Of a stretch of DNA of 64,000 bases, positions 1-64,000 are shown in pieces. Made by a program: the position numbers and the translations under genes. How positions within the stretch are numbered: the stretch's first letter is position 1; every line of letters starts with the position of its first letter. The DNA lies in contig CAZLKB010000003.1 in the NCBI GenBank assembly GCA_964560005.1, positions 40,712 to 104,711 of the forward strand, read 5' to 3'. The notes beneath the pieces were generated by a model, which saw nothing but the letters and a program-made list of their open reading frames with translations, did not search any database and was not told where the DNA came from. The DNA is from an uncultured Gammaproteobacteria bacterium (lineage in GTDB: Bacteria > Patescibacteriota > Patescibacteriia > Patescibacteriales > GWC2-42-12).

Positions 1-1212
1 ACCGGATTGGTGAAAACATTGATATTTTTCACATTCTGATAATCATTTCCGTTAAAATCCGGACTTGAACACATTGATATGACCGCGCCCGTTTTCGGTT
101 CCATGATGATTACGCTGCCGCCGTCAGCGCCATGCCTGGCGACGGCTTCATTTAACTTAGTGCAAGCCATGGATTGAATGGAGCGGTTAATCGTTAATAT
201 TATATCGGCGCCGTTTTCGGCCTCATAGTATTCGCGGTCATTGATTATAATGGCCTTGCCTTTGGCATCGCGTTCAATTTTAATGGAACCGGGCTTGCCG
301 GCCAGCTCATAATCAAAATATTCTTCCAATCCATAACGGCCCTGCTGATTGTCGCCGACGAAACCGACGAAGCCTAAGAGGTTTGAGCCGATATTATTTT
401 CCGGGTAATAGCGAAAAGGCTTCTCGGAGAAATAAATACCAGCAATGGTTAGCCGCTCTTTTTTCCCGTTTTTCAAAATAAATAAAGAATTATTTTCAAC
501 CTCTAAATCGTTTTCTTTCTCGCCCTCGGCCGAAAAGTTTAGATCAAGATAAAACTTTTTCAAAATTATTTCGTCCACTTTTTGTTCTAACGGCTCATAA
601 ATATCATCGGCCTTTTTTAATTTTTTCAAATAAGCCGAAATAATTTCGTTTTTTCTTAAGTTTATCTCCGCCTCTCTCCTGATTTTTCTCACTTCCTGAA
701 ATTTTTTGTCTATTAAAAGCTTTTGATGATTAGCCATTATTTCAATTTGTTTAGCTCGATTTTTTTCATCGGACAAGTCCCCCAGAGCGTCTATTTGCGA
801 TTTCAATTCGGCCGCGTCTTCTTCTTCAAGCATTTTATCAACGGATTTTTCCGTTGCCTCGCGCTTAAAGGTTAGATATAGCTGTTCGCTGATTTTTTCC
901 GCGTCATTGACCTCTTTCGGTACGGCAAAAAGCAGATAAAAATTTTTATTGGTGGCCACCGGATAAAGCCGGCCGTTTTCGCCTTTTTCGTCATTTTGAA
1001 TAAAAATCCTGCCCCGTTCCGGCTCCAATAAGCTGTAAATTTGATGCTGATTGGCGGCTAAATTATAATATAATTCATAATTTAAAACCTGGAGATCGAA
1101 TAATTTGTAAATTATGCAGCCGGTTAATAAAAAAATAATCGCAATAATTAAATTGATGCGACTATTATTTATTTTTTCAAAATTTTTATGCCCCTTTTTC
1201 CAAAACGACATA
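1..1212 (-). CDS. ftsI: Penicillin-binding protein (FtsI-like transpeptidase), partial; the ORF runs off the window start
   Basis: Minus-strand frame reading MSFWKKGHKNF... from the ATG at 1212 stays open to position 1. It has an N-terminal TM segment, a PBP dimerisation-like region and GSVIIMEPKTGAV (start of the transpeptidase domain). It sits downstream of ftsL-rsmH-mraZ. It is absent from the ORF track because it is truncated by the window edge. Confidence 0.6.
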
Positions 1213-1264
1213 TTAAAATATTTCTAATTTATATAGATGGGACATTTGGCTTCTAATTTTAGCG

Positions 1265-1615
1265 CTATTTTTTTGCCACGGTTCCATTAATCACGCTTAT
1301 ATACTCAATGTTTCCGACCGCGACCATTTCTAAATTACTTATTTTCTTGCTCACGGCGCTATAAGAACTCAAATCAACGGCTTGGAGCTCCAATCTTTTA
1401 TTCTCATCCGACAGTTTGCCATACTGCGCTTTTAAATCATTTAAAACATAGCCCTTGATGGCTAGATCGTTTACCCCGGCGATATAAAAAATCCCCAAGG
1501 CTATTATGCCGAAAAGCAATAATTTATTCAGATTTCTAAAGTTTAAAAGATTTTTCTTTATTGATTTTACCTTACTGTTAACCTGACAATTTTTTAGGAT
1601 TTTTATTTTTTCCAT
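1265..1615 (-). CDS. Cell division protein FtsL-like (septum formation initiator)
   Basis: 116 aa with a single TM helix (LLLFGIIALGIFYIAG) followed by a coiled-coil-like segment. It lies between rsmH and the PBP gene, as in dcw clusters. Confidence 0.5.
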   Translation of the reverse strand: MEKIKILKNCQVNSKVKSIKKNLLNFRNLNKLLLFGIIALGIFYIAGVNDLAIKGYVLNDLKAQYGKLSDENKRLELQAVDLSSYSAVSKKISNLEMVAVGNIEYISVINGTVAKK

Positions 1616-1630
1616 ATTGAATTTTTATTT

Positions 1631-2584
1631 TTATATTATTTTTTCCACCACTCTTAGTCTGGCGCTTCTGGCTCTCGGATTGCTTGAGACTTCCTCGGCC
1701 GCTGGCTTTAAAATGCCCCGTGTTATAATTTTTATCTTGGCCTTATGCCCGCATTGGCAAACGGGAAATCGCGGCGGGCAAAGACAGTCTCTTGATTCTT
1801 GTTTAAAATATTGCTTAACGATTCTATCTTCTAAACTATGGTAGGCCATAACCGCTAATTTACCTCCCGGCTTAAGCAGGTCGACGGCTTGAGGCAGGGC
1901 TGCTCGCAGATTTTCCAGCTCCTGGTTAACGGCGATGCGCAATGCTTGAAAAACCTTGGTTGCCGGATGTATCTTGTCCCGCTGAAATCGCCTTGGTATG
2001 GCGCCGATAATAATTTTAACCAATTGATCCGTGGTGGTGATTCGTTTAATCAGGCGCTCATTAGATATGGCTAAAGCGATCTTGTAGGCGAATTTCTCTT
2101 CGCCGTAGTCTTTAAAAATCCTACTGATATCTTCAACGCTCCAATTATTGATAATATTTTCAGCCGTCTCTAAGTTCCGCCCGCCGAAATTCATGCTTAA
2201 CGGCGCGCCAGCCAAATTGAAAGAAAATCCTCTAAGCCGATCGTTGAGTTGAGCTGATGATAGCCCCAAATCAAATACAATGCCGTCAAATCGGTCATTC
2301 GCTGTAAAATATCTTTTGGCAATTTCCGATAAATTTTTAAAATTTTCATGAGCTAATAATAATTTATGATTCTTGATTGGCGATTTAAGGCTTATTTCCG
2401 CGTTGGCAATGGCTAAACTATCAAGATCAATAGCCAAAACTTGTCCCCGGCCGCCGAGCCGGTCCAGAATCGCTTGGCTGTAGCCGCCTCCGCCTAAAGT
2501 GCAATCTATATAACGGCCGCTCGGTTGCGGCGCTAAATATTCCATTACCTCCCTTAGCATTACCGGTATATGTCTATATTCCAT
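1631..2584 (-). CDS. rsmH: 16S rRNA m4C1402 methyltransferase RsmH (MraW)
   Basis: MEYRHIPVMLREVMEYLAPQPSGRYIDCTLGGGGYSQAIL... gives a full-length match to the RsmH family pattern. It follows mraZ. Confidence 0.9.
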   Translation of the reverse strand: MEYRHIPVMLREVMEYLAPQPSGRYIDCTLGGGGYSQAILDRLGGRGQVLAIDLDSLAIANAEISLKSPIKNHKLLLAHENFKNLSEIAKRYFTANDRFDGIVFDLGLSSAQLNDRLRGFSFNLAGAPLSMNFGGRNLETAENIINNWSVEDISRIFKDYGEEKFAYKIALAISNERLIKRITTTDQLVKIIIGAIPRRFQRDKIHPATKVFQALRIAVNQELENLRAALPQAVDLLKPGGKLAVMAYHSLEDRIVKQYFKQESRDCLCPPRFPVCQCGHKAKIKIITRGILKPAAEEVSSNPRARSARLRVVEKII

Positions 2585-2770
2585 ATGCTTGGCTCATTTA
2601 CAAAACTAGCGCTTTCTGCCTTTGAGTTAAAACCTCTCTCAAAATATTGCTATCAACTAATGGCGCCTTAATCACTCTAACTTTTAAATTAAAAAATTGC
2701 TTTTTTGACTTTTGTTGAGGAACTAATTTTGTCATATTTTTATTTTTATTTATTATTATTTTTACCATTT

Positions 2771-3202
2771 CTAAACTGCCAACTCTCCCAAGGCCTCGGC
2801 TATATCGGCGCTCTTCTTCTCCGTGCCATGCTTATATTTATTCCAAACCGTTTCGTCCCATATTTCCAATCTATCGTAAAGTCCGGCGAAGACCAGTTTC
2901 TTTTTCAGGCCGGCGAATTTCCTTAAATATTCAGGCAGCATAATTCTGCCCTGATTATCAAAATCAACATCCATAGCGCCGGCCAGCATAAAACGACCGA
3001 AAGCCCGCGGATTAGCTTTGCTGATCGGCAACTTAGAAAGTTTAATGGCCAGTTCCTGCCATTCCTTCTTGGTGTATAAAAAAAGACAGTTATCCAATCC
3101 CTTGGTAACCACGGCTCCGCCTTTTAAAATAGCCCGGAATTTCGCCGGTACCGCTACCCTGCCCTTGTCGTCCAGGTTGTGATTGTATTCGCCGATAAAC
3201 AT
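2771..3202 (-). CDS. mraZ: Transcriptional regulator MraZ
   Basis: MFIGEYNHNLDDKGRVAVPAKFR... shows the duplicated MraZ DXXXR motif regions. It is the first gene of the dcw cluster. Confidence 0.9.
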   Translation of the reverse strand: MFIGEYNHNLDDKGRVAVPAKFRAILKGGAVVTKGLDNCLFLYTKKEWQELAIKLSKLPISKANPRAFGRFMLAGAMDVDFDNQGRIMLPEYLRKFAGLKKKLVFAGLYDRLEIWDETVWNKYKHGTEKKSADIAEALGELAV

Positions 3203-3404
3203 AGCGATTGCTTAATTGATTAACCCGCCAAGGCGGGGCGCTAACCAAGCTGATATATGATAAACACAGTGTTGATGCACTGCTGTATTGTTTTTTAATT
3301 TTTGTTTTTGTTTTTTATCGGCCGAAGCTTTTTGCCTTGGCTGATAATTTTTTACTCCGTTGAATAGCGCCTGGCGCTGATTTTACCTTAGGTAAAATTA
3401 TTTA

Positions 3405-3625
3405 ACGGAGTGAAGCTGCGGCCTTGATTAGGGCTCCTAAGGAGGCTGACCGGTCCCGCTTAAGCGAGGCGGATCAAACCCCTTCTTTGCCTTAATTAAT
3501 TGTTCCGTTAGGCACGGAACGAGCCTAATGCAGATCCGGCGTAAAGCCAGTCTGTCTTTTGCCGGCGAAATTATCTTGGCCGGCATGTCTCGCCTAACAA
3601 AGGCGGACTTATATTTTATTTTTAT
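3405..3625. ncRNA. Candidate structured RNA or leader in a GC-rich island upstream of mraZ (identity unknown)
   Basis: About 220 nt of visibly elevated GC in an AT-rich genome. It holds several perfect local hairpins (gttccgttaggcacggaac; gccggcgaaattatcttggccggc; ccgcttaagcgg) and a possible long-range ggcggatc/gatccggc pairing. The overlapping 78-aa ORF has no convincing coding features. I could not match it to RNase P, tmRNA or SRP consensus by eye. Confidence 0.2.
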
Positions 3626-3890
3626 TTTGAAAAAGCTGAAAGATAAAGAATTGAACTTTGGGTTATTCACCACTTTTCACCACTAATCACCAATATACTA
3701 TAATTATATACCACAAAATGCCATTTGTCAATGATAAGCCGCCACTAAAATTTTATCTAAGATTAAATTAAAAAATAAAAAAAATACCCGCCGATTGACC
3801 GGTGGATATTTCTTATAAATTTCATTTTATTTTTTAGATGATACTTATCAACCGCTTTTCCACATCTATGCCTTTAATCGCCAGTTTATT

Positions 3891-4274
3891 TTAAAAACCG
3901 GACCTTTTCTTGGTAATTTTAGCTTGGCTGCTATATAATGGAGCCACTATGTTAAAAATTCGCCTTTGTCCTCTAACCGTTTTCGTCCGGCCCGCCTCGC
4001 CTGACGCCGGTATGCCTAGAGCGAAAGCTAAAGCGTTGGCCGTAACCACGCCGATACGCAAAGAAGTGAAACTGCCTCCCCGATTAGCTGCTTCAATCGC
4101 CTTAAAATCGCTTAACTTCAGCCTATTGGCTTTAAGAAATTTAGAAATTTCGGGCAAAAGTTTTTCCGCTTGAGTGCGATCTGAGGCATACTGCTTTCGC
4201 GCGATAATTTTATTTTGATCTTTAAAGCCAATTTCAATTATATTATTTTGTATTGTGTTGATAAATAAAATCAT
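3891..4274 (-). CDS. tsaB: TsaB/YeaZ-like protein (short form of the tRNA t6A biosynthesis Gcp paralogue)
   Basis: GGSFTSLRIGVVTANALAFALGIP motif is typical of YeaZ/TsaB N-terminal domains. Only 127 aa, so it is a truncated version. Confidence 0.5.
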   Translation of the reverse strand: MILFINTIQNNIIEIGFKDQNKIIARKQYASDRTQAEKLLPEISKFLKANRLKLSDFKAIEAANRGGSFTSLRIGVVTANALAFALGIPASGEAGRTKTVRGQRRIFNIVAPLYSSQAKITKKRSGF

Positions 4275-4291
4275 AATTGCCGGCTTCTTTG

Positions 4292-4364
4292 AGCCACCCG
4301 TCGGATTCGGACCGACGACCTACGGTTTACAAAACCGTTGCTCTACCAGCTGAGCTAGGGTGGC
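4292..4364 (-). tRNA. tRNA-Thr (anticodon TGT)
   Basis: The reverse complement folds as a cloverleaf: acceptor GCCACCC/GGGTGGC, D arm GCTC-AGCTGGTA-GAGC, anticodon stem ACGGT/ACCGT with loop TTTGTAA, T arm GTCGG-TCCGAAT-CCGAC. CCA is not encoded. Confidence 0.8.
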
Positions 4365-4490
4365 ATAATAATGTAAGCTTCAAAATTAAAAAATCAAAAT
4401 GACAATGCAAAATTTAAAATTAGCAATTTAAAAAAATTTTAATTTTAAACTGTCATTTTTAACTTTGATTTTTACATTTTGAATTTTTAT

Positions 4491-4612
4491 GTGCGTCGTG
4501 CTGGAATCGAAGCTCCTCTGTGCCGACCTCGTCGCTAAAATTGGATAACAGGACGACCGTCAGCTTAAAAATCCGCCAGCTGGCGGATCTGCGACTGAGC
4601 TAACTCTATGCA
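4491..4612 (-). pseudogene. Degenerate partial copy of tRNA-Lys (intact 3' T-arm/acceptor copy plus a decayed body)
   Basis: 4491-4511 (gtgcgtcgtgctggaatcgaa) is identical to 4634-4654 at the 3' end of tRNA-Lys. 4555-4605 retains D-arm and anticodon-loop remnants (ttagctcag ... ttttaagctga). The 5' acceptor strand is lost. Confidence 0.4.
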
Positions 4613-4634
4613 TTTTCTATTTTTATATTGTTAG

Positions 4635-4707
4635 TGCGTCGTGCTGGAATCGAACCAGCGACCATCAGCTTAAAAGGCTGTTGCTCTGCCAGCTGAGCTA
4701 ACGACGC
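4635..4707 (-). tRNA. tRNA-Lys (anticodon TTT)
   Basis: Reverse complement GCGTCGT-TA-GCTC-AGCTGGCA-GAGC-A-ACAGC-CTTTTAA-GCTGA-TGGTC-GCTGG-TTCGATT-CCAGC-ACGACGC-A is a canonical cloverleaf. Confidence 0.85.
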
Positions 4708-4867
4708 AAAATTAAAAAGTCCGCTTCCGAGGACGAATCAATTAATAATAAAATAACATATATATTTAAAAAAGGCAAGATTAAGGTGGAAAGATGGTGC
4801 ACGGTAAGTTAAAAAATAACGATTTTTTACTCTTGATAAAACTCGGCCGCCAGTGTAACATAACTGT

Positions 4868-6262
4868 ATGGCTGAAAATAAAACTCCAATCTCAAAATTA
4901 CCGCCGCAAAATCTTGAGGCTGAAAGCTCTCTCTTGGGCTGCTTAATGATTGATAAAGACGCGATCTTCAAAATAGCCGACACTTTACAGCCCGAAGATT
5001 TTTATAAAGACAGTAATCGCCTGATTTACGCCGCCATGCGCGATTTGTATGTCCACCATGAACCTATAGATATTTTAACCTTAACGGCGAAGCTGGAAGA
5101 AAAAAACCAGCTGGAAAAGATAAACGGCCGAACCTATTTAGCCGAACTAGGCAATACCGTCGCCACCTCGGCTCATGTAGTCTTCTATTCAAATATCATA
5201 CAGCGCAAGGCTACTCTAAGGCGCCTCTTAAGCGCTTCGGCTGAAATAAGCGAACTGGGGTACCGTGAAGACGAGGAAGTTGAAACAATCCTGGATGAAG
5301 CTGAGCAAAAATTATTCGGCGTTTCGCAAAAATATTTAAAAAATGTCTTCTTGCCGATTGATAATCTATTGACCGAAGCTTTTGACAGAATTGACGAACT
5401 GCACAAGCAAAGCGGAAAATTACGCGGCCTGCCTACCGGTTTTCCCGATTTGGACAATCTATTGGCCGGATTGCAAAAATCAGATTTAGTCATATTGGCG
5501 GCCAGGCCAAGCGTCGGCAAAACTTCTTTAGCTCTTGACATCGCCCGACTTTCCGCCATTAAAAGCAAAATCCCGGTCGGCATCTTTTCTTTAGAAATGA
5601 GCAAAGAGCAATTGGTTGACCGCATGCTTTGCGCCCAGGCTAATGTCAGCTTATGGCGCATGCGCACGGGCAAGCTATCGGACAAAGAAGAGGACAATGA
5701 TTTTTCGCGCATCGGCGATGCTATGGGGCAATTATCCGAAGCGCCGATTTATATTGATGATTCGGCCAGCTCAAATATCATGGAAATAAGATCTAAAGCG
5801 CGCCGGCTTCAAGTGGAAAAAGGCTTGGGCCTCTTGGTTATTGACTATCTTCAACTCATGGAAGGGCGCGGCAAATACGGTGATAATCGCGTCCAAGAAG
5901 TCGCTGAAATAACCAGAGGCATGAAGGCTATCGCCCGCGAATTGAATATCCCGGTACTGGCCTTATCCCAGCTCGCGCGCGCGGTAGAAATGAGCAAGCC
6001 GGCCATACCTCGGCTCGCCCATTTAAGAGAGTCCGGCTCAATTGAGCAGGATGCCGATGTGGTCATATTTATTTACCGTAAAGCCGCCGATCGCGGATAT
6101 AATTATGATGAGTTATCGGAAGCCGACAAACACAACGCTGAAATTCATATCGCCAAGCATAGAAACGGGCCAACCGGAAAAATAAATTTATTTTTTGATG
6201 AAAATACCGTAAGTTTTAAAAGTGTTGCTAAATCCAGCCAGGGAGATCAACCGGAATACTAA
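4868..6262 (+). CDS. dnaB: Replicative DNA helicase DnaB
   Basis: N-terminal DnaB domain (LPPQNLEAESSLLGCLM), Walker A ARPSVGKTSLALDIA and the RecA-like C-terminal domain. Confidence 0.95.
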   Translation: MAENKTPISKLPPQNLEAESSLLGCLMIDKDAIFKIADTLQPEDFYKDSNRLIYAAMRDLYVHHEPIDILTLTAKLEEKNQLEKINGRTYLAELGNTVATSAHVVFYSNIIQRKATLRRLLSASAEISELGYREDEEVETILDEAEQKLFGVSQKYLKNVFLPIDNLLTEAFDRIDELHKQSGKLRGLPTGFPDLDNLLAGLQKSDLVILAARPSVGKTSLALDIARLSAIKSKIPVGIFSLEMSKEQLVDRMLCAQANVSLWRMRTGKLSDKEEDNDFSRIGDAMGQLSEAPIYIDDSASSNIMEIRSKARRLQVEKGLGLLVIDYLQLMEGRGKYGDNRVQEVAEITRGMKAIARELNIPVLALSQLARAVEMSKPAIPRLAHLRESGSIEQDADVVIFIYRKAADRGYNYDELSEADKHNAEIHIAKHRNGPTGKINLFFDENTVSFKSVAKSSQGDQPEY

Positions 6263-6275
6263 TAATCGATCAGTC

Positions 6276-6308
6276 ATTGCGGGCTTGACCCGCAATCTAG
6301 ATTTTTTT
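6276..6308 (+). terminator. Rho-independent terminator after dnaB
   Basis: attgcgggcttgacccgcaat hairpin followed by a T run. A second near-identical hairpin (attgcggctcgggggccgcaat) lies at 6322-6343. Confidence 0.6.
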
Positions 6309-6356
6309 CACTAATAATTAGATTGCGGCTCGGGGGCCGCAATGACAATATAATTT

Positions 6357-6632
6357 ATGTTCAATAAACTAAAACAATTCAGAGACTTAAGAAGCCAGGC
6401 TAAAACTTTGCAAAATGCCTTGGCTCAAGAATCGGTAGAATATGAAAAAAACGGCGTTAAAGCGGTCATGAACGGCAATATGGAAATCACGCGATTGACA
6501 ATCGACGCGGGCATCGCCAACGACAGGCTGCAAAATATTTTAACCGAAGTAATAAACGAAACCATCAAGCGGGCTCAGAAAATCATGGCAAAAAAGGTGC
6601 AGGAGATGGGAGGAATACAAGGGTTCAATTAA
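6357..6632 (+). CDS. ybaB: Nucleoid-associated protein YbaB/EbfC
   Basis: 91 aa with the YbaB-family pattern (MNGNMEITRLTID...), sitting in the classic ybaB-recR pair. Confidence 0.85.
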   Translation: MFNKLKQFRDLRSQAKTLQNALAQESVEYEKNGVKAVMNGNMEITRLTIDAGIANDRLQNILTEVINETIKRAQKIMAKKVQEMGGIQGFN

Positions 6633-6737
6633 AAATGTAAAAATTAAAATGAAAAATGACAGTTAAAAATGTAAAATTAATAATTTTTAATTTTGCATTG
6701 TCATTTTACATTTTGAGATTTACATTTTACATTTTGC

Positions 6738-7334
6738 ATGCGCTATCCTGCTTCCATCCAAAACCTAATTGATCACTTTAGCAAACTGCCCACGGTCGGG
6801 CCTAAAACCGCCGAGCGGTATGTTTTTTATTTATTAAAGGCGCATCCGGAGAGCCTCCAGCAGTTCGCTCAGGCCATTGCCGAATTAAAAGAAAAAACCA
6901 CCATCTGCCGAACCTGCCTGGCAATCGCCGAAACCAACCCCTGCTCAATCTGCGCCGATCCAAGAAGAAACCGTTCGGTAATCTGCCTGGTGGCTGACAC
7001 CCGCGACCTCTTAGCCATTGAATCTACCAAGCAATTCAGCGGTCTCTACCAAGTTTTAGGCGGCGTAATCAACACGATCGAAGGCGCCGGACCGGAGCGG
7101 CTTAATCTAAAACAGCTGACCGGCAGGCTGAAACAACAACCTATTAAAGAAATTATTATGGCCTTTAATCCCGACCTGGAAGGCGAAACCACATCCCTAT
7201 ACATAGCCAAACTTTTAAAGAGCCATAAATTAAAAATCACCCGCCTGGCCAAGGGTCTGCCCATGGGCGCTGACCTGGAATACGCCGACGAAATAACTCT
7301 AAGCAACGCCTTAAAATATAGAAGCGAGATATAA
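6738..7334 (+). CDS. recR: Recombination protein RecR
   Basis: HhH motif LPTVGPKTAERYVFYLL, a C4 zinc finger (CRTCLAIAETNPCSIC) and a Toprim domain. Confidence 0.95.
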   Translation: MRYPASIQNLIDHFSKLPTVGPKTAERYVFYLLKAHPESLQQFAQAIAELKEKTTICRTCLAIAETNPCSICADPRRNRSVICLVADTRDLLAIESTKQFSGLYQVLGGVINTIEGAGPERLNLKQLTGRLKQQPIKEIIMAFNPDLEGETTSLYIAKLLKSHKLKITRLAKGLPMGADLEYADEITLSNALKYRSEI

Positions 7335-7366
7335 AAAAACGGCGAGAATGAACTCGTCGTTGAGCT

Positions 7367-7492
7367 TAATAGCTGAGTAGCACTTCAATGCCCTGCTTGA
7401 TTGCCGCCCAGATGATAATAATAACCGGGCTAAGCATCATCAGAACCGCCAGTGCCAGACCGCACCTTTTTGTTATGATTTTAGCATGCATA
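7367..7492 (-). CDS. Small hydrophobic peptide (41 aa), hypothetical
   Basis: MHAKIITKRCGLALAVLMMLSPVIIIIWAAIKQGIEVLLSY forms a single TM helix. It is GC-richer than its surroundings, divergent from the 111-aa ORF, and the pair is flanked by duplicated hairpins. Not in the ORF track because it is under 60 aa. Confidence 0.25.
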
Positions 7493-7582
7493 AAACTTTT
7501 TCCAAAGGACTGATTACATTATAAATTAAATACCTTAGCGAAGTCAAGCTGAAAAAATTTAATTGAAATAAAATATAAAAAT

Positions 7583-7918
7583 ATGGGAAAAATCGTTTCA
7601 ATAAAATTAAACCAGGCTCAAATTGCCTTGGAAGACTGCCGTGTTCGCCTATCCGTAAAATACAAGGGGGTATATTGTTCGGAAATCAAAATTTGGAAGT
7701 TACCTGAATCCGGCAACCTCCTTAATCTGCTGAAAATTAAAAAAACCTACTGGGCGGCTTACGGCGATTCGGCTAAATTTTTGCAGGGCTGGTTATATCA
7801 AGACGATTTAATGAAAATTTTGGCTTCTAAAATTGAAAAATGTTCGAATGAAAGTGATCTAAAAGCGTTATGTTTAGATCTAAATAGAATAATAGGAAAA
7901 AAAAATCACGATTTATAA
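7583..7918 (+). CDS. Hypothetical protein (111 aa)
   Basis: Clean ORF ending in the repeated hairpin terminator cggcgagaatcaactcgccg at 7925-7947. No recognisable family. Confidence 0.5.
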   Translation: MGKIVSIKLNQAQIALEDCRVRLSVKYKGVYCSEIKIWKLPESGNLLNLLKIKKTYWAAYGDSAKFLQGWLYQDDLMKILASKIEKCSNESDLKALCLDLNRIIGKKNHDL

Positions 7919-8203
7919 TAAAAAACGGCGAGAATCAACTCGCCGCTGAACCGGATAACGCAATGCCGCATCAGTTGGTTTGCTGGCATTATTTCAACGA
8001 CGACACTAATGCCGTCACAATCGCCGCAACGCAGAAAGTGGCTGAACCGAAAATTAGGACCAAGCAAAATAAGGGGGCGGCTTGAAAAGAACATTTTACT
8101 ATTTTTATTATCATTAGTCTCTCCTTTTGTAGGTTACCTATTTTATTATATATGCCTTTATTGCAATGTCAAATTAATAAGCAATAATAACTGTAAATAT
8201 AAC

Positions 8204-8238
8204 TAAAAAAACACGAGATCTCTAACCTCGTGTTTTTT
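8204..8238 (-). terminator. Rho-independent terminator downstream of rplU
   Basis: acacgag-atctctaac-ctcgtgt hairpin flanked by A and T runs, so it can act bidirectionally. It is followed by the GC-rich element at 8241-8290. Confidence 0.6.
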
Positions 8239-8293
8239 ACCCCCTTGATAAATTTATCCGCCTCTGGCGGAGGGGGTTGGGGGGATTTATCTT

Positions 8294-8620
8294 CTATACT
8301 TTAGTAATTTCCACTTTGGTAAACGGCTGGTGATGGCCGACATTCCTCTTATATCTGGTTTTATTCTTAAATTTAATGACGCTGATTTTTTTATTTCTCC
8401 CCTGCTCAATAACCTTGCCTTCCACCAGTTCGCCCAAGAACGGCTTGCCCAATTCAACTTTAACTTGCCCTGAGCCAATTGAAGGGTCTCCTTCTGCCGC
8501 CATTAGGGTTTGGAACTTTAAAACTTCGCCTGCCTTGGCGTCTATTTTTTCAATTTTTAAATTTTGCCCTTGGCTCACTTTATATTGTTTGCCGCCGGTT
8601 TTAATTACTGCGATTTTCAT
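8294..8620 (-). CDS. rplU: 50S ribosomal protein L21
   Basis: MKIAVIKTGGKQYKVSQGQNLKIEKI... aligns with bL21 along its whole length. Confidence 0.9.
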   Translation of the reverse strand: MKIAVIKTGGKQYKVSQGQNLKIEKIDAKAGEVLKFQTLMAAEGDPSIGSGQVKVELGKPFLGELVEGKVIEQGRNKKISVIKFKNKTRYKRNVGHHQPFTKVEITKV

Positions 8621-8705
8621 AGTCCTGTAATACTAATACTGCAAATGACACGCGAATACTGCGAATTTGTAGTATTTGAATTATAATTTATTGTATTGAT
8701 TAATC

Positions 8706-9734
8706 TTAAACATTTTTTTTATTTCTGTCAAGGTAAGCAAAAAATACTACCGCCAAGAGCATCATGCCGACCAGCAAAGCCAGGGCATAAACTTTACCAA
8801 TGCTTTGCAAAAACAAGGCGCTAAAGCCGAAGATTACGGCTAGAGCGTAATATAGCAAAACCGATTTTCTGACGGTAAGGCCCAAGGTAAGCAGCCGAAA
8901 ATGCAGATGCTTCCGATCCGCGATTTTAAACGGATTCTGGCCGGCCGCCAGGCGCCGCAGTATGGTCCAAACCACATCTAAGATCGGTATGCCCATAACT
9001 AGAAGAGCTATGGCGATTTTTCCGCCGGAAATTATCGCTAGCACCCCTAAGGCGTAGCCTAAAAATAAAGAACCGCCTTCGCCCAAAAAAATACGAGCCG
9101 GATGCCAATTAAAAAATAAAAATCCCAGGCAGGCCGCGGTTAAGACCAGCGCGGCGAAACCGATATCCGGCTGATAATATTTTTGCGATAAAGTAAAAAG
9201 AAATATAATGAATGCGCCGATAGCGGTCAAGCCGGTGACCAGGCCGTCCAGACCGTCGAGCAGCTTGGTCGTATACATCATGCCTAGAAGCCAGAGAGCA
9301 ATTAAAATAGCCGAAGCCGAGCCTAAGTATAAATAACCGCCCAGCGGGTTGGTAATTTTTTCAATCTCCACTCCGCCGGCGATCAGGCTGATAACGGCTA
9401 AACAAGGAAAAATAAACTGATAAACCGGTTTTAAATTATATTTATCGTCCAGATATCCGCCGATCATTAAAAAGCAGGCGCCGATGAAAAACGAGAGCCA
9501 ATGCCTTACGAGAAGATTGCCGGTAAGTATTTTATCCTGAAAAACGAATAAAATAATAAAAAAAGCCAAAAAAACCGCCAGACCGCCGAGCAAGGGAATA
9601 TTACCTTGATGAAATTTTCTCTCTTTATCCGGCTGATCGGTAATCTTAAATTTTTTAGCTAAACGCAAAACTAAAAAAGTCAGCCCTAAGGCTAACAAAA
9701 TGGTAATAACAAAAATTTCAAAATAAAAAAGCAT
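8706..9734 (-). CDS. Polyprenyl-phosphate N-acetylhexosamine-1-phosphate transferase (WecA/TagO/MraY family, GT4)
   Basis: Polytopic membrane protein with the GGYLDDKYNL and DGLDGL motifs of the MraY/WecA family. The true mraY, with a KSGTPTMGG motif, is at 52244-53293. Confidence 0.75.
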   Translation of the reverse strand: MLFYFEIFVITILLALGLTFLVLRLAKKFKITDQPDKERKFHQGNIPLLGGLAVFLAFFIILFVFQDKILTGNLLVRHWLSFFIGACFLMIGGYLDDKYNLKPVYQFIFPCLAVISLIAGGVEIEKITNPLGGYLYLGSASAILIALWLLGMMYTTKLLDGLDGLVTGLTAIGAFIIFLFTLSQKYYQPDIGFAALVLTAACLGFLFFNWHPARIFLGEGGSLFLGYALGVLAIISGGKIAIALLVMGIPILDVVWTILRRLAAGQNPFKIADRKHLHFRLLTLGLTVRKSVLLYYALAVIFGFSALFLQSIGKVYALALLVGMMLLAVVFFAYLDRNKKNV

Positions 9735-9994
9735 AAATTATTGTTCTTATCGAACCCTTCTTTTTTTATATGCTGGTTTTCTGCCACGCTTTCCATGGCT
9801 ATCATAAATTGAAATATCTCTCTGATTATAATTTAATCTATTTTTCAAAATATTTTTTTCTACTTCGTCCACAATTTTTTCTTGATCGTCTGTAAGCTTA
9901 GAGGGGTCAGGCTGGCTAAACGGCTCTCTAATCTCATATTCTTTCTCAAGATACGAAGGCTCTCTGCTTATGTCGTTTAAATCAATTTTCTTTA

Positions 9995-10152
9995 CATTTC
10001 TTTTACACTGCTTTCCGTCAACAGGTCCTCTTTTTCCATTAAGATTTCGCTTGGATTAGGACTTGGATCAGGTACTTCTTCTATAGGTATAAACATCTTT
10101 CTTCTTGCACTATGGGGAATTTTATTCATGTTGTCTGGATCAAAAAATTTCA
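9995..10152 (-). CDS. Small ORF (52 aa); possibly the 5' part of a frameshifted gene that continues in another frame to 9741
   Basis: MKFFDPDNMNK...SVKEM stop. An adjacent, overlapping open frame with no start codon (KKIDLNDISREPSYLEKEY...KKRRVR) runs to 9741. See findings. Confidence 0.2.
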
Positions 10153-10226
10153 TAAAATTATGCGGCCTCGTCTATCAAGACATTAAACTAGTTGTTATTA
10201 ATTGAAAATTGATAATTGAAAATTAT

Positions 10227-12983
10227 TTATAGCTCTCTCCCCCGCTTGACGCTGATCTTGGCTTCGCCGTCTATTACCACCGTATCCCTTCTCTTAATGC
10301 CGTCTTTTAAAACTATATTGGCTATTTCGTTTTCAATTTTTTCTTGAAGCAGGCGCCTGAGCGGGCGGGCGCCGAATTTCGGGTCAAACCCCAGAGCGGC
10401 TAATTTCTTAATTCCGGTTTCTTCATATTCCAGGCCGATGCCCTTGGCTTCCAATAATCGGGATACTTTTTTTAACATCAATTTAGTAATGCTTTCCACA
10501 TCCCCGAGGCTCAAGGGTTTAAATACTATAACGCCGTCAAAACGGTTAATCAATTCCGGCCTGATAAATTTATTTAATTGATCATTAACCAAGGACTCTT
10601 TAATTTGTTCAAGCGGAGTTCCCTTCTTGATTTCGTCCTGAATATAGACCGCGCCGATATTGGAGGTGGCGATTATAATACTAGAGGTAAAATCAATTGT
10701 CCGCCCCTGCCCGTCGGTCAGCCGGCCGTCGTCCATTACCTGCAAAAATAAATTCAATATATCAGGATGGGCTTTTTCTATTTCATCCAATAAAATGAGG
10801 CAAAACGGCGCTTTACGCACGGCTTCGGTTAAATAGCCTAAAATACCGTCCGGCGAACCGATCATTTTTTCTAGAGATTCCGGCCGTTGATACTCGCTCA
10901 TATCCAGCCTAACCATATAGTTCTCATTGCCGAAATAAACTTCCGCTACCGTCTTGGCTAATTCGGTCTTACCCACTCCGGTCGGCCCCAGAAAAAGAAA
11001 ATTGGCTATCGGCCTCTTGGTTTCCCTTAACTCGGTTCTGGCTCGCCTTAGACTGGCCGCGACCATAGCGACGGCTTCTACCTGGCCAACCATCCGTTTA
11101 TGCATATTCTCTTCTAAATCCAGCAAAGCTCCACTCTCCTTCTCCGTAATTTTAGTCAAAGGAATTTTAGTCTTCCGGCTAATGACGCTCGCTACATCTT
11201 CGGCGTCAACTATGCTATTTACGCCTTTATTCGTTGATACTTCAACCGCGATTGATTCCAAAACATCAACCGCTTTGGCCGGTAAAAATTTATCGTGAAT
11301 ATATTTAGCGGTTAATTCCACGGCTTTAGCAATACTGTCATAAGTGAAATAGACTTTATATTTTGCTTCATAAAAACCGATCTTGCTTTCAATCATCTGA
11401 ATGGCTAAATTCATATCAGGCTCGCTGACTTCAACTTTGGCCATGGCGTCGCCCAGCGGCTTATTTTCAACATATTTGGCATAATTTTTTTCACTGACCG
11501 AGGCTAAGCAAATAAATTCGCGGCGGCTTAAGGCATTGGATAAAACTTCAGATAATTCCAGGCTTTCTTCCTGGCCCGCGGTAATACCCATTAAATTTTC
11601 AATATTGCTAATATATAAAATAATATTTCTCGCCCGCGCCACTTCGTCAATAATAACCAAGAGCCTTTCTTCGGCTTTGGCTGGAGTCGCTCCGCTTAAG
11701 AGCCGGGGAATATCCAATTCCAGCAATCTTTTGTCTTTCAGGATTTTCGGCACATCTTCTTCCACCATCGCCCGCGCCACCTGACCGATGATCATATCTT
11801 TGCCTGCGCCGTTCGGACCGTAAAGCAATACTCCGCTTCTGCCGCTTTCCAAGTTTTGAAAAATCGCCTGGACTTCTCTCTCCCTGCCGACGCATAACTC
11901 CAACCTGCCCCATTTGGCGGCCAAGGTTAAGTCGTAAGAAAAGTGATTTAAAATCGGCGTAGCCACGGCGGTATAAGCTCGGTCCATTGAGCTGGCGGGC
12001 TTAAACCGGGAAGCTCGGCGATAAAGCCGGTAATTTTCCACCAATCGCTCGCTGATAACAAACCACTGAATGACATTATTAATTTTATCCCGGTCAATGC
12101 CCAGATCATAAAGTATTTCAGTTAAATTCTGATCGCGTTTAAGGCAGGGCAAGATGAAATTAATCGGATCTACTTTCTTTTGGCCTAAAGCCTCGGCATT
12201 AATATAGCTTTCCAGGAAAATCTCTTTTAATTCCAAAGATAAGCCGGTAGAATCGGCGCCGGCTTCCAAAGATAATAGCTGATTTTTTAACTTGCTGATC
12301 AATTTATCCGGATCGGCGTTAAGGCGTGAAAATAGGGCGGCCGCCGAATTATCTCTTAAGAGGCAAAAAAATAAATGAATCGGCTTAATCTCGCGGTGCT
12401 TGGCAAAATTCGCCAAAAGAAAAGCCTGCTCTACGACTTTAAACGCGCTCAAGCTAAAACCGTTTGATACTTCAATTTTGTATTTTCCCTTGCTGCTTCT
12501 AAACTCCAGCCAGTTATTAGGCGTTAGGTTCTCAATAGCCTCTCCATATTTAATTTTTTTTATTTTTTTCTTAGACGCTTCCTCCTCGCTTAAACGATAG
12601 ATGACAAACATGTCGGCGATTAAACTCACCCAAAATATAAGAATAAAAATACTTTTAACGCGCCAAAAGGCCAAAACGGTAAAATCGCCGGTATTCAAGC
12701 TGGCTAAATAAACCCAATAAGCTAAAGCCAGTAAACCGCATAAACCGGCGGCATAAGCCAATAAATTAACCACCAGGTGCAAGCTGGTTTTTAAATGCCT
12801 TAATTTTATAATCGGACGGCTTAACTCTAAATTGCTAAAATAAAATCTATTTTGATAATAAGCGATTAAGCCGTGGCCAAAACAATTTTTACATATCAGG
12901 CCGTGATCCAATACGCCGGCGCTGTTGCAAGCGGAGCAGGTGATGAATTGAATTGAATTTTTATTTATATCTTGTTTAGGCAT
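10227..12983 (-). CDS. ClpC/ClpB-like AAA+ chaperone with N-terminal zinc ribbon and transmembrane segments; first ATPase domain degenerate
   Basis: N-terminus CSACNSAGV...CKNCFGHG plus two hydrophobic helices. Clp N-domain repeats follow. NBD1 has Walker A GPNGAGKD and no DE in Walker B (IILYISNIENL). NBD2 is canonical (GPTGVGKTELAK; LILLDEIEKAHPD). The C-terminal D2-small domain is present. Confidence 0.85.
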   Translation of the reverse strand: MPKQDINKNSIQFITCSACNSAGVLDHGLICKNCFGHGLIAYYQNRFYFSNLELSRPIIKLRHLKTSLHLVVNLLAYAAGLCGLLALAYWVYLASLNTGDFTVLAFWRVKSIFILIFWVSLIADMFVIYRLSEEEASKKKIKKIKYGEAIENLTPNNWLEFRSSKGKYKIEVSNGFSLSAFKVVEQAFLLANFAKHREIKPIHLFFCLLRDNSAAALFSRLNADPDKLISKLKNQLLSLEAGADSTGLSLELKEIFLESYINAEALGQKKVDPINFILPCLKRDQNLTEILYDLGIDRDKINNVIQWFVISERLVENYRLYRRASRFKPASSMDRAYTAVATPILNHFSYDLTLAAKWGRLELCVGREREVQAIFQNLESGRSGVLLYGPNGAGKDMIIGQVARAMVEEDVPKILKDKRLLELDIPRLLSGATPAKAEERLLVIIDEVARARNIILYISNIENLMGITAGQEESLELSEVLSNALSRREFICLASVSEKNYAKYVENKPLGDAMAKVEVSEPDMNLAIQMIESKIGFYEAKYKVYFTYDSIAKAVELTAKYIHDKFLPAKAVDVLESIAVEVSTNKGVNSIVDAEDVASVISRKTKIPLTKITEKESGALLDLEENMHKRMVGQVEAVAMVAASLRRARTELRETKRPIANFLFLGPTGVGKTELAKTVAEVYFGNENYMVRLDMSEYQRPESLEKMIGSPDGILGYLTEAVRKAPFCLILLDEIEKAHPDILNLFLQVMDDGRLTDGQGRTIDFTSSIIIATSNIGAVYIQDEIKKGTPLEQIKESLVNDQLNKFIRPELINRFDGVIVFKPLSLGDVESITKLMLKKVSRLLEAKGIGLEYEETGIKKLAALGFDPKFGARPLRRLLQEKIENEIANIVLKDGIKRRDTVVIDGEAKISVKRGREL

Positions 12984-12984
12984 T

Positions 12985-13350
12985 TTAAATTAAAAGTTGA
13001 ATAGTTATTTCATAAATAACCAAGACCGGCAACAAAACCCAAAAACAGATCGCTAAAAACGCCAGGCTAAACCAAACCAGCATAACCAGGCTTCTAAAAA
13101 TGATCTGGCCTAAACGGACAAAAAAGCTGATCAGCATCCCCTGCCAATCATATTGAGCGTACATCGGCTTAAAAATATTTTTTATCCAAACCAACAGCGC
13201 CAAAGCTTTTTGCTGGTTTATCAAAAAATTTCTTACTCCCAAAATAAATTTGACCAAGCCGCGCGAATACCACCAAACCGGGAAATAAATTATATCCCTG
13301 AATAATTCAACAATAATTTGACCGGCGTAAAAAATAAAACTATTAGACAT
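12985..13350 (-). CDS. Hypothetical integral membrane protein (121 aa), operonic with the Clp-like ATPase
   Basis: Three or four hydrophobic helices. Its stop abuts the start of the Clp-like gene. Confidence 0.5.
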   Translation of the reverse strand: MSNSFIFYAGQIIVELFRDIIYFPVWWYSRGLVKFILGVRNFLINQQKALALLVWIKNIFKPMYAQYDWQGMLISFFVRLGQIIFRSLVMLVWFSLAFLAICFWVLLPVLVIYEITIQLLI

Positions 13351-13518
13351 AAAAAATTTAAAATTTAAAAATCAAAGTTAAAAATGACAATGTAAAATTT
13401 AAAAAATTATTATATTCAAACATTTTGCATTTTTAACTGTCATTTTGCATTTTGAGATTTTAACTTTACAATTTTATTATACCATATTCCCCTTTTTTGC
13501 ACCAAGCGCCGGCGAGCC

Positions 13519-13547
13519 TTGACAGTTAATTGGATATTGTGTAATAT
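13519..13547 (+). promoter_or_regulatory. Sigma70-type promoter for secE-nusG (TTGACA-N17-TAATAT)
   Basis: ttgaca at 13519-13524, a 17-nt spacer, and taatat at 13542-13547. It lies inside the ORF-track N-terminal extension of secE, which argues for the 13656 start. Confidence 0.55.
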
Positions 13548-13655
13548 ATAAACATCAATCAATAACACCCGCCAGGGTTGTTTTTTAATAAAACTAACCT
13601 GCCTTTCACCGCTTTAAAAATCCGGGGCGCGGGAAATAAATATAACCTATCAAAT

Positions 13656-13871
13656 ATGGAAAATGAAACTAAATCCAACGGCGTAAATAAAATCATCACC
13701 TACATTAAGGCGTCAATTGAAGAGATGAAAAAGGTTACTTGGCCGACCAAGAAAGAAACCTATAATTATACCCTGCTGGTAATTTTTATCAGTATTGGCG
13801 TGGCTCTATTCTTGGGACTCCTGGATATTATTTTCACCAAGGGTCTGGAATATTTAATTATCAATAAATAG
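13656..13871 (+). CDS. secE: Preprotein translocase subunit SecE
   Basis: C-terminal EEMKKVTWPTKKETYNYTLLVIFISIGVALFLGLLD is the SecE TM signature, directly upstream of nusG. The ORF-track start at 13578 is probably an artefact; the start used here is the Met at 13656. Confidence 0.8.
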   Translation: MENETKSNGVNKIITYIKASIEEMKKVTWPTKKETYNYTLLVIFISIGVALFLGLLDIIFTKGLEYLIINK

Positions 13872-13907
13872 CCTAATTTTAATTATTATTAGCTTTGAAT
13901 TATTCAT

Positions 13908-14453
13908 ATGGCAAAACAAATATTAAATCAAGGCCGGCGCTGGTATGTGCTCCATACTTATTCGGGTTACGAAGAGAATGTTTCGCAGAATTTAAAGCAA
14001 AGGATTGAATCCATGGACATGGAAGACAAAATTTTTAATATTCTTATTCCTACGGAAAAAAAGATTAAAATAAAAAACGGCAAACGGAAAATAGTTGAAG
14101 AAAAAATTTTCCCCGGCTATGTTTTAGTGGAGATGATCGTCACCGATGATTCTTGGTATGTGGTCAGAAATACGCCGAATGTAACCGGCTTCGTCGGCAC
14201 CGGCACGGTTCCGACTCCGATCGCTGAAAATGAAATTAAAGATCTGCAAAAACGGATGGGTGTGGAAGAGCCGAAATTTAAAATTGATGTGTCAATTAAT
14301 TCGCCGGCGCGCATTATTGACGGCCCCTTTAAGAATTTAGAGGGCAAAGTTGTGGAAATTGACGAGGCTAAGGGCAAAATTAAAGTTTCAGTTTCCATGT
14401 TCGGCCGCGAAACCCCGGTGGAGCTGGATTTTTTACAAATTAAAAAGATTTAA
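13908..14453 (+). CDS. nusG: Transcription termination/antitermination factor NusG
   Basis: NGN domain (RWYVLHTYSGYEENV) and C-terminal KOW domain (FKNLEGKVVEIDEAKGKIKVSVSMFGR). Confidence 0.95.
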   Translation: MAKQILNQGRRWYVLHTYSGYEENVSQNLKQRIESMDMEDKIFNILIPTEKKIKIKNGKRKIVEEKIFPGYVLVEMIVTDDSWYVVRNTPNVTGFVGTGTVPTPIAENEIKDLQKRMGVEEPKFKIDVSINSPARIIDGPFKNLEGKVVEIDEAKGKIKVSVSMFGRETPVELDFLQIKKI

Positions 14454-14576
14454 CCCTACAAATCAACAAATCCATTACAAATATACAAATTAGGCTTCTT
14501 ATATTTGTAAATTTGTAGCAAAATTTGTAAATTTGTGGGTATATAAAGATGATATAATCACTAAACTAATTAAGGT

Positions 14577-14996
14577 ATGAAAAAAATATTAACTAAAGTG
14601 AAACTGCAAATCCCGGCCGGCCAAGCCAATCCCGCTCCTCCGGTAGGACCGGCCTTAGGCCAGCACGGCTTGAATATCTCGCAATTCTGCCAGGCATTTA
14701 ATGAAAAAACCAAGGCTAAAATGGGCGATATCACACCGGTAGAAATAACCATCTACGAAGACCGAACTTACACATTTATTTTAAAGACCCCGCCGGCCGC
14801 GGAATTAATCAAAAAATACGCTAAAATTCCTAAAGGTTCGGGCAAGCCGCTGGCCGAAAAAGTCGGTAGTATTACTAAAGCTCAACTGAAAGAAATTGCT
14901 GAAATCAAAATGCCGGACCTGAATGCGCATGATATTGAAGCGGCTATGAGAATCGTCGCCGGCACCGCACGGCAAATGGGAGTGGAGATTAAGTAG
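14577..14996 (+). CDS. rplK: 50S ribosomal protein L11
   Basis: [26 protein letters not shown] matches the bL11 signature. Confidence 0.95.
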
Positions 14997-15118
14997 TTGA
15001 AAATTAAAAAATCAAAATGTAAAATTACAGTTTAAAATGCAAAGTTTAAATTTATAAATTTTAAATTTTACATTGTCATTTTTAACTTTAATTTTTGCAT
15101 TTTACATTAATAACTAAT
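14997..15118. repeat. Family A palindromic AT-rich intergenic element (aaaatgtaaaat/gacaatg type) between rplK and rplA
   Basis: aaaatcaaaatgtaaaattacagtttaaaatgcaaag...aaattttacattgtcatttttaactttaatttttgcattttacatt has imperfect inverted symmetry. One of at least seven copies in the window. Confidence 0.7.
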
Positions 15119-15164
15119 TTGTGGAAGCTCTGAATCAAAGAGCGATATTACCACGAAATAAATT

Positions 15165-15881
15165 ATGAAAAAAGAATCAGTGACCGCAAAGGCTGCAGCG
15201 GACAAAAAAAAGCAGAACAACAAGGTGGAGACAACGGAATATGACCGAAGTAAAGCTTATCCGATCGCCGAAGCCATTGAATTGACTAAGAAGCTTTCTA
15301 AAACCAAGTTTGATGCTTCGGTGGAAGTTCACTTTAAACTGGGTATTGACATTAAAAAGGGCGAACAGCAGGTCAGAGTGGCCGTTCCCCTGCCCCACGG
15401 CACGGGTAAGACCATAAAAGTCGCCGCTTTCGTAACTCAGGCTAAAGAAAAAGAAGTGCGCGAAGCCGGTGCCGATTTAGTCGGCAGCGAAGAATTGATC
15501 GCTGAGATCAAAAAAACCGAAAAGACTAATTTTCAGGTGGCGGTGGCCGAGCCGGCTATGATGAAAAACCTGGGACAAATCGCTAAAATCCTAGGCACCC
15601 GCGGACTGATGCCTTCGCCCAAGAACGATACCGTAACTACCGACCCGGCTAAAGCTGTCCGAGAGCTTAAAAAAGGAAAAGTCAGCTTAAAGAATGACGA
15701 TACCGGAAATGTCCATGTAGCCATCGGCAAAGTCTCCTTTGACAGCCAAAAATTAATTCAAAATTTCGATGTTTTATTGGATGCCGTTAGAAAAGCCAAG
15801 CCGTCCAGCTCCAAAGGAATTTACTTAAAAAATATCACGATTTGCTCAACTATGGGACCGGGTATAAGAGTGGCGATCTAA
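15165..15881 (+). CDS. rplA: 50S ribosomal protein L1
   Basis: Full-length uL1 pattern (KFDASVEVHFKLGIDIKKGEQQVRVAVPLPHGTGK). Confidence 0.95.
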   Translation: MKKESVTAKAAADKKKQNNKVETTEYDRSKAYPIAEAIELTKKLSKTKFDASVEVHFKLGIDIKKGEQQVRVAVPLPHGTGKTIKVAAFVTQAKEKEVREAGADLVGSEELIAEIKKTEKTNFQVAVAEPAMMKNLGQIAKILGTRGLMPSPKNDTVTTDPAKAVRELKKGKVSLKNDDTGNVHVAIGKVSFDSQKLIQNFDVLLDAVRKAKPSSSKGIYLKNITICSTMGPGIRVAI

Positions 15882-15915
15882 AATATCATAAATCACAACC
15901 CGTAACCCGTAACGC

Positions 15916-15945
15916 AAAACACCAGGCTGACTCGCCTGGTGTTTT
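15916..15945 (+). terminator. Rho-independent terminator after rplA
   Basis: aaaacaccaggc-tgactcg-cctggtgtttt hairpin with a T run. Confidence 0.7.
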
Positions 15946-16030
15946 GTTTAGTCATTAAGCTACTGTTGACTTTTTAAAATAGTAGAGTTAACCTTTATAT
16001 TAAAGGATTGAACCAAGCAAAAAATAAAAA

Positions 16031-16213
16031 ATGAAAACGCCAGTTGTAAATCGAAAAAAACTGCCCGGCCCGGACGAAGAAATGACAGGAGGGGGCAAGT
16101 GGAATACCACCGGTTCAAAACCCAAGCTGGTTGAAAAGCCGAAACCGCCTGTGATCAGGCCAATGACCGGATCCACATGGAAAGTCGGAAACGGCCAAAG
16201 CCAGGAATGCTAA
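16031..16213 (+). CDS. Small basic Pro/Lys-rich hypothetical protein (60 aa)
   Basis: First of four tandem same-strand small ORFs, each starting MK, in a visibly GC-richer island. Confidence 0.3.
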   Translation: MKTPVVNRKKLPGPDEEMTGGGKWNTTGSKPKLVEKPKPPVIRPMTGSTWKVGNGQSQEC

Positions 16214-16232
16214 AAACAAAAAATGAAAAAAG

Positions 16233-16400
16233 ATAAAAAAAGAACCGACATAAGGCGGAAAAACGCCGCAACCGCTCGCGCCCGAAACGGCCGCAGGCCG
16301 CGCCATAAAGGCCTTCCGACTATCCGCGCTCTTACAACCGTCAGAGCGAAGCTAATAATTTGCGGGCAAGATATTCGCATCCTGATCGTCTGGTAGATTA
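16233..16400 (+). CDS. Small Arg-rich hypothetical protein (55 aa)
   Basis: MKKDKKRTDIRRKNAATARARNGRRPRHKGLPTIRALTTVRAKL.... Not in the ORF track (under 60 aa). Second of the tandem series. Confidence 0.25.
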
Positions 16401-16429
16401 ACAATTGTCAAAAATCGGATCAAAAAAGC

Positions 16430-16603
16430 ATGAAAAATCGTCCTTTCAAACCAATACATCTGCCAAACAAAAATCCATTGGCGCGTGAACCTAAGAAGGA
16501 CCCACGCAAAAATTCCATCACACTAAAACATCCGGAAAAACAACGCTGGGCTTTTCTAAAGAGGGACGGGAAAAGGCCTGTCGGCTTTAAACCAGCTCTC
16601 TAA
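16430..16603 (+). CDS. Small basic hypothetical protein (57 aa)
   Basis: MKNRPFKPIHLPNKNPLAREPKKDPRKNSITLKHPEKQRWAFLKRDGKRPVGFKPAL. Third of the tandem series. Confidence 0.25.
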   Translation: MKNRPFKPIHLPNKNPLAREPKKDPRKNSITLKHPEKQRWAFLKRDGKRPVGFKPAL

Positions 16604-16642
16604 ACGCGTAACATCCGGTCATAAAAACAACACCTGAAAAAT

Positions 16643-16849
16643 ATGAAAGAGAAGCATTATTCTAGAGAGGATAGAAAGCATCGCGGAGCCCATAACTGTT
16701 GGTCATGCCGCTGTGGCCTTACCAATGGGCAAATCAGTAGGGGGGAACATTACTGCGCTAATTGCAAACCAAAGGCACTGTCAACGATGATAACAGATCA
16801 AAGATTCGGCACTTCAGCGAACAACTACTTCCTCCAACCCCGCGTGTAA
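16643..16849 (+). CDS. Small zinc-ribbon protein (68 aa; CxxC...CxxC)
   Basis: CWSCRCG ... HYCANC. The ORF ends inside a strong terminator hairpin. Confidence 0.45.
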   Translation: MKEKHYSREDRKHRGAHNCWSCRCGLTNGQISRGEHYCANCKPKALSTMITDQRFGTSANNYFLQPRV

Positions 16850-16875
16850 TTCCAAGAAGCACGCGGGGATTTTTT
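16838..16875 (+). terminator. Rho-independent terminator
   Basis: ccccgcgtg-taattccaagaag-cacgcgggg followed by ttttttt. Confidence 0.75.
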
Positions 16876-16958
16876 TATCCGCCATAATTTTATGTAATCA
16901 AAAATCCGGACATTGTCAGTCCGGCTTTTTTAATTTGATTTGATTTTCCAATTGCCGT

Positions 16959-17618
16959 TTAATACTTCGCTTCGTCCAATAAAAATAAATCGTAATCTTT
17001 TTTAAACAGCCTCTGGGCGATATGAAAAATGCCGAAGGTTATAAAATAGGCCGAAGCCACATCAATTGAATAATGGTAATGAGCCAGCAGCACGCTGATT
17101 CCGGCTACGATTGATGAAGATAAAAAAACATAGCGCAAAATTTTCTGCCGCCAGAAAATTAAAGCGAACAAAAACGGCATGCCCGTATGGCCGGAAAAAA
17201 ACAAATCGGTCGGAGTGGTAAAAACGCTGATAAAACTATCCATGGCCGCTCGTTCAGGAAACGGCCCGAAATGAGTTAAGATAATAAAGAATGACCTAAT
17301 AACTATGAACAGCGCCGCGCTTTTTAAGACGAAAGGTATGACTTTGGGTTCGCGGGTAAGCAAATAAATTACAAAAATAATAAAAACCAAGGAGCCCTCA
17401 ACAAATATTATATTAGTATCTATGACCGGCAAAATATTAAGCAAGATATCGGTTACAGCGTTACTTGATTTTAAAGCGGCGTAGATAATGGCATAATAAT
17501 TGATAATAATACTGGCGGTAAAGAACAATACGCCGATTAGAACCGAAATGATAAATTGCTTTTGCGACCAATAAAATTTATGTTTAGCGATAATATGCCG
17601 CATAATACTCGGAAACAA
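16959..17618 (-). CDS. Integral membrane protein, PAP2-like phosphatase superfamily (tentative)
   Basis: Six TM helices. SGHTGMPF and HYHYSIDV resemble PAP2 motifs C2 (PSGH) and C3 (SRx5Hx3D). Confidence 0.45.
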   Translation of the reverse strand: MFPSIMRHIIAKHKFYWSQKQFIISVLIGVLFFTASIIINYYAIIYAALKSSNAVTDILLNILPVIDTNIIFVEGSLVFIIFVIYLLTREPKVIPFVLKSAALFIVIRSFFIILTHFGPFPERAAMDSFISVFTTPTDLFFSGHTGMPFLFALIFWRQKILRYVFLSSSIVAGISVLLAHYHYSIDVASAYFITFGIFHIAQRLFKKDYDLFLLDEAKY

Positions 17619-17652
17619 ATTATTATAAAAATTTTCCGGACAGTCGGCGTTT

Positions 17653-18132
17653 TTACCTTGGGGTCGTGGTGGCGTTTTCCGCCCTGGCCGGTCTTAGCTG
17701 AATCATTTGCGCTGTAATGCTGCCGTCAGTGTTGGTCGTGCCGTTAGCTATTACCGTTTGGCCGACGACTAGATCAGAAAGGCTGCCGGCCGCGAACTTT
17801 GAAATTTGGGTGCTGGCTGACAGAAAAATTATTTTTGAACCGCCGTCGGCTGATTTAACAGTAATGCTTTTATCGTCAATGGCTAAGATGTCGCCGTTTA
17901 TAAAACCTCCGGCCATCCTGTTTCCGCCGCCGGCCAACCCGGAGCCATTCCTTTGCATCCCGCCGATGCCGCCGGCGCCGAACCCCTGGCGCTGGCTAAA
18001 AGATGAATTTTGCGCCCCGCCCTGGCTCTTGCCATAAATCATACCGCCGTAAAAAGATCCGCCTCCAACAATAATTATAGCGATAATAAAACCAATTAGC
18101 AATGTATTTTTCATACTTTTTCCAACTGTCAT
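17653..18132 (-). CDS. Secreted/membrane-anchored Gly-rich hypothetical protein; paralogue of 22372-22872
   Basis: N-terminal TM anchor, Gly/Gln-rich linker, then a conserved C-terminal module (ITVKSADGGSKIIF...LSDLVVGQTV). The likely true start is MKNTLL at 18114. Confidence 0.5.
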   Translation of the reverse strand: MTVGKSMKNTLLIGFIIAIIIVGGGSFYGGMIYGKSQGGAQNSSFSQRQGFGAGGIGGMQRNGSGLAGGGNRMAGGFINGDILAIDDKSITVKSADGGSKIIFLSASTQISKFAAGSLSDLVVGQTVIANGTTNTDGSITAQMIQLRPARAENATTTPR

Positions 18133-18234
18133 GCTGGAGCGACTGAAAGGAGCGATAGCATCTTGTTCTTACTATTTCCTGCAAGATTCTATCGCTTCGC
18201 TCCAGAATGACATAATGTATTATAAATTATTTAA

Positions 18235-19461
18235 TTACTCAAACCTTAAGGCTTCTATCGGGTTTAAATTTGAGGCTCGCCGAGCCGGATAATAACCGAA
18301 GACCAATCCGATAACCGCGGAAACTCCAAAAGCCAAAATAACGGAATAAAAAGATACGGTGGTGGCCGTTCCGGCAAAACGAGTTATTAATATAGACGCC
18401 AGCCAGCCGAGAAAAACGCCGATAACGCCGCCGAGCAAAGTTAAAATAACCGCCTCGGTTAAAAATTGCCCGTTAATATCCTGCTTGGTGGCGCCGATGG
18501 CTTTGCGCAGGCCGATCTCACGAGTCCGCTCGGTCACGGTAGTCAGCATCATATTCATAATGCCGATGCCGCCAACGATTAAAGAAATTCCGGCGATAGA
18601 GGCTAAGAGCATGGTAAAAGTATTGGTAACGCTGGAGGCCGTGGCCACGATATCGGCTTGATTCATAATGCTAAAATCGGCCTGGGTGGAGTCGGATATT
18701 TTATGCCGTTGTAAGAGCAAATTGCTTACCTGCTCCTCTACCGCGGCCATATCGCCGGAGCTTTCCGCTTGTATGCTGATAGTGGACACATAATCTGCTC
18801 CGGCCAAGTATCTCTGCATAGTCGTTAAAGGAATATAGATTATATCGTCCTGGTTGGAAAAACCGCTGCCGCCCTTTGACTTAGCCAGACCGATAACTCT
18901 AAATTCCATTTTATTAATTTTGATGGTTTGCCCGATTATGCCGGTAGCATCGGTGCCGAACAAATCGTCGCGTACTGTCGGGCCGATCACCGCCGCCTTG
19001 GATAAACTTAAATTATTTTGTTCGGTGATAAACGACCCCTGATCTATCTCTATGCTTCTGACTTCGGCATAACTCGCGGTCACGCCATTCACCGAAGTGT
19101 TTGTATTGGCGCCTTTCGCCGTTACCTGATACCGGCCGGAAAGATTAGGCGCTACCGCCTTTACGGAAGACACTTCCGCCTCTACGGCGTCGGCATCGGC
19201 CTGAGTCAGAGACTGAGCCGCTCCCCGCCCGGTACTGACTCCGGCGCCGAAATTTCGCTGCATGCCCGGCATAACCATAATCAAATTTGAACCGATTGAC
19301 TGGATGCTTGATTCAATTGAGCCTTTAGCGCCTTGGCCGATTGACACCATGGCGATAACCGAAGCGATGCCTATGACTATGCCTAACATAGTCAAGCTTG
19401 ACCTGACTTTATTGCTTGATAGCGCTAAAAAACTTTCTTGGAATAAATCTGTATATAACAT
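18235..19461 (-). CDS. ABC transporter permease, MacB/FtsX family
   Basis: N-terminal TM, large periplasmic domain and a C-terminal FtsX 3-TM domain. Adjacent to an ABC ATPase and an adaptor. Confidence 0.85.
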   Translation of the reverse strand: MLYTDLFQESFLALSSNKVRSSLTMLGIVIGIASVIAMVSIGQGAKGSIESSIQSIGSNLIMVMPGMQRNFGAGVSTGRGAAQSLTQADADAVEAEVSSVKAVAPNLSGRYQVTAKGANTNTSVNGVTASYAEVRSIEIDQGSFITEQNNLSLSKAAVIGPTVRDDLFGTDATGIIGQTIKINKMEFRVIGLAKSKGGSGFSNQDDIIYIPLTTMQRYLAGADYVSTISIQAESSGDMAAVEEQVSNLLLQRHKISDSTQADFSIMNQADIVATASSVTNTFTMLLASIAGISLIVGGIGIMNMMLTTVTERTREIGLRKAIGATKQDINGQFLTEAVILTLLGGVIGVFLGWLASILITRFAGTATTVSFYSVILAFGVSAVIGLVFGYYPARRASNLNPIEALRFE

Positions 19462-19581
19462 TATAAATTTTTAATTTTTAATTTTATAAATAATTTTTAA
19501 TATACTAATTTTTAATGAAAATTTTCTAAATTTATTTTGATATTAAAAATTTAGATATTATTTAAAAAATTAAAAATTTCA

Positions 19582-20322
19582 TTACAATCTCGCAATTACT
19601 CTTTTATTTTCGTTCTTATTATCACTTACTATATTACCATCTCTAATAGTTACTATCCTGTCCGTATGTTCAGCCACATATTGCTCATGCGTAATTAAGA
19701 TTATCGTTTTGCCTTTGCCGTTCAAATTCTGAAATGTCCCTAAAACAATATCACCGGTCTTGGTATCCAGGTTTCCGGTGGGCTCGTCGGCCAGGATAAT
19801 CGCCGGGTTATTCACCAAGGAGCGGGCGATGGCTACCCGTTGCATCTGGCCGCCGGATAGTTGATTAGAAAGATGGTTAAAATGCTCCGCTTCCAGCCCG
19901 GCCTGAAGCAAAGCTTCCCTGGCTTTCTGCTCGCGCTGTTCTTTCGGCACGCCGGCGTAAATCATAGGCAGAATTACATTGCGTAAAACCGTGGCGCGTG
20001 AAAGCAGGTTGAAGGACTGGAAGACAAAGCCGATTTTCTCCTGCCGAGTTTTAGCTAATTCATCATCCGACAAAGAGGAGACATCATGCCCGTCCAGAAA
20101 ATACCGGCCGCGCGTAGCCGTATCCAGCGCCCCCAGAATATGCATTAAAGTGGATTTGCCTGAACCGGACGGTCCGATAATTGCGATAAATTCTCCTTTT
20201 TCAACCTTAAAGGAAATATTTTTTAATACCTCCGTAACCACGCCACCGGTATCGTACGATTTATAAATATTATTGCATTTTATCATTGGCAGCGATGCCA
20301 GATAAAGTTTTAGTTTTTCCAC
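19582..20322 (-). CDS. ABC transporter ATP-binding protein (MacB/LolD-type)
   Basis: Walker [10 protein letters not shown], signature [13 protein letters not shown], Walker [12 protein letters not shown]. Confidence 0.9.
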
Positions 20323-20495
20323 CCGCTTTCGCGAGTGCTAAAGGCCGACGAAATTTGGGTATTTTTCTTTTCAAGAAAAATACAAACAATTTTTCCCCGA
20401 TTGCTTGTTTTGGCTTCGAGAGAAGCACCGAGGAGCAGCTCAAAATTAAAACCTTCATCTGGCGATAATTAAATTTTAAGTAAATTTATTGCGGC

Positions 20496-22352
20496 TTATC
20501 GGCCGCCGCTAAACACTCCGAAGCCTCCACCGCCCGCTCTGGTATTCGTCGGAGCAGCTGTTTTAGCGGCGCTACTGATAATTTGCGTTATTACTTTATC
20601 CCCTTCTTTCAGGCCGTTGGTGATTTCAGTGCTGGTATCGTTAGCTAGACCGATTTGCACTAAAATATTTTTCGGTTGGCCGTCAGCGCCCAGCGTCTGA
20701 ACATAACTCCCGCCGTTATTGTCGGTTTTTACGGCCGAATTAGACACCATTAAAACATCGGTTTTTGCGTTGGTTATAATCGTAGCGTTGGTGCTCATGC
20801 CGGATTTAACTCGGTTATCCTGCGTATCAAAACTAATTTTTACATTATAAGTTACCACGCCCTGGCTGACCGCGCCGATAGAATCAATTTCCCCCACCTG
20901 GCCGCTGATGGTCAGCTCCTCAATGGCGTCAAAAGTTAAAGTTACTTTATCGCCAACTTTAATCTTCGCCACATCAACTTCATTTAATGAAATTTCAGCG
21001 ATTTTTTGCTTGGTTATAAGAGTCGCGATAGCGGCGCCGGAAGCCGAGTCGCCGATTTTTAAATTTATGGACGCGATCACGCCGTCGAACGGCGCGCGGA
21101 TCGTGTAATCGGCCAAAGCGGCTTGAGCGTCATAAAGAGCGTTTCGTTTTTGTTGAAGCGATAACTCCTGCGATCTGATATCCAGAGGATCGGTTCCCGC
21201 TTTAAGCTTCGCCAGCGACGCTTGTTTTTCTTTTAGCGAGGCTTCGGCGGCGGCTAAATCCAGCGGCTGATTTTGGCTTAAAGTTTTTAAATTATTTTGC
21301 GCCGTAATAATCGCCTCTTTATCGCTCTGAATAGAGGCTTGCGAAGTTAGCAAGGTTGACAGGCTGGAATTAGTTTGGCCGACGAAAGTACCTAAGCTTG
21401 CCTGGTATTCTTTAACTTTGGAAAAAATCGTTAAACTGTTATTAGACATTGCATCAGACCAGGCGTCTAAAAAATTACTTTCACTCTTTACGCTTTGGGC
21501 GATCAATCTGGTAATTTCTAAAGTTTCATCAAGCAAGGCTCCAACCGTCTGCCTATCGGAATAGCGGCTGGCGTTTTTATAATTTAAAAAACTTACCGCA
21601 TATTTTGCCTGCGCCTTCTTAAAATCAGCTTCGGCGAGTATTTGCGAGGTTTTTATATCGGCTTTTTCATCATCAGACGCGTCGATTGCGCTATTTTCCA
21701 GGACAGCGATATTGCCATAACTCTGACCGAAAGTCGGTTCGCTTTCGCTGATTTCCTTGCTATATAAAATGTTATTTAATTTTTCCATCATGGTCGGCAA
21801 ATCTATATAGACATTGACAATTGTGTTAAAAGCATCTTCATAGGTTTTTATCAAACTATCTTCAGCCTTATTTTTATCGTCAATCGCGGTCTGGTAATCG
21901 GCCGGCTGCGATAATTTTAATTTTTCCAAACTTGCTTTTGCATTCGTCAAAGCATTCTCCGCTTGCATGAGCGAATAGCTGTCGGCCGGCTGTTTTAACT
22001 TATCCATGGCCAATTGAGCGCTGGCCAAGCCTGATTGAGCGTCTCTAACGGTTTTATAGGCTTCTCTGGTATCCAGTTGAGCGATTAAATCTCCGGTTTT
22101 TACCTGCTGTCCGTTTACCACCGCGATTTTGGTAATGTCGCCGGAAACCTTGGCCTTTATATCAACTTGATTGGAGACCGAAATTTGGCCGCTGCCGGAG
22201 ATAGAGACGATTAAAGTCCCCTTTTCCACCGCGGCCGTAATATAGCTGGTTTCAACTTGACTGCCTTTAAATTTTCCATAGCCATAGTAACCCCCGCCGA
22301 TTAAAATTAAAACGGCGATGACGGTGATAATTTTATGTCTTTTTATTTTCAT
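20496..22352 (-). CDS. Periplasmic adaptor / membrane fusion protein (HlyD/MacA-like) with a very long coiled coil
   Basis: TM anchor, biotinyl-lipoyl-like motifs (VSGDITKIAVVNGQQVKTGDLIAQLD) and an extended alpha-helical hairpin. The start is taken at MKIKRHK (22352). The ORF-track start at 22418 overlaps the upstream gene. Confidence 0.7.
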   Translation of the reverse strand: MKIKRHKIITVIAVLILIGGGYYGYGKFKGSQVETSYITAAVEKGTLIVSISGSGQISVSNQVDIKAKVSGDITKIAVVNGQQVKTGDLIAQLDTREAYKTVRDAQSGLASAQLAMDKLKQPADSYSLMQAENALTNAKASLEKLKLSQPADYQTAIDDKNKAEDSLIKTYEDAFNTIVNVYIDLPTMMEKLNNILYSKEISESEPTFGQSYGNIAVLENSAIDASDDEKADIKTSQILAEADFKKAQAKYAVSFLNYKNASRYSDRQTVGALLDETLEITRLIAQSVKSESNFLDAWSDAMSNNSLTIFSKVKEYQASLGTFVGQTNSSLSTLLTSQASIQSDKEAIITAQNNLKTLSQNQPLDLAAAEASLKEKQASLAKLKAGTDPLDIRSQELSLQQKRNALYDAQAALADYTIRAPFDGVIASINLKIGDSASGAAIATLITKQKIAEISLNEVDVAKIKVGDKVTLTFDAIEELTISGQVGEIDSIGAVSQGVVTYNVKISFDTQDNRVKSGMSTNATIITNAKTDVLMVSNSAVKTDNNGGSYVQTLGADGQPKNILVQIGLANDTSTEITNGLKEGDKVITQIISSAAKTAAPTNTRAGGGGFGVFSGGR

Positions 22353-22371
22353 GAATAGTTTTCCCATATTT

Positions 22372-22872
22372 TTATTGTAAACCGCCGTTAGTGCTGGTAG
22401 CGAAATTATCATTGGCATTATTAAGCATTGGAGCTGGCATCACTCTGATTAATTTCGCTTCCACTTGACCCCAGTTATTCGGCCGGCCGATAACCACGAT
22501 ATATTCGTCCACTTTTAAATCTGATAATTTCAAACTTTGGTTAAATTTTTGAATGGCGGTTTTGTCGTCTACCGCGATTATTTTTTCCAAATTATCAGGG
22601 CCTTTAACCACAATGCTTTGGCCTTCAATTTTAATAATCTGCCCGAAGCCGCTGTGGGCGTTAAATTCAGGCCGGCCGAAATTCATCATGCTCCGACCGC
22701 TCGGACCCATGATGTTGCGATAATAATTCTCTCCCCATCTTTGGGAAAATCTGGTTTTCTCGTGGCCGATTAAAATACCGACGGCGAAAACAAAAACCAA
22801 GACAACCGCGGCCGCCAAAACTATTAACAGCCTGTTTAAATGATTTGGTTTTAAAATTTCTTTAAGACTCAT
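22372..22872 (-). CDS. Secreted/membrane-anchored hypothetical protein; paralogue of 17653-18132
   Basis: Shares its C-terminal module with the 17653 protein (IVVKGPDNLEKIIAVDDKTAIQKFNQSLKLSDLKVDEYIVVIG). Confidence 0.5.
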   Translation of the reverse strand: MSLKEILKPNHLNRLLIVLAAAVVLVFVFAVGILIGHEKTRFSQRWGENYYRNIMGPSGRSMMNFGRPEFNAHSGFGQIIKIEGQSIVVKGPDNLEKIIAVDDKTAIQKFNQSLKLSDLKVDEYIVVIGRPNNWGQVEAKLIRVMPAPMLNNANDNFATSTNGGLQ

Positions 22873-22894
22873 AGATTTATTTATTTTTTAAAAT

Positions 22895-23308
22895 TTATAG
22901 CTTGATAGTTATTTTTTTAAAATCAGTATAAGCATCTTCCAGTTTAGCGATATAAAAAGTTATGGCCAGGATCGCGGCCAACGCCAATGATAGACTAATG
23001 ATTGGAGCTGATTCTAACAAGGCCATAGCGTAATCGCCGATATTGATCATAACTATATTAAAATCACTAAGTAATAGTGAAAAAAATTGCACTAACCCCG
23101 ATTTGACAATATCGGAATATAGCCTTAAGGCCAAAGGAATAAAGACTAAAAATGACAATAATAAGCCGGAAGACTGTAAAATTAGCCTTCTTTTTAATAT
23201 AGCAATTTTCTCTTCACGATTTATTCGGTTGATAATGCGATCATACAGATCGGCTCTCGGTTGTATTAGCATATTAATAATACGATATGATTGGCTATTC
23301 TGGTGCAA
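22895..23308 (-). CDS. Small membrane protein, candidate anti-sigma factor
   Basis: 137 aa with a cytoplasmic N-terminus and two TM helices, immediately downstream of the ECF sigma factor gene. Confidence 0.4.
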   Translation of the reverse strand: MHQNSQSYRIINMLIQPRADLYDRIINRINREEKIAILKRRLILQSSGLLLSFLVFIPLALRLYSDIVKSGLVQFFSLLLSDFNIVMINIGDYAMALLESAPIISLSLALAAILAITFYIAKLEDAYTDFKKITIKL

Positions 23309-23360
23309 ATAAATATAATTTGTAGTATTTGAAATTAATTTGTAGTATTCGCATTATGCA

Positions 23361-23924
23361 TTATTTACCACTTATCAATTCCTTTAACTTTGCTAACGCT
23401 CTTCTATTTCTGCTCTTAATGGTCTCTATGGATTCTTTTAAAATTTCCGCGATTTCCCTAAATTTATATCCGCCGTGGAAATGTAATTTAACGGCGGCTT
23501 TATATTTATCTGGTAATTGATCTACCGCTTGATTGACGCGCGCGGCATCCTGCGCAGCCGACATCAGGATATCGGGCGAGGCCGAAGTTTCTTTAATCAA
23601 TTCTGCAAATGATAAGCTATCATCTCCCCGGTCCAACGCGGAAAAATTTATGGCTTTATTCTTTTTCAAATAGTCCAGGCAAGTATTTTTCGCGATGGTA
23701 TATAGCCAGCTTTTAAATTTATACTGCTTATCAAATTTTTTGATTTTTTTCCAGACCTTAACGAAAACTTCTTGAGTGATGTCATCGGCAACGGCTTCAT
23801 CTTTTACATAATATAAAACAAAATTAAAAATCGGCGTTAAATAACGCTTAATTAAAATCTCCAGAGCCGGCTTCTCGCCCCTTAGATAATACTCTACTAA
23901 TTGTTCGTCGGTTAAATCGTTCAT
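23361..23924 (-). CDS. ECF-type RNA polymerase sigma factor (sigma-70 family)
   Basis: Region 2 (DITQEVFVKVWKKIKKFD) and region 4 HTH (YKFREIAEILKESIETIKSRNRRALAKLK). Confidence 0.85.
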   Translation of the reverse strand: MNDLTDEQLVEYYLRGEKPALEILIKRYLTPIFNFVLYYVKDEAVADDITQEVFVKVWKKIKKFDKQYKFKSWLYTIAKNTCLDYLKKNKAINFSALDRGDDSLSFAELIKETSASPDILMSAAQDAARVNQAVDQLPDKYKAAVKLHFHGGYKFREIAEILKESIETIKSRNRRALAKLKELISGK

Positions 23925-24075
23925 AATCGGCTAAGTTTTAATATTAGATGAAAAAATGTATAAATGCAACCCAAAGATTTTAAAATTTATAATTGACATT
24001 GTCTGTATAAAAATATAAACTATTAATATAGGACAATTACAACAACATCAAAAACAAAACAATGGAAGGTTCTTT

Positions 24076-24336
24076 ATGAATAATAAAAGCATACTAATGT
24101 TCAAATTCGGGGGCAAACAACTCGTCTACCTCGGGGCTGGCGTCGTCGTCTTACCTTTGATGGTATTAGGCGCGCTCGCAATCCTCACACCCTTCGGCTT
24201 CGACACGCGCCTCAAAGAAACGTTCCAAGTGTTCGGGCCAATCTCATTACTTGGGCTCATCTACCTACTCCTTGCCGTTTGGACATTGTACCTTGAACGC
24301 CGTAAAACGGCCAAACTTCCGCGCGCTAAACTCTAA
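24076..24336 (+). CDS. Small integral membrane protein (86 aa), visibly GC-rich relative to the genome
   Basis: Two TM helices. A TTGACA at 23993-23998 sits 77 bp upstream. Immediately precedes the SPFH gene (an NfeD-like partner position). Confidence 0.4.
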   Translation: MNNKSILMFKFGGKQLVYLGAGVVVLPLMVLGALAILTPFGFDTRLKETFQVFGPISLLGLIYLLLAVWTLYLERRKTAKLPRAKL

Positions 24337-24425
24337 AAGTGCGAGGAATTTTTTTATTATTAATTCTATTGTTTTTTCTTTTATTTTCTGCTAACATTTA
24401 AATATAATTCCTAACTTCAAATTTT

Positions 24426-25193
24426 ATGATTTGGCTCTACATTTTAATCTTCGTCGTCGTTTTTATAATTTTACCCGGTTTCAGGGTGGTTCAGCAATAC
24501 GAAAAAGGCGTGGTCTTTTTCCTGGGTAAAATTATCGCCGTTAAAGACCCTGGCCTTTGCTGGATTATCCCCTACATTCAATGGATGAGAAAGGTTGACT
24601 TCAGAACTCTGACTATGCCGATTCCACCGCAAAAAATTATCACCAAAGACAATGTTTCGGTGGATATTTCGGCTGTGGCTTATTTTAAAATTGTGGATGC
24701 GGTTAAAAGCATCGTAGCGATTGAGAATGTGCGCCAGGCGATTGACCAGCTGGCGCAAACTACGGTCAGAAATATCGTCGGCCGCTTTCAACTGGACGAG
24801 GTCTTATCGGAACGCGACGCCATCAATAAAGAAATCAGAACGGTTTTAGACGCTCATACCGAGCCTTGGGGCATCCTGGTAAGCCTGGTGGAAATTAAAG
24901 ATATTGAACTGCCGGAAAATATGCAGCGCGCCATGGCCAAGCAGGCCGAAGCCGAACGAGAAAAAAGGTCTAAAATCATCGCGGCCGAAGGCGAGCTTCT
25001 GGCCGCGGTAAAATTAGGCCAAGCCGCCGACATTATGGCCGAACATCCGATCGCCCTGCAATTAAGAAACTTGCAGACCATGGCGGAAATCAGCATTGAA
25101 AAAAATTCTACCATCATTTTCCCGGCCCAGCTCATGAGCACGGTGGAAGATATAAAAAAATTCGTCGCCAGAGAACAGGGGTCAAAAAAATAA
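24426..25193 (+). CDS. SPFH/band-7 family protein (stomatin/prohibitin-like)
   Basis: N-terminal TM, then an SPFH domain ([17 protein letters not shown]...[19 protein letters not shown]) and a coiled-coil C-terminus. Confidence 0.9.
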
Positions 25194-25343
25194 AAAAAGA
25201 AAAATAAATGAAAACTCTAATGGAACTGGTAGCTTTCAAGCAACCGCTTATTAAGCTAATCGAAACCATGGCAGTAGCGATTATAATACTGCTTTTATAC
25301 ATCCTAGGTAAGCTCCGCTTAATTTGAGTTAAGCGGTTAGCCG

Positions 25344-25376
25344 CCGAGGATTTTCTTTGAAGATCCTCGGTTTTTT
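25344..25376 (+). terminator. Rho-independent terminator after the SPFH operon
   Basis: ccgaggat-tttctttgaag-atcctcgg followed by tttttt. Confidence 0.7.
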
Positions 25377-25452
25377 ATTTCGCCACTGGGCATTTGCCTT
25401 TCCTTTCGCCTTTTGATAAAATAATATAACCTTTAACTCTTAAAGTTATTCT

Positions 25453-25971
25453 ATGGCCGACCTAAAAAATCCGCATCTCACCAGGCTTAGCTGGGATGAA
25501 ACTTTCATGAACTTGGCGCTTTTAATCGCGCAAAGAACCGCTTGCCGCTTCCACATTGTCGGCGCAGTTTTCGTTGATGATAACAATCGGATAATTTCCC
25601 TGGGCTACAACGGTCCGTCCGAAGGCGATTACCACTGCAACGAAGTCGGCTGCGCTAAAATTGACGGCAATCCGGTGACGAAAAAAATAGAACGCTGCCG
25701 CGGCGTGCACGCGGAAATTAACGGGATTATCAATTCGCAAAATACCAGCCGCCTAAAAGGCGGCGCACTTTACACCACGGTTCTCCCCTGCTACGACTGC
25801 ATGAAAGCTATAAATAACGCCGGTATTAAAGAGGTCGTCTACAAGGAAGTCTATAAGCGCATCCAGACCGGTGGAGAAAAATTTGAGGAAGAACGCGAAG
25901 TTTGGAACTTGGCGGAAAAACGCGGCATAAAAATTAGGAAGTATGAAGGAAAGGTATATTTAAAAATTTAA
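25453..25971 (+). CDS. dCMP deaminase (ComEB-like cytidine/deoxycytidylate deaminase)
   Basis: Zinc-binding HAEINGI ... PCYDCMKAI motifs. Confidence 0.85.
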   Translation: MADLKNPHLTRLSWDETFMNLALLIAQRTACRFHIVGAVFVDDNNRIISLGYNGPSEGDYHCNEVGCAKIDGNPVTKKIERCRGVHAEINGIINSQNTSRLKGGALYTTVLPCYDCMKAINNAGIKEVVYKEVYKRIQTGGEKFEEEREVWNLAEKRGIKIRKYEGKVYLKI

Positions 25972-26083
25972 AATGTAAATCTCAAAATGTAAAATAACAA
26001 TGCAAAGTGTAAAATTACTTCTTAAGACATTTTGCATTTTAAACTGTCATTTTCAATTTTGATTTTTACATTTTACATTATCT
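25962..26083. repeat. Family A palindromic AT-rich intergenic element
   Basis: aaaatgtaaatctcaaaatgtaaaataacaatgcaaagtgtaaaatt...cattttgcattttaaactgtcattttcaattttgatttttacattttacatt. Confidence 0.7.
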
Positions 26084-26632
26084 ATGATTCTCGGCATTAA
26101 AAAACTCCACGAACTGGTTAAAGAAATAAAGCTGGTAGAAAACCTCTGCGACCGGGAAATGAATAATCCCGAAGGCGCGGGCTTTGATTTACGCTTAGGC
26201 GAGGTCTATGAACTTTCCGGCAACGGATTTTTAGGCGTGGAAGAGCGAGATACGCCCAAAATTAATTTAGCGGCAAAACACGATCCGGCCAAAACGGAAG
26301 CGGATAACTTTTTCATTTTTAAACCCGGCAAGTATTACTTGATTAAAACCATGGAAAAGGTCAATCTGCCCACCACCCTATCCGGCATAATCTTTCCTCG
26401 CACTACCATGTTCCGCTCCGGACTCGGTTTATTTAACGGCGTCGTCCAGCCCGGCTATAAAGGTGAATTGACTTTCGGCTTAGCTAATCTGGGCCAAAGC
26501 GACATAAAAATATCCTTCGGCGCCCGCGTCGTGCATATCACTTTTCATGAAGTTCTCGGCCAAGGCAACCAATACCGCGGCCAATGGCAAGGCGGACGAG
26601 TGGCGACAGAGGGCAAGGAAACGCAAGTGTAA
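26084..26632 (+). CDS. dcd: dCTP deaminase / dUTPase-superfamily protein
   Basis: Beta-barrel dUTPase-like motifs ([14 protein letters not shown]; [37 protein letters not shown]). Its length and N-terminus fit Dcd. Confidence 0.65.
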
Positions 26633-26643
26633 CAATAAAACCT

Positions 26644-27645
26644 ATGAACCAAAATCATCCCGAATACCAATATTTAAATTTACTTAAAGACATAAAAGAT
26701 AACGGTTCGGATAAAAAATTATTTTTTACTCCGGAAGTTATGGCTGATTACGCGAAAAAAGGGCAAGAGCCGCCTATTATTAGATCGGTTTTCGGCCGAC
26801 AGATCCGCTTCAACCTCAAAGATGGGTTTCCCCTATTGACCACGAAAAAAGTTTTTATCAGAGGTATAATTATTGAACTGCTTTGGTTTTTACGCGGCGA
26901 TACCAATGTTAAATTTTTAGTTGATCATAACGTCCATATTTGGGACGATTGGGCCTGGAAAAGATACCATAAACATTGCCTGCAAAATGAGCCGGAGAAG
27001 GATCTGACCCAAGAACAGTTTATCGCTAAAATAAAAGAACTGCCGGCCACAGACCAATTTGTTAAAAACTGGGGCGACTTAATTAGCGTTTACGGACGAA
27101 TGTGGCGCAAGTGGCCGGCTTCTGACGGACGAGAAATTGATCAATTGGGCTGGTGCATCCAAGGATTAAAAGACAAACCGTTCCGGAAATCTTATGTGGT
27201 TTCCGCCTGGAACCCGGATTTTATTTATGCTATGGCCTCAAAAGGCAATGCCAATGAAGTGCCGCCGTTTTGCCATACCACTTACCAATTTCAAGTTACC
27301 GGCAATGGCGTTTTGAATTTAGGTCTTTATCAGAGAAGCGCAGACGTATTTTTAGGAGTTCCATTTAATATCGCTAGCTATTCCCTTCTTCTCTTAATGG
27401 TGGCGCAAATTACGGGATTAAAGCCTGGCGAATTCGTTCACACTTTCGGCGATGTGCATATTTACTCAAATCATTTTGACGCGGTCAATGAACAGTTGAG
27501 CCGTGAACCTAAGCCTTTTCCAACTATGAAATTAAACCCGGCTATAAAAAATATTGATGATTTTAAATATGAAGATTTTACTTTAGAGGGCTATGACCCG
27601 CGCCCGGCCATTAAGGCCGAGATCGCCAATATCGGGGGCTTTTAA
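26644..27645 (+). CDS. thyA: Thymidylate synthase ThyA
   Basis: [42 protein letters not shown] plus the catalytic-region [12 protein letters not shown]. The start is taken at [11 protein letters not shown]; the ORF-track start at 26584 overlaps dcd. Confidence 0.95.
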
Positions 27646-27710
27646 TAACTAATAATTAAAAATTTAATCATTCATTGAAAATTGAGAATTGAATATTGAA
27701 AATTAATTTT

Positions 27711-28193
27711 ATGATTTCCATTATTTGCATCATCGCCAAAAATCGCGCCATCGGCTTTAAAAATAAGTTGCTTTACGATATTCCCGAAGATATGAAGCAC
27801 TTCAGGGAAATTACCAGCGGGCACACGGTCATAATGGGCGAAAAAACATTTCATTCCATGAACGACCGCCCTCTACCCAAACGAGTTAACATCATTTTAA
27901 CTTTGGATAAAAATTTTAGCGCGCCGAATTGCTTGGTCGCTCACTCCTTGGAAGAATCCGTTGAATTGGCCAAATCGCAAAACGATAACGAAATTTTCTT
28001 TATCGGCGGCGGCCAGATTTATAAATTGGCCTTGCCTTTGGCTGATAAATTATATCTGACCATTGTTGACGACGAGCCGAAAGAAGCCGACACTTTTTTC
28101 CCTGATTATTCTGAATTTAAAAAAGTTATATCGGAAAAAACCATGGACACGGCTAGCGGTCATAAAATAACTTTTACGGAATTAACTAGATAA
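27711..28193 (+). CDS. folA: Dihydrofolate reductase
   Basis: MISIICIIAKNRAIGFKNKLLYDIPEDMKHFREIT.. and GGGQIYKLALPLADKLYLT. It follows thyA. Confidence 0.9.
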   Translation: MISIICIIAKNRAIGFKNKLLYDIPEDMKHFREITSGHTVIMGEKTFHSMNDRPLPKRVNIILTLDKNFSAPNCLVAHSLEESVELAKSQNDNEIFFIGGGQIYKLALPLADKLYLTIVDDEPKEADTFFPDYSEFKKVISEKTMDTASGHKITFTELTR

Positions 28194-28195
28194 AT

Positions 28196-28687
28196 ATGAC
28201 CAAAACTGTAATCTGCCACGACATGTACGGTAGGCTCTATAAAGTGGACGCTAAAAAATTGACCTTTCGCCCGTCAATTTATGGTATATTAATTGAAAAA
28301 AATAAAATCTTGCTTTCAAAACAATTTGACGGCTACGATTTCCCGGGTGGTGGCGCCGAACTTCATGAAACTATTGAGCAGACTTTAAAAAGAAAATTTT
28401 GGGAAGAAACCGGCTTTAAAGTCAAACCGGTTAAGCTTATCCGCGTCGGCACTTCGTTTTTCTACGCCAGATTAAGAAAACAATACTGGAATTGCCCATT
28501 TTTTTATTTTCTGGTCAAAAAAGTTAACGGTAAATTATCAACAATAAACTTTGACGAATACGAAAAAAAATATGCAGATCTGGCCGAATGGATTGGTCTA
28601 GAGAAAATTGGCAAAATTAAATTTATTAATTCCTTTTTAGGCAATCAGGGCAGTATAAAAATAATAAAACAGGCGTTGAAAAAATAA
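28196..28687 (+). CDS. NUDIX hydrolase
   Basis: Nudix box GGGAELHETIEQTLKRKFWEETGF. Confidence 0.75.
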   Translation: MTKTVICHDMYGRLYKVDAKKLTFRPSIYGILIEKNKILLSKQFDGYDFPGGGAELHETIEQTLKRKFWEETGFKVKPVKLIRVGTSFFYARLRKQYWNCPFFYFLVKKVNGKLSTINFDEYEKKYADLAEWIGLEKIGKIKFINSFLGNQGSIKIIKQALKK

Positions 28688-28690
28688 TAT

Positions 28691-29275
28691 ATGAACACTG
28701 ATAATAAAGTGATTGCCATTGTCGGCCTGCCTGGTTCAGGAAAAACCGAGGTGGGAAAATTTTTCATTGACCTAGGTTTTCAACCTATTCGACTGGGGCA
28801 GTTAACTCTTGACGAGGTCAGAAAACGCGGCCTGGAGCCGGGCGAAGCCAGCGAACGCCCGATTAGGGAAGCAATTAGAAAAAAACACGGCATGGGAGCC
28901 TATGCCACACTCAATTTCCCTAAGATAGATTCTTTATTAAAAAATGGCGACGTCATAGTAGACGGGCTTTACAGCTGGGAAGAATACTTAGAATTTAAAA
29001 AAAAATACAGCGAAAAATTAACCGTTATCGCGGTTTATGCATCTCCGAAAGTCAGGCATCAAAGACTTTTATCTAGAAAATGGGATAAAAATAAAGACCC
29101 TAAAATGGTAAACAGGCCTTACACTGAAGAACAGGCCAAAGCCAGAGATAACGCCGAAATTGGTAATTTACATACCGGCGGACCGATTGCTATGGCTGAT
29201 TTTACGATCATTAATGAAAACACCAAGGATGAATTACAAAAAAATATAAAAAAAATTATCCGATATTTAAATTGA
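28691..29275 (+). CDS. P-loop nucleoside/nucleotide kinase (possible dNMP kinase)
   Basis: Walker A GLPGSGKT at the N-terminus and an adenylate-kinase-like fold size. It sits between the Nudix and tmk genes in the nucleotide module. Confidence 0.55.
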   Translation: MNTDNKVIAIVGLPGSGKTEVGKFFIDLGFQPIRLGQLTLDEVRKRGLEPGEASERPIREAIRKKHGMGAYATLNFPKIDSLLKNGDVIVDGLYSWEEYLEFKKKYSEKLTVIAVYASPKVRHQRLLSRKWDKNKDPKMVNRPYTEEQAKARDNAEIGNLHTGGPIAMADFTIINENTKDELQKNIKKIIRYLN

Positions 29276-29300
29276 CAAATTGTTAAAAATGGCATAATTT
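29272..29300 (+). promoter_or_regulatory. Candidate sigma70 promoter upstream of tmk (TTGACA ... TGGCATAAT extended -10)
   Basis: ttgaca at 29272-29277; tggcataat at 29290-29298. Confidence 0.4.
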
Positions 29301-29355
29301 TTAAATAGAATTTACAATTTACCAGGGGGCGCCGAGGAGCGCTCCTTTATCGTCT

Positions 29356-30288
29356 ATGAGCGAAAATCATCCGGGAAAATTCATCGTCATTGACGGCACT
29401 GACGGCTCGGGCAAGGCCACCCAAACAGAGCTTCTCGCCCAGCGGTTGAAACGGTTTGGCCTGGAAGTGGAAACGGCCGATTTTCCCCAATACAATACCA
29501 AGTCGGCCGGCCTGGTAGAAGAATATCTAAGCGGCAAATATGGATCGGCTGAAGCAGTCGGGCCTTATCGCTCTTCAATTTTTTATGCCTGCGATCGTTT
29601 TGACGCGAGTTTTCTAATTAAAAAATGGCTGGCGCAAGGCAAGATCGTAATTTCCAACCGTTATGTAACCGCCAATATGGGGCACCAGGGAGCTAAAATT
29701 AAAAACGCTCTGGAAAGAAAAGTGTTTTTTAATTGGCTCTATGAATTGGAATATGAAATATTCGAAATACCCGAGCCTGATTTAAACATTATTTTAAGAG
29801 TAAGAGCTGAAATCGCGCAAACTTTGGCTAAACAAAGACGGCGCGAAGATTGGGCCGGAAAACAAAGAGACCTTCATGAAGAAAATTTATCTCATCTTAA
29901 AAATGCGGAAACCGCCTATCAGGAAATTGCCCGATCATTTCCCAATATGTTTCTGATTGACTGCGTTCAAAATAATAAACTGCTGGCGCGTGAAACAATT
30001 AACGAATTAATCTGGCAACGAATAAAAAAATTGGTTTGGCCATCTCCCCTCCCGTCCAATAAAAATGAAATAAACAAAAATAAATTTATGAAGATTCATT
30101 CAGCCGATTACTATTCTTTAGTTCCTGGCGAGCGGGCTTTGATAAAAAATGATTTAGGAATGGCCGCATCAATAATCAACGTTTCTCATGACTTGCTGCA
30201 TATTACCCCTGGCCAAGATATCACCCCACTACTCAAGAAACAATCCGATGAAGCGGATAACCAGCTTAACGGCTCGGGGTTGTTTTAA
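29356..30288 (+). CDS. tmk: Thymidylate kinase with a C-terminal extension of about 100 aa
   Basis: FIVIDGTDGSGKATQ P-loop, DRF motif and LID region. The C-terminal third (from about KKLVWPSPLP) has no Tmk counterpart. Confidence 0.85.
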   Translation: MSENHPGKFIVIDGTDGSGKATQTELLAQRLKRFGLEVETADFPQYNTKSAGLVEEYLSGKYGSAEAVGPYRSSIFYACDRFDASFLIKKWLAQGKIVISNRYVTANMGHQGAKIKNALERKVFFNWLYELEYEIFEIPEPDLNIILRVRAEIAQTLAKQRRREDWAGKQRDLHEENLSHLKNAETAYQEIARSFPNMFLIDCVQNNKLLARETINELIWQRIKKLVWPSPLPSNKNEINKNKFMKIHSADYYSLVPGERALIKNDLGMAASIINVSHDLLHITPGQDITPLLKKQSDEADNQLNGSGLF

Positions 30289-30314
30289 TGAGTATTTTAA
30301 GTTAGAATTAAGTT

Positions 30315-31841
30315 ATGGCATACGATGTTATAATCGGCCTGGAAATCCACGCCGAACTAAAAACCAAGTCCAAAATGTTCTGCCGCTGCGATAACGACGC
30401 GGAGGGCAAAGAGCCTAATACCACGGTTTGTCCGATCTGTATGGCGCATCCGGGGACTTTGCCTTTGCCTAATAAACAGGCCATAGAATGGACTATTCTT
30501 ATTGGCTTAGCTTTAAATTGTAGAATTAATGAACTCTCCAAGTTTGACCGCAAAAATTATTTCTACCCCGATTTACCAAAAGGCTACCAAATATCTCAAT
30601 ACGACCTGCCGATCGCTCACGACGGTTTTCTGGAAATTGACGGTAAGCCGATTTTAATCACCAGGATTCATTTAGAAGAAGACACGGGAAAATTAATCCA
30701 CCCGTCCGGTAAAAAACATTCTTTAGTGGATTATAACCGCGCCGGCACGCCTTTAATAGAACTGGTGACCGAGCCGGTAATCAAGACGGCCGTAACGGCC
30801 AAAAAATTCGCGACAGAATATCAGAAAATTTTACGCTACTTGAATATTTCCAACGCTGACATGGAAAAAGGAGAAATGCGCTGCGAAGCCAATATCAGCC
30901 TTCAGGAAAAGGGTAAGTGGCAATACACTAATGGCCAGATCGTGCCGGTCGGCGATTACAAACTAAATCCAAAAGTTGAATTAAAAAATATTAATTCTTT
31001 CAGGTACATGGAAAAAGCGGTTGATTATGAAATCAAGCGCCAAATTAAAGCTTTGGCCGATAATGACCCTTCGACCGGCTCAGGACTGGTTCAGGAAACT
31101 CGAGGCTGGGATAATGAAAAGGGCATAACTTTTAGCCAAAGAATTAAAGAAACTTCGGCTGATTACCGCTACTTCCCGGAACCCGATATACCGCCGCTCG
31201 CTATCAGCCAAAAGTGGATTGATAAAGTAAAAGCCAAAATGGGAGAATTGCCGGCGGAAAAATTTAAACGATTTAAAGAAGAGTATTTATTTTCCGATTA
31301 TGAAAGCGAAATTCTAACCGGCGATGAAGATTTAGCCAACTACACCGAACAAGTGGTTTCCGAACTGCACGCCTGGATTGAAGCCAGCGGTGATGATTGG
31401 GCAAGGCAAAAGCAGAAGCTAGCCAAAGCGACCGCCAATTGGCTGATCAATGAATTATTTAAACATCTTAAATCCAATAACCAAACCATCGGCCAAATTA
31501 GAATTAATCCGGAAAATTTTGCGGAATTTATCGCCTTGGTTTACCAGGATAAAATAAATTCATCCGCCGCCCAGACGATTTTGGGGCAGATGTACGAAAA
31601 AGGCGGCGACCCGACGCAGATTATGGATGAACTGGGCTTAAAGCAACTCGACGATAAAGAGGCTTTAAAGAAAGTTATAAATGAAGTAGTTTCAAAAAAC
31701 CAACAACAGGTTGAGCAATACAGAAAAGGCAAAACCAATGTTCTGCAATTTTTGGTCGGCCAAACCATGGCCGCGACCAAGGGCAAGGCTAATCCGAAAA
31801 TTATCATGGAAATTTTAACTAATTTACTAAAAAATAACTAA
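30315..31841 (+). CDS. gatB: Asp-tRNA(Asn)/Glu-tRNA(Gln) amidotransferase subunit B
   Basis: MAYDVIIGLEIHAELKTKSKMFCRCDN...VCPICMAHPGTLP and the C-terminal YqeY-like domain. Confidence 0.95.
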   Translation: MAYDVIIGLEIHAELKTKSKMFCRCDNDAEGKEPNTTVCPICMAHPGTLPLPNKQAIEWTILIGLALNCRINELSKFDRKNYFYPDLPKGYQISQYDLPIAHDGFLEIDGKPILITRIHLEEDTGKLIHPSGKKHSLVDYNRAGTPLIELVTEPVIKTAVTAKKFATEYQKILRYLNISNADMEKGEMRCEANISLQEKGKWQYTNGQIVPVGDYKLNPKVELKNINSFRYMEKAVDYEIKRQIKALADNDPSTGSGLVQETRGWDNEKGITFSQRIKETSADYRYFPEPDIPPLAISQKWIDKVKAKMGELPAEKFKRFKEEYLFSDYESEILTGDEDLANYTEQVVSELHAWIEASGDDWARQKQKLAKATANWLINELFKHLKSNNQTIGQIRINPENFAEFIALVYQDKINSSAAQTILGQMYEKGGDPTQIMDELGLKQLDDKEALKKVINEVVSKNQQQVEQYRKGKTNVLQFLVGQTMAATKGKANPKIIMEILTNLLKNN

Positions 31842-31846
31842 ATATT

Positions 31847-32212
31847 ATGATTAAAGAAAACAACCAAGGCGGTTTCACGCCAGAGGCTGGAGATTATCTC
31901 CAGGACGGGCTTGAAGAGGCAGAATTATCAAGGCGAGCTGAAATGGAAATGGGCAAAAAACAGTTGGGATCTATTTTAAGACAGTTAGAAACCAAATTAA
32001 TTAATAGCGGCAATAAAAATGAGGATTGGTCGAAAAAACAAGTCGAGAAACTTAGCCAAGATGTAAATCGGCTAGCTGTGATAAAGGAAGAACTTCGTCT
32101 TAATGCCGAAGCAAATAAAGGTGATGATGGACGCGAAGAAGTTATCGCGCGGCTGGCCGACGAGCTGATAACGCAGCCTTATCCGGCGGAAGCCAGCGCC
32201 GAAAACAGATAA
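31847..32212 (+). CDS. Hypothetical acidic coiled-coil protein (121 aa)
   Basis: Clean ORF overlapping the gatB stop by context, followed by a terminator. Confidence 0.5.
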   Translation: MIKENNQGGFTPEAGDYLQDGLEEAELSRRAEMEMGKKQLGSILRQLETKLINSGNKNEDWSKKQVEKLSQDVNRLAVIKEELRLNAEANKGDDGREEVIARLADELITQPYPAEASAENR

Positions 32213-32363
32213 TCCAAACGGCTAAATTATTTTAATGACGGTTGACTTGACAAATATTTTCTGCATGATAATATTAACTTAATGGAAAAAAATATTACGC
32301 CAAAGCTGAATCATTCATCAACTCGAAGAAAAACCCCGAGAGGAAAATTTATTTTTTAAAAAA

Positions 32364-32394
32364 TTCCCCGTTCAATAGAACGGGGAATTTTTTT
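32364..32394 (+). terminator. Rho-independent terminator
   Basis: ttccccgttc-aatag-aacggggaa followed by ttttttt. Confidence 0.75.
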
Positions 32395-32440
32395 GAACAT
32401 AAAAAGCTAATTTTAAATAAACATAACCAACATCTTATCT

Positions 32441-33415
32441 ATGAAAAAAATTTTTACCAGAAAACAATTAGAAAAAAAATTCACTGATATTAATTGGATT
32501 TTTGCTTATGAAGAACTAATCTCTGCATACGATGAAAAATATAAAATGGTAATGCTGATTGAAGATTACATGCAGGGTGTATATGCCGAGGCCTGGCGGG
32601 TATATCATTTCCCCAGAACCAGCCGACTAGTAGTTTTTGCCAAGCGCGAAGGCACTAAATCAATTTTTTACCTGAAAGAGGGCTCGGTCAAATTAAACTT
32701 AATTCCCTCTTTCTCTCCCATCGGCATAAGCAAGGTGCAAGTCAAACAAAACGAAATTGACATTCTCTATAGCGGCATTGGCGGCGGCGGCGTCAGCGCG
32801 GCCTACTGCCGCGGCTTGGCTAAAGGGGTAAAGGGGGTGCGTATTTTAAAACATGCCGGCGGTAATCAGCTGGGCGAAGCTATTGTTACTATGCCTCGGT
32901 ATCACAGCTTAATTATTGGCGTTGACGACACCGATACGGAAAAAGAAGGCGCAACTTATTCTTTGGCCCATAATATCGCTAAAAAAATTTCCGACGGAAA
33001 AAATATCAGATATATCTCCCATGTCAATACCCAGCTTTACCCGGAAAACCCGGAAAAAACCAAAAATTGCATGGCCACCAGCATTGGCTTTTTAGTTAAG
33101 CCGGGATTGGAAGATAAAGTTATAGAATCATTTAGAAAGGAACTGGCTGATGGAACCTTAAGCGACCAAACCGGCATGACGGTTTTGCGTGGATTCTATA
33201 TCCCCCAGGAATTAAAAACTTTTATCAAGAGATTGCGGACTAAATTTTTTAAAGACCTGTCTTATGCGAAACAACTTATGGACAGATTAGGTATAGAATA
33301 TTATGTTATCACCGGAGAAAAGGGCTTAATCGGAGCTTTGGGTGCGATTTGCCTGCATGACAATCCTGATTTGGCCGCCAGTTTACCACCGGGTTTCGAT
33401 AGTCGAGATAAATAA
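32441..33415 (+). CDS. Hypothetical protein (324 aa) with a GxDDTD motif reminiscent of TiaS/DUF1743-type kinase domains (tentative)
   Basis: IIGVDDTDTEKEGATYSLAHNIAKKI and a glycine-rich GIGGGGVSAAYCRG segment. No confident family assignment. Confidence 0.5.
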   Translation: MKKIFTRKQLEKKFTDINWIFAYEELISAYDEKYKMVMLIEDYMQGVYAEAWRVYHFPRTSRLVVFAKREGTKSIFYLKEGSVKLNLIPSFSPIGISKVQVKQNEIDILYSGIGGGGVSAAYCRGLAKGVKGVRILKHAGGNQLGEAIVTMPRYHSLIIGVDDTDTEKEGATYSLAHNIAKKISDGKNIRYISHVNTQLYPENPEKTKNCMATSIGFLVKPGLEDKVIESFRKELADGTLSDQTGMTVLRGFYIPQELKTFIKRLRTKFFKDLSYAKQLMDRLGIEYYVITGEKGLIGALGAICLHDNPDLAASLPPGFDSRDK

Positions 33416-33472
33416 AATCTGTACGCTCTATGCTGCTTTTATAAATAAAAAACCGGACTTAGGCCCGGCTTT

Positions 33473-34378
33473 TTATATTATGAATTTTTTAATTATGCTT
33501 TCCGTTTTTTTAATATTATTACACCAATTTATTTTCGCGCTCTGCCTTTCCCAGCGCTTAAACCAGCTCATCTGCCGCTTGGCGAATTGGTTGGAAGCGG
33601 TATTTAATTGTTCTGCCATCTCCTCGTAAGTTAATTTTTTCTGTAAATATAGAGAGATGAATTTATATTCAAGACCGAAAGCCTCCAATCTTTTCCAGCT
33701 CATTCCTCGGCTGTGTAAAACCTCCACTTCTCCGATTAAATTTTGCTCTTTTAGCCTGGCTATAAGCCTCTTGGCGATTCTTTGCTTCGTGATCTCCCTC
33801 GAATGTTTAAGGCCGATTATTAGCGGATTATATTTTTTCTTGCCCGCATGGCTTTTAAAATTTTTATCCTGTTCTAAAATTTCTAAATAACGAATTAGCC
33901 GGCGCTTATTATTTTTATCGCTCTGATTTAATTTGACTGCCATTTTTGGAGACAATTTTTTAAGTTTATCAAACAATTCTCCGGCGTTAAATTTTTCCAG
34001 ATATTTTCTCAAGTTCAAATCTTTTTTAATATTAGCAAATTTATAATTATCAACCACGGCCTGCAAATACAAGCCGCTGCCGCCGGTTAAGATCGGCAGC
34101 TTGGCGCGCGATAAAATATCATCAATCGCCGCGAATGCCAGTTTTTGATACTTAGCCAGATCAAACTGTTTTTTCGGGCTGGCCACATCAATTAAATGAT
34201 ATGGCACGGTATAGTCGGCTAAATCTTTCCCGGTACCGATATCCATGCCCTTATATACCTGTCTAGAATCGGCGCTTACGATTTCGCCGTTAAACTTATC
34301 GGCCAATTCAATGGCCAGCTTGGTTTTCCCGCTGGAGGTGGGTCCGAGAATAACAATAATTTTATTATTATTTTCCAT
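33473..34378 (-). CDS. miaA: tRNA dimethylallyltransferase MiaA
   Basis: IVILGPTSSGKTKLAIELADKFNGEIVSADSRQVYKGMDIGTGK. Confidence 0.95.
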   Translation of the reverse strand: MENNNKIIVILGPTSSGKTKLAIELADKFNGEIVSADSRQVYKGMDIGTGKDLADYTVPYHLIDVASPKKQFDLAKYQKLAFAAIDDILSRAKLPILTGGSGLYLQAVVDNYKFANIKKDLNLRKYLEKFNAGELFDKLKKLSPKMAVKLNQSDKNNKRRLIRYLEILEQDKNFKSHAGKKKYNPLIIGLKHSREITKQRIAKRLIARLKEQNLIGEVEVLHSRGMSWKRLEAFGLEYKFISLYLQKKLTYEEMAEQLNTASNQFAKRQMSWFKRWERQSAKINWCNNIKKTESIIKKFII

Positions 34379-34383
34379 AGCTC

Positions 34384-35673
34384 TTACTTAATTATTTCCC
34401 CCTCTAAACCAAAGTCTCTAGCCTTCACAATCATAACTTTAACAAATTTTCCAACTAAACCTTTTATCGATTCGGAATCTTCGACCACTGTTAATTTGCC
34501 GGTCCCGGTTCTCGCTAACCAATCGCCTGCTTTATTTTTGCCATCAATCAAAACTTCTATAGTTTTACCTAGATATTTTTTATTATTAAAAAACGCGGTT
34601 TTTTTCAATACTTCATTCAGCTCTTCTTCTCTGCGCCGTTTTTCCTGCCTTGATACATTATCCTTCAACTTGGCTGCTTCAGTTCCTGGCCTTGAGCTAT
34701 ATTGGGCCAGATAAGCCATATCAAATTTAACTTGTTTAAACAATTTTACCGAATTATTAAATTGCTTCTTGGTTTCGCCCGGAAAACCGACGATCAGATC
34801 CGTGGTTATGCTCGCGTCCGGCATAACGATTCTAATTTTTTTTATTAAGCTTATATAGTGTTCAATCGTATACTTTCTGTTCATTTTTTTAAGGACTTCA
34901 TTATCCCCGGCTTGCGCCGGCAGATGAACCTGATGGCAGACTTTCTGGCACTGCGCCATGGTTTTAATCAGTTTAGCCGACATATCCTTAGGATGACTGG
35001 TAAAAAACCTAACCCAAAAATTTCCCTTAATATTGTTAACCATGTTCAGCAGGTCGGCGAAGTCAATTTTACCCGACCGATAGCTATTTACATTCTGTGC
35101 AATTAATATAATCTCTTTATAGCCTTTGTCAACTAAATTTTTTACCTCATTTAAAATGTCGTCTGCTTTCCGATAAACTTCCCGGCCGCGCGCGTATGGC
35201 ACAACGCAATACGAGCAAAAATTATTACAGCCATTGCCGATCGGCACCAAGGCGGAAAATTTAGAGTTATATTTTGGTTTTATTGATAAATAATCATTTT
35301 TATTTTGCACATCTTTTTGAAAATTAATTTTTGAAAATTCATTGAAAATTGAAAATTGAAAATTGAAAATTTCCTTAATCTGCATCCATTCATCCACATA
35401 CTTTTCCAATCTTCTTTTAACATCTTTTCTCTCCGATAAACAACCGGTTAAAATAACTTCTGCTTTTTTGTTTTCCTTTTTAATCCTAGGTATTAAACCG
35501 TAAATTCTATTTTCAGCAGATTGCCTCACTCCGCAAGTATTAATCACAACCAAATCAGCCTGATATTTATTATCAATATATTTATAACCCTTGTTTCCCA
35601 ACAAGCCAGCCAATCTTTCGCTGTCTGATTCATTCATCTGGCAACCAAAGGTGGTGATATGATAAGTCTTCAT
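34384..35673 (-). CDS. miaB: tRNA-i6A37 methylthiotransferase MiaB (radical SAM MTTase) carrying a heptamer-repeat-encoded linker
   Basis: MTTase N-domain (ITTFGCQMNESDSERLAG), radical SAM CNNFCSYC and a TRAM C-terminus. The linker FNFQFSIFNEFSKINFQ is encoded by (AATTTTC)n at 35315-35371. Confidence 0.9.
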   Translation of the reverse strand: MKTYHITTFGCQMNESDSERLAGLLGNKGYKYIDNKYQADLVVINTCGVRQSAENRIYGLIPRIKKENKKAEVILTGCLSERKDVKRRLEKYVDEWMQIKEIFNFQFSIFNEFSKINFQKDVQNKNDYLSIKPKYNSKFSALVPIGNGCNNFCSYCVVPYARGREVYRKADDILNEVKNLVDKGYKEIILIAQNVNSYRSGKIDFADLLNMVNNIKGNFWVRFFTSHPKDMSAKLIKTMAQCQKVCHQVHLPAQAGDNEVLKKMNRKYTIEHYISLIKKIRIVMPDASITTDLIVGFPGETKKQFNNSVKLFKQVKFDMAYLAQYSSRPGTEAAKLKDNVSRQEKRRREEELNEVLKKTAFFNNKKYLGKTIEVLIDGKNKAGDWLARTGTGKLTVVEDSESIKGLVGKFVKVMIVKARDFGLEGEIIK

Positions 35674-35675
35674 AA

Positions 35676-35790
35676 AAATTAAAAATGTAAAATGTAAATC
35701 TCAAAATGACAATGTAAAATTTAAAATTATTAAATTAATAAATTTACATTTTGAACTGTCATTTTTCATTTTGATTTTTACATTTTACAT
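35676..35790. repeat. Family A palindromic AT-rich intergenic element between miaB and dnaJ
   Basis: aaaatgtaaaatgtaaatctcaaaatgacaatgtaaaatttaaaatt...tttacattttgaactgtcatttttcattttgatttttacattttacattt. Confidence 0.7.
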
Positions 35791-35794
35791 TTTT

Positions 35795-36883
35795 TTATAT
35801 TCCCAACTCCCTCAGCATTTCTTTTTGCTTTCTTGACAAACTGGTCGGAATTTTAACGATTATTTCCACTAAGTGATCGCCCCTGGAACTGCTATGTATA
35901 TGCGGCACGCCCTTGCCTTTAAGCCGAATCACTCGGCCCGATTGCGTGCCTTCGGCGATTTTTAATTCCACCGGACCGTCAACCGTTTCCACATCAATTT
36001 TTCCGCCTAAAGCCGCCAGCGCTATATTAATTTCAGCTTTTGATAAAATATCAAAGCCGTCACGCGCGAATCTTCTATCCGGATTGACCCTAACCTTTAC
36101 ATATAGATCTCCAGCCTGGCCGCCCTTGGCTACGGCTTCGCCTTGCCCGGCGAATCTTAAAGTTTCTTCATTGTCAATTCCGGCCGGAATCTTAATTTTT
36201 AAAACGGCTATCTCGTGGATTACGCCCGAGCCTCGGCATTGTTTGCATTTTTCTTTAATAATTTTACCTTCACCGTGGCAGGCGGTACAAGTAGTTTGCA
36301 CCTGCACATTACCTAAAATTGTTCTCTGCATTTTAGTCACCCTGCCCGTACCGCGGCAGGTTGGGCAGGTCTCCGCACCAATGCCGGGTTCGGCGCCCGA
36401 GCCCTTGCACCTAGAGCAACTGACGGCTTTTTTTAAACTAATTTCCCGCTCTACGCCGAAAATCGCCTCTTTAAAATCAATATTTAGGATTACTTCGATG
36501 TCTCGTCCGCGGCTTGCCCGCCGCCGCCCTGATCGGCCACCTTCACCAAAACCAAAAATATCGCCAAAGCCGCCGAAAATATCGCCCAGGTCGTCCATGT
36601 TGATGTTAAAGCCCTGGCCACTGTCAAAACCGCTGAAACCGGAAAAGCCTCCGCCCCCGCCTGACCGCGCCTGTTCAAAAGTTTGGCCATATTGGTCATA
36701 TTGGGATCGTTTCGCGGAGTCGCTTAAAACCTGATAAGCCTCATTCAGCTCCTTAAACTTGGCTTCGTCGCCGCCCTTTTTATCCGGGTGGCACTCGTGA
36801 GCTTTTTTCCGAAAAGCCTTTTTGATTTCATCTTGATTAGCACCCTTACTCACGCCGAGAATATTGTAGTAGTCTTTGGACAT
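35795..36883 (-). CDS. dnaJ: Chaperone DnaJ
   Basis: J domain with HPD (KAHECHPDK), G/F-rich region and four CxxCxGxG zinc-finger repeats. Confidence 0.95.
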   Translation of the reverse strand: MSKDYYNILGVSKGANQDEIKKAFRKKAHECHPDKKGGDEAKFKELNEAYQVLSDSAKRSQYDQYGQTFEQARSGGGGGFSGFSGFDSGQGFNINMDDLGDIFGGFGDIFGFGEGGRSGRRRASRGRDIEVILNIDFKEAIFGVEREISLKKAVSCSRCKGSGAEPGIGAETCPTCRGTGRVTKMQRTILGNVQVQTTCTACHGEGKIIKEKCKQCRGSGVIHEIAVLKIKIPAGIDNEETLRFAGQGEAVAKGGQAGDLYVKVRVNPDRRFARDGFDILSKAEINIALAALGGKIDVETVDGPVELKIAEGTQSGRVIRLKGKGVPHIHSSSRGDHLVEIIVKIPTSLSRKQKEMLRELGI

Positions 36884-36972
36884 AATTTATTTAATCATCA
36901 GTGTATTGATTGACAGAAATCAACTATCTATGATAATATAAAATCACTAATCTCAACAAAAGGAATAAGACA

Positions 36973-37098
36973 ATGAAATTCGTAATTATCGGGTTTTGCA
37001 TTCTCGTCGTGTTCGGACCGTTTATTATGGCGCTCCTTAAGGCGGCAAGCAAGCCAATGCCGTCACCAACCCCGCCCGACGATCGTCGGGATCTCTGA
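36973..37098 (+). CDS. Small GC-rich membrane peptide (41 aa), hypothetical
   Basis: MKFVIIGFCILVVFGPFIMALLKAASKPMPSPTPPDDRRDL. Opposite strand to its neighbours and followed by a terminator. Confidence 0.3.
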   Translation: MKFVIIGFCILVVFGPFIMALLKAASKPMPSPTPPDDRRDL

Positions 37099-37110
37099 GC
37101 GGACGAATGT

Positions 37111-37166
37111 CCCGCTTAACGCCCGCACGATTTCCATCAATTTGGCGATCAGGCGGGCTTTTTTTA
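37111..37166 (+). terminator. Candidate terminator (gcccgc ... gcgggc stem plus T run)
   Basis: gcccgcacgatttccatcaatttggcgatcaggcgggc followed by ttttttt. The long loop makes this uncertain. Confidence 0.4.
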
Positions 37167-37200
37167 TTCGCTAAATTCGTTATAAATCAGCCCCTATTCG

Positions 37201-37809
37201 CTATTTACTTCTTTTCCGTAAACTCCCCTTCAATCGGTCCTTGATCCTTTTTCTTATTTCTTCAGTAAATACTCGCTTGGAGATTTCAGTATAAAATTTA
37301 TTATTTTTGATTCTAAAATCGCACATTGATGCCCGGCCGGCTTTATAATATTTTAAATCGGCTTCAAACTGTTCCTTGAAAGAATCGGATAAAGCATCGG
37401 CATCAATTAAAATTCTTTTATTTATCTCTCTAGGGTTAGTGAATTTATGCGCCTTTATTATCTCGGCAACTTTCTTAATTTTTCTCGGTTCATAATTAAG
37501 TTCGCGCAAAACTTTAGCCGCGATTATGGCTGAATATTTAAGATGCAATTTTAACGCCTTAATTCTATCTTTTTTGTCTTGGCTTTTCTGCAACTTCTTA
37601 GAAACCTTGCTCCAGCCGATGTCATGTAAAATTGCCGCCGGTATAAGCAGACTTTCGTCGCCTATGCCAGACTTAATTATTATTTCCATGGCCTTAACCA
37701 CGCCCTTAACATGCGTAAGATCTTTTTCTCTTCCGGCTTTTATGTAAGGCAGAGCTAATTTCCAGATTTTTTGGTATTGTTTGTCCATTTTTTTATTTAG
37801 TCGCGACAA
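37201..37809 (-). CDS. HD-domain phosphohydrolase
   Basis: H...HD motif (LLIPAAILHDIGWSK). The C-terminal 15 codons are encoded by a 44-bp copy of the dnaK 3' end read in another frame. Confidence 0.75.
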   Translation of the reverse strand: MSRLNKKMDKQYQKIWKLALPYIKAGREKDLTHVKGVVKAMEIIIKSGIGDESLLIPAAILHDIGWSKVSKKLQKSQDKKDRIKALKLHLKYSAIIAAKVLRELNYEPRKIKKVAEIIKAHKFTNPREINKRILIDADALSDSFKEQFEADLKYYKAGRASMCDFRIKNNKFYTEISKRVFTEEIRKRIKDRLKGSLRKRSK

Positions 37810-38590
37810 CTATCATATCCTCCGATTTCTCGTTGTACAATTTACCTCTCCAATCGGCATAAACTTCGCATGATTTAAACCCAACGCGTCTACACAATTT
37901 TACGAACTCATCTTTCGTGTAAACCTGAACGGAATAATCTTTTCTTTCTCTTCTCCCATCATTTTTTAACAAAATCCATGAACCGTTTATCCTCTTGGCA
38001 ATATCGTTATAGTTTTCCACTATTTTAAGTTTATCGCCGGATTTAAGAATTCTTATCTCGTTAAGTTTATATTCGCCGTTCACAATTCTCGGGATATTTA
38101 CATCAGTATGCATTAAAAATTTTCCGCCTGGTCTTAATGCCTTAAAGAAATTCATCAAAACTTTGTAATTGTCTTCTTCCTTATCAAAAAACCCAAACGA
38201 AAAAAACATATTTATGACTGCATCAAACTCGGAGTCGTATTTTATATCAATCATGTTCTCCTTGATAAATTCTACTTTAACAAGATCTTCCCTGGCGGCA
38301 ACTTTGGCTTTTTCTAAATGATAAGAATTAATATCCGACCCAGTCATCTTAAAACCTTTTTTGGCTAAACTAATACTGTGTCGGCCGTAGCCACAGGGAA
38401 TATCCAATATACGAGCGTCCGGTTGCAAGTTTAACAGCTTAATCACGCCTTTTACTTCCGCGTCAGTCCGTTGCCCCAGATTTTGTTTTTCACCTGAAAG
38501 ATACCCTTCTTTTGAATCATCCCCTTGCATATAAAAACGACCGAAAAATCCGTATTTTTCTTGCCACCAAAAAGTTTTTTTATTTGTCAT
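37793..38590 (-). CDS. Class I SAM-dependent methyltransferase
   Basis: Motif I ILDIPCGYGRHSISLAKKG. The start is taken at MTNKKTFWW (38590); the ORF-track extension to 38689 overlaps the dnaK 3' end. Confidence 0.8.
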   Translation of the reverse strand: MTNKKTFWWQEKYGFFGRFYMQGDDSKEGYLSGEKQNLGQRTDAEVKGVIKLLNLQPDARILDIPCGYGRHSISLAKKGFKMTGSDINSYHLEKAKVAAREDLVKVEFIKENMIDIKYDSEFDAVINMFFSFGFFDKEEDNYKVLMNFFKALRPGGKFLMHTDVNIPRIVNGEYKLNEIRILKSGDKLKIVENYNDIAKRINGSWILLKNDGRRERKDYSVQVYTKDEFVKLCRRVGFKSCEVYADWRGKLYNEKSEDMIVVATK

Positions 38591-38603
38591 AACAAAAAAT
38601 TTG

Positions 38604-40568
38604 TTATTTCTTTTCCGTAAACTCCCCTTCAATCGGCCCTTGATCTTTTTTCTGTTCGCCTGCTCCTGACCCGGGTTGCGCGCCGGCATTCGCCTGTTCT
38701 GATCCTGGTATAGGTCCGGTACTTTGCGCTCCTTGGGCGGATTGCGCCGACTGATACATAGCCGCGCCGATCTTTTGCGCCGTAGTATTTAATTCTTCCA
38801 TCTTCTTTTTTATCTCATCAAACTTATCGCTATCTTTTACCTTCTTTAAGGCCTCAACTTTTTCTTCCAATTCTTTCTTATCTTCAGGCTTAACCTTATC
38901 TCCAGCCTCTTTCAGCATTTTTTCCGTTTGGAAAATTACGGCCTCGGCCTGATTTTTGATTTCCACCTGTTCTTTTTTCTTTTTGTCTTCCTCGGCGTGC
39001 AGTTCGGCTTCCTTTTTCATTTTTTCCACTTCTTCTTTAGATAAACCGGAAGAAGCGGTAATGGTAATTTTTTGCTCCCTGCTCGTAGCCTTATCTTTGG
39101 CTTTAACATTTAAGATGCCGTTGGCGTCAATATCAAAAGAGACTTCCACTTGCGGAATGCCGCGAGGCGCCGAGGGTATGCCGTCCAAAATAAATCTGCC
39201 CAAAGTCTTATTATCCCCGGCCATCGGCCGCTCGCCCTGTAAGACATGGATTTCCACGCTGGTCTGACCGTCGGCCGCAGTGGAGAAAACTTGCGACTTT
39301 GAAGTCGGGATCGTGGTATTTCGTTCAATTAAAGGCGTGGCCACGCCGCCCAGAGTTTCAATGCCCAGAGTTAAAGGAGTTACATCTAATAGTAAAACAT
39401 CTTTAACATCGCCCTGGAGAACCCCGGCTTGCACGGCCGCGCCTAAGGCCACGACCTCGTCAGGATTGACAGTCAAATTCGGCTCCTTGCCGAAAAATTC
39501 TTTAACCGTCTTTAAGACTAAGGGCATGCGGGTCATGCCGCCGACCATGAGTACTTCCTCTATATCTTTTACATCAACGCCAGCGTCTTTAAGCGCGGCT
39601 CTAACCGGAGCGATGGTCGCGGCCACTAAGTCGCCGGTCAGCTCTTCTAATTTCGCTCTGGTCATCTTCATGACTAAGTGTAAGGGCCGGCCGCTCGGGT
39701 CAACCGTAATAAACGGCTGATTGATTTCGGTTTCCGGCATAGTGGATAACTCAATCTTTGCTTTTTCCGCCGCTTCTTTTATTCTTTGGAGAGACAAGGG
39801 GTCTTTAGATAAGTCTGCGCCTTGATCTTTCTTAAACTGTTCAATAATCCATTTAATTATCCTTTGATCAAAATCGTCGCCGCCTAAGTGCGTATCGCCG
39901 TTCGTAGATTTAACTTCTACCGTGTCCGAACTGACATCCAAAATGGAAATATCAAAGGTTCCGCCGCCTAAATCGTAAACCGCGATTTGCTGACCCTTCT
40001 TCTTTTCAAAGCCGTAAGCTAGCGCGGCTGCGGTCGGCTCGTTTATGATTCTTTTTACATCTAAGCCGGCAATGCGCCCAGCGTCCTTGGTCGCTTGCCT
40101 CTGCGCGTCATTAAAATAGGCTGGTACGGTTATGATCGCTTCGGTGATTTTCTCGCCGATCTTGGCTTCAGCGTCGGCTTTCAACTTGGCCAGTATCATG
40201 GCCGAAATTTCCTGCGGCGTGTATTCTTTCGCCTGCCCAGAGCCTGCCGAAGGGCCGATTTTCACTTTAACGCCGCCATTAGCTTTAATAATTTTATACG
40301 GCATAACTTTCAAATCGCGCTGGACTTCTTCATCTTCAAAACTGCGGCCGATTAACCGTTTAATAGAAAAGATAGTGTTTTCCGGATTGGTTACGGCTTG
40401 GCGCTTGGCCGACATGCCGACCAATCGTTCGCCGTTTTTCGTAATCGCGACAATAGAGGGCGTGGTTCTCATGCCTTCAATGTTTTCAATGATTTTCGGT
40501 TGTCCGCCTTCGATTATCGCCATGGCGCTGTTGGTAGTGCCTAAATCAATACCTAATATCTTACTCAT
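38604..40568 (-). CDS. dnaK: Chaperone DnaK (Hsp70)
   Basis: [18 protein letters not shown], the EEVD-less C-terminus and full-length Hsp70 architecture. Confidence 0.97.
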
Positions 40569-40599
40569 AATTTTTATTATTAAATTAATTAATCAAACA

Positions 40600-40971
40600 T
40601 TAATTTTTTCTGATGGGCTTCTTGGTAAAAATTATTTTGCTTTTTTGATTTTTTGCTTTTTCACGAATAAAATCATATTTAGGATCGTCCGTTAAGTCAG
40701 CCAAGTTGTATATCATTCTTTTTATATCATGCGGACCCGGCGCATCTCCTAACTCTTCACATTGCCTTAAAATTATTTCAATTTCATTTGCAGGTAGCGA
40801 ATGAATATAAGCCATTTCAGTACTTATAGCACAATCTTGCCATTCAGGTTTTATGGCTTTTTTTAATGCCGCCATATCTGCATCTGAAATTTGCAAGGTT
40901 CTCTCCTCAAGTTCTGCCATAAAAGCCATATCTGAAGGAAAATTTGGTTTATTCTTGATGATTTCTTTCAT
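40600..40971 (-). CDS. Hypothetical protein (123 aa) co-transcribed upstream of dnaK
   Basis: Clean ORF ending 29 nt before the dnaK start. No family recognised. Confidence 0.5.
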   Translation of the reverse strand: MKEIIKNKPNFPSDMAFMAELEERTLQISDADMAALKKAIKPEWQDCAISTEMAYIHSLPANEIEIILRQCEELGDAPGPHDIKRMIYNLADLTDDPKYDFIREKAKNQKSKIIFTKKPIRKN

Positions 40972-41020
40972 AAAGCTATAAATTAATTCGTAATTCTTAA
41001 TTCGTAATTGGTAATTAATT

Positions 41021-41452
41021 TTATTTCTTCGCCGTCTTAATCTTAATCGTCTTTGGTTTGGCTTCCGGCGCCTTAGGTACGGCTATTTTCAGTATGCCAT
41101 TAACCGCTTCGGCCGAAGCTTTTTCGCCGATTACATGGGTCGGCAAGGGCACGCTTCGGTAAAAACTACCGCGCCTGATTTCTTTCCGATAATAATTTTT
41201 GTCTTCCACTTCGCTTTTCTTTTCGTTTTCACCCTTGATGATTAAAACATCATTTTCAATGGAAATGTCCACTTTTTCCGGGTCAATCCCGGCTAATTGC
41301 GTTTCCACATAGACTTTATCCTTATCCTGATAAATGTCCACGGCCGGAACCAAGCCGGTAAAACCGCCCCGAGCGGGCATGTAGTCGTCAAACATTTTGT
41401 CCATGTCCTCGAATGGTTCAAGGAATGGCGTCCACTTAATTATCGGTAACAT
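41021..41452 (-). CDS. Small heat shock protein (Hsp20/alpha-crystallin family)
   Basis: Alpha-crystallin domain (PAVDIYQDKDKVYVETQLAGIDPEKVDISIENDVLIIKGE...FYRSVPLP). Confidence 0.9.
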   Translation of the reverse strand: MLPIIKWTPFLEPFEDMDKMFDDYMPARGGFTGLVPAVDIYQDKDKVYVETQLAGIDPEKVDISIENDVLIIKGENEKKSEVEDKNYYRKEIRRGSFYRSVPLPTHVIGEKASAEAVNGILKIAVPKAPEAKPKTIKIKTAKK

Positions 41453-41510
41453 ATATTTGTTCTCCTTCCCCGCTCAAACTATATTCCAAAGCTTGAGCGA
41501 TAATTATATT

Positions 41511-41660
41511 ATAATTTAAAATGTAAATCTCAAAATGTAAAATGACAGTTGAAAATGCAAAATGTCTAAATTAATAATTTTAAACTTTACATTGTCATTG
41601 CTCTGCAATGACCCCGCATCTGCGGGGTGCTAGCGGAGCTAGCATTTTACATTTTGATTT
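41511..41660. repeat. Family A palindromic element carrying an inserted GC-rich hairpin, between grpE and hsp20
   Basis: aaaatgtaaatctcaaaatgtaaaatgacagttgaaaatgcaaaatg...actttacattgtcatt plus ctctgcaatgaccccgcatctgcggggtgctagcggagctagc. Confidence 0.65.
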
Positions 41661-41661
41661 T

Positions 41662-42525
41662 TTAACTTTTCATTTTATAAACTACCACCTTGGCCGCTTC
41701 TATCACCTTGCCATTAAGCTTATACCCGGCCTTCATCTCGCGAGCCACTTTGCCATCCAATTTTTTATCATCCGTTTCTTCGTTCTGTATGGCTTCCATG
41801 GTATTATGATCAAATTTTTCTTCCGCGGTTTTAATTTCCGTTACCCCGATTTTTTCCAAAACATCCTTAAATTGCTTAACCACATGCTTAACGCCGGTTA
41901 GCCATTCGTCCGCCGACTCATTATTATGATGTTCAATAGCCATCTTTAAATGATCGTAAACCGGTAAAATTTCTTTTAGCATTATTTCATTGGCAAACAT
42001 GGCGAACTCCATTTTTTCCTTAGCCGTCTGCTTCATTAAATTCTGATAATCAGCCAAAGCGCGCTTATATAGCCCCTCGTGATCGTTCTCTCTGGCTGTA
42101 ATAAATTTTTCCACGCTGACTCTGGTGTAAGGGTTTAATTCTAATTCTTTTAGAGCTGTCTCCGGCTTAATCCATTTATATTCTTCCATCTCCCTATTCT
42201 TCTCGGCCATCTTTCCGCCGGCCAGATGGGCGCTATAATCCAAAAAAACAAAATGAACTTTTCTTTCAAATTCTTTTGGATAAACGCAGTCCTGCAGGTC
42301 GTTAAATTTTATATTATCAATTTCCAAGCCGGTTTCTTCTCTAATTTCCCGCTTTAAAGCTTGCTCGCAGGTTTCACCTAATTCAACATGGCCGCCCGGA
42401 ATCTGCCAGTATGCTCCCCACTTTGAAGATTTGGTTAATAAAATTTCGTCCTGATTATTATAAATTATCGCCGCCACTACGGTTTCCGGATATTTTTTAT
42501 CGCTCTTTTTTATTTCTTCCGCCAT
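41662..42525 (-). CDS. grpE: Nudix hydrolase domain fused to nucleotide exchange factor GrpE
   Basis: N-terminal Nudix box (GGHVELGETCEQALKREIREETGL, residues 44-67). C-terminal GrpE helical pair and beta domain (PVYDHLKMAIEHH...FDHNTMEAIQ...GYKLNGKVIEAAKVVVYK). Position between hrcA and dnaK. Confidence 0.8.
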   Translation of the reverse strand: MAEEIKKSDKKYPETVVAAIIYNNQDEILLTKSSKWGAYWQIPGGHVELGETCEQALKREIREETGLEIDNIKFNDLQDCVYPKEFERKVHFVFLDYSAHLAGGKMAEKNREMEEYKWIKPETALKELELNPYTRVSVEKFITARENDHEGLYKRALADYQNLMKQTAKEKMEFAMFANEIMLKEILPVYDHLKMAIEHHNNESADEWLTGVKHVVKQFKDVLEKIGVTEIKTAEEKFDHNTMEAIQNEETDDKKLDGKVAREMKAGYKLNGKVIEAAKVVVYKMKS

Positions 42526-42526
42526 A

Positions 42527-43213
42527 TTATTTCTCTATTAAAATATCATTAATAAATTTTACTAACGCTAAGTTTTTTTCATAATTCATCCTCATCGGCC
42601 CTAATACTCCCACTAATCCGACATTATCGCCCAACCGATATTTCGTAATAATGACACTACAATAAGCGCCGAACGGATTTTTCGCGCCCAGCATAATCTG
42701 CGTCCCGAATTTTAAATCATTAAAAATGCGGCCGATGATTTCATCCAGGCGATCAATCAAGCCGGAAATATCATAAATCATATCGGCTTGGGAAAATTCC
42801 GGCTGATGCAAAAGGTTGGAAACCCCGGTGTAATATAAATTATGCTTGTGGAAAGCCCAGAAAATCGCGTTGCCGGAAATTTTTGCCATAATCTTGGCCG
42901 CTTGCTTAAAGCTCATTTCTTCCTTCTTGGCCAAGATTTCTTTAAAAATTTTTGCTTCGCTTTCGCTTAACTTCTTTTCGCTTAAGTTTTCCAAATAAAA
43001 ATTATAGGCTTTTTCCGTCGGGATGCGGCCGGCCGAAGTATGCGGCTGGGCGATGTATCCGGCTTCTTCCAGGTCCGCCATTTCATTTCTAACCGTGGCC
43101 GAAGAAATGTCCAAATTATACTTTTCCACCAAGCCTTCAGAACCGATGGGCATAGCGGTTTTTATGTATTCTTTGATTATGGTCTTTAGTATTAATTCCT
43201 TGCGTTTGTCCAT
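42527..43213 (-). CDS. hrcA: Heat-inducible transcription repressor HrcA (short form)
   Basis: N-terminal wHTH (ELILKTIIKEYIKTAMPIGSEGLVEKYNLDISSATVRNEMADLEEAGYI). A CIRCE operator sits upstream. Confidence 0.85.
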   Translation of the reverse strand: MDKRKELILKTIIKEYIKTAMPIGSEGLVEKYNLDISSATVRNEMADLEEAGYIAQPHTSAGRIPTEKAYNFYLENLSEKKLSESEAKIFKEILAKKEEMSFKQAAKIMAKISGNAIFWAFHKHNLYYTGVSNLLHQPEFSQADMIYDISGLIDRLDEIIGRIFNDLKFGTQIMLGAKNPFGAYCSVIITKYRLGDNVGLVGVLGPMRMNYEKNLALVKFINDILIEK

Positions 43214-43297
43214 AGATTTGTCCCCCTTCTAATCGGGGGATTTTCCCCAGAGGCGGATCCGCCTTCGGCGGAAAGGGGGTTTAATATCCTTGTTTCC

Positions 43298-43326
43298 ATT
43301 ATATAAAACATTAGCACTCCTGTCAA
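43298..43326 (-). promoter_or_regulatory. Sigma70 promoter of the hrcA operon (TTGACA-N17-TATAAT on the minus strand) overlapping CIRCE
   Basis: Minus-strand -35 ttgaca (complement of 43321-43326) and -10 tataat (complement of 43298-43303), 17-nt spacer. Confidence 0.55.
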
Positions 43327-43337
43327 GAGAGTGCTAA
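43311..43337. promoter_or_regulatory. CIRCE operator (HrcA binding site), perfect inverted repeat
   Basis: TTAGCACTC-CTGTCAAGA-GAGTGCTAA matches the CIRCE consensus TTAGCACTC-N9-GAGTGCTAA exactly. Confidence 0.85.
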
Positions 43338-43452
43338 ATCATTTATTTTATAAAATAAAAAATGACTAAAATTAAACATTTTTATATATTTAAGGTTGAC
43401 AAAATTATATATTAATGATAAATTTATTACTCCACATACCATGCGGTAACAA

Positions 43453-43767
43453 TTGGACAACACACTCTGGCTAGTTGCCAGCCAAACTCTGCCGACAGAA
43501 AAAATGAGCAGAATAGAATACCAACATCCGACAGAACCGAAGGCTATGGCCATCGGCGTGGATCAATTCATGGTCCCCGGCGACTCTGACCCTAGAACCT
43601 TCCTTCAAATTTGGGACACTACTACAGGCAACCAACCCACTAACGAGGAAGGCTTTAATAATCTCCTCGTCAACAGGCTTGACGTGGACGTTGACCAAGT
43701 AATAACGGTCGCCAAACAATACGGCTTTAAAGTGCCGGAGGTAGAAGTCTTCGAGCTCTTTGATTAA
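43453..43767 (+). CDS. Hypothetical protein (104 aa), GC-richer than its surroundings
   Basis: Plus-strand ORF preferred over the overlapping antisense ORF. It ends at a hairpin plus T-run shared with the mrdA 3' end. Confidence 0.35.
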   Translation: MDNTLWLVASQTLPTEKMSRIEYQHPTEPKAMAIGVDQFMVPGDSDPRTFLQIWDTTTGNQPTNEEGFNNLLVNRLDVDVDQVITVAKQYGFKVPEVEVFELFD

Positions 43768-43807
43768 TCCGAACAATCCGCACGAGCACAAGCTACGGCG
43801 GGTTTTT

Positions 43808-45763
43808 TTATTTCCTGCTAAACCACCAATCCAATACCTCCTTGGCGATGGGCACGGCTACGGAAGAGCCTTCCCCGCCCTGCTCAATTAAGATGGTTAG
43901 AACGATTTGCGGATTATCGTAGGGCGCGAAACCAGTGAACCAGGCGTGAGTTGGCTTGGTCGAAGACCATTGGGCCGTGCCGGTTTTTCCGGCCACCGGC
44001 ACCGGCACAGTTTGCAAAATCTGGGCGCTGCCTGAAACAACGGTTTGGCGCATGCCTTGCTTGACAATTTCTATATTCTTAGCGCTGACAAAATCGCTTC
44101 TAACCGGCTTATTATCCAATTCTCCAATAATTTTATCCTGGCTATCTAAAAAATACCGGATTAAGTGCGGCCGGTAGAGTGAGCCGCCGTTGGCGAAAAC
44201 CGCGGTATAATCGGCAACCTGCAACGGCGTAACCAGGAGATCGCCTTGGCCGATTGACACATGATAGGTGTCGCCGATATACCAAACTTCCCCCTTGGTT
44301 TCTTCTTTCCATTCTTTAGTGGGAAGAAAACCATCTACCTCGCCGGGCATATCTATGCCGGATTGCGTATCCAAACCGAATAGCTTTTCATAGTTTACCA
44401 TCCGTTCCAGCCCTAAGCCTTTAAAATCCTGGTAGCCGCCGCCAATGTAATAGAAAAAAGTATTCACCGAATTGGCGATCGCCGATCTGACATTAACCGT
44501 ACCGTGCCCGCCGGCTTTCCAGTCGGGAAAAAACCATTGATCAATTCTTAGTCCGCCGGTGCTTAAAAAACTGGTATTTTCATTAATTACCTTTTCTTCC
44601 AGCGCCGCCGCCGCGATCACCGGCTTAATTACCGAGCCGGACGGATATTCGCCGGCGATACAGCGATTGAATAAAGGCTGGTCCGGGTGCCCCGCGATGC
44701 TTTGATACTGGGCTTCGGTCATGCCGCGGGCAAAATCGTTATTATTATAAGAAGGAAAACTTACCATGGCCAAAATTTCTCCATTATTCGGATCTAAAGC
44801 GATAGCGCAGGCTTTATTAAGCTTTAGCTTCTCTAAAGCGCTGATTATTGACTCTTCTATTTTTTTCTGCAATTCAATATCTAAAGACAAAACTAAATTA
44901 TGTCCGTCTTCGCCCGCTTCTTGGGTAATAATTTTCTTTTCCTTGCCTAAGGCGTCCACTTCTATCTGCTTTTTGCCGTTAATCCCCCTCATTTCATTTT
45001 CCCAAAAATTTTCTACGCCGGCTTTGCCGATGTAATCAATTGGTAAATACTCTTTGCCGAATTTAGTTAATTCGTTCTCATTAATTTTTCCGGTATAGCC
45101 CAAAATATGGGATAAAGACAAGCTGAATAAATTGTATTCGCGCCTGGTCTTATTGGTTATGATGACGCCCGGCATATTATCCGAGGCTAAATATAGCATC
45201 ATGGCTTTTTCATAATCAATATTATCAGCAATAAATAAAGGCTGATAAGATTCCAACGATCCGGCTTTTACTTCGGCCAAAGAATTAATAATCTCATCGG
45301 TATTCACGCCGCTCAAATTTTCGCTGACTTTTTGAATTATTTTCCTTTGTTCCAGCTTATCTTTAGGCAGATCCGCCGGAACAAAATATAATAAAAAATT
45401 AGCCGAATTTCTTACCAGCGGCCGGCCGGCTCGATCATAAATCACCCCGCGCTTGGCTTCCAGCCTTTCCACTCTGATGCGGTTGCCTTCGGCTAATTCG
45501 TAGTAGTAGCTGCCTCGGGCGATTTGCAGCCAGCCGGCGCGTCCGATGATAAAGCAAAAAAATAATAACAAAGCCAAATTAATTTTAAAAATTTTATTAA
45601 TATCAAAACTCTTGCCAATCATTTCTTTTTTTCCTATAAAAGATGATTGGGGCTGTTCCAATTCCCAAGCGCCAAAATCCCTTTTTAATTTGCCGGTGCC
45701 GGTGCTGCCTTCCTGAATAACGAAGGGGTCGCTTCTGTTTATATGTTTTTTAAAAAAAATCAT
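43808..45763 (-). CDS. mrdA: Penicillin-binding protein 2 (elongasome transpeptidase)
   Basis: SxxK (SGSVIKP), SxN and KTG(T) motifs. Adjacent to the mreD-like gene. Confidence 0.85.
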   Translation of the reverse strand: MIFFKKHINRSDPFVIQEGSTGTGKLKRDFGAWELEQPQSSFIGKKEMIGKSFDINKIFKINLALLLFFCFIIGRAGWLQIARGSYYYELAEGNRIRVERLEAKRGVIYDRAGRPLVRNSANFLLYFVPADLPKDKLEQRKIIQKVSENLSGVNTDEIINSLAEVKAGSLESYQPLFIADNIDYEKAMMLYLASDNMPGVIITNKTRREYNLFSLSLSHILGYTGKINENELTKFGKEYLPIDYIGKAGVENFWENEMRGINGKKQIEVDALGKEKKIITQEAGEDGHNLVLSLDIELQKKIEESIISALEKLKLNKACAIALDPNNGEILAMVSFPSYNNNDFARGMTEAQYQSIAGHPDQPLFNRCIAGEYPSGSVIKPVIAAAALEEKVINENTSFLSTGGLRIDQWFFPDWKAGGHGTVNVRSAIANSVNTFFYYIGGGYQDFKGLGLERMVNYEKLFGLDTQSGIDMPGEVDGFLPTKEWKEETKGEVWYIGDTYHVSIGQGDLLVTPLQVADYTAVFANGGSLYRPHLIRYFLDSQDKIIGELDNKPVRSDFVSAKNIEIVKQGMRQTVVSGSAQILQTVPVPVAGKTGTAQWSSTKPTHAWFTGFAPYDNPQIVLTILIEQGGEGSSVAVPIAKEVLDWWFSRK

Positions 45764-45955
45764 ATTTCTACAAATCTACAAATTAGCTCACAAATATCAC
45801 AAATAAAATTTTTTGCATTATTTGTGATATTCGTGAATTGATTTACCTGCCTGTCCGGCTCGCTTATCCGGAGAGTAAGCCAGCCTCGCCGAGTCTAGGC
45901 GGGCGAGGCGGGCAGTTAAATTTGTGAATAATTAAATGAATAAATCTAAATAATC

Positions 45956-46525
45956 CTAATACTTTCCTCTTTTCATTAAAAAAACCGGCCGTAAATTTCC
46001 GCCCAGAAAATGAATTAAGTAATAGATAAGCAAAGTAAACAGTAAATTTAAACTCAGCTGTTTTAAGATGGTGGTCCAAAAGTTCAAATCCGCTAAAAAC
46101 CAGTATTGATCGGTTTCAATAAAAATTATGGATATGAAATTTATGATTAATTCATAAACCGCGGTCGCCAAAGCGACTAAAGCCAAAAAGGAATACAACG
46201 AACGGTTGGTAAAGAAATAGTTCAATAAAAAATTAGCGATAATAACGGTCAGGCTCATGCTTATAAGATAAGCGCTAAAGGGCAAAAAAGAAAAAATATC
46301 CAGCATAAATCCGGCTCCAACCGACCACCAGGCGGCGAAGTTAAAACCGGAAAAACCTAAAATAAAGATCAAAACCACTAAGACCAGGTTCAAATTAAAT
46401 AACCAGCCCGGCAAACCGCTGATAAAAGCGATTTGCACCGTCACCAGGCTGATAATAAATATAATATTGGCAATTATTTTGACAACCATATTATTTCGCA
46501 ATATTTTTATTACCCACAAAATCAA
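45956..46525 (-). CDS. mreD: Rod shape-determining protein MreD-like (polytopic membrane protein)
   Basis: Hydrophobic 5-6 TM protein immediately upstream of mrdA. Weak family signal; the true start may be at MVVKII (46489). Confidence 0.45.
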   Translation of the reverse strand: MILWVIKILRNNMVVKIIANIIFIISLVTVQIAFISGLPGWLFNLNLVLVVLIFILGFSGFNFAAWWSVGAGFMLDIFSFLPFSAYLISMSLTVIIANFLLNYFFTNRSLYSFLALVALATAVYELIINFISIIFIETDQYWFLADLNFWTTILKQLSLNLLFTLLIYYLIHFLGGNLRPVFLMKRGKY

Positions 46526-46640
46526 CGTTAATTCGCTATAAATTCGCGATTAATTTGCTTTGTTTATCTTAACAAAAAACTAACAAAAAAGCCACTTGCC
46601 TTAAGTGGCTAAATTTTTATTGTCAAAGACTGCTAGAGTT

Positions 46641-48107
46641 TTACTTTCTCACCAGATTCTCCCCCACTCTAAAAATATCGCCCGCGCCCATTAAGACCAC
46701 GACATCATTTCTCTCAATCTGCTCGCGCAAATATTTTTCGCATTCCACTAAAGTCGGTATATATCTTACCTCTTGGTTGACGCCCAGAGATTTATTTCTA
46801 GCGATAATATTTTCCACTAATTCGCGCGCCTCAACCCCGCCCTGCCCGCCTCGACTCGCACGCTCGTCGGGCGAGGCGGGCTTCTCCCGCGCCGAACCGT
46901 AAATATCCAAAATAATTAATTCGTCAACCTGATCAAAGCTTTTCACGAAATCTTGAAACAAAGCCTTGGTGCGGCTGAAAGTGTGCGGGTGAAAAGCCAC
47001 GACCAGCCTGCGCACGCCGTATTTTTGCCGTATCGCGCTTACGGCGGCTTTTATTTCCGTAGGGTGGTGGGCATAATCGTCAATTACAGTGGCTCCGCGA
47101 AATTCGCCTAGCACTTGCATTCTCCGCTCCGTGCCGGTGAATTCTTCCAAATATTTTCTAATTTTAAAAAGTTCAATATTCAACTCAATACTGACCGCGA
47201 TCACGGCCAAAGCATTTAAAATATTGTGCTTACCGGCCAGTTGAATGGAAAAATCGCCTAATTCATCCCCCCTGATAAGGGGGGCCTCTCCATTTTCATC
47301 CTCCACGCCCAGTTTAACTTTAAAATACTGTTTTCCCTGATCAGCTCTAATATCATAAGCCACATAATCCGCCGCCTCGTCAATAGCATAGGTTATTACC
47401 TTGCCTTTGCAGTTTACCTGGGCGGTTTTTCTGATCACGGGATCGTCAATATTCGCCACCAAGAAACCTCTGGCAGGAATTTTTTTTATAAATTCTGTAA
47501 AAACATTTTCATAATCCGCTTCGGTTGGAAAAAAATCAGGATGATCATAATCAATATTATTTAAAATCACGGCTTTAGGCTGATAATACTGCAGCTTGTT
47601 CTGATATTCATCCGCTTCTATTATTAAATATTCAGAGCCTCCGGTTAAAGAACAGCCGTCTAACTGCGGTACGCGCGCTCCTACCATAACGCTAGGCTCC
47701 AGGCCTGATTTTTCCATAACATACCCGAGCCACGCCGTCGTTGTAGTTTTGCCGTGAGAACCGACCACCGCAATGCCGTATTTTTGATTAAACACCTCGC
47801 CTAAAGCTTGGGCATAAGTCAAAGTTTTAATTTTTCCAGTTAAAGCCGCGGCCACTTCAATATTGGTATCGGGAGTATAGGCGGTGGAATGTATTATTAA
47901 ATCTGTGTCAGCGGGTATATTCATCGCATCAAACTTTTCAATAACTTTTATGCCGCATTTTTTTAACACCGCGTCGGTCATGTACTTTTCCTGCCCATCG
48001 GAGCCGCTGACTTCCATTCCTCGCGCGCTTAAATACTGAGCCAGCATGGTCATGCCTACGCCTTTTATGCCAATCATGTAAATTTTTTTAATTTTGGTTA
48101 AATCCAT
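46641..48107 (-). CDS. murC: UDP-N-acetylmuramate--L-alanine ligase MurC with an in-frame GC-rich insertion
   Basis: IGIKGVGMTMLAQYLSARGMEVSGSD N-terminus, GSHGKTTTT P-loop and Mur ligase C-domain. The ASPDERASRGGQGG segment is encoded by the palindrome at 46845-46882. Confidence 0.85.
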   Translation of the reverse strand: MDLTKIKKIYMIGIKGVGMTMLAQYLSARGMEVSGSDGQEKYMTDAVLKKCGIKVIEKFDAMNIPADTDLIIHSTAYTPDTNIEVAAALTGKIKTLTYAQALGEVFNQKYGIAVVGSHGKTTTTAWLGYVMEKSGLEPSVMVGARVPQLDGCSLTGGSEYLIIEADEYQNKLQYYQPKAVILNNIDYDHPDFFPTEADYENVFTEFIKKIPARGFLVANIDDPVIRKTAQVNCKGKVITYAIDEAADYVAYDIRADQGKQYFKVKLGVEDENGEAPLIRGDELGDFSIQLAGKHNILNALAVIAVSIELNIELFKIRKYLEEFTGTERRMQVLGEFRGATVIDDYAHHPTEIKAAVSAIRQKYGVRRLVVAFHPHTFSRTKALFQDFVKSFDQVDELIILDIYGSAREKPASPDERASRGGQGGVEARELVENIIARNKSLGVNQEVRYIPTLVECEKYLREQIERNDVVVLMGAGDIFRVGENLVRK

Positions 48108-48325
48108 AATAATATTAACACCTTAATTGACTTGCTTTTAATTTTAAATGCGAGCATAGAAAAATTTAGGATTAGATTTGGCCTAAAATTTACTTACAAA
48201 CATTTTCCTTTAGTTGTTTCTGATGAAAATTTTGTTGGAAATTTTAGGCCAAATCCCTAAATTTTTCTCCAGCGAGCGACTTTTTGGTTACTTTTTCTAG
48301 AAAAAGTAACCCCAGCGGAGCGTTC

Positions 48326-49099
48326 TTATTTTACTCCGCAATGATCGCAGTCATCAAAATCAATTTTCGGAATCACGCTTAATAAAAGTTTTAAAACATT
48401 GCTGGAGTTATCTTTCATCACCTGCATGATCGCCTGCCAGGTAACACCCTCTTCGCCTTCCCGCCAGGCATCATAGTCGGTTGCCATCGCCACGCTGGCA
48501 TAACAAATACCCAGTTCTCGGGCCAGAATTACTTCGGGTACGGTTGACATGTTTATTATGTCTGCTCCCATTTGCTTAAAAAAGCGGCTTTCCGCCCGGG
48601 TAGAAAATCTCGGCCCTTCAATGGTAATCACTGTTCCGGTTTGGTGATATGAAAGACCCAGCCCCCCGGCTGATTCAATCAAAATCTGCCGCAAACCTGG
48701 GCAAAAAGGATCGGCCATGGCGGTATGCACTACTTTGTCCTCAAAAAAAGTCAGGTTGCGGTGTTTGGTAAAATCTATAAACTGATCCAAAATTATAAAA
48801 TCCCGAGGCTTAATATCCTCCCTGAGAGACCCGCAGGCCGTAGTGGCTAAAATATGCGTGCAGCCGATTTCCTTTAAAGCCCAAATATTGGCTCGATAAG
48901 GCACCTTGGTCGGCATAATAGTGTGGTTTAGCCCGTGCCGCGCCAATACTACAACATCAACGCCGTTTATCTCCCCGCTAATTAATGGCGCCGAGGTGGC
49001 GCCGAACGGCGTTTCTACTTTTTTTTCTTTAGCCTTTTTTATGATTTCCGGGTTATCAATCCCGCTGCCGCCGATAATAGCGATTTTGATTTTACCCAT
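48326..49099 (-). CDS. mtnP: S-methyl-5'-thioadenosine phosphorylase / purine nucleoside phosphorylase
   Basis: MGKIKIAIIGGSG..., GADIINMSTVPEV, PNP/MTAP family. The ORF-track N-terminal extension to 49204 is judged spurious because it runs through an inverted repeat. Confidence 0.85.
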   Translation of the reverse strand: MGKIKIAIIGGSGIDNPEIIKKAKEKKVETPFGATSAPLISGEINGVDVVVLARHGLNHTIMPTKVPYRANIWALKEIGCTHILATTACGSLREDIKPRDFIILDQFIDFTKHRNLTFFEDKVVHTAMADPFCPGLRQILIESAGGLGLSYHQTGTVITIEGPRFSTRAESRFFKQMGADIINMSTVPEVILARELGICYASVAMATDYDAWREGEEGVTWQAIMQVMKDNSSNVLKLLLSVIPKIDFDDCDHCGVK

Positions 49100-49248
49100 A
49101 TATTTTTCTATAATTATACTTAAATTTACCCACAAATCTACAAATCGGCTACGAATACTACAAATATTTATTCGCGGCATTCGCATATATTTGCAGATTA
49201 GCATTATATCATTCGTAATATTTGTAGCCGATTTGTAGATTTGTGGGA

Positions 49249-49776
49249 TTATTCCGATTCATACTCCACCAAACTTCTCACCTCAATCCCCTGCTCTTTA
49301 ATTTTTTTTGACCCGCCTAAAAACGGCAAATCAATCAAAAAGCTTACTCCTAAAATATCTCCGCCCAGCCTTTCTATTAAATCGCAAGCGGCCAAGGCCG
49401 TGCCGCCGGTAGCGCACAAGTCGTCAATTAAAATAATGCTTTCGCCCGGCTTAATGGCATCATCATGAATTGCCACTATATTAGAATCATACTCATAGGT
49501 GTACTCCTTTTCTATCGTTTTGGAAGGCAACTTGCCCTTTTTACGAACAATAGCCAGCCCGGCGCCTAATTTATATGCAATCGGCGCGGCCAAAAGGAAA
49601 CCGCGTGCGTCTATACCAACCACTTTATCAATTTTTTGCCCAGCGTACGGTGCGGCTAATTGATCAACCGCCTGCCTGAAAGCCTGACCGTCTTCCAGTA
49701 AAGTCGTAATATCTTTAAAATTAATTCCCGGCTTCGGCCAATCCGATATTTCCCTGATTTTAGATTTTATATCCAT
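49249..49776 (-). CDS. apt: Adenine phosphoribosyltransferase
   Basis: PRPP-binding motif ILLIDDLCATGGT. Confidence 0.9.
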   Translation of the reverse strand: MDIKSKIREISDWPKPGINFKDITTLLEDGQAFRQAVDQLAAPYAGQKIDKVVGIDARGFLLAAPIAYKLGAGLAIVRKKGKLPSKTIEKEYTYEYDSNIVAIHDDAIKPGESIILIDDLCATGGTALAACDLIERLGGDILGVSFLIDLPFLGGSKKIKEQGIEVRSLVEYESE

Positions 49777-49793
49777 AAAATTCCATTAATAAT

Positions 49794-50927
49794 TTATTCC
49801 AACATTTTCAAAATAATTCTTACCATATCCCGGTTCGCTCCTTCCTTTATCACCCGCCCCATCTTTTCTCCCAGCTTTTTCTGCAAGTCTTTATTATTAA
49901 TCAAATTTTTTATCTCCGTAACAAATATTTCAGAGGTTAAGTCTTTCTGTTCTAACACTATGGCCGCGCCTTTAAACATAGCCGCATTCTCTTCCTGGTG
50001 CGACTCCGGCATGGGGATAATTATGGCCGGCTTTTTTAAATATGACAATTCGGATAAAACTCCCAGCCCGGCGCGCGTCACGACTACTTCGGCTAATTTA
50101 AGCGCCTTTGCCATTTGCTCCGTTTCTAAAAATTCGTATTGCGCGTAATTTTTTATCTCTAATCTCTCATCTCTACTCTCCTTACCTTTTCCTGTAACAT
50201 GAATAATCTGGCAAATCTTGGTCAACTCCCCAAAGCTCTGTTCCACTAACCGGTTAATTGCCATCGCTCCTGTTCCCCCGCCAACGATTAAGACAACGGG
50301 CAAACTTTTGTCTATTTTATTAAATTGAAAATTGAAAATTGAAAATTGAAAATTTTTCCTAATGGGGTTTCCGGTCCAAACCGCTTTTTTGCCGTAGTCA
50401 CGCATTGATTTTTCAAAAGTTACGGTTATAATCTTAGCAAAAGGCGCCATTAATTTATTGGCCAAGCCTGGCCGGACATCTTGCTGATGGATTAAAACCG
50501 GTACGCGCAAAAGCCAGGCCGCCCAAACCACCGGCACACTGACGAAACTACCCGCGCTCATCACCATGTCCGGCCGCCACTTTAGCATTATGAAAAGAGC
50601 TTGAAAAAAACCTAGTTTAATTTTAAAAATATCCACTAAATTATTTAAAGAAAAATACCGGCGCCATTTTCCGCCGCTAATCGCCTTGAATTTTATTCCT
50701 TCTTTTTCCACCATTACTTTCTCCACTCCGAATTTAGTGCCCAGCCATAAAAATTCGTAACCCCCCGCGCCCTCTCTTCTGCCCCCTTGATAAAGAGCCT
50801 GTCCCGCACTTGATGCGGGAGGGTTAGGGGGATTTTTCATTTCATCATAAATAGCCAAGAGCGGCGCCACCGACCCACCCGTACCGCCTCCGGAAAAAAG
50901 AATTTTGTAAGTTTTTTCATTATTCAT
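49794..50927 (-). CDS. murG: UDP-GlcNAc:lipid I GlcNAc transferase MurG with two repeat-encoded segments
   Basis: GGTGGSVAPLLA N-terminus, GT28 N and C domains. The PPNPPASSAGQALYQGGRREGAGG insertion (GC-rich element 50761-50835) and the NFQFSIFNFQF interdomain linker ((AATTTTC)n, 50324-50355) are both in frame. Confidence 0.9.
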   Translation of the reverse strand: MNNEKTYKILFSGGGTGGSVAPLLAIYDEMKNPPNPPASSAGQALYQGGRREGAGGYEFLWLGTKFGVEKVMVEKEGIKFKAISGGKWRRYFSLNNLVDIFKIKLGFFQALFIMLKWRPDMVMSAGSFVSVPVVWAAWLLRVPVLIHQQDVRPGLANKLMAPFAKIITVTFEKSMRDYGKKAVWTGNPIRKNFQFSIFNFQFNKIDKSLPVVLIVGGGTGAMAINRLVEQSFGELTKICQIIHVTGKGKESRDERLEIKNYAQYEFLETEQMAKALKLAEVVVTRAGLGVLSELSYLKKPAIIIPMPESHQEENAAMFKGAAIVLEQKDLTSEIFVTEIKNLINNKDLQKKLGEKMGRVIKEGANRDMVRIILKMLE

Positions 50928-50937
50928 AATTCATGTT

Positions 50938-52107
50938 TCATGACTTCATCTGCTTACTAATATTCGCCAATATTCCGATAGAGGCTAGGGCTGCCAGCAT
51001 GGCCGATCCGCCGTAGCTGACCATCGGGAGCGGCACGCCGGTCATAGGCATAATATTAACCATGCCGCCGATATTTATCAAGGCTTGGATTGTGATCCAA
51101 GAAACAATGCCCACAGCTAAAATCTTGCCGAAATCGTCAGGCGCTCGTTTAGCGATAATCACGCCTCTGGAAAACAATGCCAAAAATAATAAAATTAAGC
51201 CGGTAGAAAAAATAAAACCGGTCTCCTCGCTGATAATTGGAAAAATGGCGTCGTTCTGCGCCTGCGGCAGGTAGGAAAATTTTTGTCTGGAAGCGCCCAG
51301 TCCCCGGCCCCAAAAACCGCCGGAACCGACCGCGATCAAGGATTGATTAACTTGATAACAAATTTCTTGTTTGGAAAAAGACGGATTCAGCATACATTTA
51401 AACCGGTTGGCCTGATAAGGGTAAATATTGGTCATGATGGTTAACCCGGCCAATCCCAATAAAATCAAAGCTACCAAGTGCTTGATACTGCCGCCGCCGA
51501 TAAAATAAACTATCAGCGACGCCAAGGCGATTATTGTCAATGTTCCCATATCCGGCTGAAGTATCATCAACAGAGCGATTACACCTAAAATAACCACGAA
51601 CGGGCCGATGCCTTCAGAAAAATCGGCTAATTTCTTTTTCCTGCCCTCCAGCCAGGCGGCCAGATAAATTAAAAAGGTTATTTTTACAAATTCGGACGGC
51701 TGTAAAGAATAGCCGAAAACATTTATCCAGCTTCGGGAAGTCCCCCAGGTACCGGCGAGCCCGGGGATGAAAACTAAAAGAAGCAGACCGATTGAAGCGA
51801 CCAGCATCAACAGCCCGTATTTTTGCCAAAAATGATAATCAACTTTTGAAAAAAACCAAAAGGCGCAAAGACCCAATATCAAGCCGAAGAGCTGATGTTT
51901 TACCAAGTAATAACTATCGTCATAGGTATTATAGGCTATAACCGACGAAGCGCTAGAAAGCATAATGATGCCGAAAACAATAATAACTCCGACGATAACC
52001 AGCAGTTTTTTATCCGATTCGCCGTATTTATCGCTGGAACTTAATATTCTTTTAAACCAATTAATCGCCGATGTCATATCAAAAAATGTAAAATATAAAT
52101 TTCGCAT
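50938..52107 (-). CDS. ftsW: SEDS family peptidoglycan glycosyltransferase FtsW/RodA
   Basis: Ten-TM SEDS pattern with the conserved PQAQNDAIFPIISEETGF and MPMTGVPLPMVSYGGS motifs. Position between mraY and murG. Confidence 0.85.
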   Translation of the reverse strand: MRNLYFTFFDMTSAINWFKRILSSSDKYGESDKKLLVIVGVIIVFGIIMLSSASSVIAYNTYDDSYYLVKHQLFGLILGLCAFWFFSKVDYHFWQKYGLLMLVASIGLLLLVFIPGLAGTWGTSRSWINVFGYSLQPSEFVKITFLIYLAAWLEGRKKKLADFSEGIGPFVVILGVIALLMILQPDMGTLTIIALASLIVYFIGGGSIKHLVALILLGLAGLTIMTNIYPYQANRFKCMLNPSFSKQEICYQVNQSLIAVGSGGFWGRGLGASRQKFSYLPQAQNDAIFPIISEETGFIFSTGLILLFLALFSRGVIIAKRAPDDFGKILAVGIVSWITIQALINIGGMVNIMPMTGVPLPMVSYGGSAMLAALASIGILANISKQMKS

Positions 52108-52243
52108 TAATTTTCAAATCACAATTTCCAATTTTCAATGAATTTACAATGATTAAATTTTCAAACGAAAAAATTTTTCATTGTAAATTAATCCATTGAA
52201 ATTTCATTGAAAATTGGCGCTTGAAAATTGAAAATTATTCTAT

Positions 52244-53293
52244 TTACAGGTGTCTATCCAATAAAAACACAATCAAGCCGATAGCCGCGCTGATGCCGGC
52301 GATTACCCAAAAACGCATGACGATTTTTGCTTCCGGCCAGCCGATGGCCTCAAAATGATGATGAATCGGCGAAGAAATAAATATTTTTTTGCCTCTGATT
52401 TTTTTAGATAGCTGCTGTAAGATAAAAGACAGCGACTCAATGACAAAAACCAAGCCGATGATCGGCAAAATCAAAGCTGAATTGGTCAGCATGGCGATTA
52501 CTCCCAAAGTTATGCCCAGGCTCATGGCTCCGGTATCACCCATAAAGAAACGCGCCGGCGTAATATTAAACCATAAAAAAGCCAACAGCGCTCCGACAAT
52601 AACGCCGCAGAAAGTGGCTAAATCATATTTGCCAGTTGAAAAAGCGATCACGCCGAAAGCGGCAAAGCATAAAAGCAAGACGCCGCCCGCCAAGCCGTCT
52701 AAACCGTCGGTTTCATTGACCGAAAAGGCGGTGGAAACCAAGACCAGGATAAAAATTAAAATATACGGCCAGCCTAATTGAAAATCTCCCATAAAGGGCA
52801 CATGAAAAATATCCCAATCCAATTTAAAGTAAAACCACCAGGCGCCAATGGCGGCAATAATCGTGTAAATCATCAAACGATGCTTAATCCTTAAGCCGCC
52901 GCCGCCTAAAATACCCTTGCCTTTAATATCCAGCCAGTCATCAAACAGGCCGATCAAGGCCGTGGCCACTAAGACACCCAACGGCAAGAGCGTCTGGCTC
53001 CTGGATAAAAAATTTAATTGTTTAAAAATATCAAAAGGTAAAAAATTGGCTAAATAATAAAATAGCAAAGCAAAGATCAATACCGTCAGCCAGACTAATA
53101 TACCGCCCATGGTCGGCGTACCGCTCTTATGGGCATGCAATTTCGTATAAACCGGGGTGCTGCCGCTGGCTCTAATCTGCTTGCCCATTTTATATTTATA
53201 TAAATAATGGGTTAAGAGCGGCGTCCAAAGCAGGGCGAAAATAAAGGCCGAGGCCGAAAGCAGTAAAATTTTAATGATGTAAAAATCAAACAT
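52244..53293 (-). CDS. mraY: Phospho-N-acetylmuramoyl-pentapeptide transferase MraY
   Basis: KSGTPTMGG, NETDGLDGLAGG and HHHFE motifs. Confidence 0.95.
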   Translation of the reverse strand: MFDFYIIKILLLSASAFIFALLWTPLLTHYLYKYKMGKQIRASGSTPVYTKLHAHKSGTPTMGGILVWLTVLIFALLFYYLANFLPFDIFKQLNFLSRSQTLLPLGVLVATALIGLFDDWLDIKGKGILGGGGLRIKHRLMIYTIIAAIGAWWFYFKLDWDIFHVPFMGDFQLGWPYILIFILVLVSTAFSVNETDGLDGLAGGVLLLCFAAFGVIAFSTGKYDLATFCGVIVGALLAFLWFNITPARFFMGDTGAMSLGITLGVIAMLTNSALILPIIGLVFVIESLSFILQQLSKKIRGKKIFISSPIHHHFEAIGWPEAKIVMRFWVIAGISAAIGLIVFLLDRHL

Positions 53294-53398
53294 ATTAACG
53301 CGAATTAATAACGAATTAAATGCGAATTATCACGAATTTTATATAATTATAATTTTTTTATCACCTATAATTCGCTTTGAATTCGCGATCTATTCGCT

Positions 53399-53812
53399 TT
53401 ACCTGAAATTAATTAAATAAATAGAAACCGTACTGGCAATTAAAAATAAATTTATAAGCAAAGAAGATCCGAGAATCAAATGAACTAACAATTTGCTTTT
53501 CCGGTAAGTATTCAGCAATAAAAGAAAATTTAATATAATAAAAGACAGGCCCAGGGCGGGTATGATATAAATATTAGCAACATTGCCGATTAAATTTACG
53601 CCCAAGTTCACATTATAATGCAAAACTACCAAGTTCTGACTGACATTTCTGTTTACATAATAGACGAATAGCCAGTTGGCGATATTTAAAACGAACAGCA
53701 ATATAAGATATAAGCGCACAGCCTTAAGGCTGATCAAAGATAAAACAGACTCGGCCAGCTTGTCGCGGCCGAAATTAAAATGGCTCAATAGCTTATTCCA
53801 ATCAATCACCAT
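53399..53812 (-). CDS. Hypothetical integral membrane protein (137 aa)
   Basis: Four hydrophobic helices; no family recognised. Confidence 0.4.
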   Translation of the reverse strand: MVIDWNKLLSHFNFGRDKLAESVLSLISLKAVRLYLILLFVLNIANWLFVYYVNRNVSQNLVVLHYNVNLGVNLIGNVANIYIIPALGLSFIILNFLLLLNTYRKSKLLVHLILGSSLLINLFLIASTVSIYLINFR

Positions 53813-53881
53813 GCTTATAATTTAGCACACTTTTCTCATAATTCGCAACCGGCCGCGCTCTTTCCATAAAAAGATAGATTA

Positions 53882-53890
53882 TGGTATAAT
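53882..53890 (+). promoter_or_regulatory. Extended -10 promoter element (TGGTATAAT) upstream of pilB
   Basis: tggtataat sits 31 nt upstream of the pilB ATG. Confidence 0.5.
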
Positions 53891-53921
53891 AAAAACAGTT
53901 ATAATTATAACCAATCATGCC

Positions 53922-55643
53922 ATGCTATCAAACGAACAGCTAAAAAAAATTCTGGCGCACGCCGAGATAATGCCGGCGGCGACTTTTGAAAAATTTATTA
54001 AAGAAGCGCGGCAAAACGGAAAAAAAGTAGAAAACTACCTGATTGAGAAAAAAATCATTACCTCCAACTCATTATACGAAAATGCGGCGAATTTTCTAAA
54101 AGTGCCGTTTATTGATTTGAAAAATTTAACCATCAGAAAAGATATTCTGTTCAATATCCCCGAGCCGATCGCCTCAACGCAGCAGATAATCGCTTTCGCG
54201 GCCGATGACAAGGAAATTAAAATCGCTTGCTTAGACCCGGAAAATATTGAAATTTTTGAATTCATTAAGAAAAAAACCAATCTTGAGCCGAAAATATATT
54301 TAACCACCCCGGAAAGCTTTGACGAGGCTCTGAAACAATATCATAAAAGCCTAAAAGCTGAATTTAAAGATCTGGCCAGCGAAAATCTTGACACTTCGGA
54401 CGCTAATCTTAAAAAATTAGCCGAAAATCTGCCGATTGTCAGAATCGTTGATACGCTTTTAGAATACGCGATTTTTGAAAACGCCAGCGATATCCATATT
54501 GAACCTGAAGAAAAAGACATTCTGGCCCGCTATCGGATTGACGGGATTTTAAAAACCGTGATGACTCTGCCTAAAAATGTTCAGCCGGGCATTATCGCCA
54601 GAATTAAAATACTGGCCAACCTTAAAGTTGATGAGCATCGCCTGCCGCAAGACGGACGTTTTAAAATCAACGCTAAAGATTACAAGGTGTCATTCAGGGT
54701 TTCTATCATCCCGACTTTTGACGGAGAAAAAATTGTCATGCGCTTATTGAACGAAAAAGCTCAAATATTAACCTTGGAACAGCTCGGCTTCCAGCCCTCA
54801 ACCTTGGACTCAATAAAAAGAAATATTACAAAGCCGCATGGCATGATTTTAGTTACCGGGCCGACCGGCTCCGGCAAAACGACCACTCTTTATACCATCC
54901 TGAATATCTTAAATACGCCGGAAGTCAACATCATCACCATTGAAGATCCGATTGAATACCGCATGCCGCATGTAAACCAATCTCAAGTTAATCCTAAAAT
55001 CGGCTATACTTTCGCCACCGGACTGAGAGCCTTTCTAAGGCAGGATCCCAATATTATTATGGTTGGGGAAATCCGCGATCAAGAAACCGCGGAAATCGCC
55101 GTTCATGCCGCTATGACCGGCCACTTAGTGCTGTCATCACTACATACCAACGACGCTGTAACTACTTTGCCCAGGCTTAGCGATATGGGCATACCCGCTT
55201 TCTTAGTGGCTTCAACAACCAATGTTATAATCGCTCAAAGATTGGTTAGAAAAATCTGCCCCAATTGCATCCAAAGCTATAAATTAGACAAGCAAGTCAT
55301 AGAAGAGCTGAAAAAGCAGCTTGACTTAGTTAATATAATGCAAACGATGGAAAAAAAGAAAATCATCACCGACGCCAAGCGCGGAATTGAATCATTGTTA
55401 TTTTATCGCGGCATCGGCTGCAAGCAATGTTCCAACTCCGGTTATAAAGGCAGAATCGGCATCTATGAGGCCTTGGAAATCACTGATGAACTGTCAGAAC
55501 TGATTTTAAGAAAATCGACGCCTTCGGAACTAAAAAAACAAGCGGAAAAACAAGGCATGCTGACCATTGTGGAAGACGGCTTCATTAAGGCGAAAAACGG
55601 CATTACTACAATTGAGGAGATTATGAGAGTAACCAAGGAATAA
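53922..55643 (+). CDS. pilB: Type IV pilus assembly ATPase PilB (GspE family)
   Basis: N-terminal GSPII_E_N domain, Walker A VTGPTGSGKTTTLY, Asp and His boxes, and a C-terminal tetracysteine motif (CPNC...CKQC). Confidence 0.9.
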   Translation: MLSNEQLKKILAHAEIMPAATFEKFIKEARQNGKKVENYLIEKKIITSNSLYENAANFLKVPFIDLKNLTIRKDILFNIPEPIASTQQIIAFAADDKEIKIACLDPENIEIFEFIKKKTNLEPKIYLTTPESFDEALKQYHKSLKAEFKDLASENLDTSDANLKKLAENLPIVRIVDTLLEYAIFENASDIHIEPEEKDILARYRIDGILKTVMTLPKNVQPGIIARIKILANLKVDEHRLPQDGRFKINAKDYKVSFRVSIIPTFDGEKIVMRLLNEKAQILTLEQLGFQPSTLDSIKRNITKPHGMILVTGPTGSGKTTTLYTILNILNTPEVNIITIEDPIEYRMPHVNQSQVNPKIGYTFATGLRAFLRQDPNIIMVGEIRDQETAEIAVHAAMTGHLVLSSLHTNDAVTTLPRLSDMGIPAFLVASTTNVIIAQRLVRKICPNCIQSYKLDKQVIEELKKQLDLVNIMQTMEKKKIITDAKRGIESLLFYRGIGCKQCSNSGYKGRIGIYEALEITDELSELILRKSTPSELKKQAEKQGMLTIVEDGFIKAKNGITTIEEIMRVTKE

Positions 55644-55772
55644 ATTTTTAATTTCTAATTTTTAATTTTTAAACAATGATTTAATGTCTAAATTTTCAAA
55701 CAAAAATTATAAAGTGTTTTTAATTTTAAAAATTAAAAAATTGAAAATTGTTTGAAAATTAGAAATTGAAAA

Positions 55773-56963
55773 TTGAAAATTGTTTATAAAAATATGCCTG
55801 TAAATTTACCCAAACAACAAAGTTCAGCGCAATCCGACGAGCGGGCGGCCGGTACAGAAAAAACCGAAACCAAGGCGGCGGGTGAAAATATGATAAGCAG
55901 AATTAATGATTTCTTGGCGAAATTTTCCAATATCCCTATTTCCGAAAAATTATTTTTCGTCCAATATTTGGGAATAATGCTAAAAGCCGGTATTTCTTTA
56001 TCGGCCGCCTTAAAAACCTTGGCGCGACAGACTAAAAACAGAAAATTTGCTAAAATCATAGATAATATTTCAAAAAATGTAGAAAGGGGCGTAAGCTTTA
56101 CTGACAGTTTAAGGCCGTATGAAAAAATCTTCGGACAATTATTTATAAATATGATTGAATCCGGCGAAATTTCCGGCAAACTGGAAGAAGTCTTAAAAAA
56201 ACTATACATCCAATTTAAAAAAAATCATGAATTAGTTTCAAAGGTTAAGGGCGCTTTAACTTATCCGGTTGTCATACTTATAGCCATGTGCGGCATAGGA
56301 ATTTTTATGATGATAGTCGTAGTGCCGAAAATTACCGCCATGTTTCAAGATTTTAACGCCGAGCTGCCCCTGCCAACCAAACTATTAATAAAATTTTCCG
56401 ATAGCTTGGTCTCTCACGGCTTGCTTTATTTAATCGGCGCGGTCGTCTTCGTCTTAATTTTCGTGCAATTGATAAAAACCGCCAAAGGCAAACATATTTT
56501 TCATGCTGTTTTATTAAAATTGCCGATTTTCGGACAAATTATTAAAAAAATAAACTTAGCGCGTTTCGCCAGAACCATCAGCTCTTTATTGAAAACCGAT
56601 ATAATGATCATTAAAAGTTTTCAAATTACCGGGCAGGTTCTGGGTAATATCCAGTATCGCGATGCTTTATTGGACATGAGCAACAAGATAAAAAAGGGTG
56701 GCACCATCAGCGAAATAATTTCCAAATACCCAAAGCTCTTCCCGCCGGTTGTCGTGCAAATGATAGCCGTGGGCGAAGATACCGGCGAGCTTGACTATGT
56801 GCTGGAAGAACTAGCTGAATTTTACGAAGAAGAAATCGACCAAACCATGAATAATTTGCCCGCCATAATCGAGCCGGTGCTGATTTTAACCCTTGGCTTG
56901 GTCGTCGGCGGCATGGCAGTGGCGATTATTATGCCAATGTACTCTTTAACTTCAGCAATTTAA
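55773..56963 (+). CDS. pilC: Type IV pilus inner-membrane platform protein PilC (GspF family)
   Basis: Duplicated GspF domains (LGIMLKAGISLSAAL...; KYPKLFPPVVVQMIAVGEDTGELD) and three TM helices. Confidence 0.85.
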   Translation: MKIVYKNMPVNLPKQQSSAQSDERAAGTEKTETKAAGENMISRINDFLAKFSNIPISEKLFFVQYLGIMLKAGISLSAALKTLARQTKNRKFAKIIDNISKNVERGVSFTDSLRPYEKIFGQLFINMIESGEISGKLEEVLKKLYIQFKKNHELVSKVKGALTYPVVILIAMCGIGIFMMIVVVPKITAMFQDFNAELPLPTKLLIKFSDSLVSHGLLYLIGAVVFVLIFVQLIKTAKGKHIFHAVLLKLPIFGQIIKKINLARFARTISSLLKTDIMIIKSFQITGQVLGNIQYRDALLDMSNKIKKGGTISEIISKYPKLFPPVVVQMIAVGEDTGELDYVLEELAEFYEEEIDQTMNNLPAIIEPVLILTLGLVVGGMAVAIIMPMYSLTSAI

Positions 56964-56973
56964 ATTTAAGCAG

Positions 56974-57426
56974 ATGATAAAATTACGCCAAAATTTCCAA
57001 GGCAGCATGTTAATTGACTTGCTGGTTACGCTTGGCATTGTCGTTCTTTTGTCCACCATCAGCATTCCCTATATTAGAAAATACCAGCCTAATTTAAAAT
57101 TGCATGGAACGGCGCGCAACCTGGCTGCCGATATCAGGTATGCCCAACAGCTGGCGGTAACGCAGCAAAAAGTCCATGTGGTATATTTTGATGAGGCCAA
57201 CGAAAGATATTTAATCCAAAGGCTGGATACGGCTACAACAACGATTAAAACCGTAAACTTTGACTCCGAAATAAGCTACCAGCAAATTACCGGCTTAAAC
57301 GATAATTATGTTTATTATAATTTCTACGGCGGCGTTAGCCAGCCGGGACAAATAATTCTACAAAACATTAATAATATTGTTTCTACTATTAACATAAAAA
57401 CATCCGGCTATGTTGAATTGCCATAA
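56974..57426 (+). CDS. Type IV pilin-like protein (GspH/FimT-like minor pseudopilin)
   Basis: Prepilin-type N-terminus (QGSMLIDLLVTLGIVVLL), then TARNLAADIRYAQQLAVTQQ, typical of the FimT/GspH family. Confidence 0.7.
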   Translation: MIKLRQNFQGSMLIDLLVTLGIVVLLSTISIPYIRKYQPNLKLHGTARNLAADIRYAQQLAVTQQKVHVVYFDEANERYLIQRLDTATTTIKTVNFDSEISYQQITGLNDNYVYYNFYGGVSQPGQIILQNINNIVSTINIKTSGYVELP

Positions 57427-57937
57427 ATTTAATCTAAAGAACGGTTTTACCCCGTTAAATCCAACCGTGTCGGTGCTCGCCCGGCGGAATCCTTTCGGGT
57501 TGCGAAGTAAATTCCACAGGACGAGAAATTTAACGGGGTTCACTTTAATTGAAACCATGGTAGCCTTTTTTATTTTTTCCATGGTTTTTATCAGTTTGGC
57601 CTATGCCTTTCCCCGAGGCTTAATGATTAATAAAACCGCGGAAAATTCCACCAAAGCTTCTTACTTGGCGCAAAGCCAGCTGGAGTACCTTAATTCTTTA
57701 AACTATGACGGCATCGGCACCGGCATTATTGAATCCAAGCATAGATTATCAGCCGACCCGAATAGCTATCTGTATTATTTTCAAAGGCAAACCGAGGTAT
57801 TATATGTTAATGCCGAACTACAAAACACTCATGCCGATACGGGCTTAAAAAAAATAATCGTGACTGTATATTATACTAATTCTTTCGCCAAAACTGAAAA
57901 AACTTACATTACAACAACTTTAATAAACCAATGGTAA
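57410..57937 (+). CDS. Type IV pilin-like protein (PilV-like minor pilin)
   Basis: Class III signal LTG/FTLIETMVAFFIFSMVFI. The leader from the annotated ATG is unusually long (43 aa); an in-frame TTG at about 57498 would give a typical 13-aa basic leader. Confidence 0.6.
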   Translation: MLNCHKFNLKNGFTPLNPTVSVLARRNPFGLRSKFHRTRNLTGFTLIETMVAFFIFSMVFISLAYAFPRGLMINKTAENSTKASYLAQSQLEYLNSLNYDGIGTGIIESKHRLSADPNSYLYYFQRQTEVLYVNAELQNTHADTGLKKIIVTVYYTNSFAKTEKTYITTTLINQW

Positions 57938-58623
57938 TAAAAAACATAAAAGGCGGGATCTCAATTATTAATATCGTTATCATACTCAGCCTGATACTGC
58001 TGGCCTATTTAAGCTACGCGCAATATTTGGATAAAAAAGTTAAACAGGAATTAAGCAGCTCTGATTACCCGCCTAAACCGACGGCGCCGGGAACTAATGA
58101 ATCAACAGCTCCGGCTGATTCACCGATAAATAAACATCCGGCTTCGGATAAAACCGCGGCTAAACCATCGCCGACCACGGAAACCAAGCCGCTTATTCCG
58201 GCGCCAGCTAAAAAAGGCTATTACAAAAATAATACATATTTTTACGAAATCAGCTTTCCCGAAAACTGGCAAATAAAAATCCGCTCTGAAGAAAATGTTT
58301 CCTTGGGCACGATTCCTCCGAAAAACGGCCAAGGCGCCATAACTATTGAAATCGCCGGCGACGAAAGCGAAAACGAAGTTAAACTGGCAAAGGCGGAAGC
58401 CGCTAAATACCCAGGGCTGGTTTCCTTAACCGAAGAATCATATATTTTGGCGGGATTAACCGGCGCGAAAATCACTCTTAATAACTTTACTGCTAAAACA
58501 AAAAATATATATATCCTCTTAATAAAGAACCGGCTGAATTATATTATAAAATACAGCGAAGAATCTCCCGAATTCTCCGATCAAGCCGAGAAAGCTTTAT
58601 CAACATTTAAATTTTTAAAATGA
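57931..58623 (+). CDS. Hypothetical membrane-anchored protein with a Pro/Thr/Ala-rich linker (230 aa)
   Basis: N-terminal TM helix, low-complexity linker and a C-terminal globular region. It sits inside the pilus operon. Confidence 0.4.
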   Translation: MVIKNIKGGISIINIVIILSLILLAYLSYAQYLDKKVKQELSSSDYPPKPTAPGTNESTAPADSPINKHPASDKTAAKPSPTTETKPLIPAPAKKGYYKNNTYFYEISFPENWQIKIRSEENVSLGTIPPKNGQGAITIEIAGDESENEVKLAKAEAAKYPGLVSLTEESYILAGLTGAKITLNNFTAKTKNIYILLIKNRLNYIIKYSEESPEFSDQAEKALSTFKFLK

Positions 58624-59225
58624 AAAAAATCTCAACCGACCGTAAAATCAACCATTGCTCCGGCCGGCCGGCCGGCTTCACCTTAATAGAAGTTATAATT
58701 AGCTTAGCTTTGTTTATAAGTCTGATTTTATTAGTTAACAGCATGTACACGCTGTCCCAGTCCGCTTATAATAATAATTCTGACGCGGCCGAATTAACTC
58801 AAAACGCCAGAGTCGCCCTGGATCGGCTTTCGCGGGAACTTCGCCAATCAGAAATCGTTATTACTTCCCTGCCGCCCACCGATACGGATCCGGCCAACCC
58901 GCCGGTCAACCAAATTTTTTTTCAGGACGGCCATAATACCGGCCTGACAACTTATATTTTTTATCGGCTTAACGGAACAAACCTGGAACGGCAGCAGAAA
59001 GCCTATTATTTTTCCAGCGAACCGTCAACTTATGTTACTTATAACAGCGTGGATCAAGACGGCAATCCGCCGCTGGAATTGATTATCAGCGAATCAACCG
59101 TGGGAGAATATTTTAACGACTTGAAATTCTGGGGAGCTAACGGTCTGATTAACATTTCCATAAGCCTGGCTAAACATAAAAGCGTCTTTAGTCTTGACAC
59201 CAGCATTTATAGCAGAAATCATTGA
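58620..59225 (+). CDS. Type IV pilin-like protein (PilW/GspJ-like minor pilin)
   Basis: Prepilin motif PAGFTLIEVIISLALF and QNARVALDRLSRELRQ. Confidence 0.6.
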   Translation: MKKISTDRKINHCSGRPAGFTLIEVIISLALFISLILLVNSMYTLSQSAYNNNSDAAELTQNARVALDRLSRELRQSEIVITSLPPTDTDPANPPVNQIFFQDGHNTGLTTYIFYRLNGTNLERQQKAYYFSSEPSTYVTYNSVDQDGNPPLELIISESTVGEYFNDLKFWGANGLINISISLAKHKSVFSLDTSIYSRNH

Positions 59226-59334
59226 TAGAACCAAGCACCTTCACCGCGGGTTATTAACCCTGCCGGAAGATAAAAATTCCCTTCATCCAGCACCAAGCCG
59301 GCGCTGGATTCATCAGCCCGGCTAAGACTGAGGA

Positions 59335-60606
59335 GTGTTCTGGAAGGTGCTGGATAAATTTAAGCCTAAGAATATGCCAATTTCCATAATAAAAAACCAC
59401 CGGGGTATAGAATTGATTATGACGATTTTATTCATGACAGTGATTTTATTTCTGGCCGCTTATCTTTTAGACGCTGCTTTAATAGAAAACCGCATCGCCA
59501 TAAGTCAGTCTTGGGGAGCGAAAACTTATTATTTGGCCGAATCCGGCATTCAAGAGATGGTCTGGAAATTGAAGAACGACGCTGTTTACAAGCAAAATTT
59601 TGAAACCAACCCCGCCTGGACCGAGACATTTTCCAGAATCAACCCGTTTGGCGCCAATAGCGGTTCATATACGGTAACTATAACCAACTCAAGCTTGGCG
59701 CACGGCACGATCGTTTCCATCGGTACAATTGATTTAAACAATGGGGCGGCCAGCCAGAGGATTGTTAAAACCGCGGTGTTTCGGGCTATGGGAGAATCGG
59801 GCATAGGCGACAATGGAGCCTACGCCGACGGCAATGTGGAAATTTCTTTAAGCAGCGTTTATTTTCATGATGGCAGCTCACATTCAAATAATAATTACAA
59901 TGTTAAAATTTTAAGCACGGTTAATGTAGACAATAATATAAATGTGGTCAACCAATATATTGAATCTTGGCTGGCGACGGTTAATGTAGGCGGCTCTATT
60001 TTCGCGGCTAATTACGCGCCGGCCGCCGCGCCCATCGCTATGCCGGCGGTTGATTTTGATTCGGCTAATCCGACTTCTTTGATAAACCGGGCGACCGTAT
60101 TTTACAGCCAAAGCCAATTTGACGAGTTAATGCAAAATAATCAAATATTAACTTTAGACGGGCCGATTACCTATGTTGACGGCGATATTGATGTTAGGGG
60201 GGCGCAAACTCTAATCATCAATGGCCTCTTGGTAGCGGGCCGCGATTTTAACTTCGCTTCAAATCTCTGCCGCGGCTCGCGTTGCGGCAATAGCCATCTG
60301 ACGGTCAACCGAACCGCCGGCCAACCGGCCGGCATCTTTGCCAAAAGAAAAATCTATTTTAATTTATGGAGCGGCAACATAGATATAACCGGCGTGGTCT
60401 ATGCCAACGACCAATTTAACCTCTTAAGCCTGCCGCTGGGCTTTACAAATAAAATCACCGGCGGATTAATCGGCCGAAAATTAACCATTACCAGCGTTTG
60501 GCTGCCGATTAATATATATTACGATAATACTATTATCAGCGAAGCAATCGGTTCAAGCAGTTTTTCTCCGGTATTAACGGTTGAGCACTGGGAAGAAGAA
60601 TATTAA
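59335..60606 (+). CDS. PilX/GspK-like minor pilin with a large C-terminal beta-rich extension (423 aa)
   Basis: Hydrophobic N-terminal helix (IELIMTILFMTVILFLAAYLLD) and an AESGIQEM motif. The C-terminal region is Gly/Asn-rich and repetitive. Confidence 0.5.
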   Translation: MFWKVLDKFKPKNMPISIIKNHRGIELIMTILFMTVILFLAAYLLDAALIENRIAISQSWGAKTYYLAESGIQEMVWKLKNDAVYKQNFETNPAWTETFSRINPFGANSGSYTVTITNSSLAHGTIVSIGTIDLNNGAASQRIVKTAVFRAMGESGIGDNGAYADGNVEISLSSVYFHDGSSHSNNNYNVKILSTVNVDNNINVVNQYIESWLATVNVGGSIFAANYAPAAAPIAMPAVDFDSANPTSLINRATVFYSQSQFDELMQNNQILTLDGPITYVDGDIDVRGAQTLIINGLLVAGRDFNFASNLCRGSRCGNSHLTVNRTAGQPAGIFAKRKIYFNLWSGNIDITGVVYANDQFNLLSLPLGFTNKITGGLIGRKLTITSVWLPINIYYDNTIISEAIGSSSFSPVLTVEHWEEEY

Positions 60607-60669
60607 TATTCAGCTTTTTGTGGTATAATAAATATATTGATAAATCATAAAACATCCATCGCCTAAACT

Positions 60670-61848
60670 ATGTTTTTAACTAATAACTCAACTTGGCCTA
60701 TCGGTTTAGATATTTCCGATTTATCATTAAAATTAGTCCAGCTCCACCGGGTCAGGGAAAAAATTAAAATTCAAGCCTTAAGCAAGCTAAGCCTGCCTAA
60801 AGGAGTGATTAACAGTGGCGAAATAAAAAATAAAGTCGAGCTGATAAAAGCCATTAGAAAATTAGTCGCCTCTCCGATATACGGCAAAGTATATTCGGAA
60901 GAAGTGATCGCCTGCCTGCCTGAATCAAAGACTTTTATTAAACTGATTGAAGTTGAGAAGTCGCCTAACACCTTGGCGGATATTATCGGCTGTGAAATTG
61001 AAAAACATGTTCCCTTAGCTGTGTCGGAAATTTACTACGATTGGCAGATAGTTGAAAGCCTCCCTGATAAATATTTTATTTTAATCGGCGCGGCGCCAAA
61101 AAATATTGTTGATCAATATACGGCTATGCTGGAAGAAGCTAAACTATCGCCGGTAGCCCTGGAAATCGAGCCGGTTGCCATCGCCAGATGCCTTTTAAAA
61201 GAAGAGCTGACTGCCGCAAAACCAATATTAAAGGAAAAAATCCTATTAAGCGACGGCTTAAACTACGGCTTAATTGATATTGGCGCCGACCATGCCTGCA
61301 TGATATTTTACTCAAAAAATACCATACTTTTTACCGTCAGCATGCCGATTTCCGGCGAAGAAATCACGGCTAAAATTTCAAAAGCGTTAAATCTGACCAG
61401 GGAGCAAGCTGAAAAAGCTAAAATAATTTGCGGCATGGATGAAGCCAAGGCTAACGGGGTAATTAAAGAAATTTTAGCCGATATGATAAAAAATTTAGTC
61501 GAAAAAATTAAAGAAGCCGTTCAATATTATGATAGTTATTTCAGCCGGCACGGCGCGTTAAGCCGGGTTCTGCTGTCTGGCGGCGGCGCTAACATTATTG
61601 ATTTGGCGGCCATCATCGGCCGGGAAATTCCCATAAAAGTTCAAGTCGCCGATGCCTTAGCTAATATAAGTGAAAGCAAGGATAAATTTAATAACTTTTT
61701 TATGGAGAAACACAGCCTGGACCCTAAAATGGCCAAAATTTTTTCAAAGGATAAAGAAAAAAATTTATCAATTAAACAAAATTCCAGCTCGGCCTATGCT
61801 ACCGCCATTGGGCTGGCCTTAAGGGGAATTATTATTGATGAAATGTAA
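60670..61848 (+). CDS. pilM: Type IV pilus assembly protein PilM (actin-like ATPase fold)
   Basis: IGLDISDLSLKLVQL N-terminus and actin-like fold length. Followed by pilN- and pilO-like genes. Confidence 0.8.
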   Translation: MFLTNNSTWPIGLDISDLSLKLVQLHRVREKIKIQALSKLSLPKGVINSGEIKNKVELIKAIRKLVASPIYGKVYSEEVIACLPESKTFIKLIEVEKSPNTLADIIGCEIEKHVPLAVSEIYYDWQIVESLPDKYFILIGAAPKNIVDQYTAMLEEAKLSPVALEIEPVAIARCLLKEELTAAKPILKEKILLSDGLNYGLIDIGADHACMIFYSKNTILFTVSMPISGEEITAKISKALNLTREQAEKAKIICGMDEAKANGVIKEILADMIKNLVEKIKEAVQYYDSYFSRHGALSRVLLSGGGANIIDLAAIIGREIPIKVQVADALANISESKDKFNNFFMEKHSLDPKMAKIFSKDKEKNLSIKQNSSSAYATAIGLALRGIIIDEM

Positions 61849-62422
61849 AATTAAGCTAATATTAGCGATTAATAATCTAGTCCACTATATGATTACCTTA
61901 AACCTAGTTTCGTCGGTGCAAAAAAAGGAAACCAAGCTTCGGCATATCTATGGTATAATAAAAACTTTTAACTTCATCTTAATTACCATTACTATTATTA
62001 TCGCCATTATTCTTTTAACCGCTAAAATAATACTCCAAGAAAAATTCAATGAAGTCGTCGCCCAAACGACCTTGGTCACGAAAACCAACCAGGGTTATAA
62101 TAATAATGTCCGCGAGATAAACAATAAATTGAATTTTATTAATAAAATTCAGGATGAATATATCCCCTGGTCCGGCCTTATAACCGGCTTGGCCGAGATG
62201 ACGCCGGCCGACATCAGCTTTAATTATATGAAAATTGACTCTTCCGACCGAACTATAAAAATCAGAGGCCGGGCTAAATTTAGAAGCAGCTTGCTGGATT
62301 TTAAAAATAAAATGACATCCGGAAATTACTTTAAAGATGTTGAATTTCCGATTAAGAACATTCTGGAAAAAGAAAATATTGATTTTGAAATTAACGCCAA
62401 GTTGAATTTGTCCGGTTTATAA
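61835..62422 (+). CDS. pilN: PilN-like bitopic membrane protein
   Basis: Single TM (ILITITIIIAIILL) followed by a periplasmic coiled-coil and beta domain. Gene order pilM-N-O. Confidence 0.55.
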   Translation: MMKCKIKLILAINNLVHYMITLNLVSSVQKKETKLRHIYGIIKTFNFILITITIIIAIILLTAKIILQEKFNEVVAQTTLVTKTNQGYNNNVREINNKLNFINKIQDEYIPWSGLITGLAEMTPADISFNYMKIDSSDRTIKIRGRAKFRSSLLDFKNKMTSGNYFKDVEFPIKNILEKENIDFEINAKLNLSGL

Positions 62423-62436
62423 AAGCCTAATATTCT

Positions 62437-63030
62437 ATGATGCTGGATAAACTGCAAAAACTTAACTTAAAAAATAAGATCATCGCCAGCCTGTCCGGCT
62501 TTATCTTAATATTTTTTTGTTTAATTTATTTCATCGTAATCCCGACTATAAAAGATATCCGAGCCATGGATAATGACATTGAGGAGCAAAGAATCGACCT
62601 GGAAAAAAAATACATTAAAGGCTATAGTTTAAAACAGCTGACGGAAAATCTAAAAAAAATTCAGCCTAAGTTAAGCCAATTAGATCAAATTTTTATCAAT
62701 AAAAATGATGAACTGAAGTTTATTACTACCCTGGAAAATGAGGCTGACCAAGCCGGGGTAATCCAAAAAATAAATCTAAATCCGCCTCAAGCCGCGGACA
62801 GCCAAAAATTTCAAAAAAATAACCTGCAGCTGAGCACTAAAGGAGGATTTCATCAACAGCTCAAATATCTCCAAAATTTGGAATCCTTGAGCTATTATAT
62901 TAATGTGTATTCAATAGAATTCATATCCGCTAATAAGCCCGAAGCGGCGGCTGCCGGCCAGGCGCCTCTATCCTCGCCAAATGAAACTAGCGTCAATATG
63001 CTTATTAGCGCCGATACTTACTGGGAATAA
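62437..63030 (+). CDS. pilO: PilO-like bitopic membrane protein
   Basis: TM helix (IIASLSGFILIFFCLIYFIVIP) and a coiled-coil region. Confidence 0.5.
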   Translation: MMLDKLQKLNLKNKIIASLSGFILIFFCLIYFIVIPTIKDIRAMDNDIEEQRIDLEKKYIKGYSLKQLTENLKKIQPKLSQLDQIFINKNDELKFITTLENEADQAGVIQKINLNPPQAADSQKFQKNNLQLSTKGGFHQQLKYLQNLESLSYYINVYSIEFISANKPEAAAAGQAPLSSPNETSVNMLISADTYWE

Positions 63031-63031
63031 T

Positions 63032-63310
63032 ATGATAACAAAAAAACAAATAAAGCTAACGCCAAAAAAAATCTCTTACTGGATAACGATTATTATCACC
63101 ATCTTGACTTTAGCCGCGCTTATTTTAGTTTCCGGTTTTTTATATAACAACTTCTACCAAGCCATTACCGAGACAAAGGAAATAATAATACTTAAAGAGA
63201 AGGTCGCGCTGGATACGATAGATATGAAAAAATTTAATTCAATAATTGATAAATTGGCGGAAAAAACCACTCCTAAAAAATTAAATAATGCCAATAATCC
63301 TTTTAATTAG
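63032..63310 (+). CDS. Small bitopic membrane protein (92 aa), PilP-position hypothetical
   Basis: Start taken at MITKKQIK; single TM (WITIIITILTLAALILVSGFL). Confidence 0.4.
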   Translation: MITKKQIKLTPKKISYWITIIITILTLAALILVSGFLYNNFYQAITETKEIIILKEKVALDTIDMKKFNSIIDKLAEKTTPKKLNNANNPFN

Positions 63311-63353
63311 AAAAGTCTTCCTCGGTAAAATTTTTTACTGCTAAAATCGAATA

Positions 63354-63398
63354 AAACAAACGGCTTTCGCATATATTCTGCAAAAGCCGTTTGTTTTT
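63354..63398. terminator. Bidirectional rho-independent terminator between the pilus operon and the cysteine desulfurase gene
   Basis: aaacaaacggcttt-cgcatatattctgcaa-aagccgtttgttttt. Confidence 0.7.
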
Positions 63399-63415
63399 AA
63401 ACAATATATAAAAAA

Positions 63416-64000
63416 TTATAATTGCGGCGCCATTTGCCTTAATCTGGCTATAATCGGCGGCAATATCTTTAATATCTTCTTTATTTCCGCCTCGGTATTA
63501 TGCTTGCCTATGGTGAACCTTATCGTACTATGAGAAATCTCTTCTTTTATACCCATAGCCAATAATACCGGCGAAGCTTTCAGGCTTTGAGAGGCGCAAG
63601 CCGAACCGGTAGACACGGCTACGCCTTCCATGTCCAGGGCGATTAAAATAGATTCTCCTTCAGCTCCGACGAACGAGATATTGGCATGAGACGGAGTTGA
63701 ATGTTTAATGTCGGTGTTGATAACAATATTATCAATCTGATTTTTTAGGCCGGCGATAAATTTATCTCTTAATTTTAAGATTTTTTTATTATTTTTCTTT
63801 TGATCTTTCAAACATATTCTCATGGCTTCGCCGAGGCCGACTATGCCGGGAACATTTAAAGTGCCGCTTCTTAGATTTCTTTCATGGTGCCCGCCCAGCT
63901 GCGCCCCCCGGATAGGCGTACCGGATCTTACGAATAAAGCGCCGATACCCTTCGGACCATAAATTTTATGGCCGGAAAGCGATAGTAAATCAACATGAAG
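63416..64000 (-). CDS. Cysteine desulfurase (IscS/NifS/SufS class V aminotransferase), C-terminal part; the gene continues beyond the window end
   Basis: Active-site STGSACAS motif and the upstream PLP region (LSLSGHKIYGPKGIGALFV) translate continuously on the minus strand up to position 64000. The ORF-track Met at 63823 is internal. Confidence 0.8.
   Translation of the reverse strand, partial: LHVDLLSLSGHKIYGPKGIGALFVRSGTPIRGAQLGGHHERNLRSGTLNVPGIVGLGEAMRICLKDQKKNNKKILKLRDKFIAGLKNQIDNIVINTDIKHSTPSHANISFVGAEGESILIALDMEGVAVSTGSACASQSLKASPVLLAMGIKEEISHSTIRFTIGKHNTEAEIKKILKILPPIIARLRQMAPQL

Follow-up and report, generated by a model that had tools for sequence, protein, structure and literature searches.

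A probably displaced dnaK 3' end behind a methyltransferase-HD hydrolase gene pair in the heat-shock operon of an uncultured patescibacterium

Gene 3' ends serve the Escherichia coli elements e14 and phage 21 as points of entry: both integrate into the 3' end of icd and carry a replacement for it. Homology-facilitated illegitimate recombination (HFIR) makes its joins at a microhomology of 3-10 bp (PMC6382021) and has been described during natural transformation in Acinetobacter, S. pneumoniae and P. stutzeri (de Vries & Wackernagel 2002, reviewed in PMC6382021). A stretch of 64 kb from an uncultured member of the Patescibacteria (the window; 64,000 nucleotides were analysed) can be set against both. 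Here, dnaK and dnaJ are separated by genes for a class I SAM methyltransferase (MTase) and an HD-domain phosphohydrolase (HD), and a second dnaK 3' end lies behind the HD gene. This repeat is probably the scar of one HFIR event, in which two versions of a hypervariable dnaK-dnaJ interval were fused. The locus comprises the following features, in the order of transcription of the operon.

43298..43337, minus strand: predicted heat-shock promoter, TTGACA-17-TATAAT (12/12), upstream of hrcA and overlapping CIRCE
43311-43337, minus strand: perfect CIRCE operator, TTAGCACTC-N9-GAGTGCTAA, 27 nt (0 mismatches; 0.01 expected by chance)
42527..43213, minus strand: hrcA (PF01628 in the orthologue; 72-89% identity to relatives)
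41662..42525, minus strand: grpE fused to an N-terminal NUDIX domain (PF00293, 8e-24; PF01025, 7e-34)
41021..41452, minus strand: hsp20 (domain search)
40600..40971, minus strand: 123-aa protein with no family match, in a second variable slot between hsp20 and dnaK
38604..40568, minus strand: dnaK, 654 aa
38604..38653, minus strand: repeat copy A, the functional last 16 dnaK codons and stop
37793..38590, minus strand: class I SAM methyltransferase, 265 aa (Pfam and fold matches)
37201..37788, minus strand: HD-domain phosphohydrolase, 195 aa from the ATG at 37788 (PF01966 and homologue alignment)
37247..37255, minus strand: junction microhomology AAGAAAAAG, 9 nt, found in the native HD 3' end (L087) and in EKKKD-type dnaK tails (L084, L087, L074)
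37205..37254, minus strand: repeat copy B, the probably displaced dnaK 3' end, open in the dnaK frame for 17 codons, then TAA
37121..37166, plus strand: GC-rich hairpin followed by a T-run and ATTCGCT, putative terminator of the small ORF (sequence inspection)
36973..37098, plus strand: 41-aa predicted membrane protein, convergent with the operon (ORF list and flanks of relatives)
36910..36939, plus strand: sigma-70-like promoter of the small ORF, TTGACA-16-GATAAT (11/12, strong)
35795..36883, minus strand: dnaJ

The CIRCE/promoter region lies 85-124 nt upstream of hrcA, and the fusion of NUDIX to grpE was likewise found in L002 and L084. The MTase gene begins 13 nt past the dnaK stop and terminates 4 nt ahead of the HD start codon. 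Both enzyme genes are located downstream of the perfect CIRCE promoter, and no recognisable promoter or terminator was found between dnaK and MTase/HD, so that the two genes are probably carried on the HrcA/CIRCE heat-shock transcript.

A repeat search of the window returned one two-copy direct repeat family (37205-37254 and 38604-38653), which, AT-rich intergenic repeat families aside, is the sole high-identity direct repeat present. The copies are 50 nt long, identical at 47/50 positions and 1399 nt apart from start to start, and their longest common exact run is 29 nt. The initial annotation had reported such a dnaK-end repeat with 44 nt and 2 mismatches; the repeat is real but longer, because the match runs through the dnaK-frame TAA, the end point of both copies. 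It is also not a product of chance, since a 46-nt degenerate pattern had exactly 2 matches in 64 kb compared with 0.00 expected (100 shuffles). All three mismatches between copies A and B (3/3; chance 0.006-0.044) fall on third positions and are synonymous in the dnaK frame, whereas they are non-synonymous in the HD frame. The codon states of copy B also occur in genuine dnaK tails (L074, L084), and no sampled tail other than copy A matches copy B at more than 46/50 positions. The sequences downstream of the two copies have nothing in common. Three synonymous differences are few, and differences that all arose in a functional copy A after a duplication in situ would be synonymous too.

The HD gene ends in this repeat. 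Its product matches PF01966 with 37.6 bits (Pfam cut-off 22), and residues H33, H62, D63 and D138 of the H...HD...D motif are invariant in the alignment. Fifteen homologues are 183-203 aa long and end in ...EKRLK or RKRIK, whereas the window protein runs 12 residues further. The native part of the gene ends near 37240, and the last 12 codons (37204-37239) together with the stop (37201-37203) consist of dnaK-tail DNA in another frame; the two frames overlap in an A-rich stretch of copy B, where that of dnaK is offset by -1 from that of HD. The chimeric HD C-terminus proposed earlier is thereby borne out: 12 non-native residues come from the repeat, and the structure model gives them low confidence. 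At the DNA level, the window HD 3' end aligns with the HD end of L087 at 50/54 nt up to AAGAAAAAG, and the match is to the dnaK tail beyond it. The AAGAAAAAG stretch is located both in the last HD codons (EEIRKR) and 48 nt before the dnaK end (EKKKD), and AAGAAAAAGGA is present in the dnaK tails of L084, L087 and L074.

Between copy B and dnaJ, a 320-nt spacer carries the small ORF with its promoter and terminator. The terminator was read by eye from the sequence, its loop being too long for the scanner; in L062/L054 and L087 its TTTTTTTATTCGCT tail likewise comes directly behind the dnaK stop, and a AGCGAATAAAAAAA-plus-hairpin terminator lies 3' of the genuine dnaK stop in the same loci. The promoter and 5'UTR of the small ORF can be aligned with their L086 counterparts, and TTGACA promoters with opposite-strand small transmembrane ORFs were seen just upstream of dnaJ in L084, L088 and L062. 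Such opposite-strand ORFs occupy the same position in L084, L062, L086, L087 and L088, of which that in L088 also has 41 aa. The small-ORF protein showed no significant similarity to that of L088, nor to the L062/L084 ORFs, and homology to L088 would rest on position, size and terminator/promoter DNA. In a blastn search of all fetched loci, the 320-nt spacer gave no match at E<=0.01, and its homology to relatives was seen solely in targeted local alignments of terminator and promoter. The spacer contains no tRNA (the only tRNAs of the window lie at 4291-4707), and the window lacks a GCGACGAAGCAATCTCACG hairpin that follows dnaK in L087 and L003. Copy B together with the spacer matches what natively lies at the 3' side of dnaK in the closest relatives, with terminator, 41-aa ORF and promoter. 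The opposite-strand 41-aa ORF and its terminator, formerly counted among the contents of the inserted cassette, do exist but lie outside the repeat-bounded unit as part of this flank. The notion that the second repeat was copied from the present dnaK is doubtful too, given the native flank and the three differences that are synonymous in the dnaK frame; copy B is probably no such copy but looks like the displaced original end on its native downstream flank.

Adjacency of dnaK and dnaJ, the premise on which the gap had been judged unusual, is not the rule in this clade. The interval is a hypervariable hotspot across about 35 related loci. In 13 of them, dnaK and dnaJ are 0-5 nt apart, and the intervals of others contain HD, DUF559, 23S-IVP, UDG-like, DUF3467, a J-domain duplicate and small membrane-protein genes. 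The closest relatives (L084, L062, L088) have the order dnaK, stop, terminator, opposite-strand small membrane ORF, promoter, dnaJ. HD is recurrent in the interval and was found in the P0002 contig, L002, L074, L086 and L087; the P0002 contig, which is the nearest HD and dnaJ relative, was compared without its DNA, and its junctions were therefore not read. L086 and L087 show the order dnaK, small ORF, HD, dnaJ, with HDs 74-77% identical to that of the window. HD thus recurs between dnaK and dnaJ in relatives without the repeat, which comes near to the finding that the initial annotation had named as speaking against its own reading; the MTase-HD pair was seen in only one other contig, L003, with the identical stop/4-nt/ATG junction and a normal HD end without dnaK tail. 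No second dnaK-tail copy was present in L002, L051-L084 or L087, despite many different inserts.

In the reading we favour, two configurations of the interval would have been joined. The first, dnaK-small ORF-dnaJ, is that of L084, L062 and L088; the second would be dnaK-MTase-HD, for which relatives offer dnaK-HD-dnaJ and one contig the MTase-HD pair with the same gene junction. DNA of a close relative, recombining by HFIR, would be the most likely source, with one end anchored in the conserved dnaK (or dnaJ) and the other joined at the 9-nt AAGAAAAAG microhomology of HD end and dnaK tail. As an outcome, the complete tail (copy A) would have stayed on dnaK, and the old tail (copy B) would have been stranded after HD with its native downstream flank still attached, while the HD gene would have exchanged its stop codon and the 2-3 codons before it for 12 codons of the stranded tail. 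Neither an exact donor (dnaK-MTase-HD with a normal HD end) nor an exact empty site was present in any sampled genome, and the one-event model is for this reason a parsimony argument; the direction of transfer, like the HFIR mechanism, is inferred. In exact-protein look-ups of dnaK and HD, the arrangement of the window recurred in a single further contig, and no empty-site allele turned up. By sliding-window identity, the 5' 480 codons of dnaK are nearest to L062/L084 and the last ~150 to L077/L061; a mosaic with a change of best partner near codon 500 is only suggested, as the relatives are just 80-88% identical and the C-terminal region is fast-evolving.

An in-situ rearrangement might lead to a similar picture. 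An L087-like ancestor (dnaK, tail, small ORF, HD, dnaJ) would have undergone tandem duplication by unequal crossing-over at AAGAAAAAG, for which this microhomology is equally fit, followed by replacement of the first small ORF by the MTase gene and deletion of the second HD. The window order is indeed a circular permutation of the L087/L086 unit, and copy B is nearer to copy A than to other tails. However, at least three events are needed versus one, and the two tail copies are followed by unrelated sequences. Synonymous differences at 3/3 positions in the dnaK frame would be unexpected if copy B had drifted as non-dnaK sequence, and the window promoter-to-dnaJ junction is like that of L084, where there is no HD, without any trace of a deleted HD. 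We regard this course of events as unlikely.

Site-specific integration is improbable. MTase-HD would then be an integrative or cis-mobilisable element of small size that targets the 3' end of dnaK, with the 50-nt repeats as attL/attR and a replacement gene end carried along. The direct repeats flanking the unit, the reconstituted dnaK 3' end, copy differences that are synonymous only, like those of phage-borne replacement gene ends, and the reappearance of the pair in L003 would all suit such an element. Against it, no integrase or transposase was found in the unit or within ~10 kb, where the flanking ORFs are housekeeping genes (thyA, tmk, gatB, miaA, miaB, PBP2, Mur ligase, MurG, FtsW) and no recombinase of any kind was seen; therefore, nothing points to the dnaK end as a dedicated attachment site. 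The right junction removes the stop codon of the cargo and shows an A-rich microhomology of 9 nt in place of a defined core site, a second dnaK tail occurs in 0 of ~35 related loci despite diverse inserts, the HD of L003 ends normally, and a viral-contig scan retrieved no relatives of the MTase. Of the insertion by recombination suggested earlier, recombination at the dnaK 3' end that placed MTase and HD and duplicated the tail can be retained.

It is very improbable that sequences of two co-occurring strains were wrongly assembled into one chimeric contig at a shared dnaK tail, as might be feared for a metagenome-assembled genome and a locus that varies among strains of the clade. An independent assembly (L001, a Logan contig from SRR12133404) is 100% identical over 5785 nt through both junctions, a path from HD to copy B needs a shared k-mer although HD end and dnaK tail have only 9 nt in common, and the exact stretches between the repeat copies do not exceed 29 nt. 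Canonical slippery heptamers have the form X-XXY-YYZ. It is hardly credible that copy B was retained for a -1 ribosomal frameshift in its A-rich run, by which HD would acquire the conserved DnaK C-terminal motif, as the open dnaK frame up to TAA, the synonymous copy differences, the -1 offset and the A-rich overlap might suggest. In the HD frame copy B reads A-AAA-AGG and is no canonical heptamer of this form; the A-AAA-AAG motif expected for copy A has been abolished in it by an A-to-G change. No second example exists in L002, L051-L084 or L087, and an argument from conservation is weak with just three differences.

Fusion of two interval versions by HFIR would provide a natural example of a genome-reduced, uncultured member of the Patescibacteria gaining genes without mobile-element machinery; the join, at a 9-nt microhomology next to a highly conserved gene, would have left behind a scar that can be dated and a protein whose borrowed tail is frame-shifted. 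Genes come and go in this clade at the dnaK-dnaJ junction, a hotspot where a fixed operon feature is usually assumed. Neither the 12 residues added to HD nor the stranded piece of dnaK should be taken as functional by annotation pipelines. In practice, little follows beyond the probable expression of two enzymes with the heat-shock chaperones. A wider idea, which we consider doubtful, is that the heat-shock operon of the clade acts as a general landing pad, with the invariant dnaK tail and dnaJ head as homology anchors for relatives to swap small accessory genes (HD, MTase, NUDIX, DUF559, UDG-like, small membrane proteins) under HrcA/CIRCE, and that the recurrent HD and NUDIX are tied to the chaperone cycle, e.g. 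by clearing a stress nucleotide.

As for the enzymes, the HD protein resembles stand-alone HD phosphohydrolases, among them B. subtilis YpgQ and the structural-genomics proteins 2pq7 and SE1688, in its all-helical HD fold, the retained H...HD...D metal ligands and a size of ~185 aa, but differs from them in sequence (14-18% identity, TM-score ~0.6). Foldseek retrieved generic HD hydrolases only, a profile search against the PDB gave no match, and the protein is taken to be a generic stand-alone phosphohydrolase. The MTase matches PF13649 (6e-15) and eight further MTase families, has a Rossmann-type SAM-binding domain (model pLDDT 91) and finds SAM MTases as best fold matches, with a fold of the type of small-molecule or peptide amine N-methyltransferases; every NCBIfam match was far below its cut-off. 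A role in defence or signalling, as had been suggested, found no support, since PADLOC yielded generic Cas3-HD matches (1e-5) and a partial mad2 methyltransferase-domain match without system context, PHROGs was negative or generic, and the two folds are those of an amine N-methyltransferase and a generic HD protein. With NmbA (bacillithiol N-methyltransferase, PDB 9RI2, PMC12719100) and the related capped amine N-methyltransferases CypM, CcbJ and GSMT, the MTase shares a class I Rossmann core and beta-strand cap. NmbA is among its top fold matches and the best solved structure by sequence (E 1e-26 to 4e-32, ~25% identity), but a conserved N-terminal WW-EEYGFFG-FY-GD-SKEGY segment remains unaligned. 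The family is also present in archaea, which are without bacillithiol synthesis (PMC12719100); for this reason, together with the low identity and the unaligned segment, the substrate probably differs from that of NmbA. The P. polymyxa family member P0187 (WP_346836045.1) is absent from the P. polymyxa accessions in the PMC12719100 supplement. At ~25% identity to 9RI2, the NmbA lead was not raised to orthology.

Compared with the Firmicutes-type HrcA/CIRCE operon, the window has the same perfect CIRCE overlapping a consensus promoter and the four core genes in the same order, but is interrupted by hsp20, the 123-aa ORF, MTase, HD and the opposite-strand small ORF, and its GrpE is fused to a NUDIX domain. 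As with e14 and phage 21 in icd, a gene 3' end is directly duplicated around an insert, the gene is intact and the copies differ mainly synonymously. In contrast to these elements, the insert is without integrase, measures just 1.4 kb and carries two metabolic-type enzymes, one cargo gene is cut short at the junction, and no relative reuses the site as att. With HFIR, the locus shares a gain of variant or foreign DNA without dedicated recombinase and, in dnaK and dnaJ beside the junction, possible homologous anchors, although the sliding-window comparison of dnaK did not locate the anchor crossover. The gene-end duplication and the reading-frame extension are by-products rather than defining traits of HFIR. 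One junction of the window lies in a 9-nt microhomology, inside the documented range of 3-10 bp, and the sequence switches partner exactly there.

The heat-shock operon of the window lies on the minus strand, and two genes separate dnaK from dnaJ, one for a class I SAM methyltransferase (MTase) and one for an HD-domain phosphohydrolase (HD).

Layout of the heat-shock operon (window positions)
43298-43337, minus: sigma-70-type promoter (12/12) overlapping a perfect CIRCE operator
42527-43213, minus: hrcA
41662-42525, minus: NUDIX-GrpE fusion with the NUDIX hydrolase domain at the N-terminus (PF00293, 8e-24, and PF01025, 7e-34)
41021-41452, minus: hsp20
40600-40971, minus: 123-aa orphan ORF without a family match
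38604-40568, minus: dnaK
37793-38590, minus: class I SAM methyltransferase, 265 aa
37201-37788, minus: HD-domain protein
between HD and dnaJ: spacer of 320 nt
35795-36883, minus: dnaJ, with miaB and then miaA next in order

The dnaK stop is followed by the MTase start after 13 nt and the MTase stop by the HD start codon after 4 nt, and no strong promoter or terminator was predicted by the scanner from dnaK to the end of HD.

The final 50 nt of dnaK, stop codon included (38604-38653, copy A), recur with three mismatches at 37205-37254, at the 3' end of HD (copy B). A degenerate 46-mer has only two sites in the 64 kb, which are the two repeat copies, and shuffles expect none; AT-rich intergenic repeat families excepted, no other comparable direct repeat was found in the window. 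Logan contig L001 (SRR12133404), assembled independently, agrees with the window at all of 5785 nt, both junctions included. A chimeric assembly path as the source of this structure is unlikely, because only 9 nt are common to the end of HD and the tail of dnaK and the longest exact stretch common to copies A and B is 29 nt. The duplication of the dnaK 3' end reported in the initial annotation was confirmed.

Copy B also extends the HD reading frame. Among 81 HD homologues, the close ones are 183-186 aa long, and those aligned all terminate at ...EKRLK, RKRIK or a few residues off. The window protein carries 12 additional C-terminal residues, encoded by dnaK-tail DNA with the reading frame shifted by one base; the chimeric C-terminus proposed before stands. 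In an AlphaFold model (mean pLDDT 89.9), confidence was low only in this tail and at the N-terminus. Against a relative's locus with a 74% identical HD (L087), the 3' region matches at 50 of 54 nt, through AAGAAAAAG, after which L087 goes on with ATTAAATAAATAA (…RLNK*) and the window with GATCAAGGACCGATTGAAGG…, the dnaK tail. Genuine dnaK tails in L084, L087 and L074 read GAA AAG AAA AAG GA(T/C) and contain the same 9-mer. Since it is found in both the HD end and genuine dnaK tails, the alignment places the novel joint in this 9-nt microhomology (37247-37255).

The initial annotation took copy B for a fresh copy of the dnaK end, and listed the small opposite-strand ORF behind it with the two enzyme genes of the gap. 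The flanks point to another origin for copy B and place the small ORF in the native flank. What lies downstream of copy B is arranged like the native dnaK 3' flank of the closest relatives. The terminator AGCGAATAAAAAAA with its GC hairpin lies 3 nt past the dnaK stop in L062/L054 and downstream of dnaK in L087 too. An opposite-strand small membrane-protein ORF comes next, of 41 aa in the window (36973-37098) and in L088, where it has a similar terminator hairpin, and of 125-142 aa in L084 and L062. A strong TTGACA promoter is located immediately upstream of dnaJ in the window, and this promoter and the 5'UTR can be aligned with L086. Copy A, by contrast, is followed by 13 nt and then MTase. 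Given these flanks, the best reading of copy B is that of the original dnaK end in a displaced position, and copy A, MTase and the HD body would be the incoming piece. The mismatches agree with this reading. Each of the three falls on a third codon position of the dnaK frame, where it is synonymous (AAA/AAG, GGG/GGA, AAA/AAG), and all alter residues in the HD frame; the chance probability is 0.006 under random substitution and 0.044 if only transitions are allowed. Relatives have the codon states of copy B in genuine dnaK tails. The pattern is the one that orthologous dnaK ends of two close relatives would show, and not that of a copy drifting within HD.

The small ORF belongs to a unit at 36910-37166 (plus strand) with a near-consensus promoter (TTGACA-16-GATAAT) and its own terminator, convergent with dnaK-MTase-HD and divergent from dnaJ. 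L084, L062, L086, L087 and L088 have equivalent small ORFs on the opposite strand. No dnaJ promoter was found on the minus strand of the spacer in the scan, and dnaJ expression may therefore depend on read-through past this antisense unit.

Four sources gave the relatives: homologues of HD with the contigs that carry them, a profile of HD run against GTDB, a metagenome scan with a degenerate dnaK tail (33 loci) and dnaJ homologues. According to record titles, the clade is Patescibacteria. Across it the dnaK-dnaJ interval is hypervariable, a turnover hotspot seen over L051-L083, L084, L086-L088 and window positions 36884-38603.

The dnaK-dnaJ interval in relatives
gap of 0-5 nt: 13 loci
gap of 78-144 nt: 4 loci
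DUF559 endonuclease-like gene: L053, L072, L077, L079
23S-rRNA-IVP four-helix-bundle gene: L076; remnant in L066/L080
HExxH protein and J-domain-only partial dnaJ duplicate: L061/L075
UDG-superfamily gene and one more gene: L063
DUF3467 gene: L068
opposite-strand membrane-protein ORFs: L062/L054, L084, L088
HD gene: P0002 contig, L002, L074, L060, L086, L087

A Hypoth_Ymh gene is likewise among the contents. Direct adjacency of dnaK and dnaJ, assumed as the norm before, is therefore not the rule in this clade, with a gap of 0-5 nt in 13 loci, and HD is a recurrent occupant. HD recurs there without any repeat, and a second dnaK tail was found in none of the other loci compared. MTase is the rarer of the two; the window and L003 alone have it next to HD, and L003 has the same stop/4-nt/ATG junction and a normal HD end.

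A GC-rich hairpin element (GTCATTGCGAG...GACGAAGCAATCTCACG ... CGTGAGATTGC...CGCTCGCAATGAC) lies immediately 3' of the dnaK stop in L087 (359-500) and upstream of MTase in L003 (1-125), where the arms are some 90% identical. L002 (7950-7990) has a shorter relative after dnaK, and the element of L087/L003 is absent from the window. Judged by this element, the L003 pair may also lie just downstream of dnaK. The J-domain duplicate in L061/L075 (125 aa, 51% identical, beside the insert) is a second example of the hotspot retaining a piece of a flanking gene. In L066 (1952-2066) and L080, a 113-nt gap holds a C-terminal remnant (...CEEICKIIGKIQKT...) of the 23S-rRNA-IVP-type gene that is intact at the corresponding place in L076, which is evidence of a decayed former insert.

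The hsp20-dnaK interval is variable as well, as noted over the window and L052, L054, L057, L059, L061, L062, L077 and L084. It holds the orphan ORF (40600-40971) in the window, DUF4145 and a 120-aa ORF in L084, and other content of 1.3-1.9 kb in several metagenome loci. The NUDIX-GrpE fusion, of which a literature search found no description, is also kept in L002 (4506-5372) and L084 (1498-2346); L051, L056, L063, L065 and L081 have a separate NUDIX-like ORF between hsp20 and dnaK instead.

Dispersed AT-rich imperfect intergenic palindromes of about 100-130 nt (4367-4496, 6619-6738, 13338-13477, 14992-15113, 25957-26090, 35669-35802, 41505-41676), with a core AAAATGTAAAATGACAATGTAAAATTTAAAA pairing with ACTGTCATTTT..TTTTGATTTTTACATTTTACATTTT, could be terminators or REP/MITE-like elements; two copies lie within the operon (dnaJ/miaB and grpE/hsp20). 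Runs of GAAAATT-type heptamers were found at 27647-27704, 35300-35371, 50297-50354, 52179-52236 and 55692-55806, one of them within the miaB reading frame, encoding ...FNFQFSIFNEF.... A 324-aa protein adjoining miaA and miaB (32441-33415, plus strand) matches the TiaS TCKD domain (PF22641, 1.5e-10), which is known from archaeal tRNA-Ile agmatidine synthetase.

HD matches the HD domain of Pfam, and its H, HD and D residues are invariant. No PDB match was obtained by sequence profile, and by fold it is nearest to uncharacterised stand-alone HD hydrolases, B. subtilis YpgQ and HD-GYP domains (TM-score about 0.6, 14-18% identity). The MTase family (265 aa) is very conserved: it numbers 847 proteins at E<=1e-20, and identity stays at 55-68% between Patescibacteria, archaea and a single Paenibacillus polymyxa genome, a spread suggestive of frequent horizontal transfer. 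In some members (P0106, P0164, P0194) the MTase is joined to a GrpB domain (PF04229; 432 aa) or to an HTH_3/XRE domain (330 aa). The closest solved relative is NmbA, a bacillithiol N-methyltransferase (9RI2; PMC12719100), yet at only about 25% identity, a likeness of sequence and fold and not an established orthology; capped amine N-methyltransferases such as CypM, CcbJ and GSMT come next. Defence-system and phage libraries gave nothing specific, so that a small-molecule role is more likely than DNA modification; of a defence function there is no sign. Outside the clade, HD precedes grpE-dnaK-dnaJ in a Woesearchaeota MAG (L021 5728-11220) and lies about 1.4 kb downstream of dnaJ in the hrcA-grpE-dnaK-dnaJ cluster of a MAG labelled Gammaproteobacteria (L031 575-6465); most of the remaining homologues (some 30 loci from Patescibacteria and DPANN archaea) stand in unrelated contexts. 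Speculatively, the recurrent HD-chaperone association and the NUDIX-GrpE fusion hint at a nucleotide-related link.

The simplest account of the locus would be one recombination between two alternative configurations, dnaK-MTase-HD and dnaK-small ORF-dnaJ, with one crossover at the 9-nt microhomology and the other in dnaK or dnaJ as a conserved anchor. In the window dnaK, codons 1-480 are most similar to L062/L084 and the final ~150 to L077/L061, but the relatives are too distant and the C-terminal region too variable for this comparison to place the anchor crossover firmly. Tandem duplication in situ, starting from an L087-like unit, would need at least three events. Integrase-mediated insertion would have truncated its own cargo gene, is not repeated in any relative and lacks an integrase within about 10 kb. 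A programmed frameshift at copy B lacks a slippery site. The earlier interpretation is partly supported: recombination at the dnaK end and the chimeric HD are retained, and of a dedicated insertion system there is no sign. The single recombination would be of the homology-facilitated illegitimate type, for which joins at 3-10 bp are documented (PMC6382021), and the locus is a well-resolved case of an event of known kind.

What the first reader, a model, noticed from the sequence alone, without database searches (positions are those of the whole stretch)
41662..42525. Nudix hydrolase domain fused to the N-terminus of GrpE
The ORF between hrcA and hsp20/dnaK is 287 aa. Residues 1-130 form a complete Nudix fold with the canonical box GGHVELGETCEQALKREIREETGL. 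Residues about 140-287 are a recognisable GrpE (paired helices plus C-terminal beta domain, FDHNTMEAIQ...GKVIEAAKVVVYK). A nucleotide-pyrophosphatase domain covalently attached to the DnaK nucleotide-exchange factor is, as far as I know, not a standard architecture. It could couple local nucleotide hydrolysis (ADP-ribose or Ap4A, or similar) to chaperone cycling.
Basis: partly seen in the sequence, partly recalled or inferred. Interest (0 to 1): 0.6.

Follow-up and report, generated by a model that had tools for sequence, protein, structure and literature searches.

The report
Nudix hydrolase fused to GrpE co-chaperone
This ultra-small (Patescibacteria) bacterium makes its DnaK helper protein GrpE with a nucleotide-cleaving Nudix enzyme in place of the usual floppy N-terminal tail; the fusion is real, old and widespread in that group, no paper in the searched library describes it, and what the extra enzyme does for the chaperone is unknown.

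Summary
Confirmed. Window 41662-42525 (-) is one uninterrupted 287-aa ORF. It holds a Pfam NUDIX domain (aa 15-132, E 8e-24, exact Nudix box) and a Pfam GrpE domain (aa 149-284, E 7e-34). It sits in a CIRCE/HrcA heat-shock operon: hrcA, nudix::grpE, hsp20, orf, dnaK, then dnaJ further on.

It is not a frameshift artefact. About 170 distinct homologues from NCBI, JGI, ENA and Logan assemblies share the architecture, down to 30% identity. Those I examined lie in the same operon position. All named ones are Patescibacteria (Falkowbacteria, Kuenenbacteria, Magasanikbacteria, Parcubacteria).

The Nudix module replaces E. coli GrpE residues 1-53, the disordered tail and the distal coiled coil. It ends about 7 residues before the conserved coiled-coil motif that contacts the DnaK substrate-binding domain and linker.

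Both domains are under strong purifying selection near the window lineage. However, about 10 of 48 divergent lineages carry a catalytically dead Nudix. Sister forms carry DUF1653 instead, so the N-terminal module also seems to matter structurally.

The substrate is unknown. The closest relatives are MutT/NudI-like NTP pyrophosphohydrolases. Direct coupling of hydrolysis to the DnaK cycle is untested and is not favoured by the geometry. I found no paper describing the fusion. Verdict: a new variant of a known kind, of moderate interest.

The parts
43311..43337 (.). CIRCE operator (HrcA binding site), TTAGCACTC-N9-GAGTGCTAA with 0 mismatches
   Evidence: the only match in the 64 kb window, against 0.01 expected by chance.
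43298..43326 (-). Sigma-70-type promoter, TTGACA-17 nt-TATAAT (12 of 12 matches). The -35 hexamer lies inside the CIRCE spacer.
42527..43213 (-). hrcA, an unusually short form of 228 aa
   Evidence: Pfam HrcA, 81 bits. TIGR00331, 197.0 bits against a cutoff of 197.2.
41662..42525 (-). nudix::grpE fusion ORF, 287 aa plus stop codon
42133..42486 (-). Nudix domain, aa 14-131
   Evidence: PF00293, E 8e-24; alpha/beta fold. Foldseek best matches are NudI 6dt3 and 3oga, TM-score 0.75-0.80 when normalised to the target.
42325..42393 (-). Nudix box, aa 45-67 (G45, E51, R59, E60, E63, E64)
   Evidence: E51 is invariant, and R59, E60, E63 and E64 are kept in at least 90% of 111 fusion homologues.
42082..42132 (-). 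Connector, aa 132-148: the last Nudix helix plus a short break. It is the least conserved segment, but its length is nearly fixed.
   Evidence: the distance from W118 to A156 is 37-43 residues in 103 of 111 sequences; helix at aa 132-146.
41665..42081 (-). GrpE domain, aa 149-287: coiled-coil and four-helix-bundle helices plus the beta domain
   Evidence: PF01025, E 7e-34; aligns to E. coli GrpE 1dkg residues 54-196 (E 2e-13) and to G. kaustophilus GrpE 4ani.
42028..42069 (-). Block YKRALADYQNLMKQ (aa 153-166, nearly invariant). It corresponds to E. coli GrpE L63-R75, the coiled-coil motif that contacts DnaK SBD loop 1 and the interdomain linker.
   Evidence: for conservation and mapping; PMC12915176 for the role of the E. 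coli motif.
41021..41452 (-). hsp20 (small heat-shock protein). It also follows the fusion in relatives.
40600..40971 (-). 123-aa ORF with no Pfam match, between hsp20 and dnaK
   Evidence: not similar to the ORF at the same position in L089.
38604..40568 (-). dnaK. The interdomain linker ([15 protein letters not shown]), SBD loop 1 (RNTTIP) and FDIDANGIL are conserved.
   Evidence: HSP70, 848 bits. The motifs were read from the translation.
35795..36883 (-). dnaJ, separated from dnaK by a methyltransferase gene and a 202-aa ORF
   Evidence: tblastn with the DnaJ of L081, 73% identity..

Best explanation
This is the organism's working GrpE, the nucleotide-exchange factor of DnaK. Its disordered N-terminal tail and distal coiled coil have been replaced by a catalytically competent MutT/NudI-like Nudix pyrophosphohydrolase.

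The protein is made from a CIRCE/HrcA-repressed heat-shock operon together with Hsp20, DnaK and DnaJ. GrpE works as a homodimer, so each GrpE dimer would carry two Nudix modules. They sit directly below the conserved coiled-coil motif that touches the DnaK substrate-binding domain and linker.

I infer that the module has two roles. The first is enzymatic: it hydrolyses a free nucleotide-type substrate to NMP. The substrate is most likely a non-canonical or surplus (d)NTP/NDP-X, and possibly a stress dinucleotide. The activity would be co-induced with, and stoichiometric to, the chaperone machine. The second is structural: it fills the place of the tail and stalk next to the DnaK SBD.

Coupling to DnaK would come from co-expression and co-localisation, not from channelling the ADP that GrpE expels.

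Shown: both domains, an intact catalytic motif, purifying selection, operon context and clade-wide conservation. Inferred: exchange-factor activity, hydrolase activity, substrate class and position relative to DnaK.
For: Domains and fold:
- Both domains are well above their curated thresholds, and the model is confident for both.

GrpE hallmarks:
- The block Y153-Q166 corresponds to E. coli L63-R75.
- G211 corresponds to E. coli G122, whose G122D change inactivates GrpE. G211 is invariant in 111 homologues (PMC12915176).
- This is the only GrpE-like ORF in the 64 kb window.
- It occupies the canonical slot between hrcA and dnaK, behind a perfect CIRCE and promoter.
- The partner motifs in DnaK are conserved.

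Nudix module:
- The box is exact. E51 is invariant and R59, E60, E63 and E64 are kept in at least 90% of sequences. N23, W36, H91, E112 and W118 are conserved outside the box.
- dN/dS against two close relatives is about 0.06-0.08 for Nudix and 0.04-0.06 for GrpE.
- The nearest solved relatives are NudI, AtNUDX1, the Rickettsia MutT-like enzyme, NUDT15 and MutT.
- The nearest non-GrpE relatives are fused to a phosphoribosyltransferase plus a nucleoside phosphorylase, or to a HAD phosphatase. These are nucleotide-salvage contexts.

Conservation of the fusion:
- All of the best 120 clusters at 90% identity are fusions, as are 53 of the top 150 representatives at 50% identity, down to 30% identity.
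- The operon context is the same in distant members.
- The junction has a nearly fixed length.
- Pairwise divergence of the Nudix and GrpE domains is correlated (Mantel r = 0.33, 0 of 999 permutations reach it), and the fused Nudix domains mostly form one cluster.

Geometry:
- The module ends about 7 residues before the SBD/linker-contact motif (PMC10803776; PMC12915176).
Against: - There are no biochemical data on any member, so neither activity has been shown.
- No curated Nudix subfamily model reaches its cutoff (MutT 51 against 98 bits, NudI 49 against 95, NudC 57 against 158). The substrate class is therefore a guess.
- About 10 of 48 divergent lineages have lost the catalytic residues yet keep the domain. 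Catalysis is thus not what holds the fusion together everywhere.
- Stand-alone GrpEs (L001, L002, L009, L021) nest among the fusions in an unsupported NJ tree, so the module is dispensable in some lineages.
- The rest of the genome could not be searched for a second GrpE.
- The inter-domain geometry of the model is uncertain (pTM 0.57), and no dimer or DnaK complex was modelled.
Confidence: 0.55

Rival explanations
1. Regulatory sensor. The Nudix module mainly binds a nucleotide ligand (an alarmone such as Ap4A/NpnN, ADP-ribose or an NAD metabolite) and tunes how GrpE acts on DnaK, that is, exchange rate or substrate release. Hydrolysis would act at most as a timer. This would be analogous to the non-catalytic or slow Nudix sensor domains in NrtR, DBC1 and TRPM2-NUDT9H.
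For: - The module sits where E. coli GrpE has its regulatory parts: the thermosensing coiled coil and the SBD-binding tails (PMC12915176 and PMC10803776).
- Catalytic residues have been lost several times while the domain is retained, and W118 stays invariant even in the dead forms.
- The junction is short and of fixed length.
- Non-enzymatic Nudix sensors are an established class (PMC5389931).
- Ap4A was reported to crosslink to DnaK, GroEL and ClpB (Johnstone and Farr 1991, as reviewed in PMC10148737).
Against: - In the window lineage and in about two thirds of divergent lineages the full catalytic set is under strong purifying selection. A pure binder would not need that.
- In the dead forms the other conserved pocket residues (H91, E112, W36) are also lost. 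That looks more like a structural remnant than a preserved ligand site.
- No ligand has been identified.
Confidence: 0.17
2. Direct coupling. The Nudix module acts on the nucleotides of the DnaK cycle itself, for example by degrading released ADP or damaged adenine nucleotides so they cannot rebind. Alternatively it removes a nucleotide-derived modification such as ADP-ribosyl or AMP from DnaK.
For: - The enzyme is covalently tethered to the factor that opens the DnaK nucleotide cleft.
- It belongs to the NTP/NDP-hydrolysing branch of the Nudix family.
- The fusion is conserved over deep divergence.
Against: - The attachment point is at the SBD/linker end of the coiled coil, opposite the beta domain that opens the cleft.
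- Dead-Nudix lineages, DUF1653-GrpE forms and plain GrpE forms exist within the same clade, so the DnaK cycle runs without this activity.
- Plain ADP and ATP are atypical Nudix substrates. This last point rests on general knowledge and was not tested.
Confidence: 0.13
3. Passenger or scaffold only. The Nudix fold is kept as a folded cap that replaces the distal coiled coil and tail, for dimer stability or as a steric or thermosensing element. Any residual hydrolase activity would be irrelevant to fitness, or the fusion would be a neutral by-product of genome streamlining.
For: - The Nudix domain evolves about three times faster than GrpE at long range: pN 0.43 against 0.15 in the comparison with P0063, and mean pairwise identity 0.31 against 0.39.
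- Catalytic residues have decayed repeatedly.
- In a sister group the module is replaced by the unrelated small domain DUF1653.
Against: - dN/dS is about 0.06-0.08, and the metal-binding glutamates are nearly invariant in the window's own subclade. This argues that catalysis is selected there.
- A neutral passenger would not persist down to 30% identity with a fixed-length junction.
Confidence: 0.13
4. Artefact. Two adjacent genes, a Nudix gene and grpE, were merged by a sequencing or assembly frameshift or by a lost stop codon in this assembly.
For: None was found. Raw reads were not available.
Against: - The same single ORF occurs in about 170 distinct sequences from independent NCBI, JGI, ENA and Logan assemblies.
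- The DNA-level loci L081-L090 each show one ORF.
- The junction length is conserved.
- The loci with a stand-alone GrpE have no adjacent Nudix gene, so a split version is not the norm.
Confidence: 0.02

Closest known systems
Canonical bacterial GrpE (E. coli GrpE, PDB 1DKG; G. kaustophilus 4ANI; M. tuberculosis 8GB3)
   Same: - It has the coiled-coil motif, the four-helix-bundle helices and the C-terminal beta domain.
- The counterpart of E. coli G122 is present.
- It lies in the hrcA-grpE-dnaK operon under CIRCE control.
   Different: - It lacks the acidic disordered N-terminal tail and about 20 residues of the distal coiled coil (E. coli residues 1-53). A 130-aa Nudix enzyme domain takes their place.
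- It scores below every NCBIfam GrpE equivalog cutoff (best 76.8 against 137 bits).
MutT/NudI/NUDX1-type small Nudix NTP pyrophosphohydrolases (K. pneumoniae NudI 6DT3; A. thaliana NUDX1 6DBY/5GP0; R. felis MutT-like 4KYX)
   Same: - A single-domain Nudix fold of about 130 aa with an exact Nudix box.
- About 30% identity, Foldseek probability 1.0 and target-normalised TM-score 0.7-0.8.
   Different: - It does not reach the curated cutoff of any subfamily.
- It is covalently joined to GrpE.
- The conserved residues outside the box (N23, W36, H91, W118) define its own subgroup.
- The substrate is unknown.
Non-catalytic or sensor Nudix domains (NrtR, DBC1, TRPM2 NUDT9H), as reviewed in PMC5389931
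   Same: A Nudix fold attached to a protein with another function. Some fusion lineages have lost the catalytic residues.
   Different: The window protein and most of its relatives keep a complete catalytic motif. No ligand is known.
Other GrpE proteins with extra domains (Anabaena All4144, GrpE plus HTH; bioRxiv 10.1101/2025.04.14.648684, abstract only)
   Same: It shows that GrpE can carry an accessory domain.
   Different: The accessory domain there is a DNA-binding HTH, not an enzyme, and the lineage is unrelated.

Membership tests
GrpE (Hsp70 nucleotide-exchange factor, PF01025) | Profile match above the curated threshold, reaching the C-terminal end of the domain | tested here: met
   117.3 bits against 25.8, profile positions 30-165 of 165.
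GrpE (Hsp70 nucleotide-exchange factor, PF01025) | Conserved coiled-coil motif that contacts the DnaK SBD and linker (E. coli L63-R75) | tested here: met
   Y153-Q166 aligns to it, and A156, A158, D159, Y160 and N162 are invariant in 111 homologues. The role of the motif is taken from PMC12915176.
GrpE (Hsp70 nucleotide-exchange factor, PF01025) | Glycine equivalent to E. coli G122 (the G122D change abolishes function) | tested here: met
   G211 aligns to position 122 of 1DKG. That position reads D; from memory, 1DKG was crystallised with the G122D mutant. G211 is invariant.
GrpE (Hsp70 nucleotide-exchange factor, PF01025) | Long helix, second helix and C-terminal beta domain | tested here: met
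   helices at aa 149-198 and 207-225, strands at aa 228-285, pLDDT about 80-95.
GrpE (Hsp70 nucleotide-exchange factor, PF01025) | Acidic disordered N-terminal tail with a hydrophobic SBD-binding motif (E. coli 17-IIM-19) | tested here: not met
   Only 13 residues (MAEEIKKSDKKYP) precede the Nudix fold, and there is no hydrophobic triplet flanked by Glu. This feature is variable between GrpEs and does not define family membership.
GrpE (Hsp70 nucleotide-exchange factor, PF01025) | NCBIfam GrpE equivalog score | tested here: not met
   the best hit, NF010738, scores 76.8 bits against a cutoff of 137. The models are clade-specific and this GrpE is divergent.
GrpE (Hsp70 nucleotide-exchange factor, PF01025) | Position in an hrcA-grpE-dnaK heat-shock operon | tested here: met
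   The same holds in relatives.
GrpE (Hsp70 nucleotide-exchange factor, PF01025) | Homodimer that accelerates ADP release from DnaK | not testable with these tools
   Needs biochemistry.
Nudix hydrolase (PF00293) | Profile match above the curated threshold | tested here: met
   84.6 bits against 21.1.
Nudix hydrolase (PF00293) | Nudix box GX5EX7REUXEEXGU with the metal-binding glutamates | tested here: met
   aa 45-67 match exactly; conserved across the family.
Nudix hydrolase (PF00293) | Alpha/beta/alpha Nudix fold | tested here: met
   the 50 listed Foldseek PDB matches are all Nudix enzymes, with target-normalised TM-scores up to 0.80.
Nudix hydrolase (PF00293) | Assignment to a characterised specificity subfamily (MutT, NudI, NudC, NudG, NudB) | tested here: not met
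   all are below their cutoffs (51.4 against 97.9; 48.9 against 95; 57.2 against 158; 43.7 against 156; 42.9 against 103).
Nudix hydrolase (PF00293) | X-loop specificity markers about 16-17 residues after the box: Pro for ADP-ribose, Tyr for ApnA, SQPWPFPQS for NADH (PMC5389931) | tested here: inconclusive
   Y82 and P83 are both present in the window protein. P83 is kept in 74 of 111 sequences and Y82 in 29 of 111. There is no NADH motif. These markers are weak predictors.
Nudix hydrolase (PF00293) | Pyrophosphohydrolase activity | not testable with these tools
   Needs an enzyme assay.
HrcA/CIRCE heat-shock regulon | CIRCE inverted repeat overlapping the promoter, with hrcA as the first gene | tested here: met
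   a perfect 9-N9-9 repeat at 43311-43337 overlaps a 12-of-12 promoter. hrcA starts about 90 nt downstream.

The most novel reading that the evidence does not exclude
The Nudix module is a nucleotide-alarmone switch or timer (Ap4A/NpnN, ADP-ribose or a damaged adenine nucleotide) built into the Hsp70 exchange factor. Ligand occupancy or hydrolysis at the SBD-facing end of GrpE would gate substrate release by DnaK. This would be the first metabolite-controlled GrpE. It would also be a 'Rosetta stone' link between stress dinucleotides and the DnaK cycle, bearing on the old observation that Ap4A binds DnaK. The DUF1653-GrpE sister forms would then point to a chaperone-related role for DUF1653.
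Probability: 0.12. Interest if true: 0.8.

Novelty: new variant of a known kind. Interest (0 to 1): 0.5.

Why it matters
GrpE's N-terminal region is now understood as the part that talks to the DnaK substrate-binding domain and sets temperature-dependent substrate release (PMC12915176, PMC10803776). A whole clade of ultra-small bacteria has swapped that region for a folded nucleotide hydrolase. Sister lineages carry a dead copy of it or DUF1653 in the same place.

This is a natural experiment on what the GrpE N-terminus is for. It could also connect nucleotide housecleaning or alarmone metabolism physically to the Hsp70 cycle.

It is directly testable. The protein is small and soluble-looking, and its partner DnaK is encoded about 1 kb away.

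There is also a practical point for annotation. These proteins are labelled only as 'GrpE' (or, in some JGI records, only as 'nucleoside triphosphatase'), so one of the two activities is hidden in every record.

Tried and rejected
- **GTDB genome scan.** It therefore gave no taxonomic survey. It did yield verified stand-alone GrpE and Nudix relatives and the DUF1653-GrpE forms.
- **afdb50 fold search.** The library was unavailable, so I could not list UniProt/AFDB entries with the same full-length fold.
- **Cluster-member look-up for distant fusions.** Only one organism name came back (Magasanikbacteria). The taxonomy of the 30-35% identity members rests on operon context and on clustering of the GrpE domain.
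- **Literature (full-text checks).** Nothing on a Nudix-GrpE fusion.
- **Mapping of E. coli G122.** The PDB 1DKG chain also has D there. From memory, that crystal used the G122D mutant, so the mapping to G211 stands.
- **Is the 123-aa ORF between hsp20 and dnaK conserved?** It has no tblastn match to the ORF at the same place in L089, so I dropped it as a part of the system.
- **Fused from adjacent genes?** Loci with a stand-alone GrpE (L001, L002, L009, L021) have no Nudix gene nearby, and L007, with a stand-alone Nudix, has no GrpE nearby. I found no split intermediate.
- **Second structure prediction of a dead-Nudix member.** I considered it and did not run it. With the shared alignment it would not be an independent test of fold retention.
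- **Model coordinates.** They are not exposed by the tools, so I could not measure inter-domain distances or dock the model onto DnaK.
Full report
**1.

Window 41662-42525 on the minus strand is a single ATG-initiated ORF of 287 codons with no internal stop. Its start lies 1 nt after the hrcA stop codon.

Pfam places a NUDIX domain at aa 15-132 (84.6 bits, E 8e-24). It places a GrpE domain at aa 149-284 (117.3 bits, E 7e-34), matching profile positions 30-165 of 165.

An AlphaFold2 model built on 111 homologues is confident (mean pLDDT 88.6). It shows:
- a Nudix alpha/beta domain at aa 14-127;
- a connector helix at aa 132-146;
- a 50-residue helix at aa 149-198;
- a second helix at aa 207-225;
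- a beta domain at aa 228-285.

The 50 listed Foldseek hits in the PDB are all Nudix enzymes (NudI, the NudC catalytic domain, NUDT15, NUDX1, MutT). By sequence, the C-terminal half aligns to E. coli GrpE (1DKG) residues 54-196 (E 2e-13) and to G. kaustophilus GrpE (4ANI).

**2. Context**

A perfect CIRCE operator (TTAGCACTC-N9-GAGTGCTAA) lies at 43311-43337. It is the only match in the window, against 0.01 expected by chance. It overlaps a perfect TTGACA-17-TATAAT promoter about 90 nt upstream of hrcA.

The transcription unit reads hrcA (228 aa), nudix::grpE, hsp20, a 123-aa ORF, and dnaK. A methyltransferase gene and a 202-aa ORF follow, and then dnaJ at 35795-36883. The fusion is therefore the grpE of a classical HrcA-controlled heat-shock operon.

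No other GrpE-like ORF exists in the 64 kb window. There is one further, stand-alone Nudix ORF at 28190-28684.

**3. It is not an artefact, and it is not rare**

All of the best 120 homologues (clusters at 90% identity, down to 45% identity) carry both PF01025 and PF00293, except P0081. P0081 is listed with GrpE only and has a degenerate Nudix box. The proteins are about 272-313 aa long and come from NCBI, JGI, ENA and Logan assemblies.

In an exhaustive search of 1.84 billion representatives at 50% identity, 53 of the top 150 are two-domain fusions, down to 30% identity.

DNA-level loci for close and distant members (84%, 74%, 56%, about 33%, about 33% and about 30% identity) each show one ORF. 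In each it lies between a short hrcA and dnaK, usually with hsp20 after it and dnaJ nearby.

The distance from the invariant W118 in Nudix to the invariant A156 in GrpE is 37-43 residues in 103 of 111 sequences. All members that carry an organism name are Patescibacteria: Falkowbacteria, Kuenenbacteria, Magasanikbacteria, or Parcubacteria / Patescibacteria group. NCBI records call them simply 'nucleotide exchange factor GrpE'. Some JGI records call them 'nucleoside triphosphatase'.

**4. Anatomy relative to canonical GrpE**

The alignment to 1DKG maps the nearly invariant block Y153-Q166 (YKRALADYQNLMKQ) onto E. coli L63-R75. Recent work identifies that motif as the part of the coiled coil that contacts DnaK SBD loop 1 and the interdomain linker (PMC12915176; M. 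tuberculosis contact regions II and III, PMC10803776).

G211, invariant in the family, aligns to E. coli G122, whose G122D mutation inactivates GrpE. The DnaK encoded about 1 kb downstream keeps the linker ([15 protein letters not shown]), loop 1 (RNTTIP) and the FDIDANGIL segment.

What is missing is the equivalent of E. coli residues 1-53. That region comprises the acidic disordered tail and about 20 residues of distal coiled coil. The tail transiently occupies the DnaK substrate cleft and promotes substrate release (PMC12915176, PMC10803776). The distal coiled coil is part of the thermosensor. Here only 13 residues precede the Nudix fold.

The Nudix module ends about 7 residues before the SBD/linker-contact motif. 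In a DnaK complex, the two Nudix modules of the dimer should therefore sit beside the SBD and linker. They would not sit at the beta-domain end, which pries open the nucleotide cleft. This placement is an inference from alignments and published structures. I could not model the complex.

**5. Is the Nudix module an enzyme?**

In the window's subclade the answer is very likely yes:
- E51 is invariant, and R59, E60, E63 and E64 are kept in at least 90% of 111 homologues.
- Further residues outside the box are conserved: N23, W36, aromatic 40, H91, E112 and W118.
- dN/dS against two close relatives is about 0.06-0.08 for Nudix and 0.04-0.06 for GrpE. Synonymous sites are near saturation, so these values are approximate.

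Across the whole family the picture is mixed. Of 48 full-length representatives at 50% identity, 31 keep the full catalytic set. About 10 are severely degenerate (for example P0139, P0144, P0148, P0152, P0163, P0174, P0180), yet they retain the domain and W118. Over long distances the Nudix half also diverges faster than the GrpE half.

**6. Which Nudix?**

No curated subfamily model reaches its cutoff. The nearest solved proteins by sequence and by fold are small MutT-like NTP pyrophosphohydrolases:
- NudI;
- A. thaliana NUDX1;
- NUDT15 and NUDT18;
- MutT;
- a Rickettsia MutT-like enzyme.

The classical Nudix Ap4A hydrolases are absent from the top matches, apart from weak hits to RppH and Ndx1.

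The closest non-GrpE relatives are themselves fused to nucleotide-salvage enzymes. One is a phosphoribosyltransferase-NUDIX-nucleoside phosphorylase ORF in a Falkowbacteria MAG (L004, 48% identity). Others are HAD phosphatase-NUDIX proteins in Verrucomicrobia.

The X-loop carries both Y82 and P83. P83 is kept in 74 of 111 sequences and Y82 in 29 of 111, which does not discriminate between specificities (markers from PMC5389931).

My best guess is an NTP/NDP-X to NMP housecleaning or salvage activity. The substrate is open.

**7. Evolution**

Pfam confirms three sister architectures on the same GrpE backbone:
- NUDIX-NUDIX-GrpE, about 450 aa;
- DUF1653-NUDIX-GrpE, about 345 aa;
- DUF1653-GrpE, about 205 aa.

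Fused Nudix domains mostly cluster together, away from stand-alone Nudix proteins. Pairwise divergence of the two halves is correlated (Mantel r = 0.33, 0 of 999 permutations reach it). Both results are consistent with an old fusion that was inherited vertically.

In a neighbour-joining tree of the GrpE domain (134 columns, no support values), verified stand-alone GrpEs nest among the fusions. These are L001, L002, L009 and L021, whose ORFs are bounded by upstream stops and have no Nudix gene nearby. The dead-Nudix, DUF1653-NUDIX and DUF1653 forms cluster together in that tree.

This suggests repeated decay, replacement or loss of the N-terminal module. It needs a properly supported phylogeny before it can be claimed.

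**8. Interpretation**

With about 0.55 confidence, I read this as a bifunctional heat-shock protein. It is a working GrpE whose N-terminal tail and stalk were replaced by an active MutT/NudI-like Nudix enzyme. The enzyme is co-induced with, and parked on, the DnaK machine next to the SBD.

The recurrent retention of dead copies and the fixed-length junction argue that the module also has a structural role at that position.

The rivals are:
- a ligand-sensing regulatory module (0.17);
- a scaffold or passenger (0.13);
- an artefact (0.02).

The Ap4A idea has a literature hook, since Ap4A crosslinks to DnaK, GroEL and ClpB (reviewed in PMC10148737). It has no support from the sequence relationships found here.

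**9. Novelty**

The sequences are in public databases with both Pfam domains precomputed, so the architecture is not undiscovered data.

I found no description of it in the searchable literature. That includes a clan-wide Nudix review and a 2025 review of GrpE-like exchange factors. No functional study of it turned up either.

I rate it a new variant of a known kind and of moderate interest. It is well suited to a short biochemical study, because the N-terminus of GrpE is currently the focus of mechanistic work.

Noticed in passing
window 42527-43213 (-); also L084-L090: HrcA is unusually short throughout this clade: 228 aa here and 228-247 aa in relatives, against 338 positions in the TIGR00331 profile. 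It matches TIGR00331 in two separate stretches and scores 197.0 bits against a cutoff of 197.2. A middle portion appears to be missing.
   Followed up: partly
P0143, P0177, P0178; L003:5863-6483, L005:5758-6483, L006:5803-6483, L008:5890-6510; P0086, P0111: Sister GrpE proteins carry DUF1653 (PF07866) at the N-terminus instead of Nudix (about 205 aa), or in front of it (about 345 aa). This is the first functional hint I know of that links this domain of unknown function to the DnaK system. Its only solved relative is 3BE3, an 'uncharacterized protein'.
   Followed up: partly
P0141, P0161, P0164, P0010 (about 450 aa): Tandem NUDIX-NUDIX-GrpE proteins exist in the same family.
   Followed up: partly
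L004:3-1853 (Falkowbacteria MAG JABMQE010000011.1): The closest non-GrpE relative of the Nudix module (48% identity) lies inside a three-domain ORF: phosphoribosyltransferase, NUDIX and PNP_UDP_1 nucleoside phosphorylase. This may be a fused nucleotide-salvage enzyme. The ORF starts at the contig edge.
   Followed up: partly
L012-L015, L019 (Verrucomicrobia); L036 (Hydrogenibacillus): Related Nudix domains are fused C-terminally to HAD-family phosphatases. In L015 the stop-to-stop frame also matches an MFS transporter upstream, so two adjacent genes may share that frame.
   Followed up: no
window 28190-28684 (+): A second, stand-alone Nudix ORF of 165 aa (PF00293, E 6.5e-13, with a weak Nudt16-like hit). 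The fused Nudix is therefore not the only Nudix enzyme in this genome.
   Followed up: partly
window 41608-41648 and 43225-43285: GC-rich hairpins stand out in this 41% GC sequence. Between the grpE stop and hsp20 there are CCCCGCA-TC-TGCGGGG followed by TGCTAGC-GGA-GCTAGCA. Several more lie in the hrcA leader between the CIRCE/promoter and the start codon. They may be RNA processing, stability or attenuation elements.
   Followed up: no
window 35795-38689 (-): dnaJ (35795-36883) is separated from dnaK by a class I SAM-dependent methyltransferase gene (37793-38689) and a 202-aa ORF (37201-37809). The annotated methyltransferase ORF overlaps the dnaK 3' end by 86 nt, so its true start is probably internal. 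In several relatives dnaJ follows dnaK directly or after one or two small ORFs.
   Followed up: partly
L090:1176-1808 (-): In the relative that carries P0008, another Nudix gene (210 aa) sits divergently just upstream of hrcA, next to the PBP2 gene.
   Followed up: no
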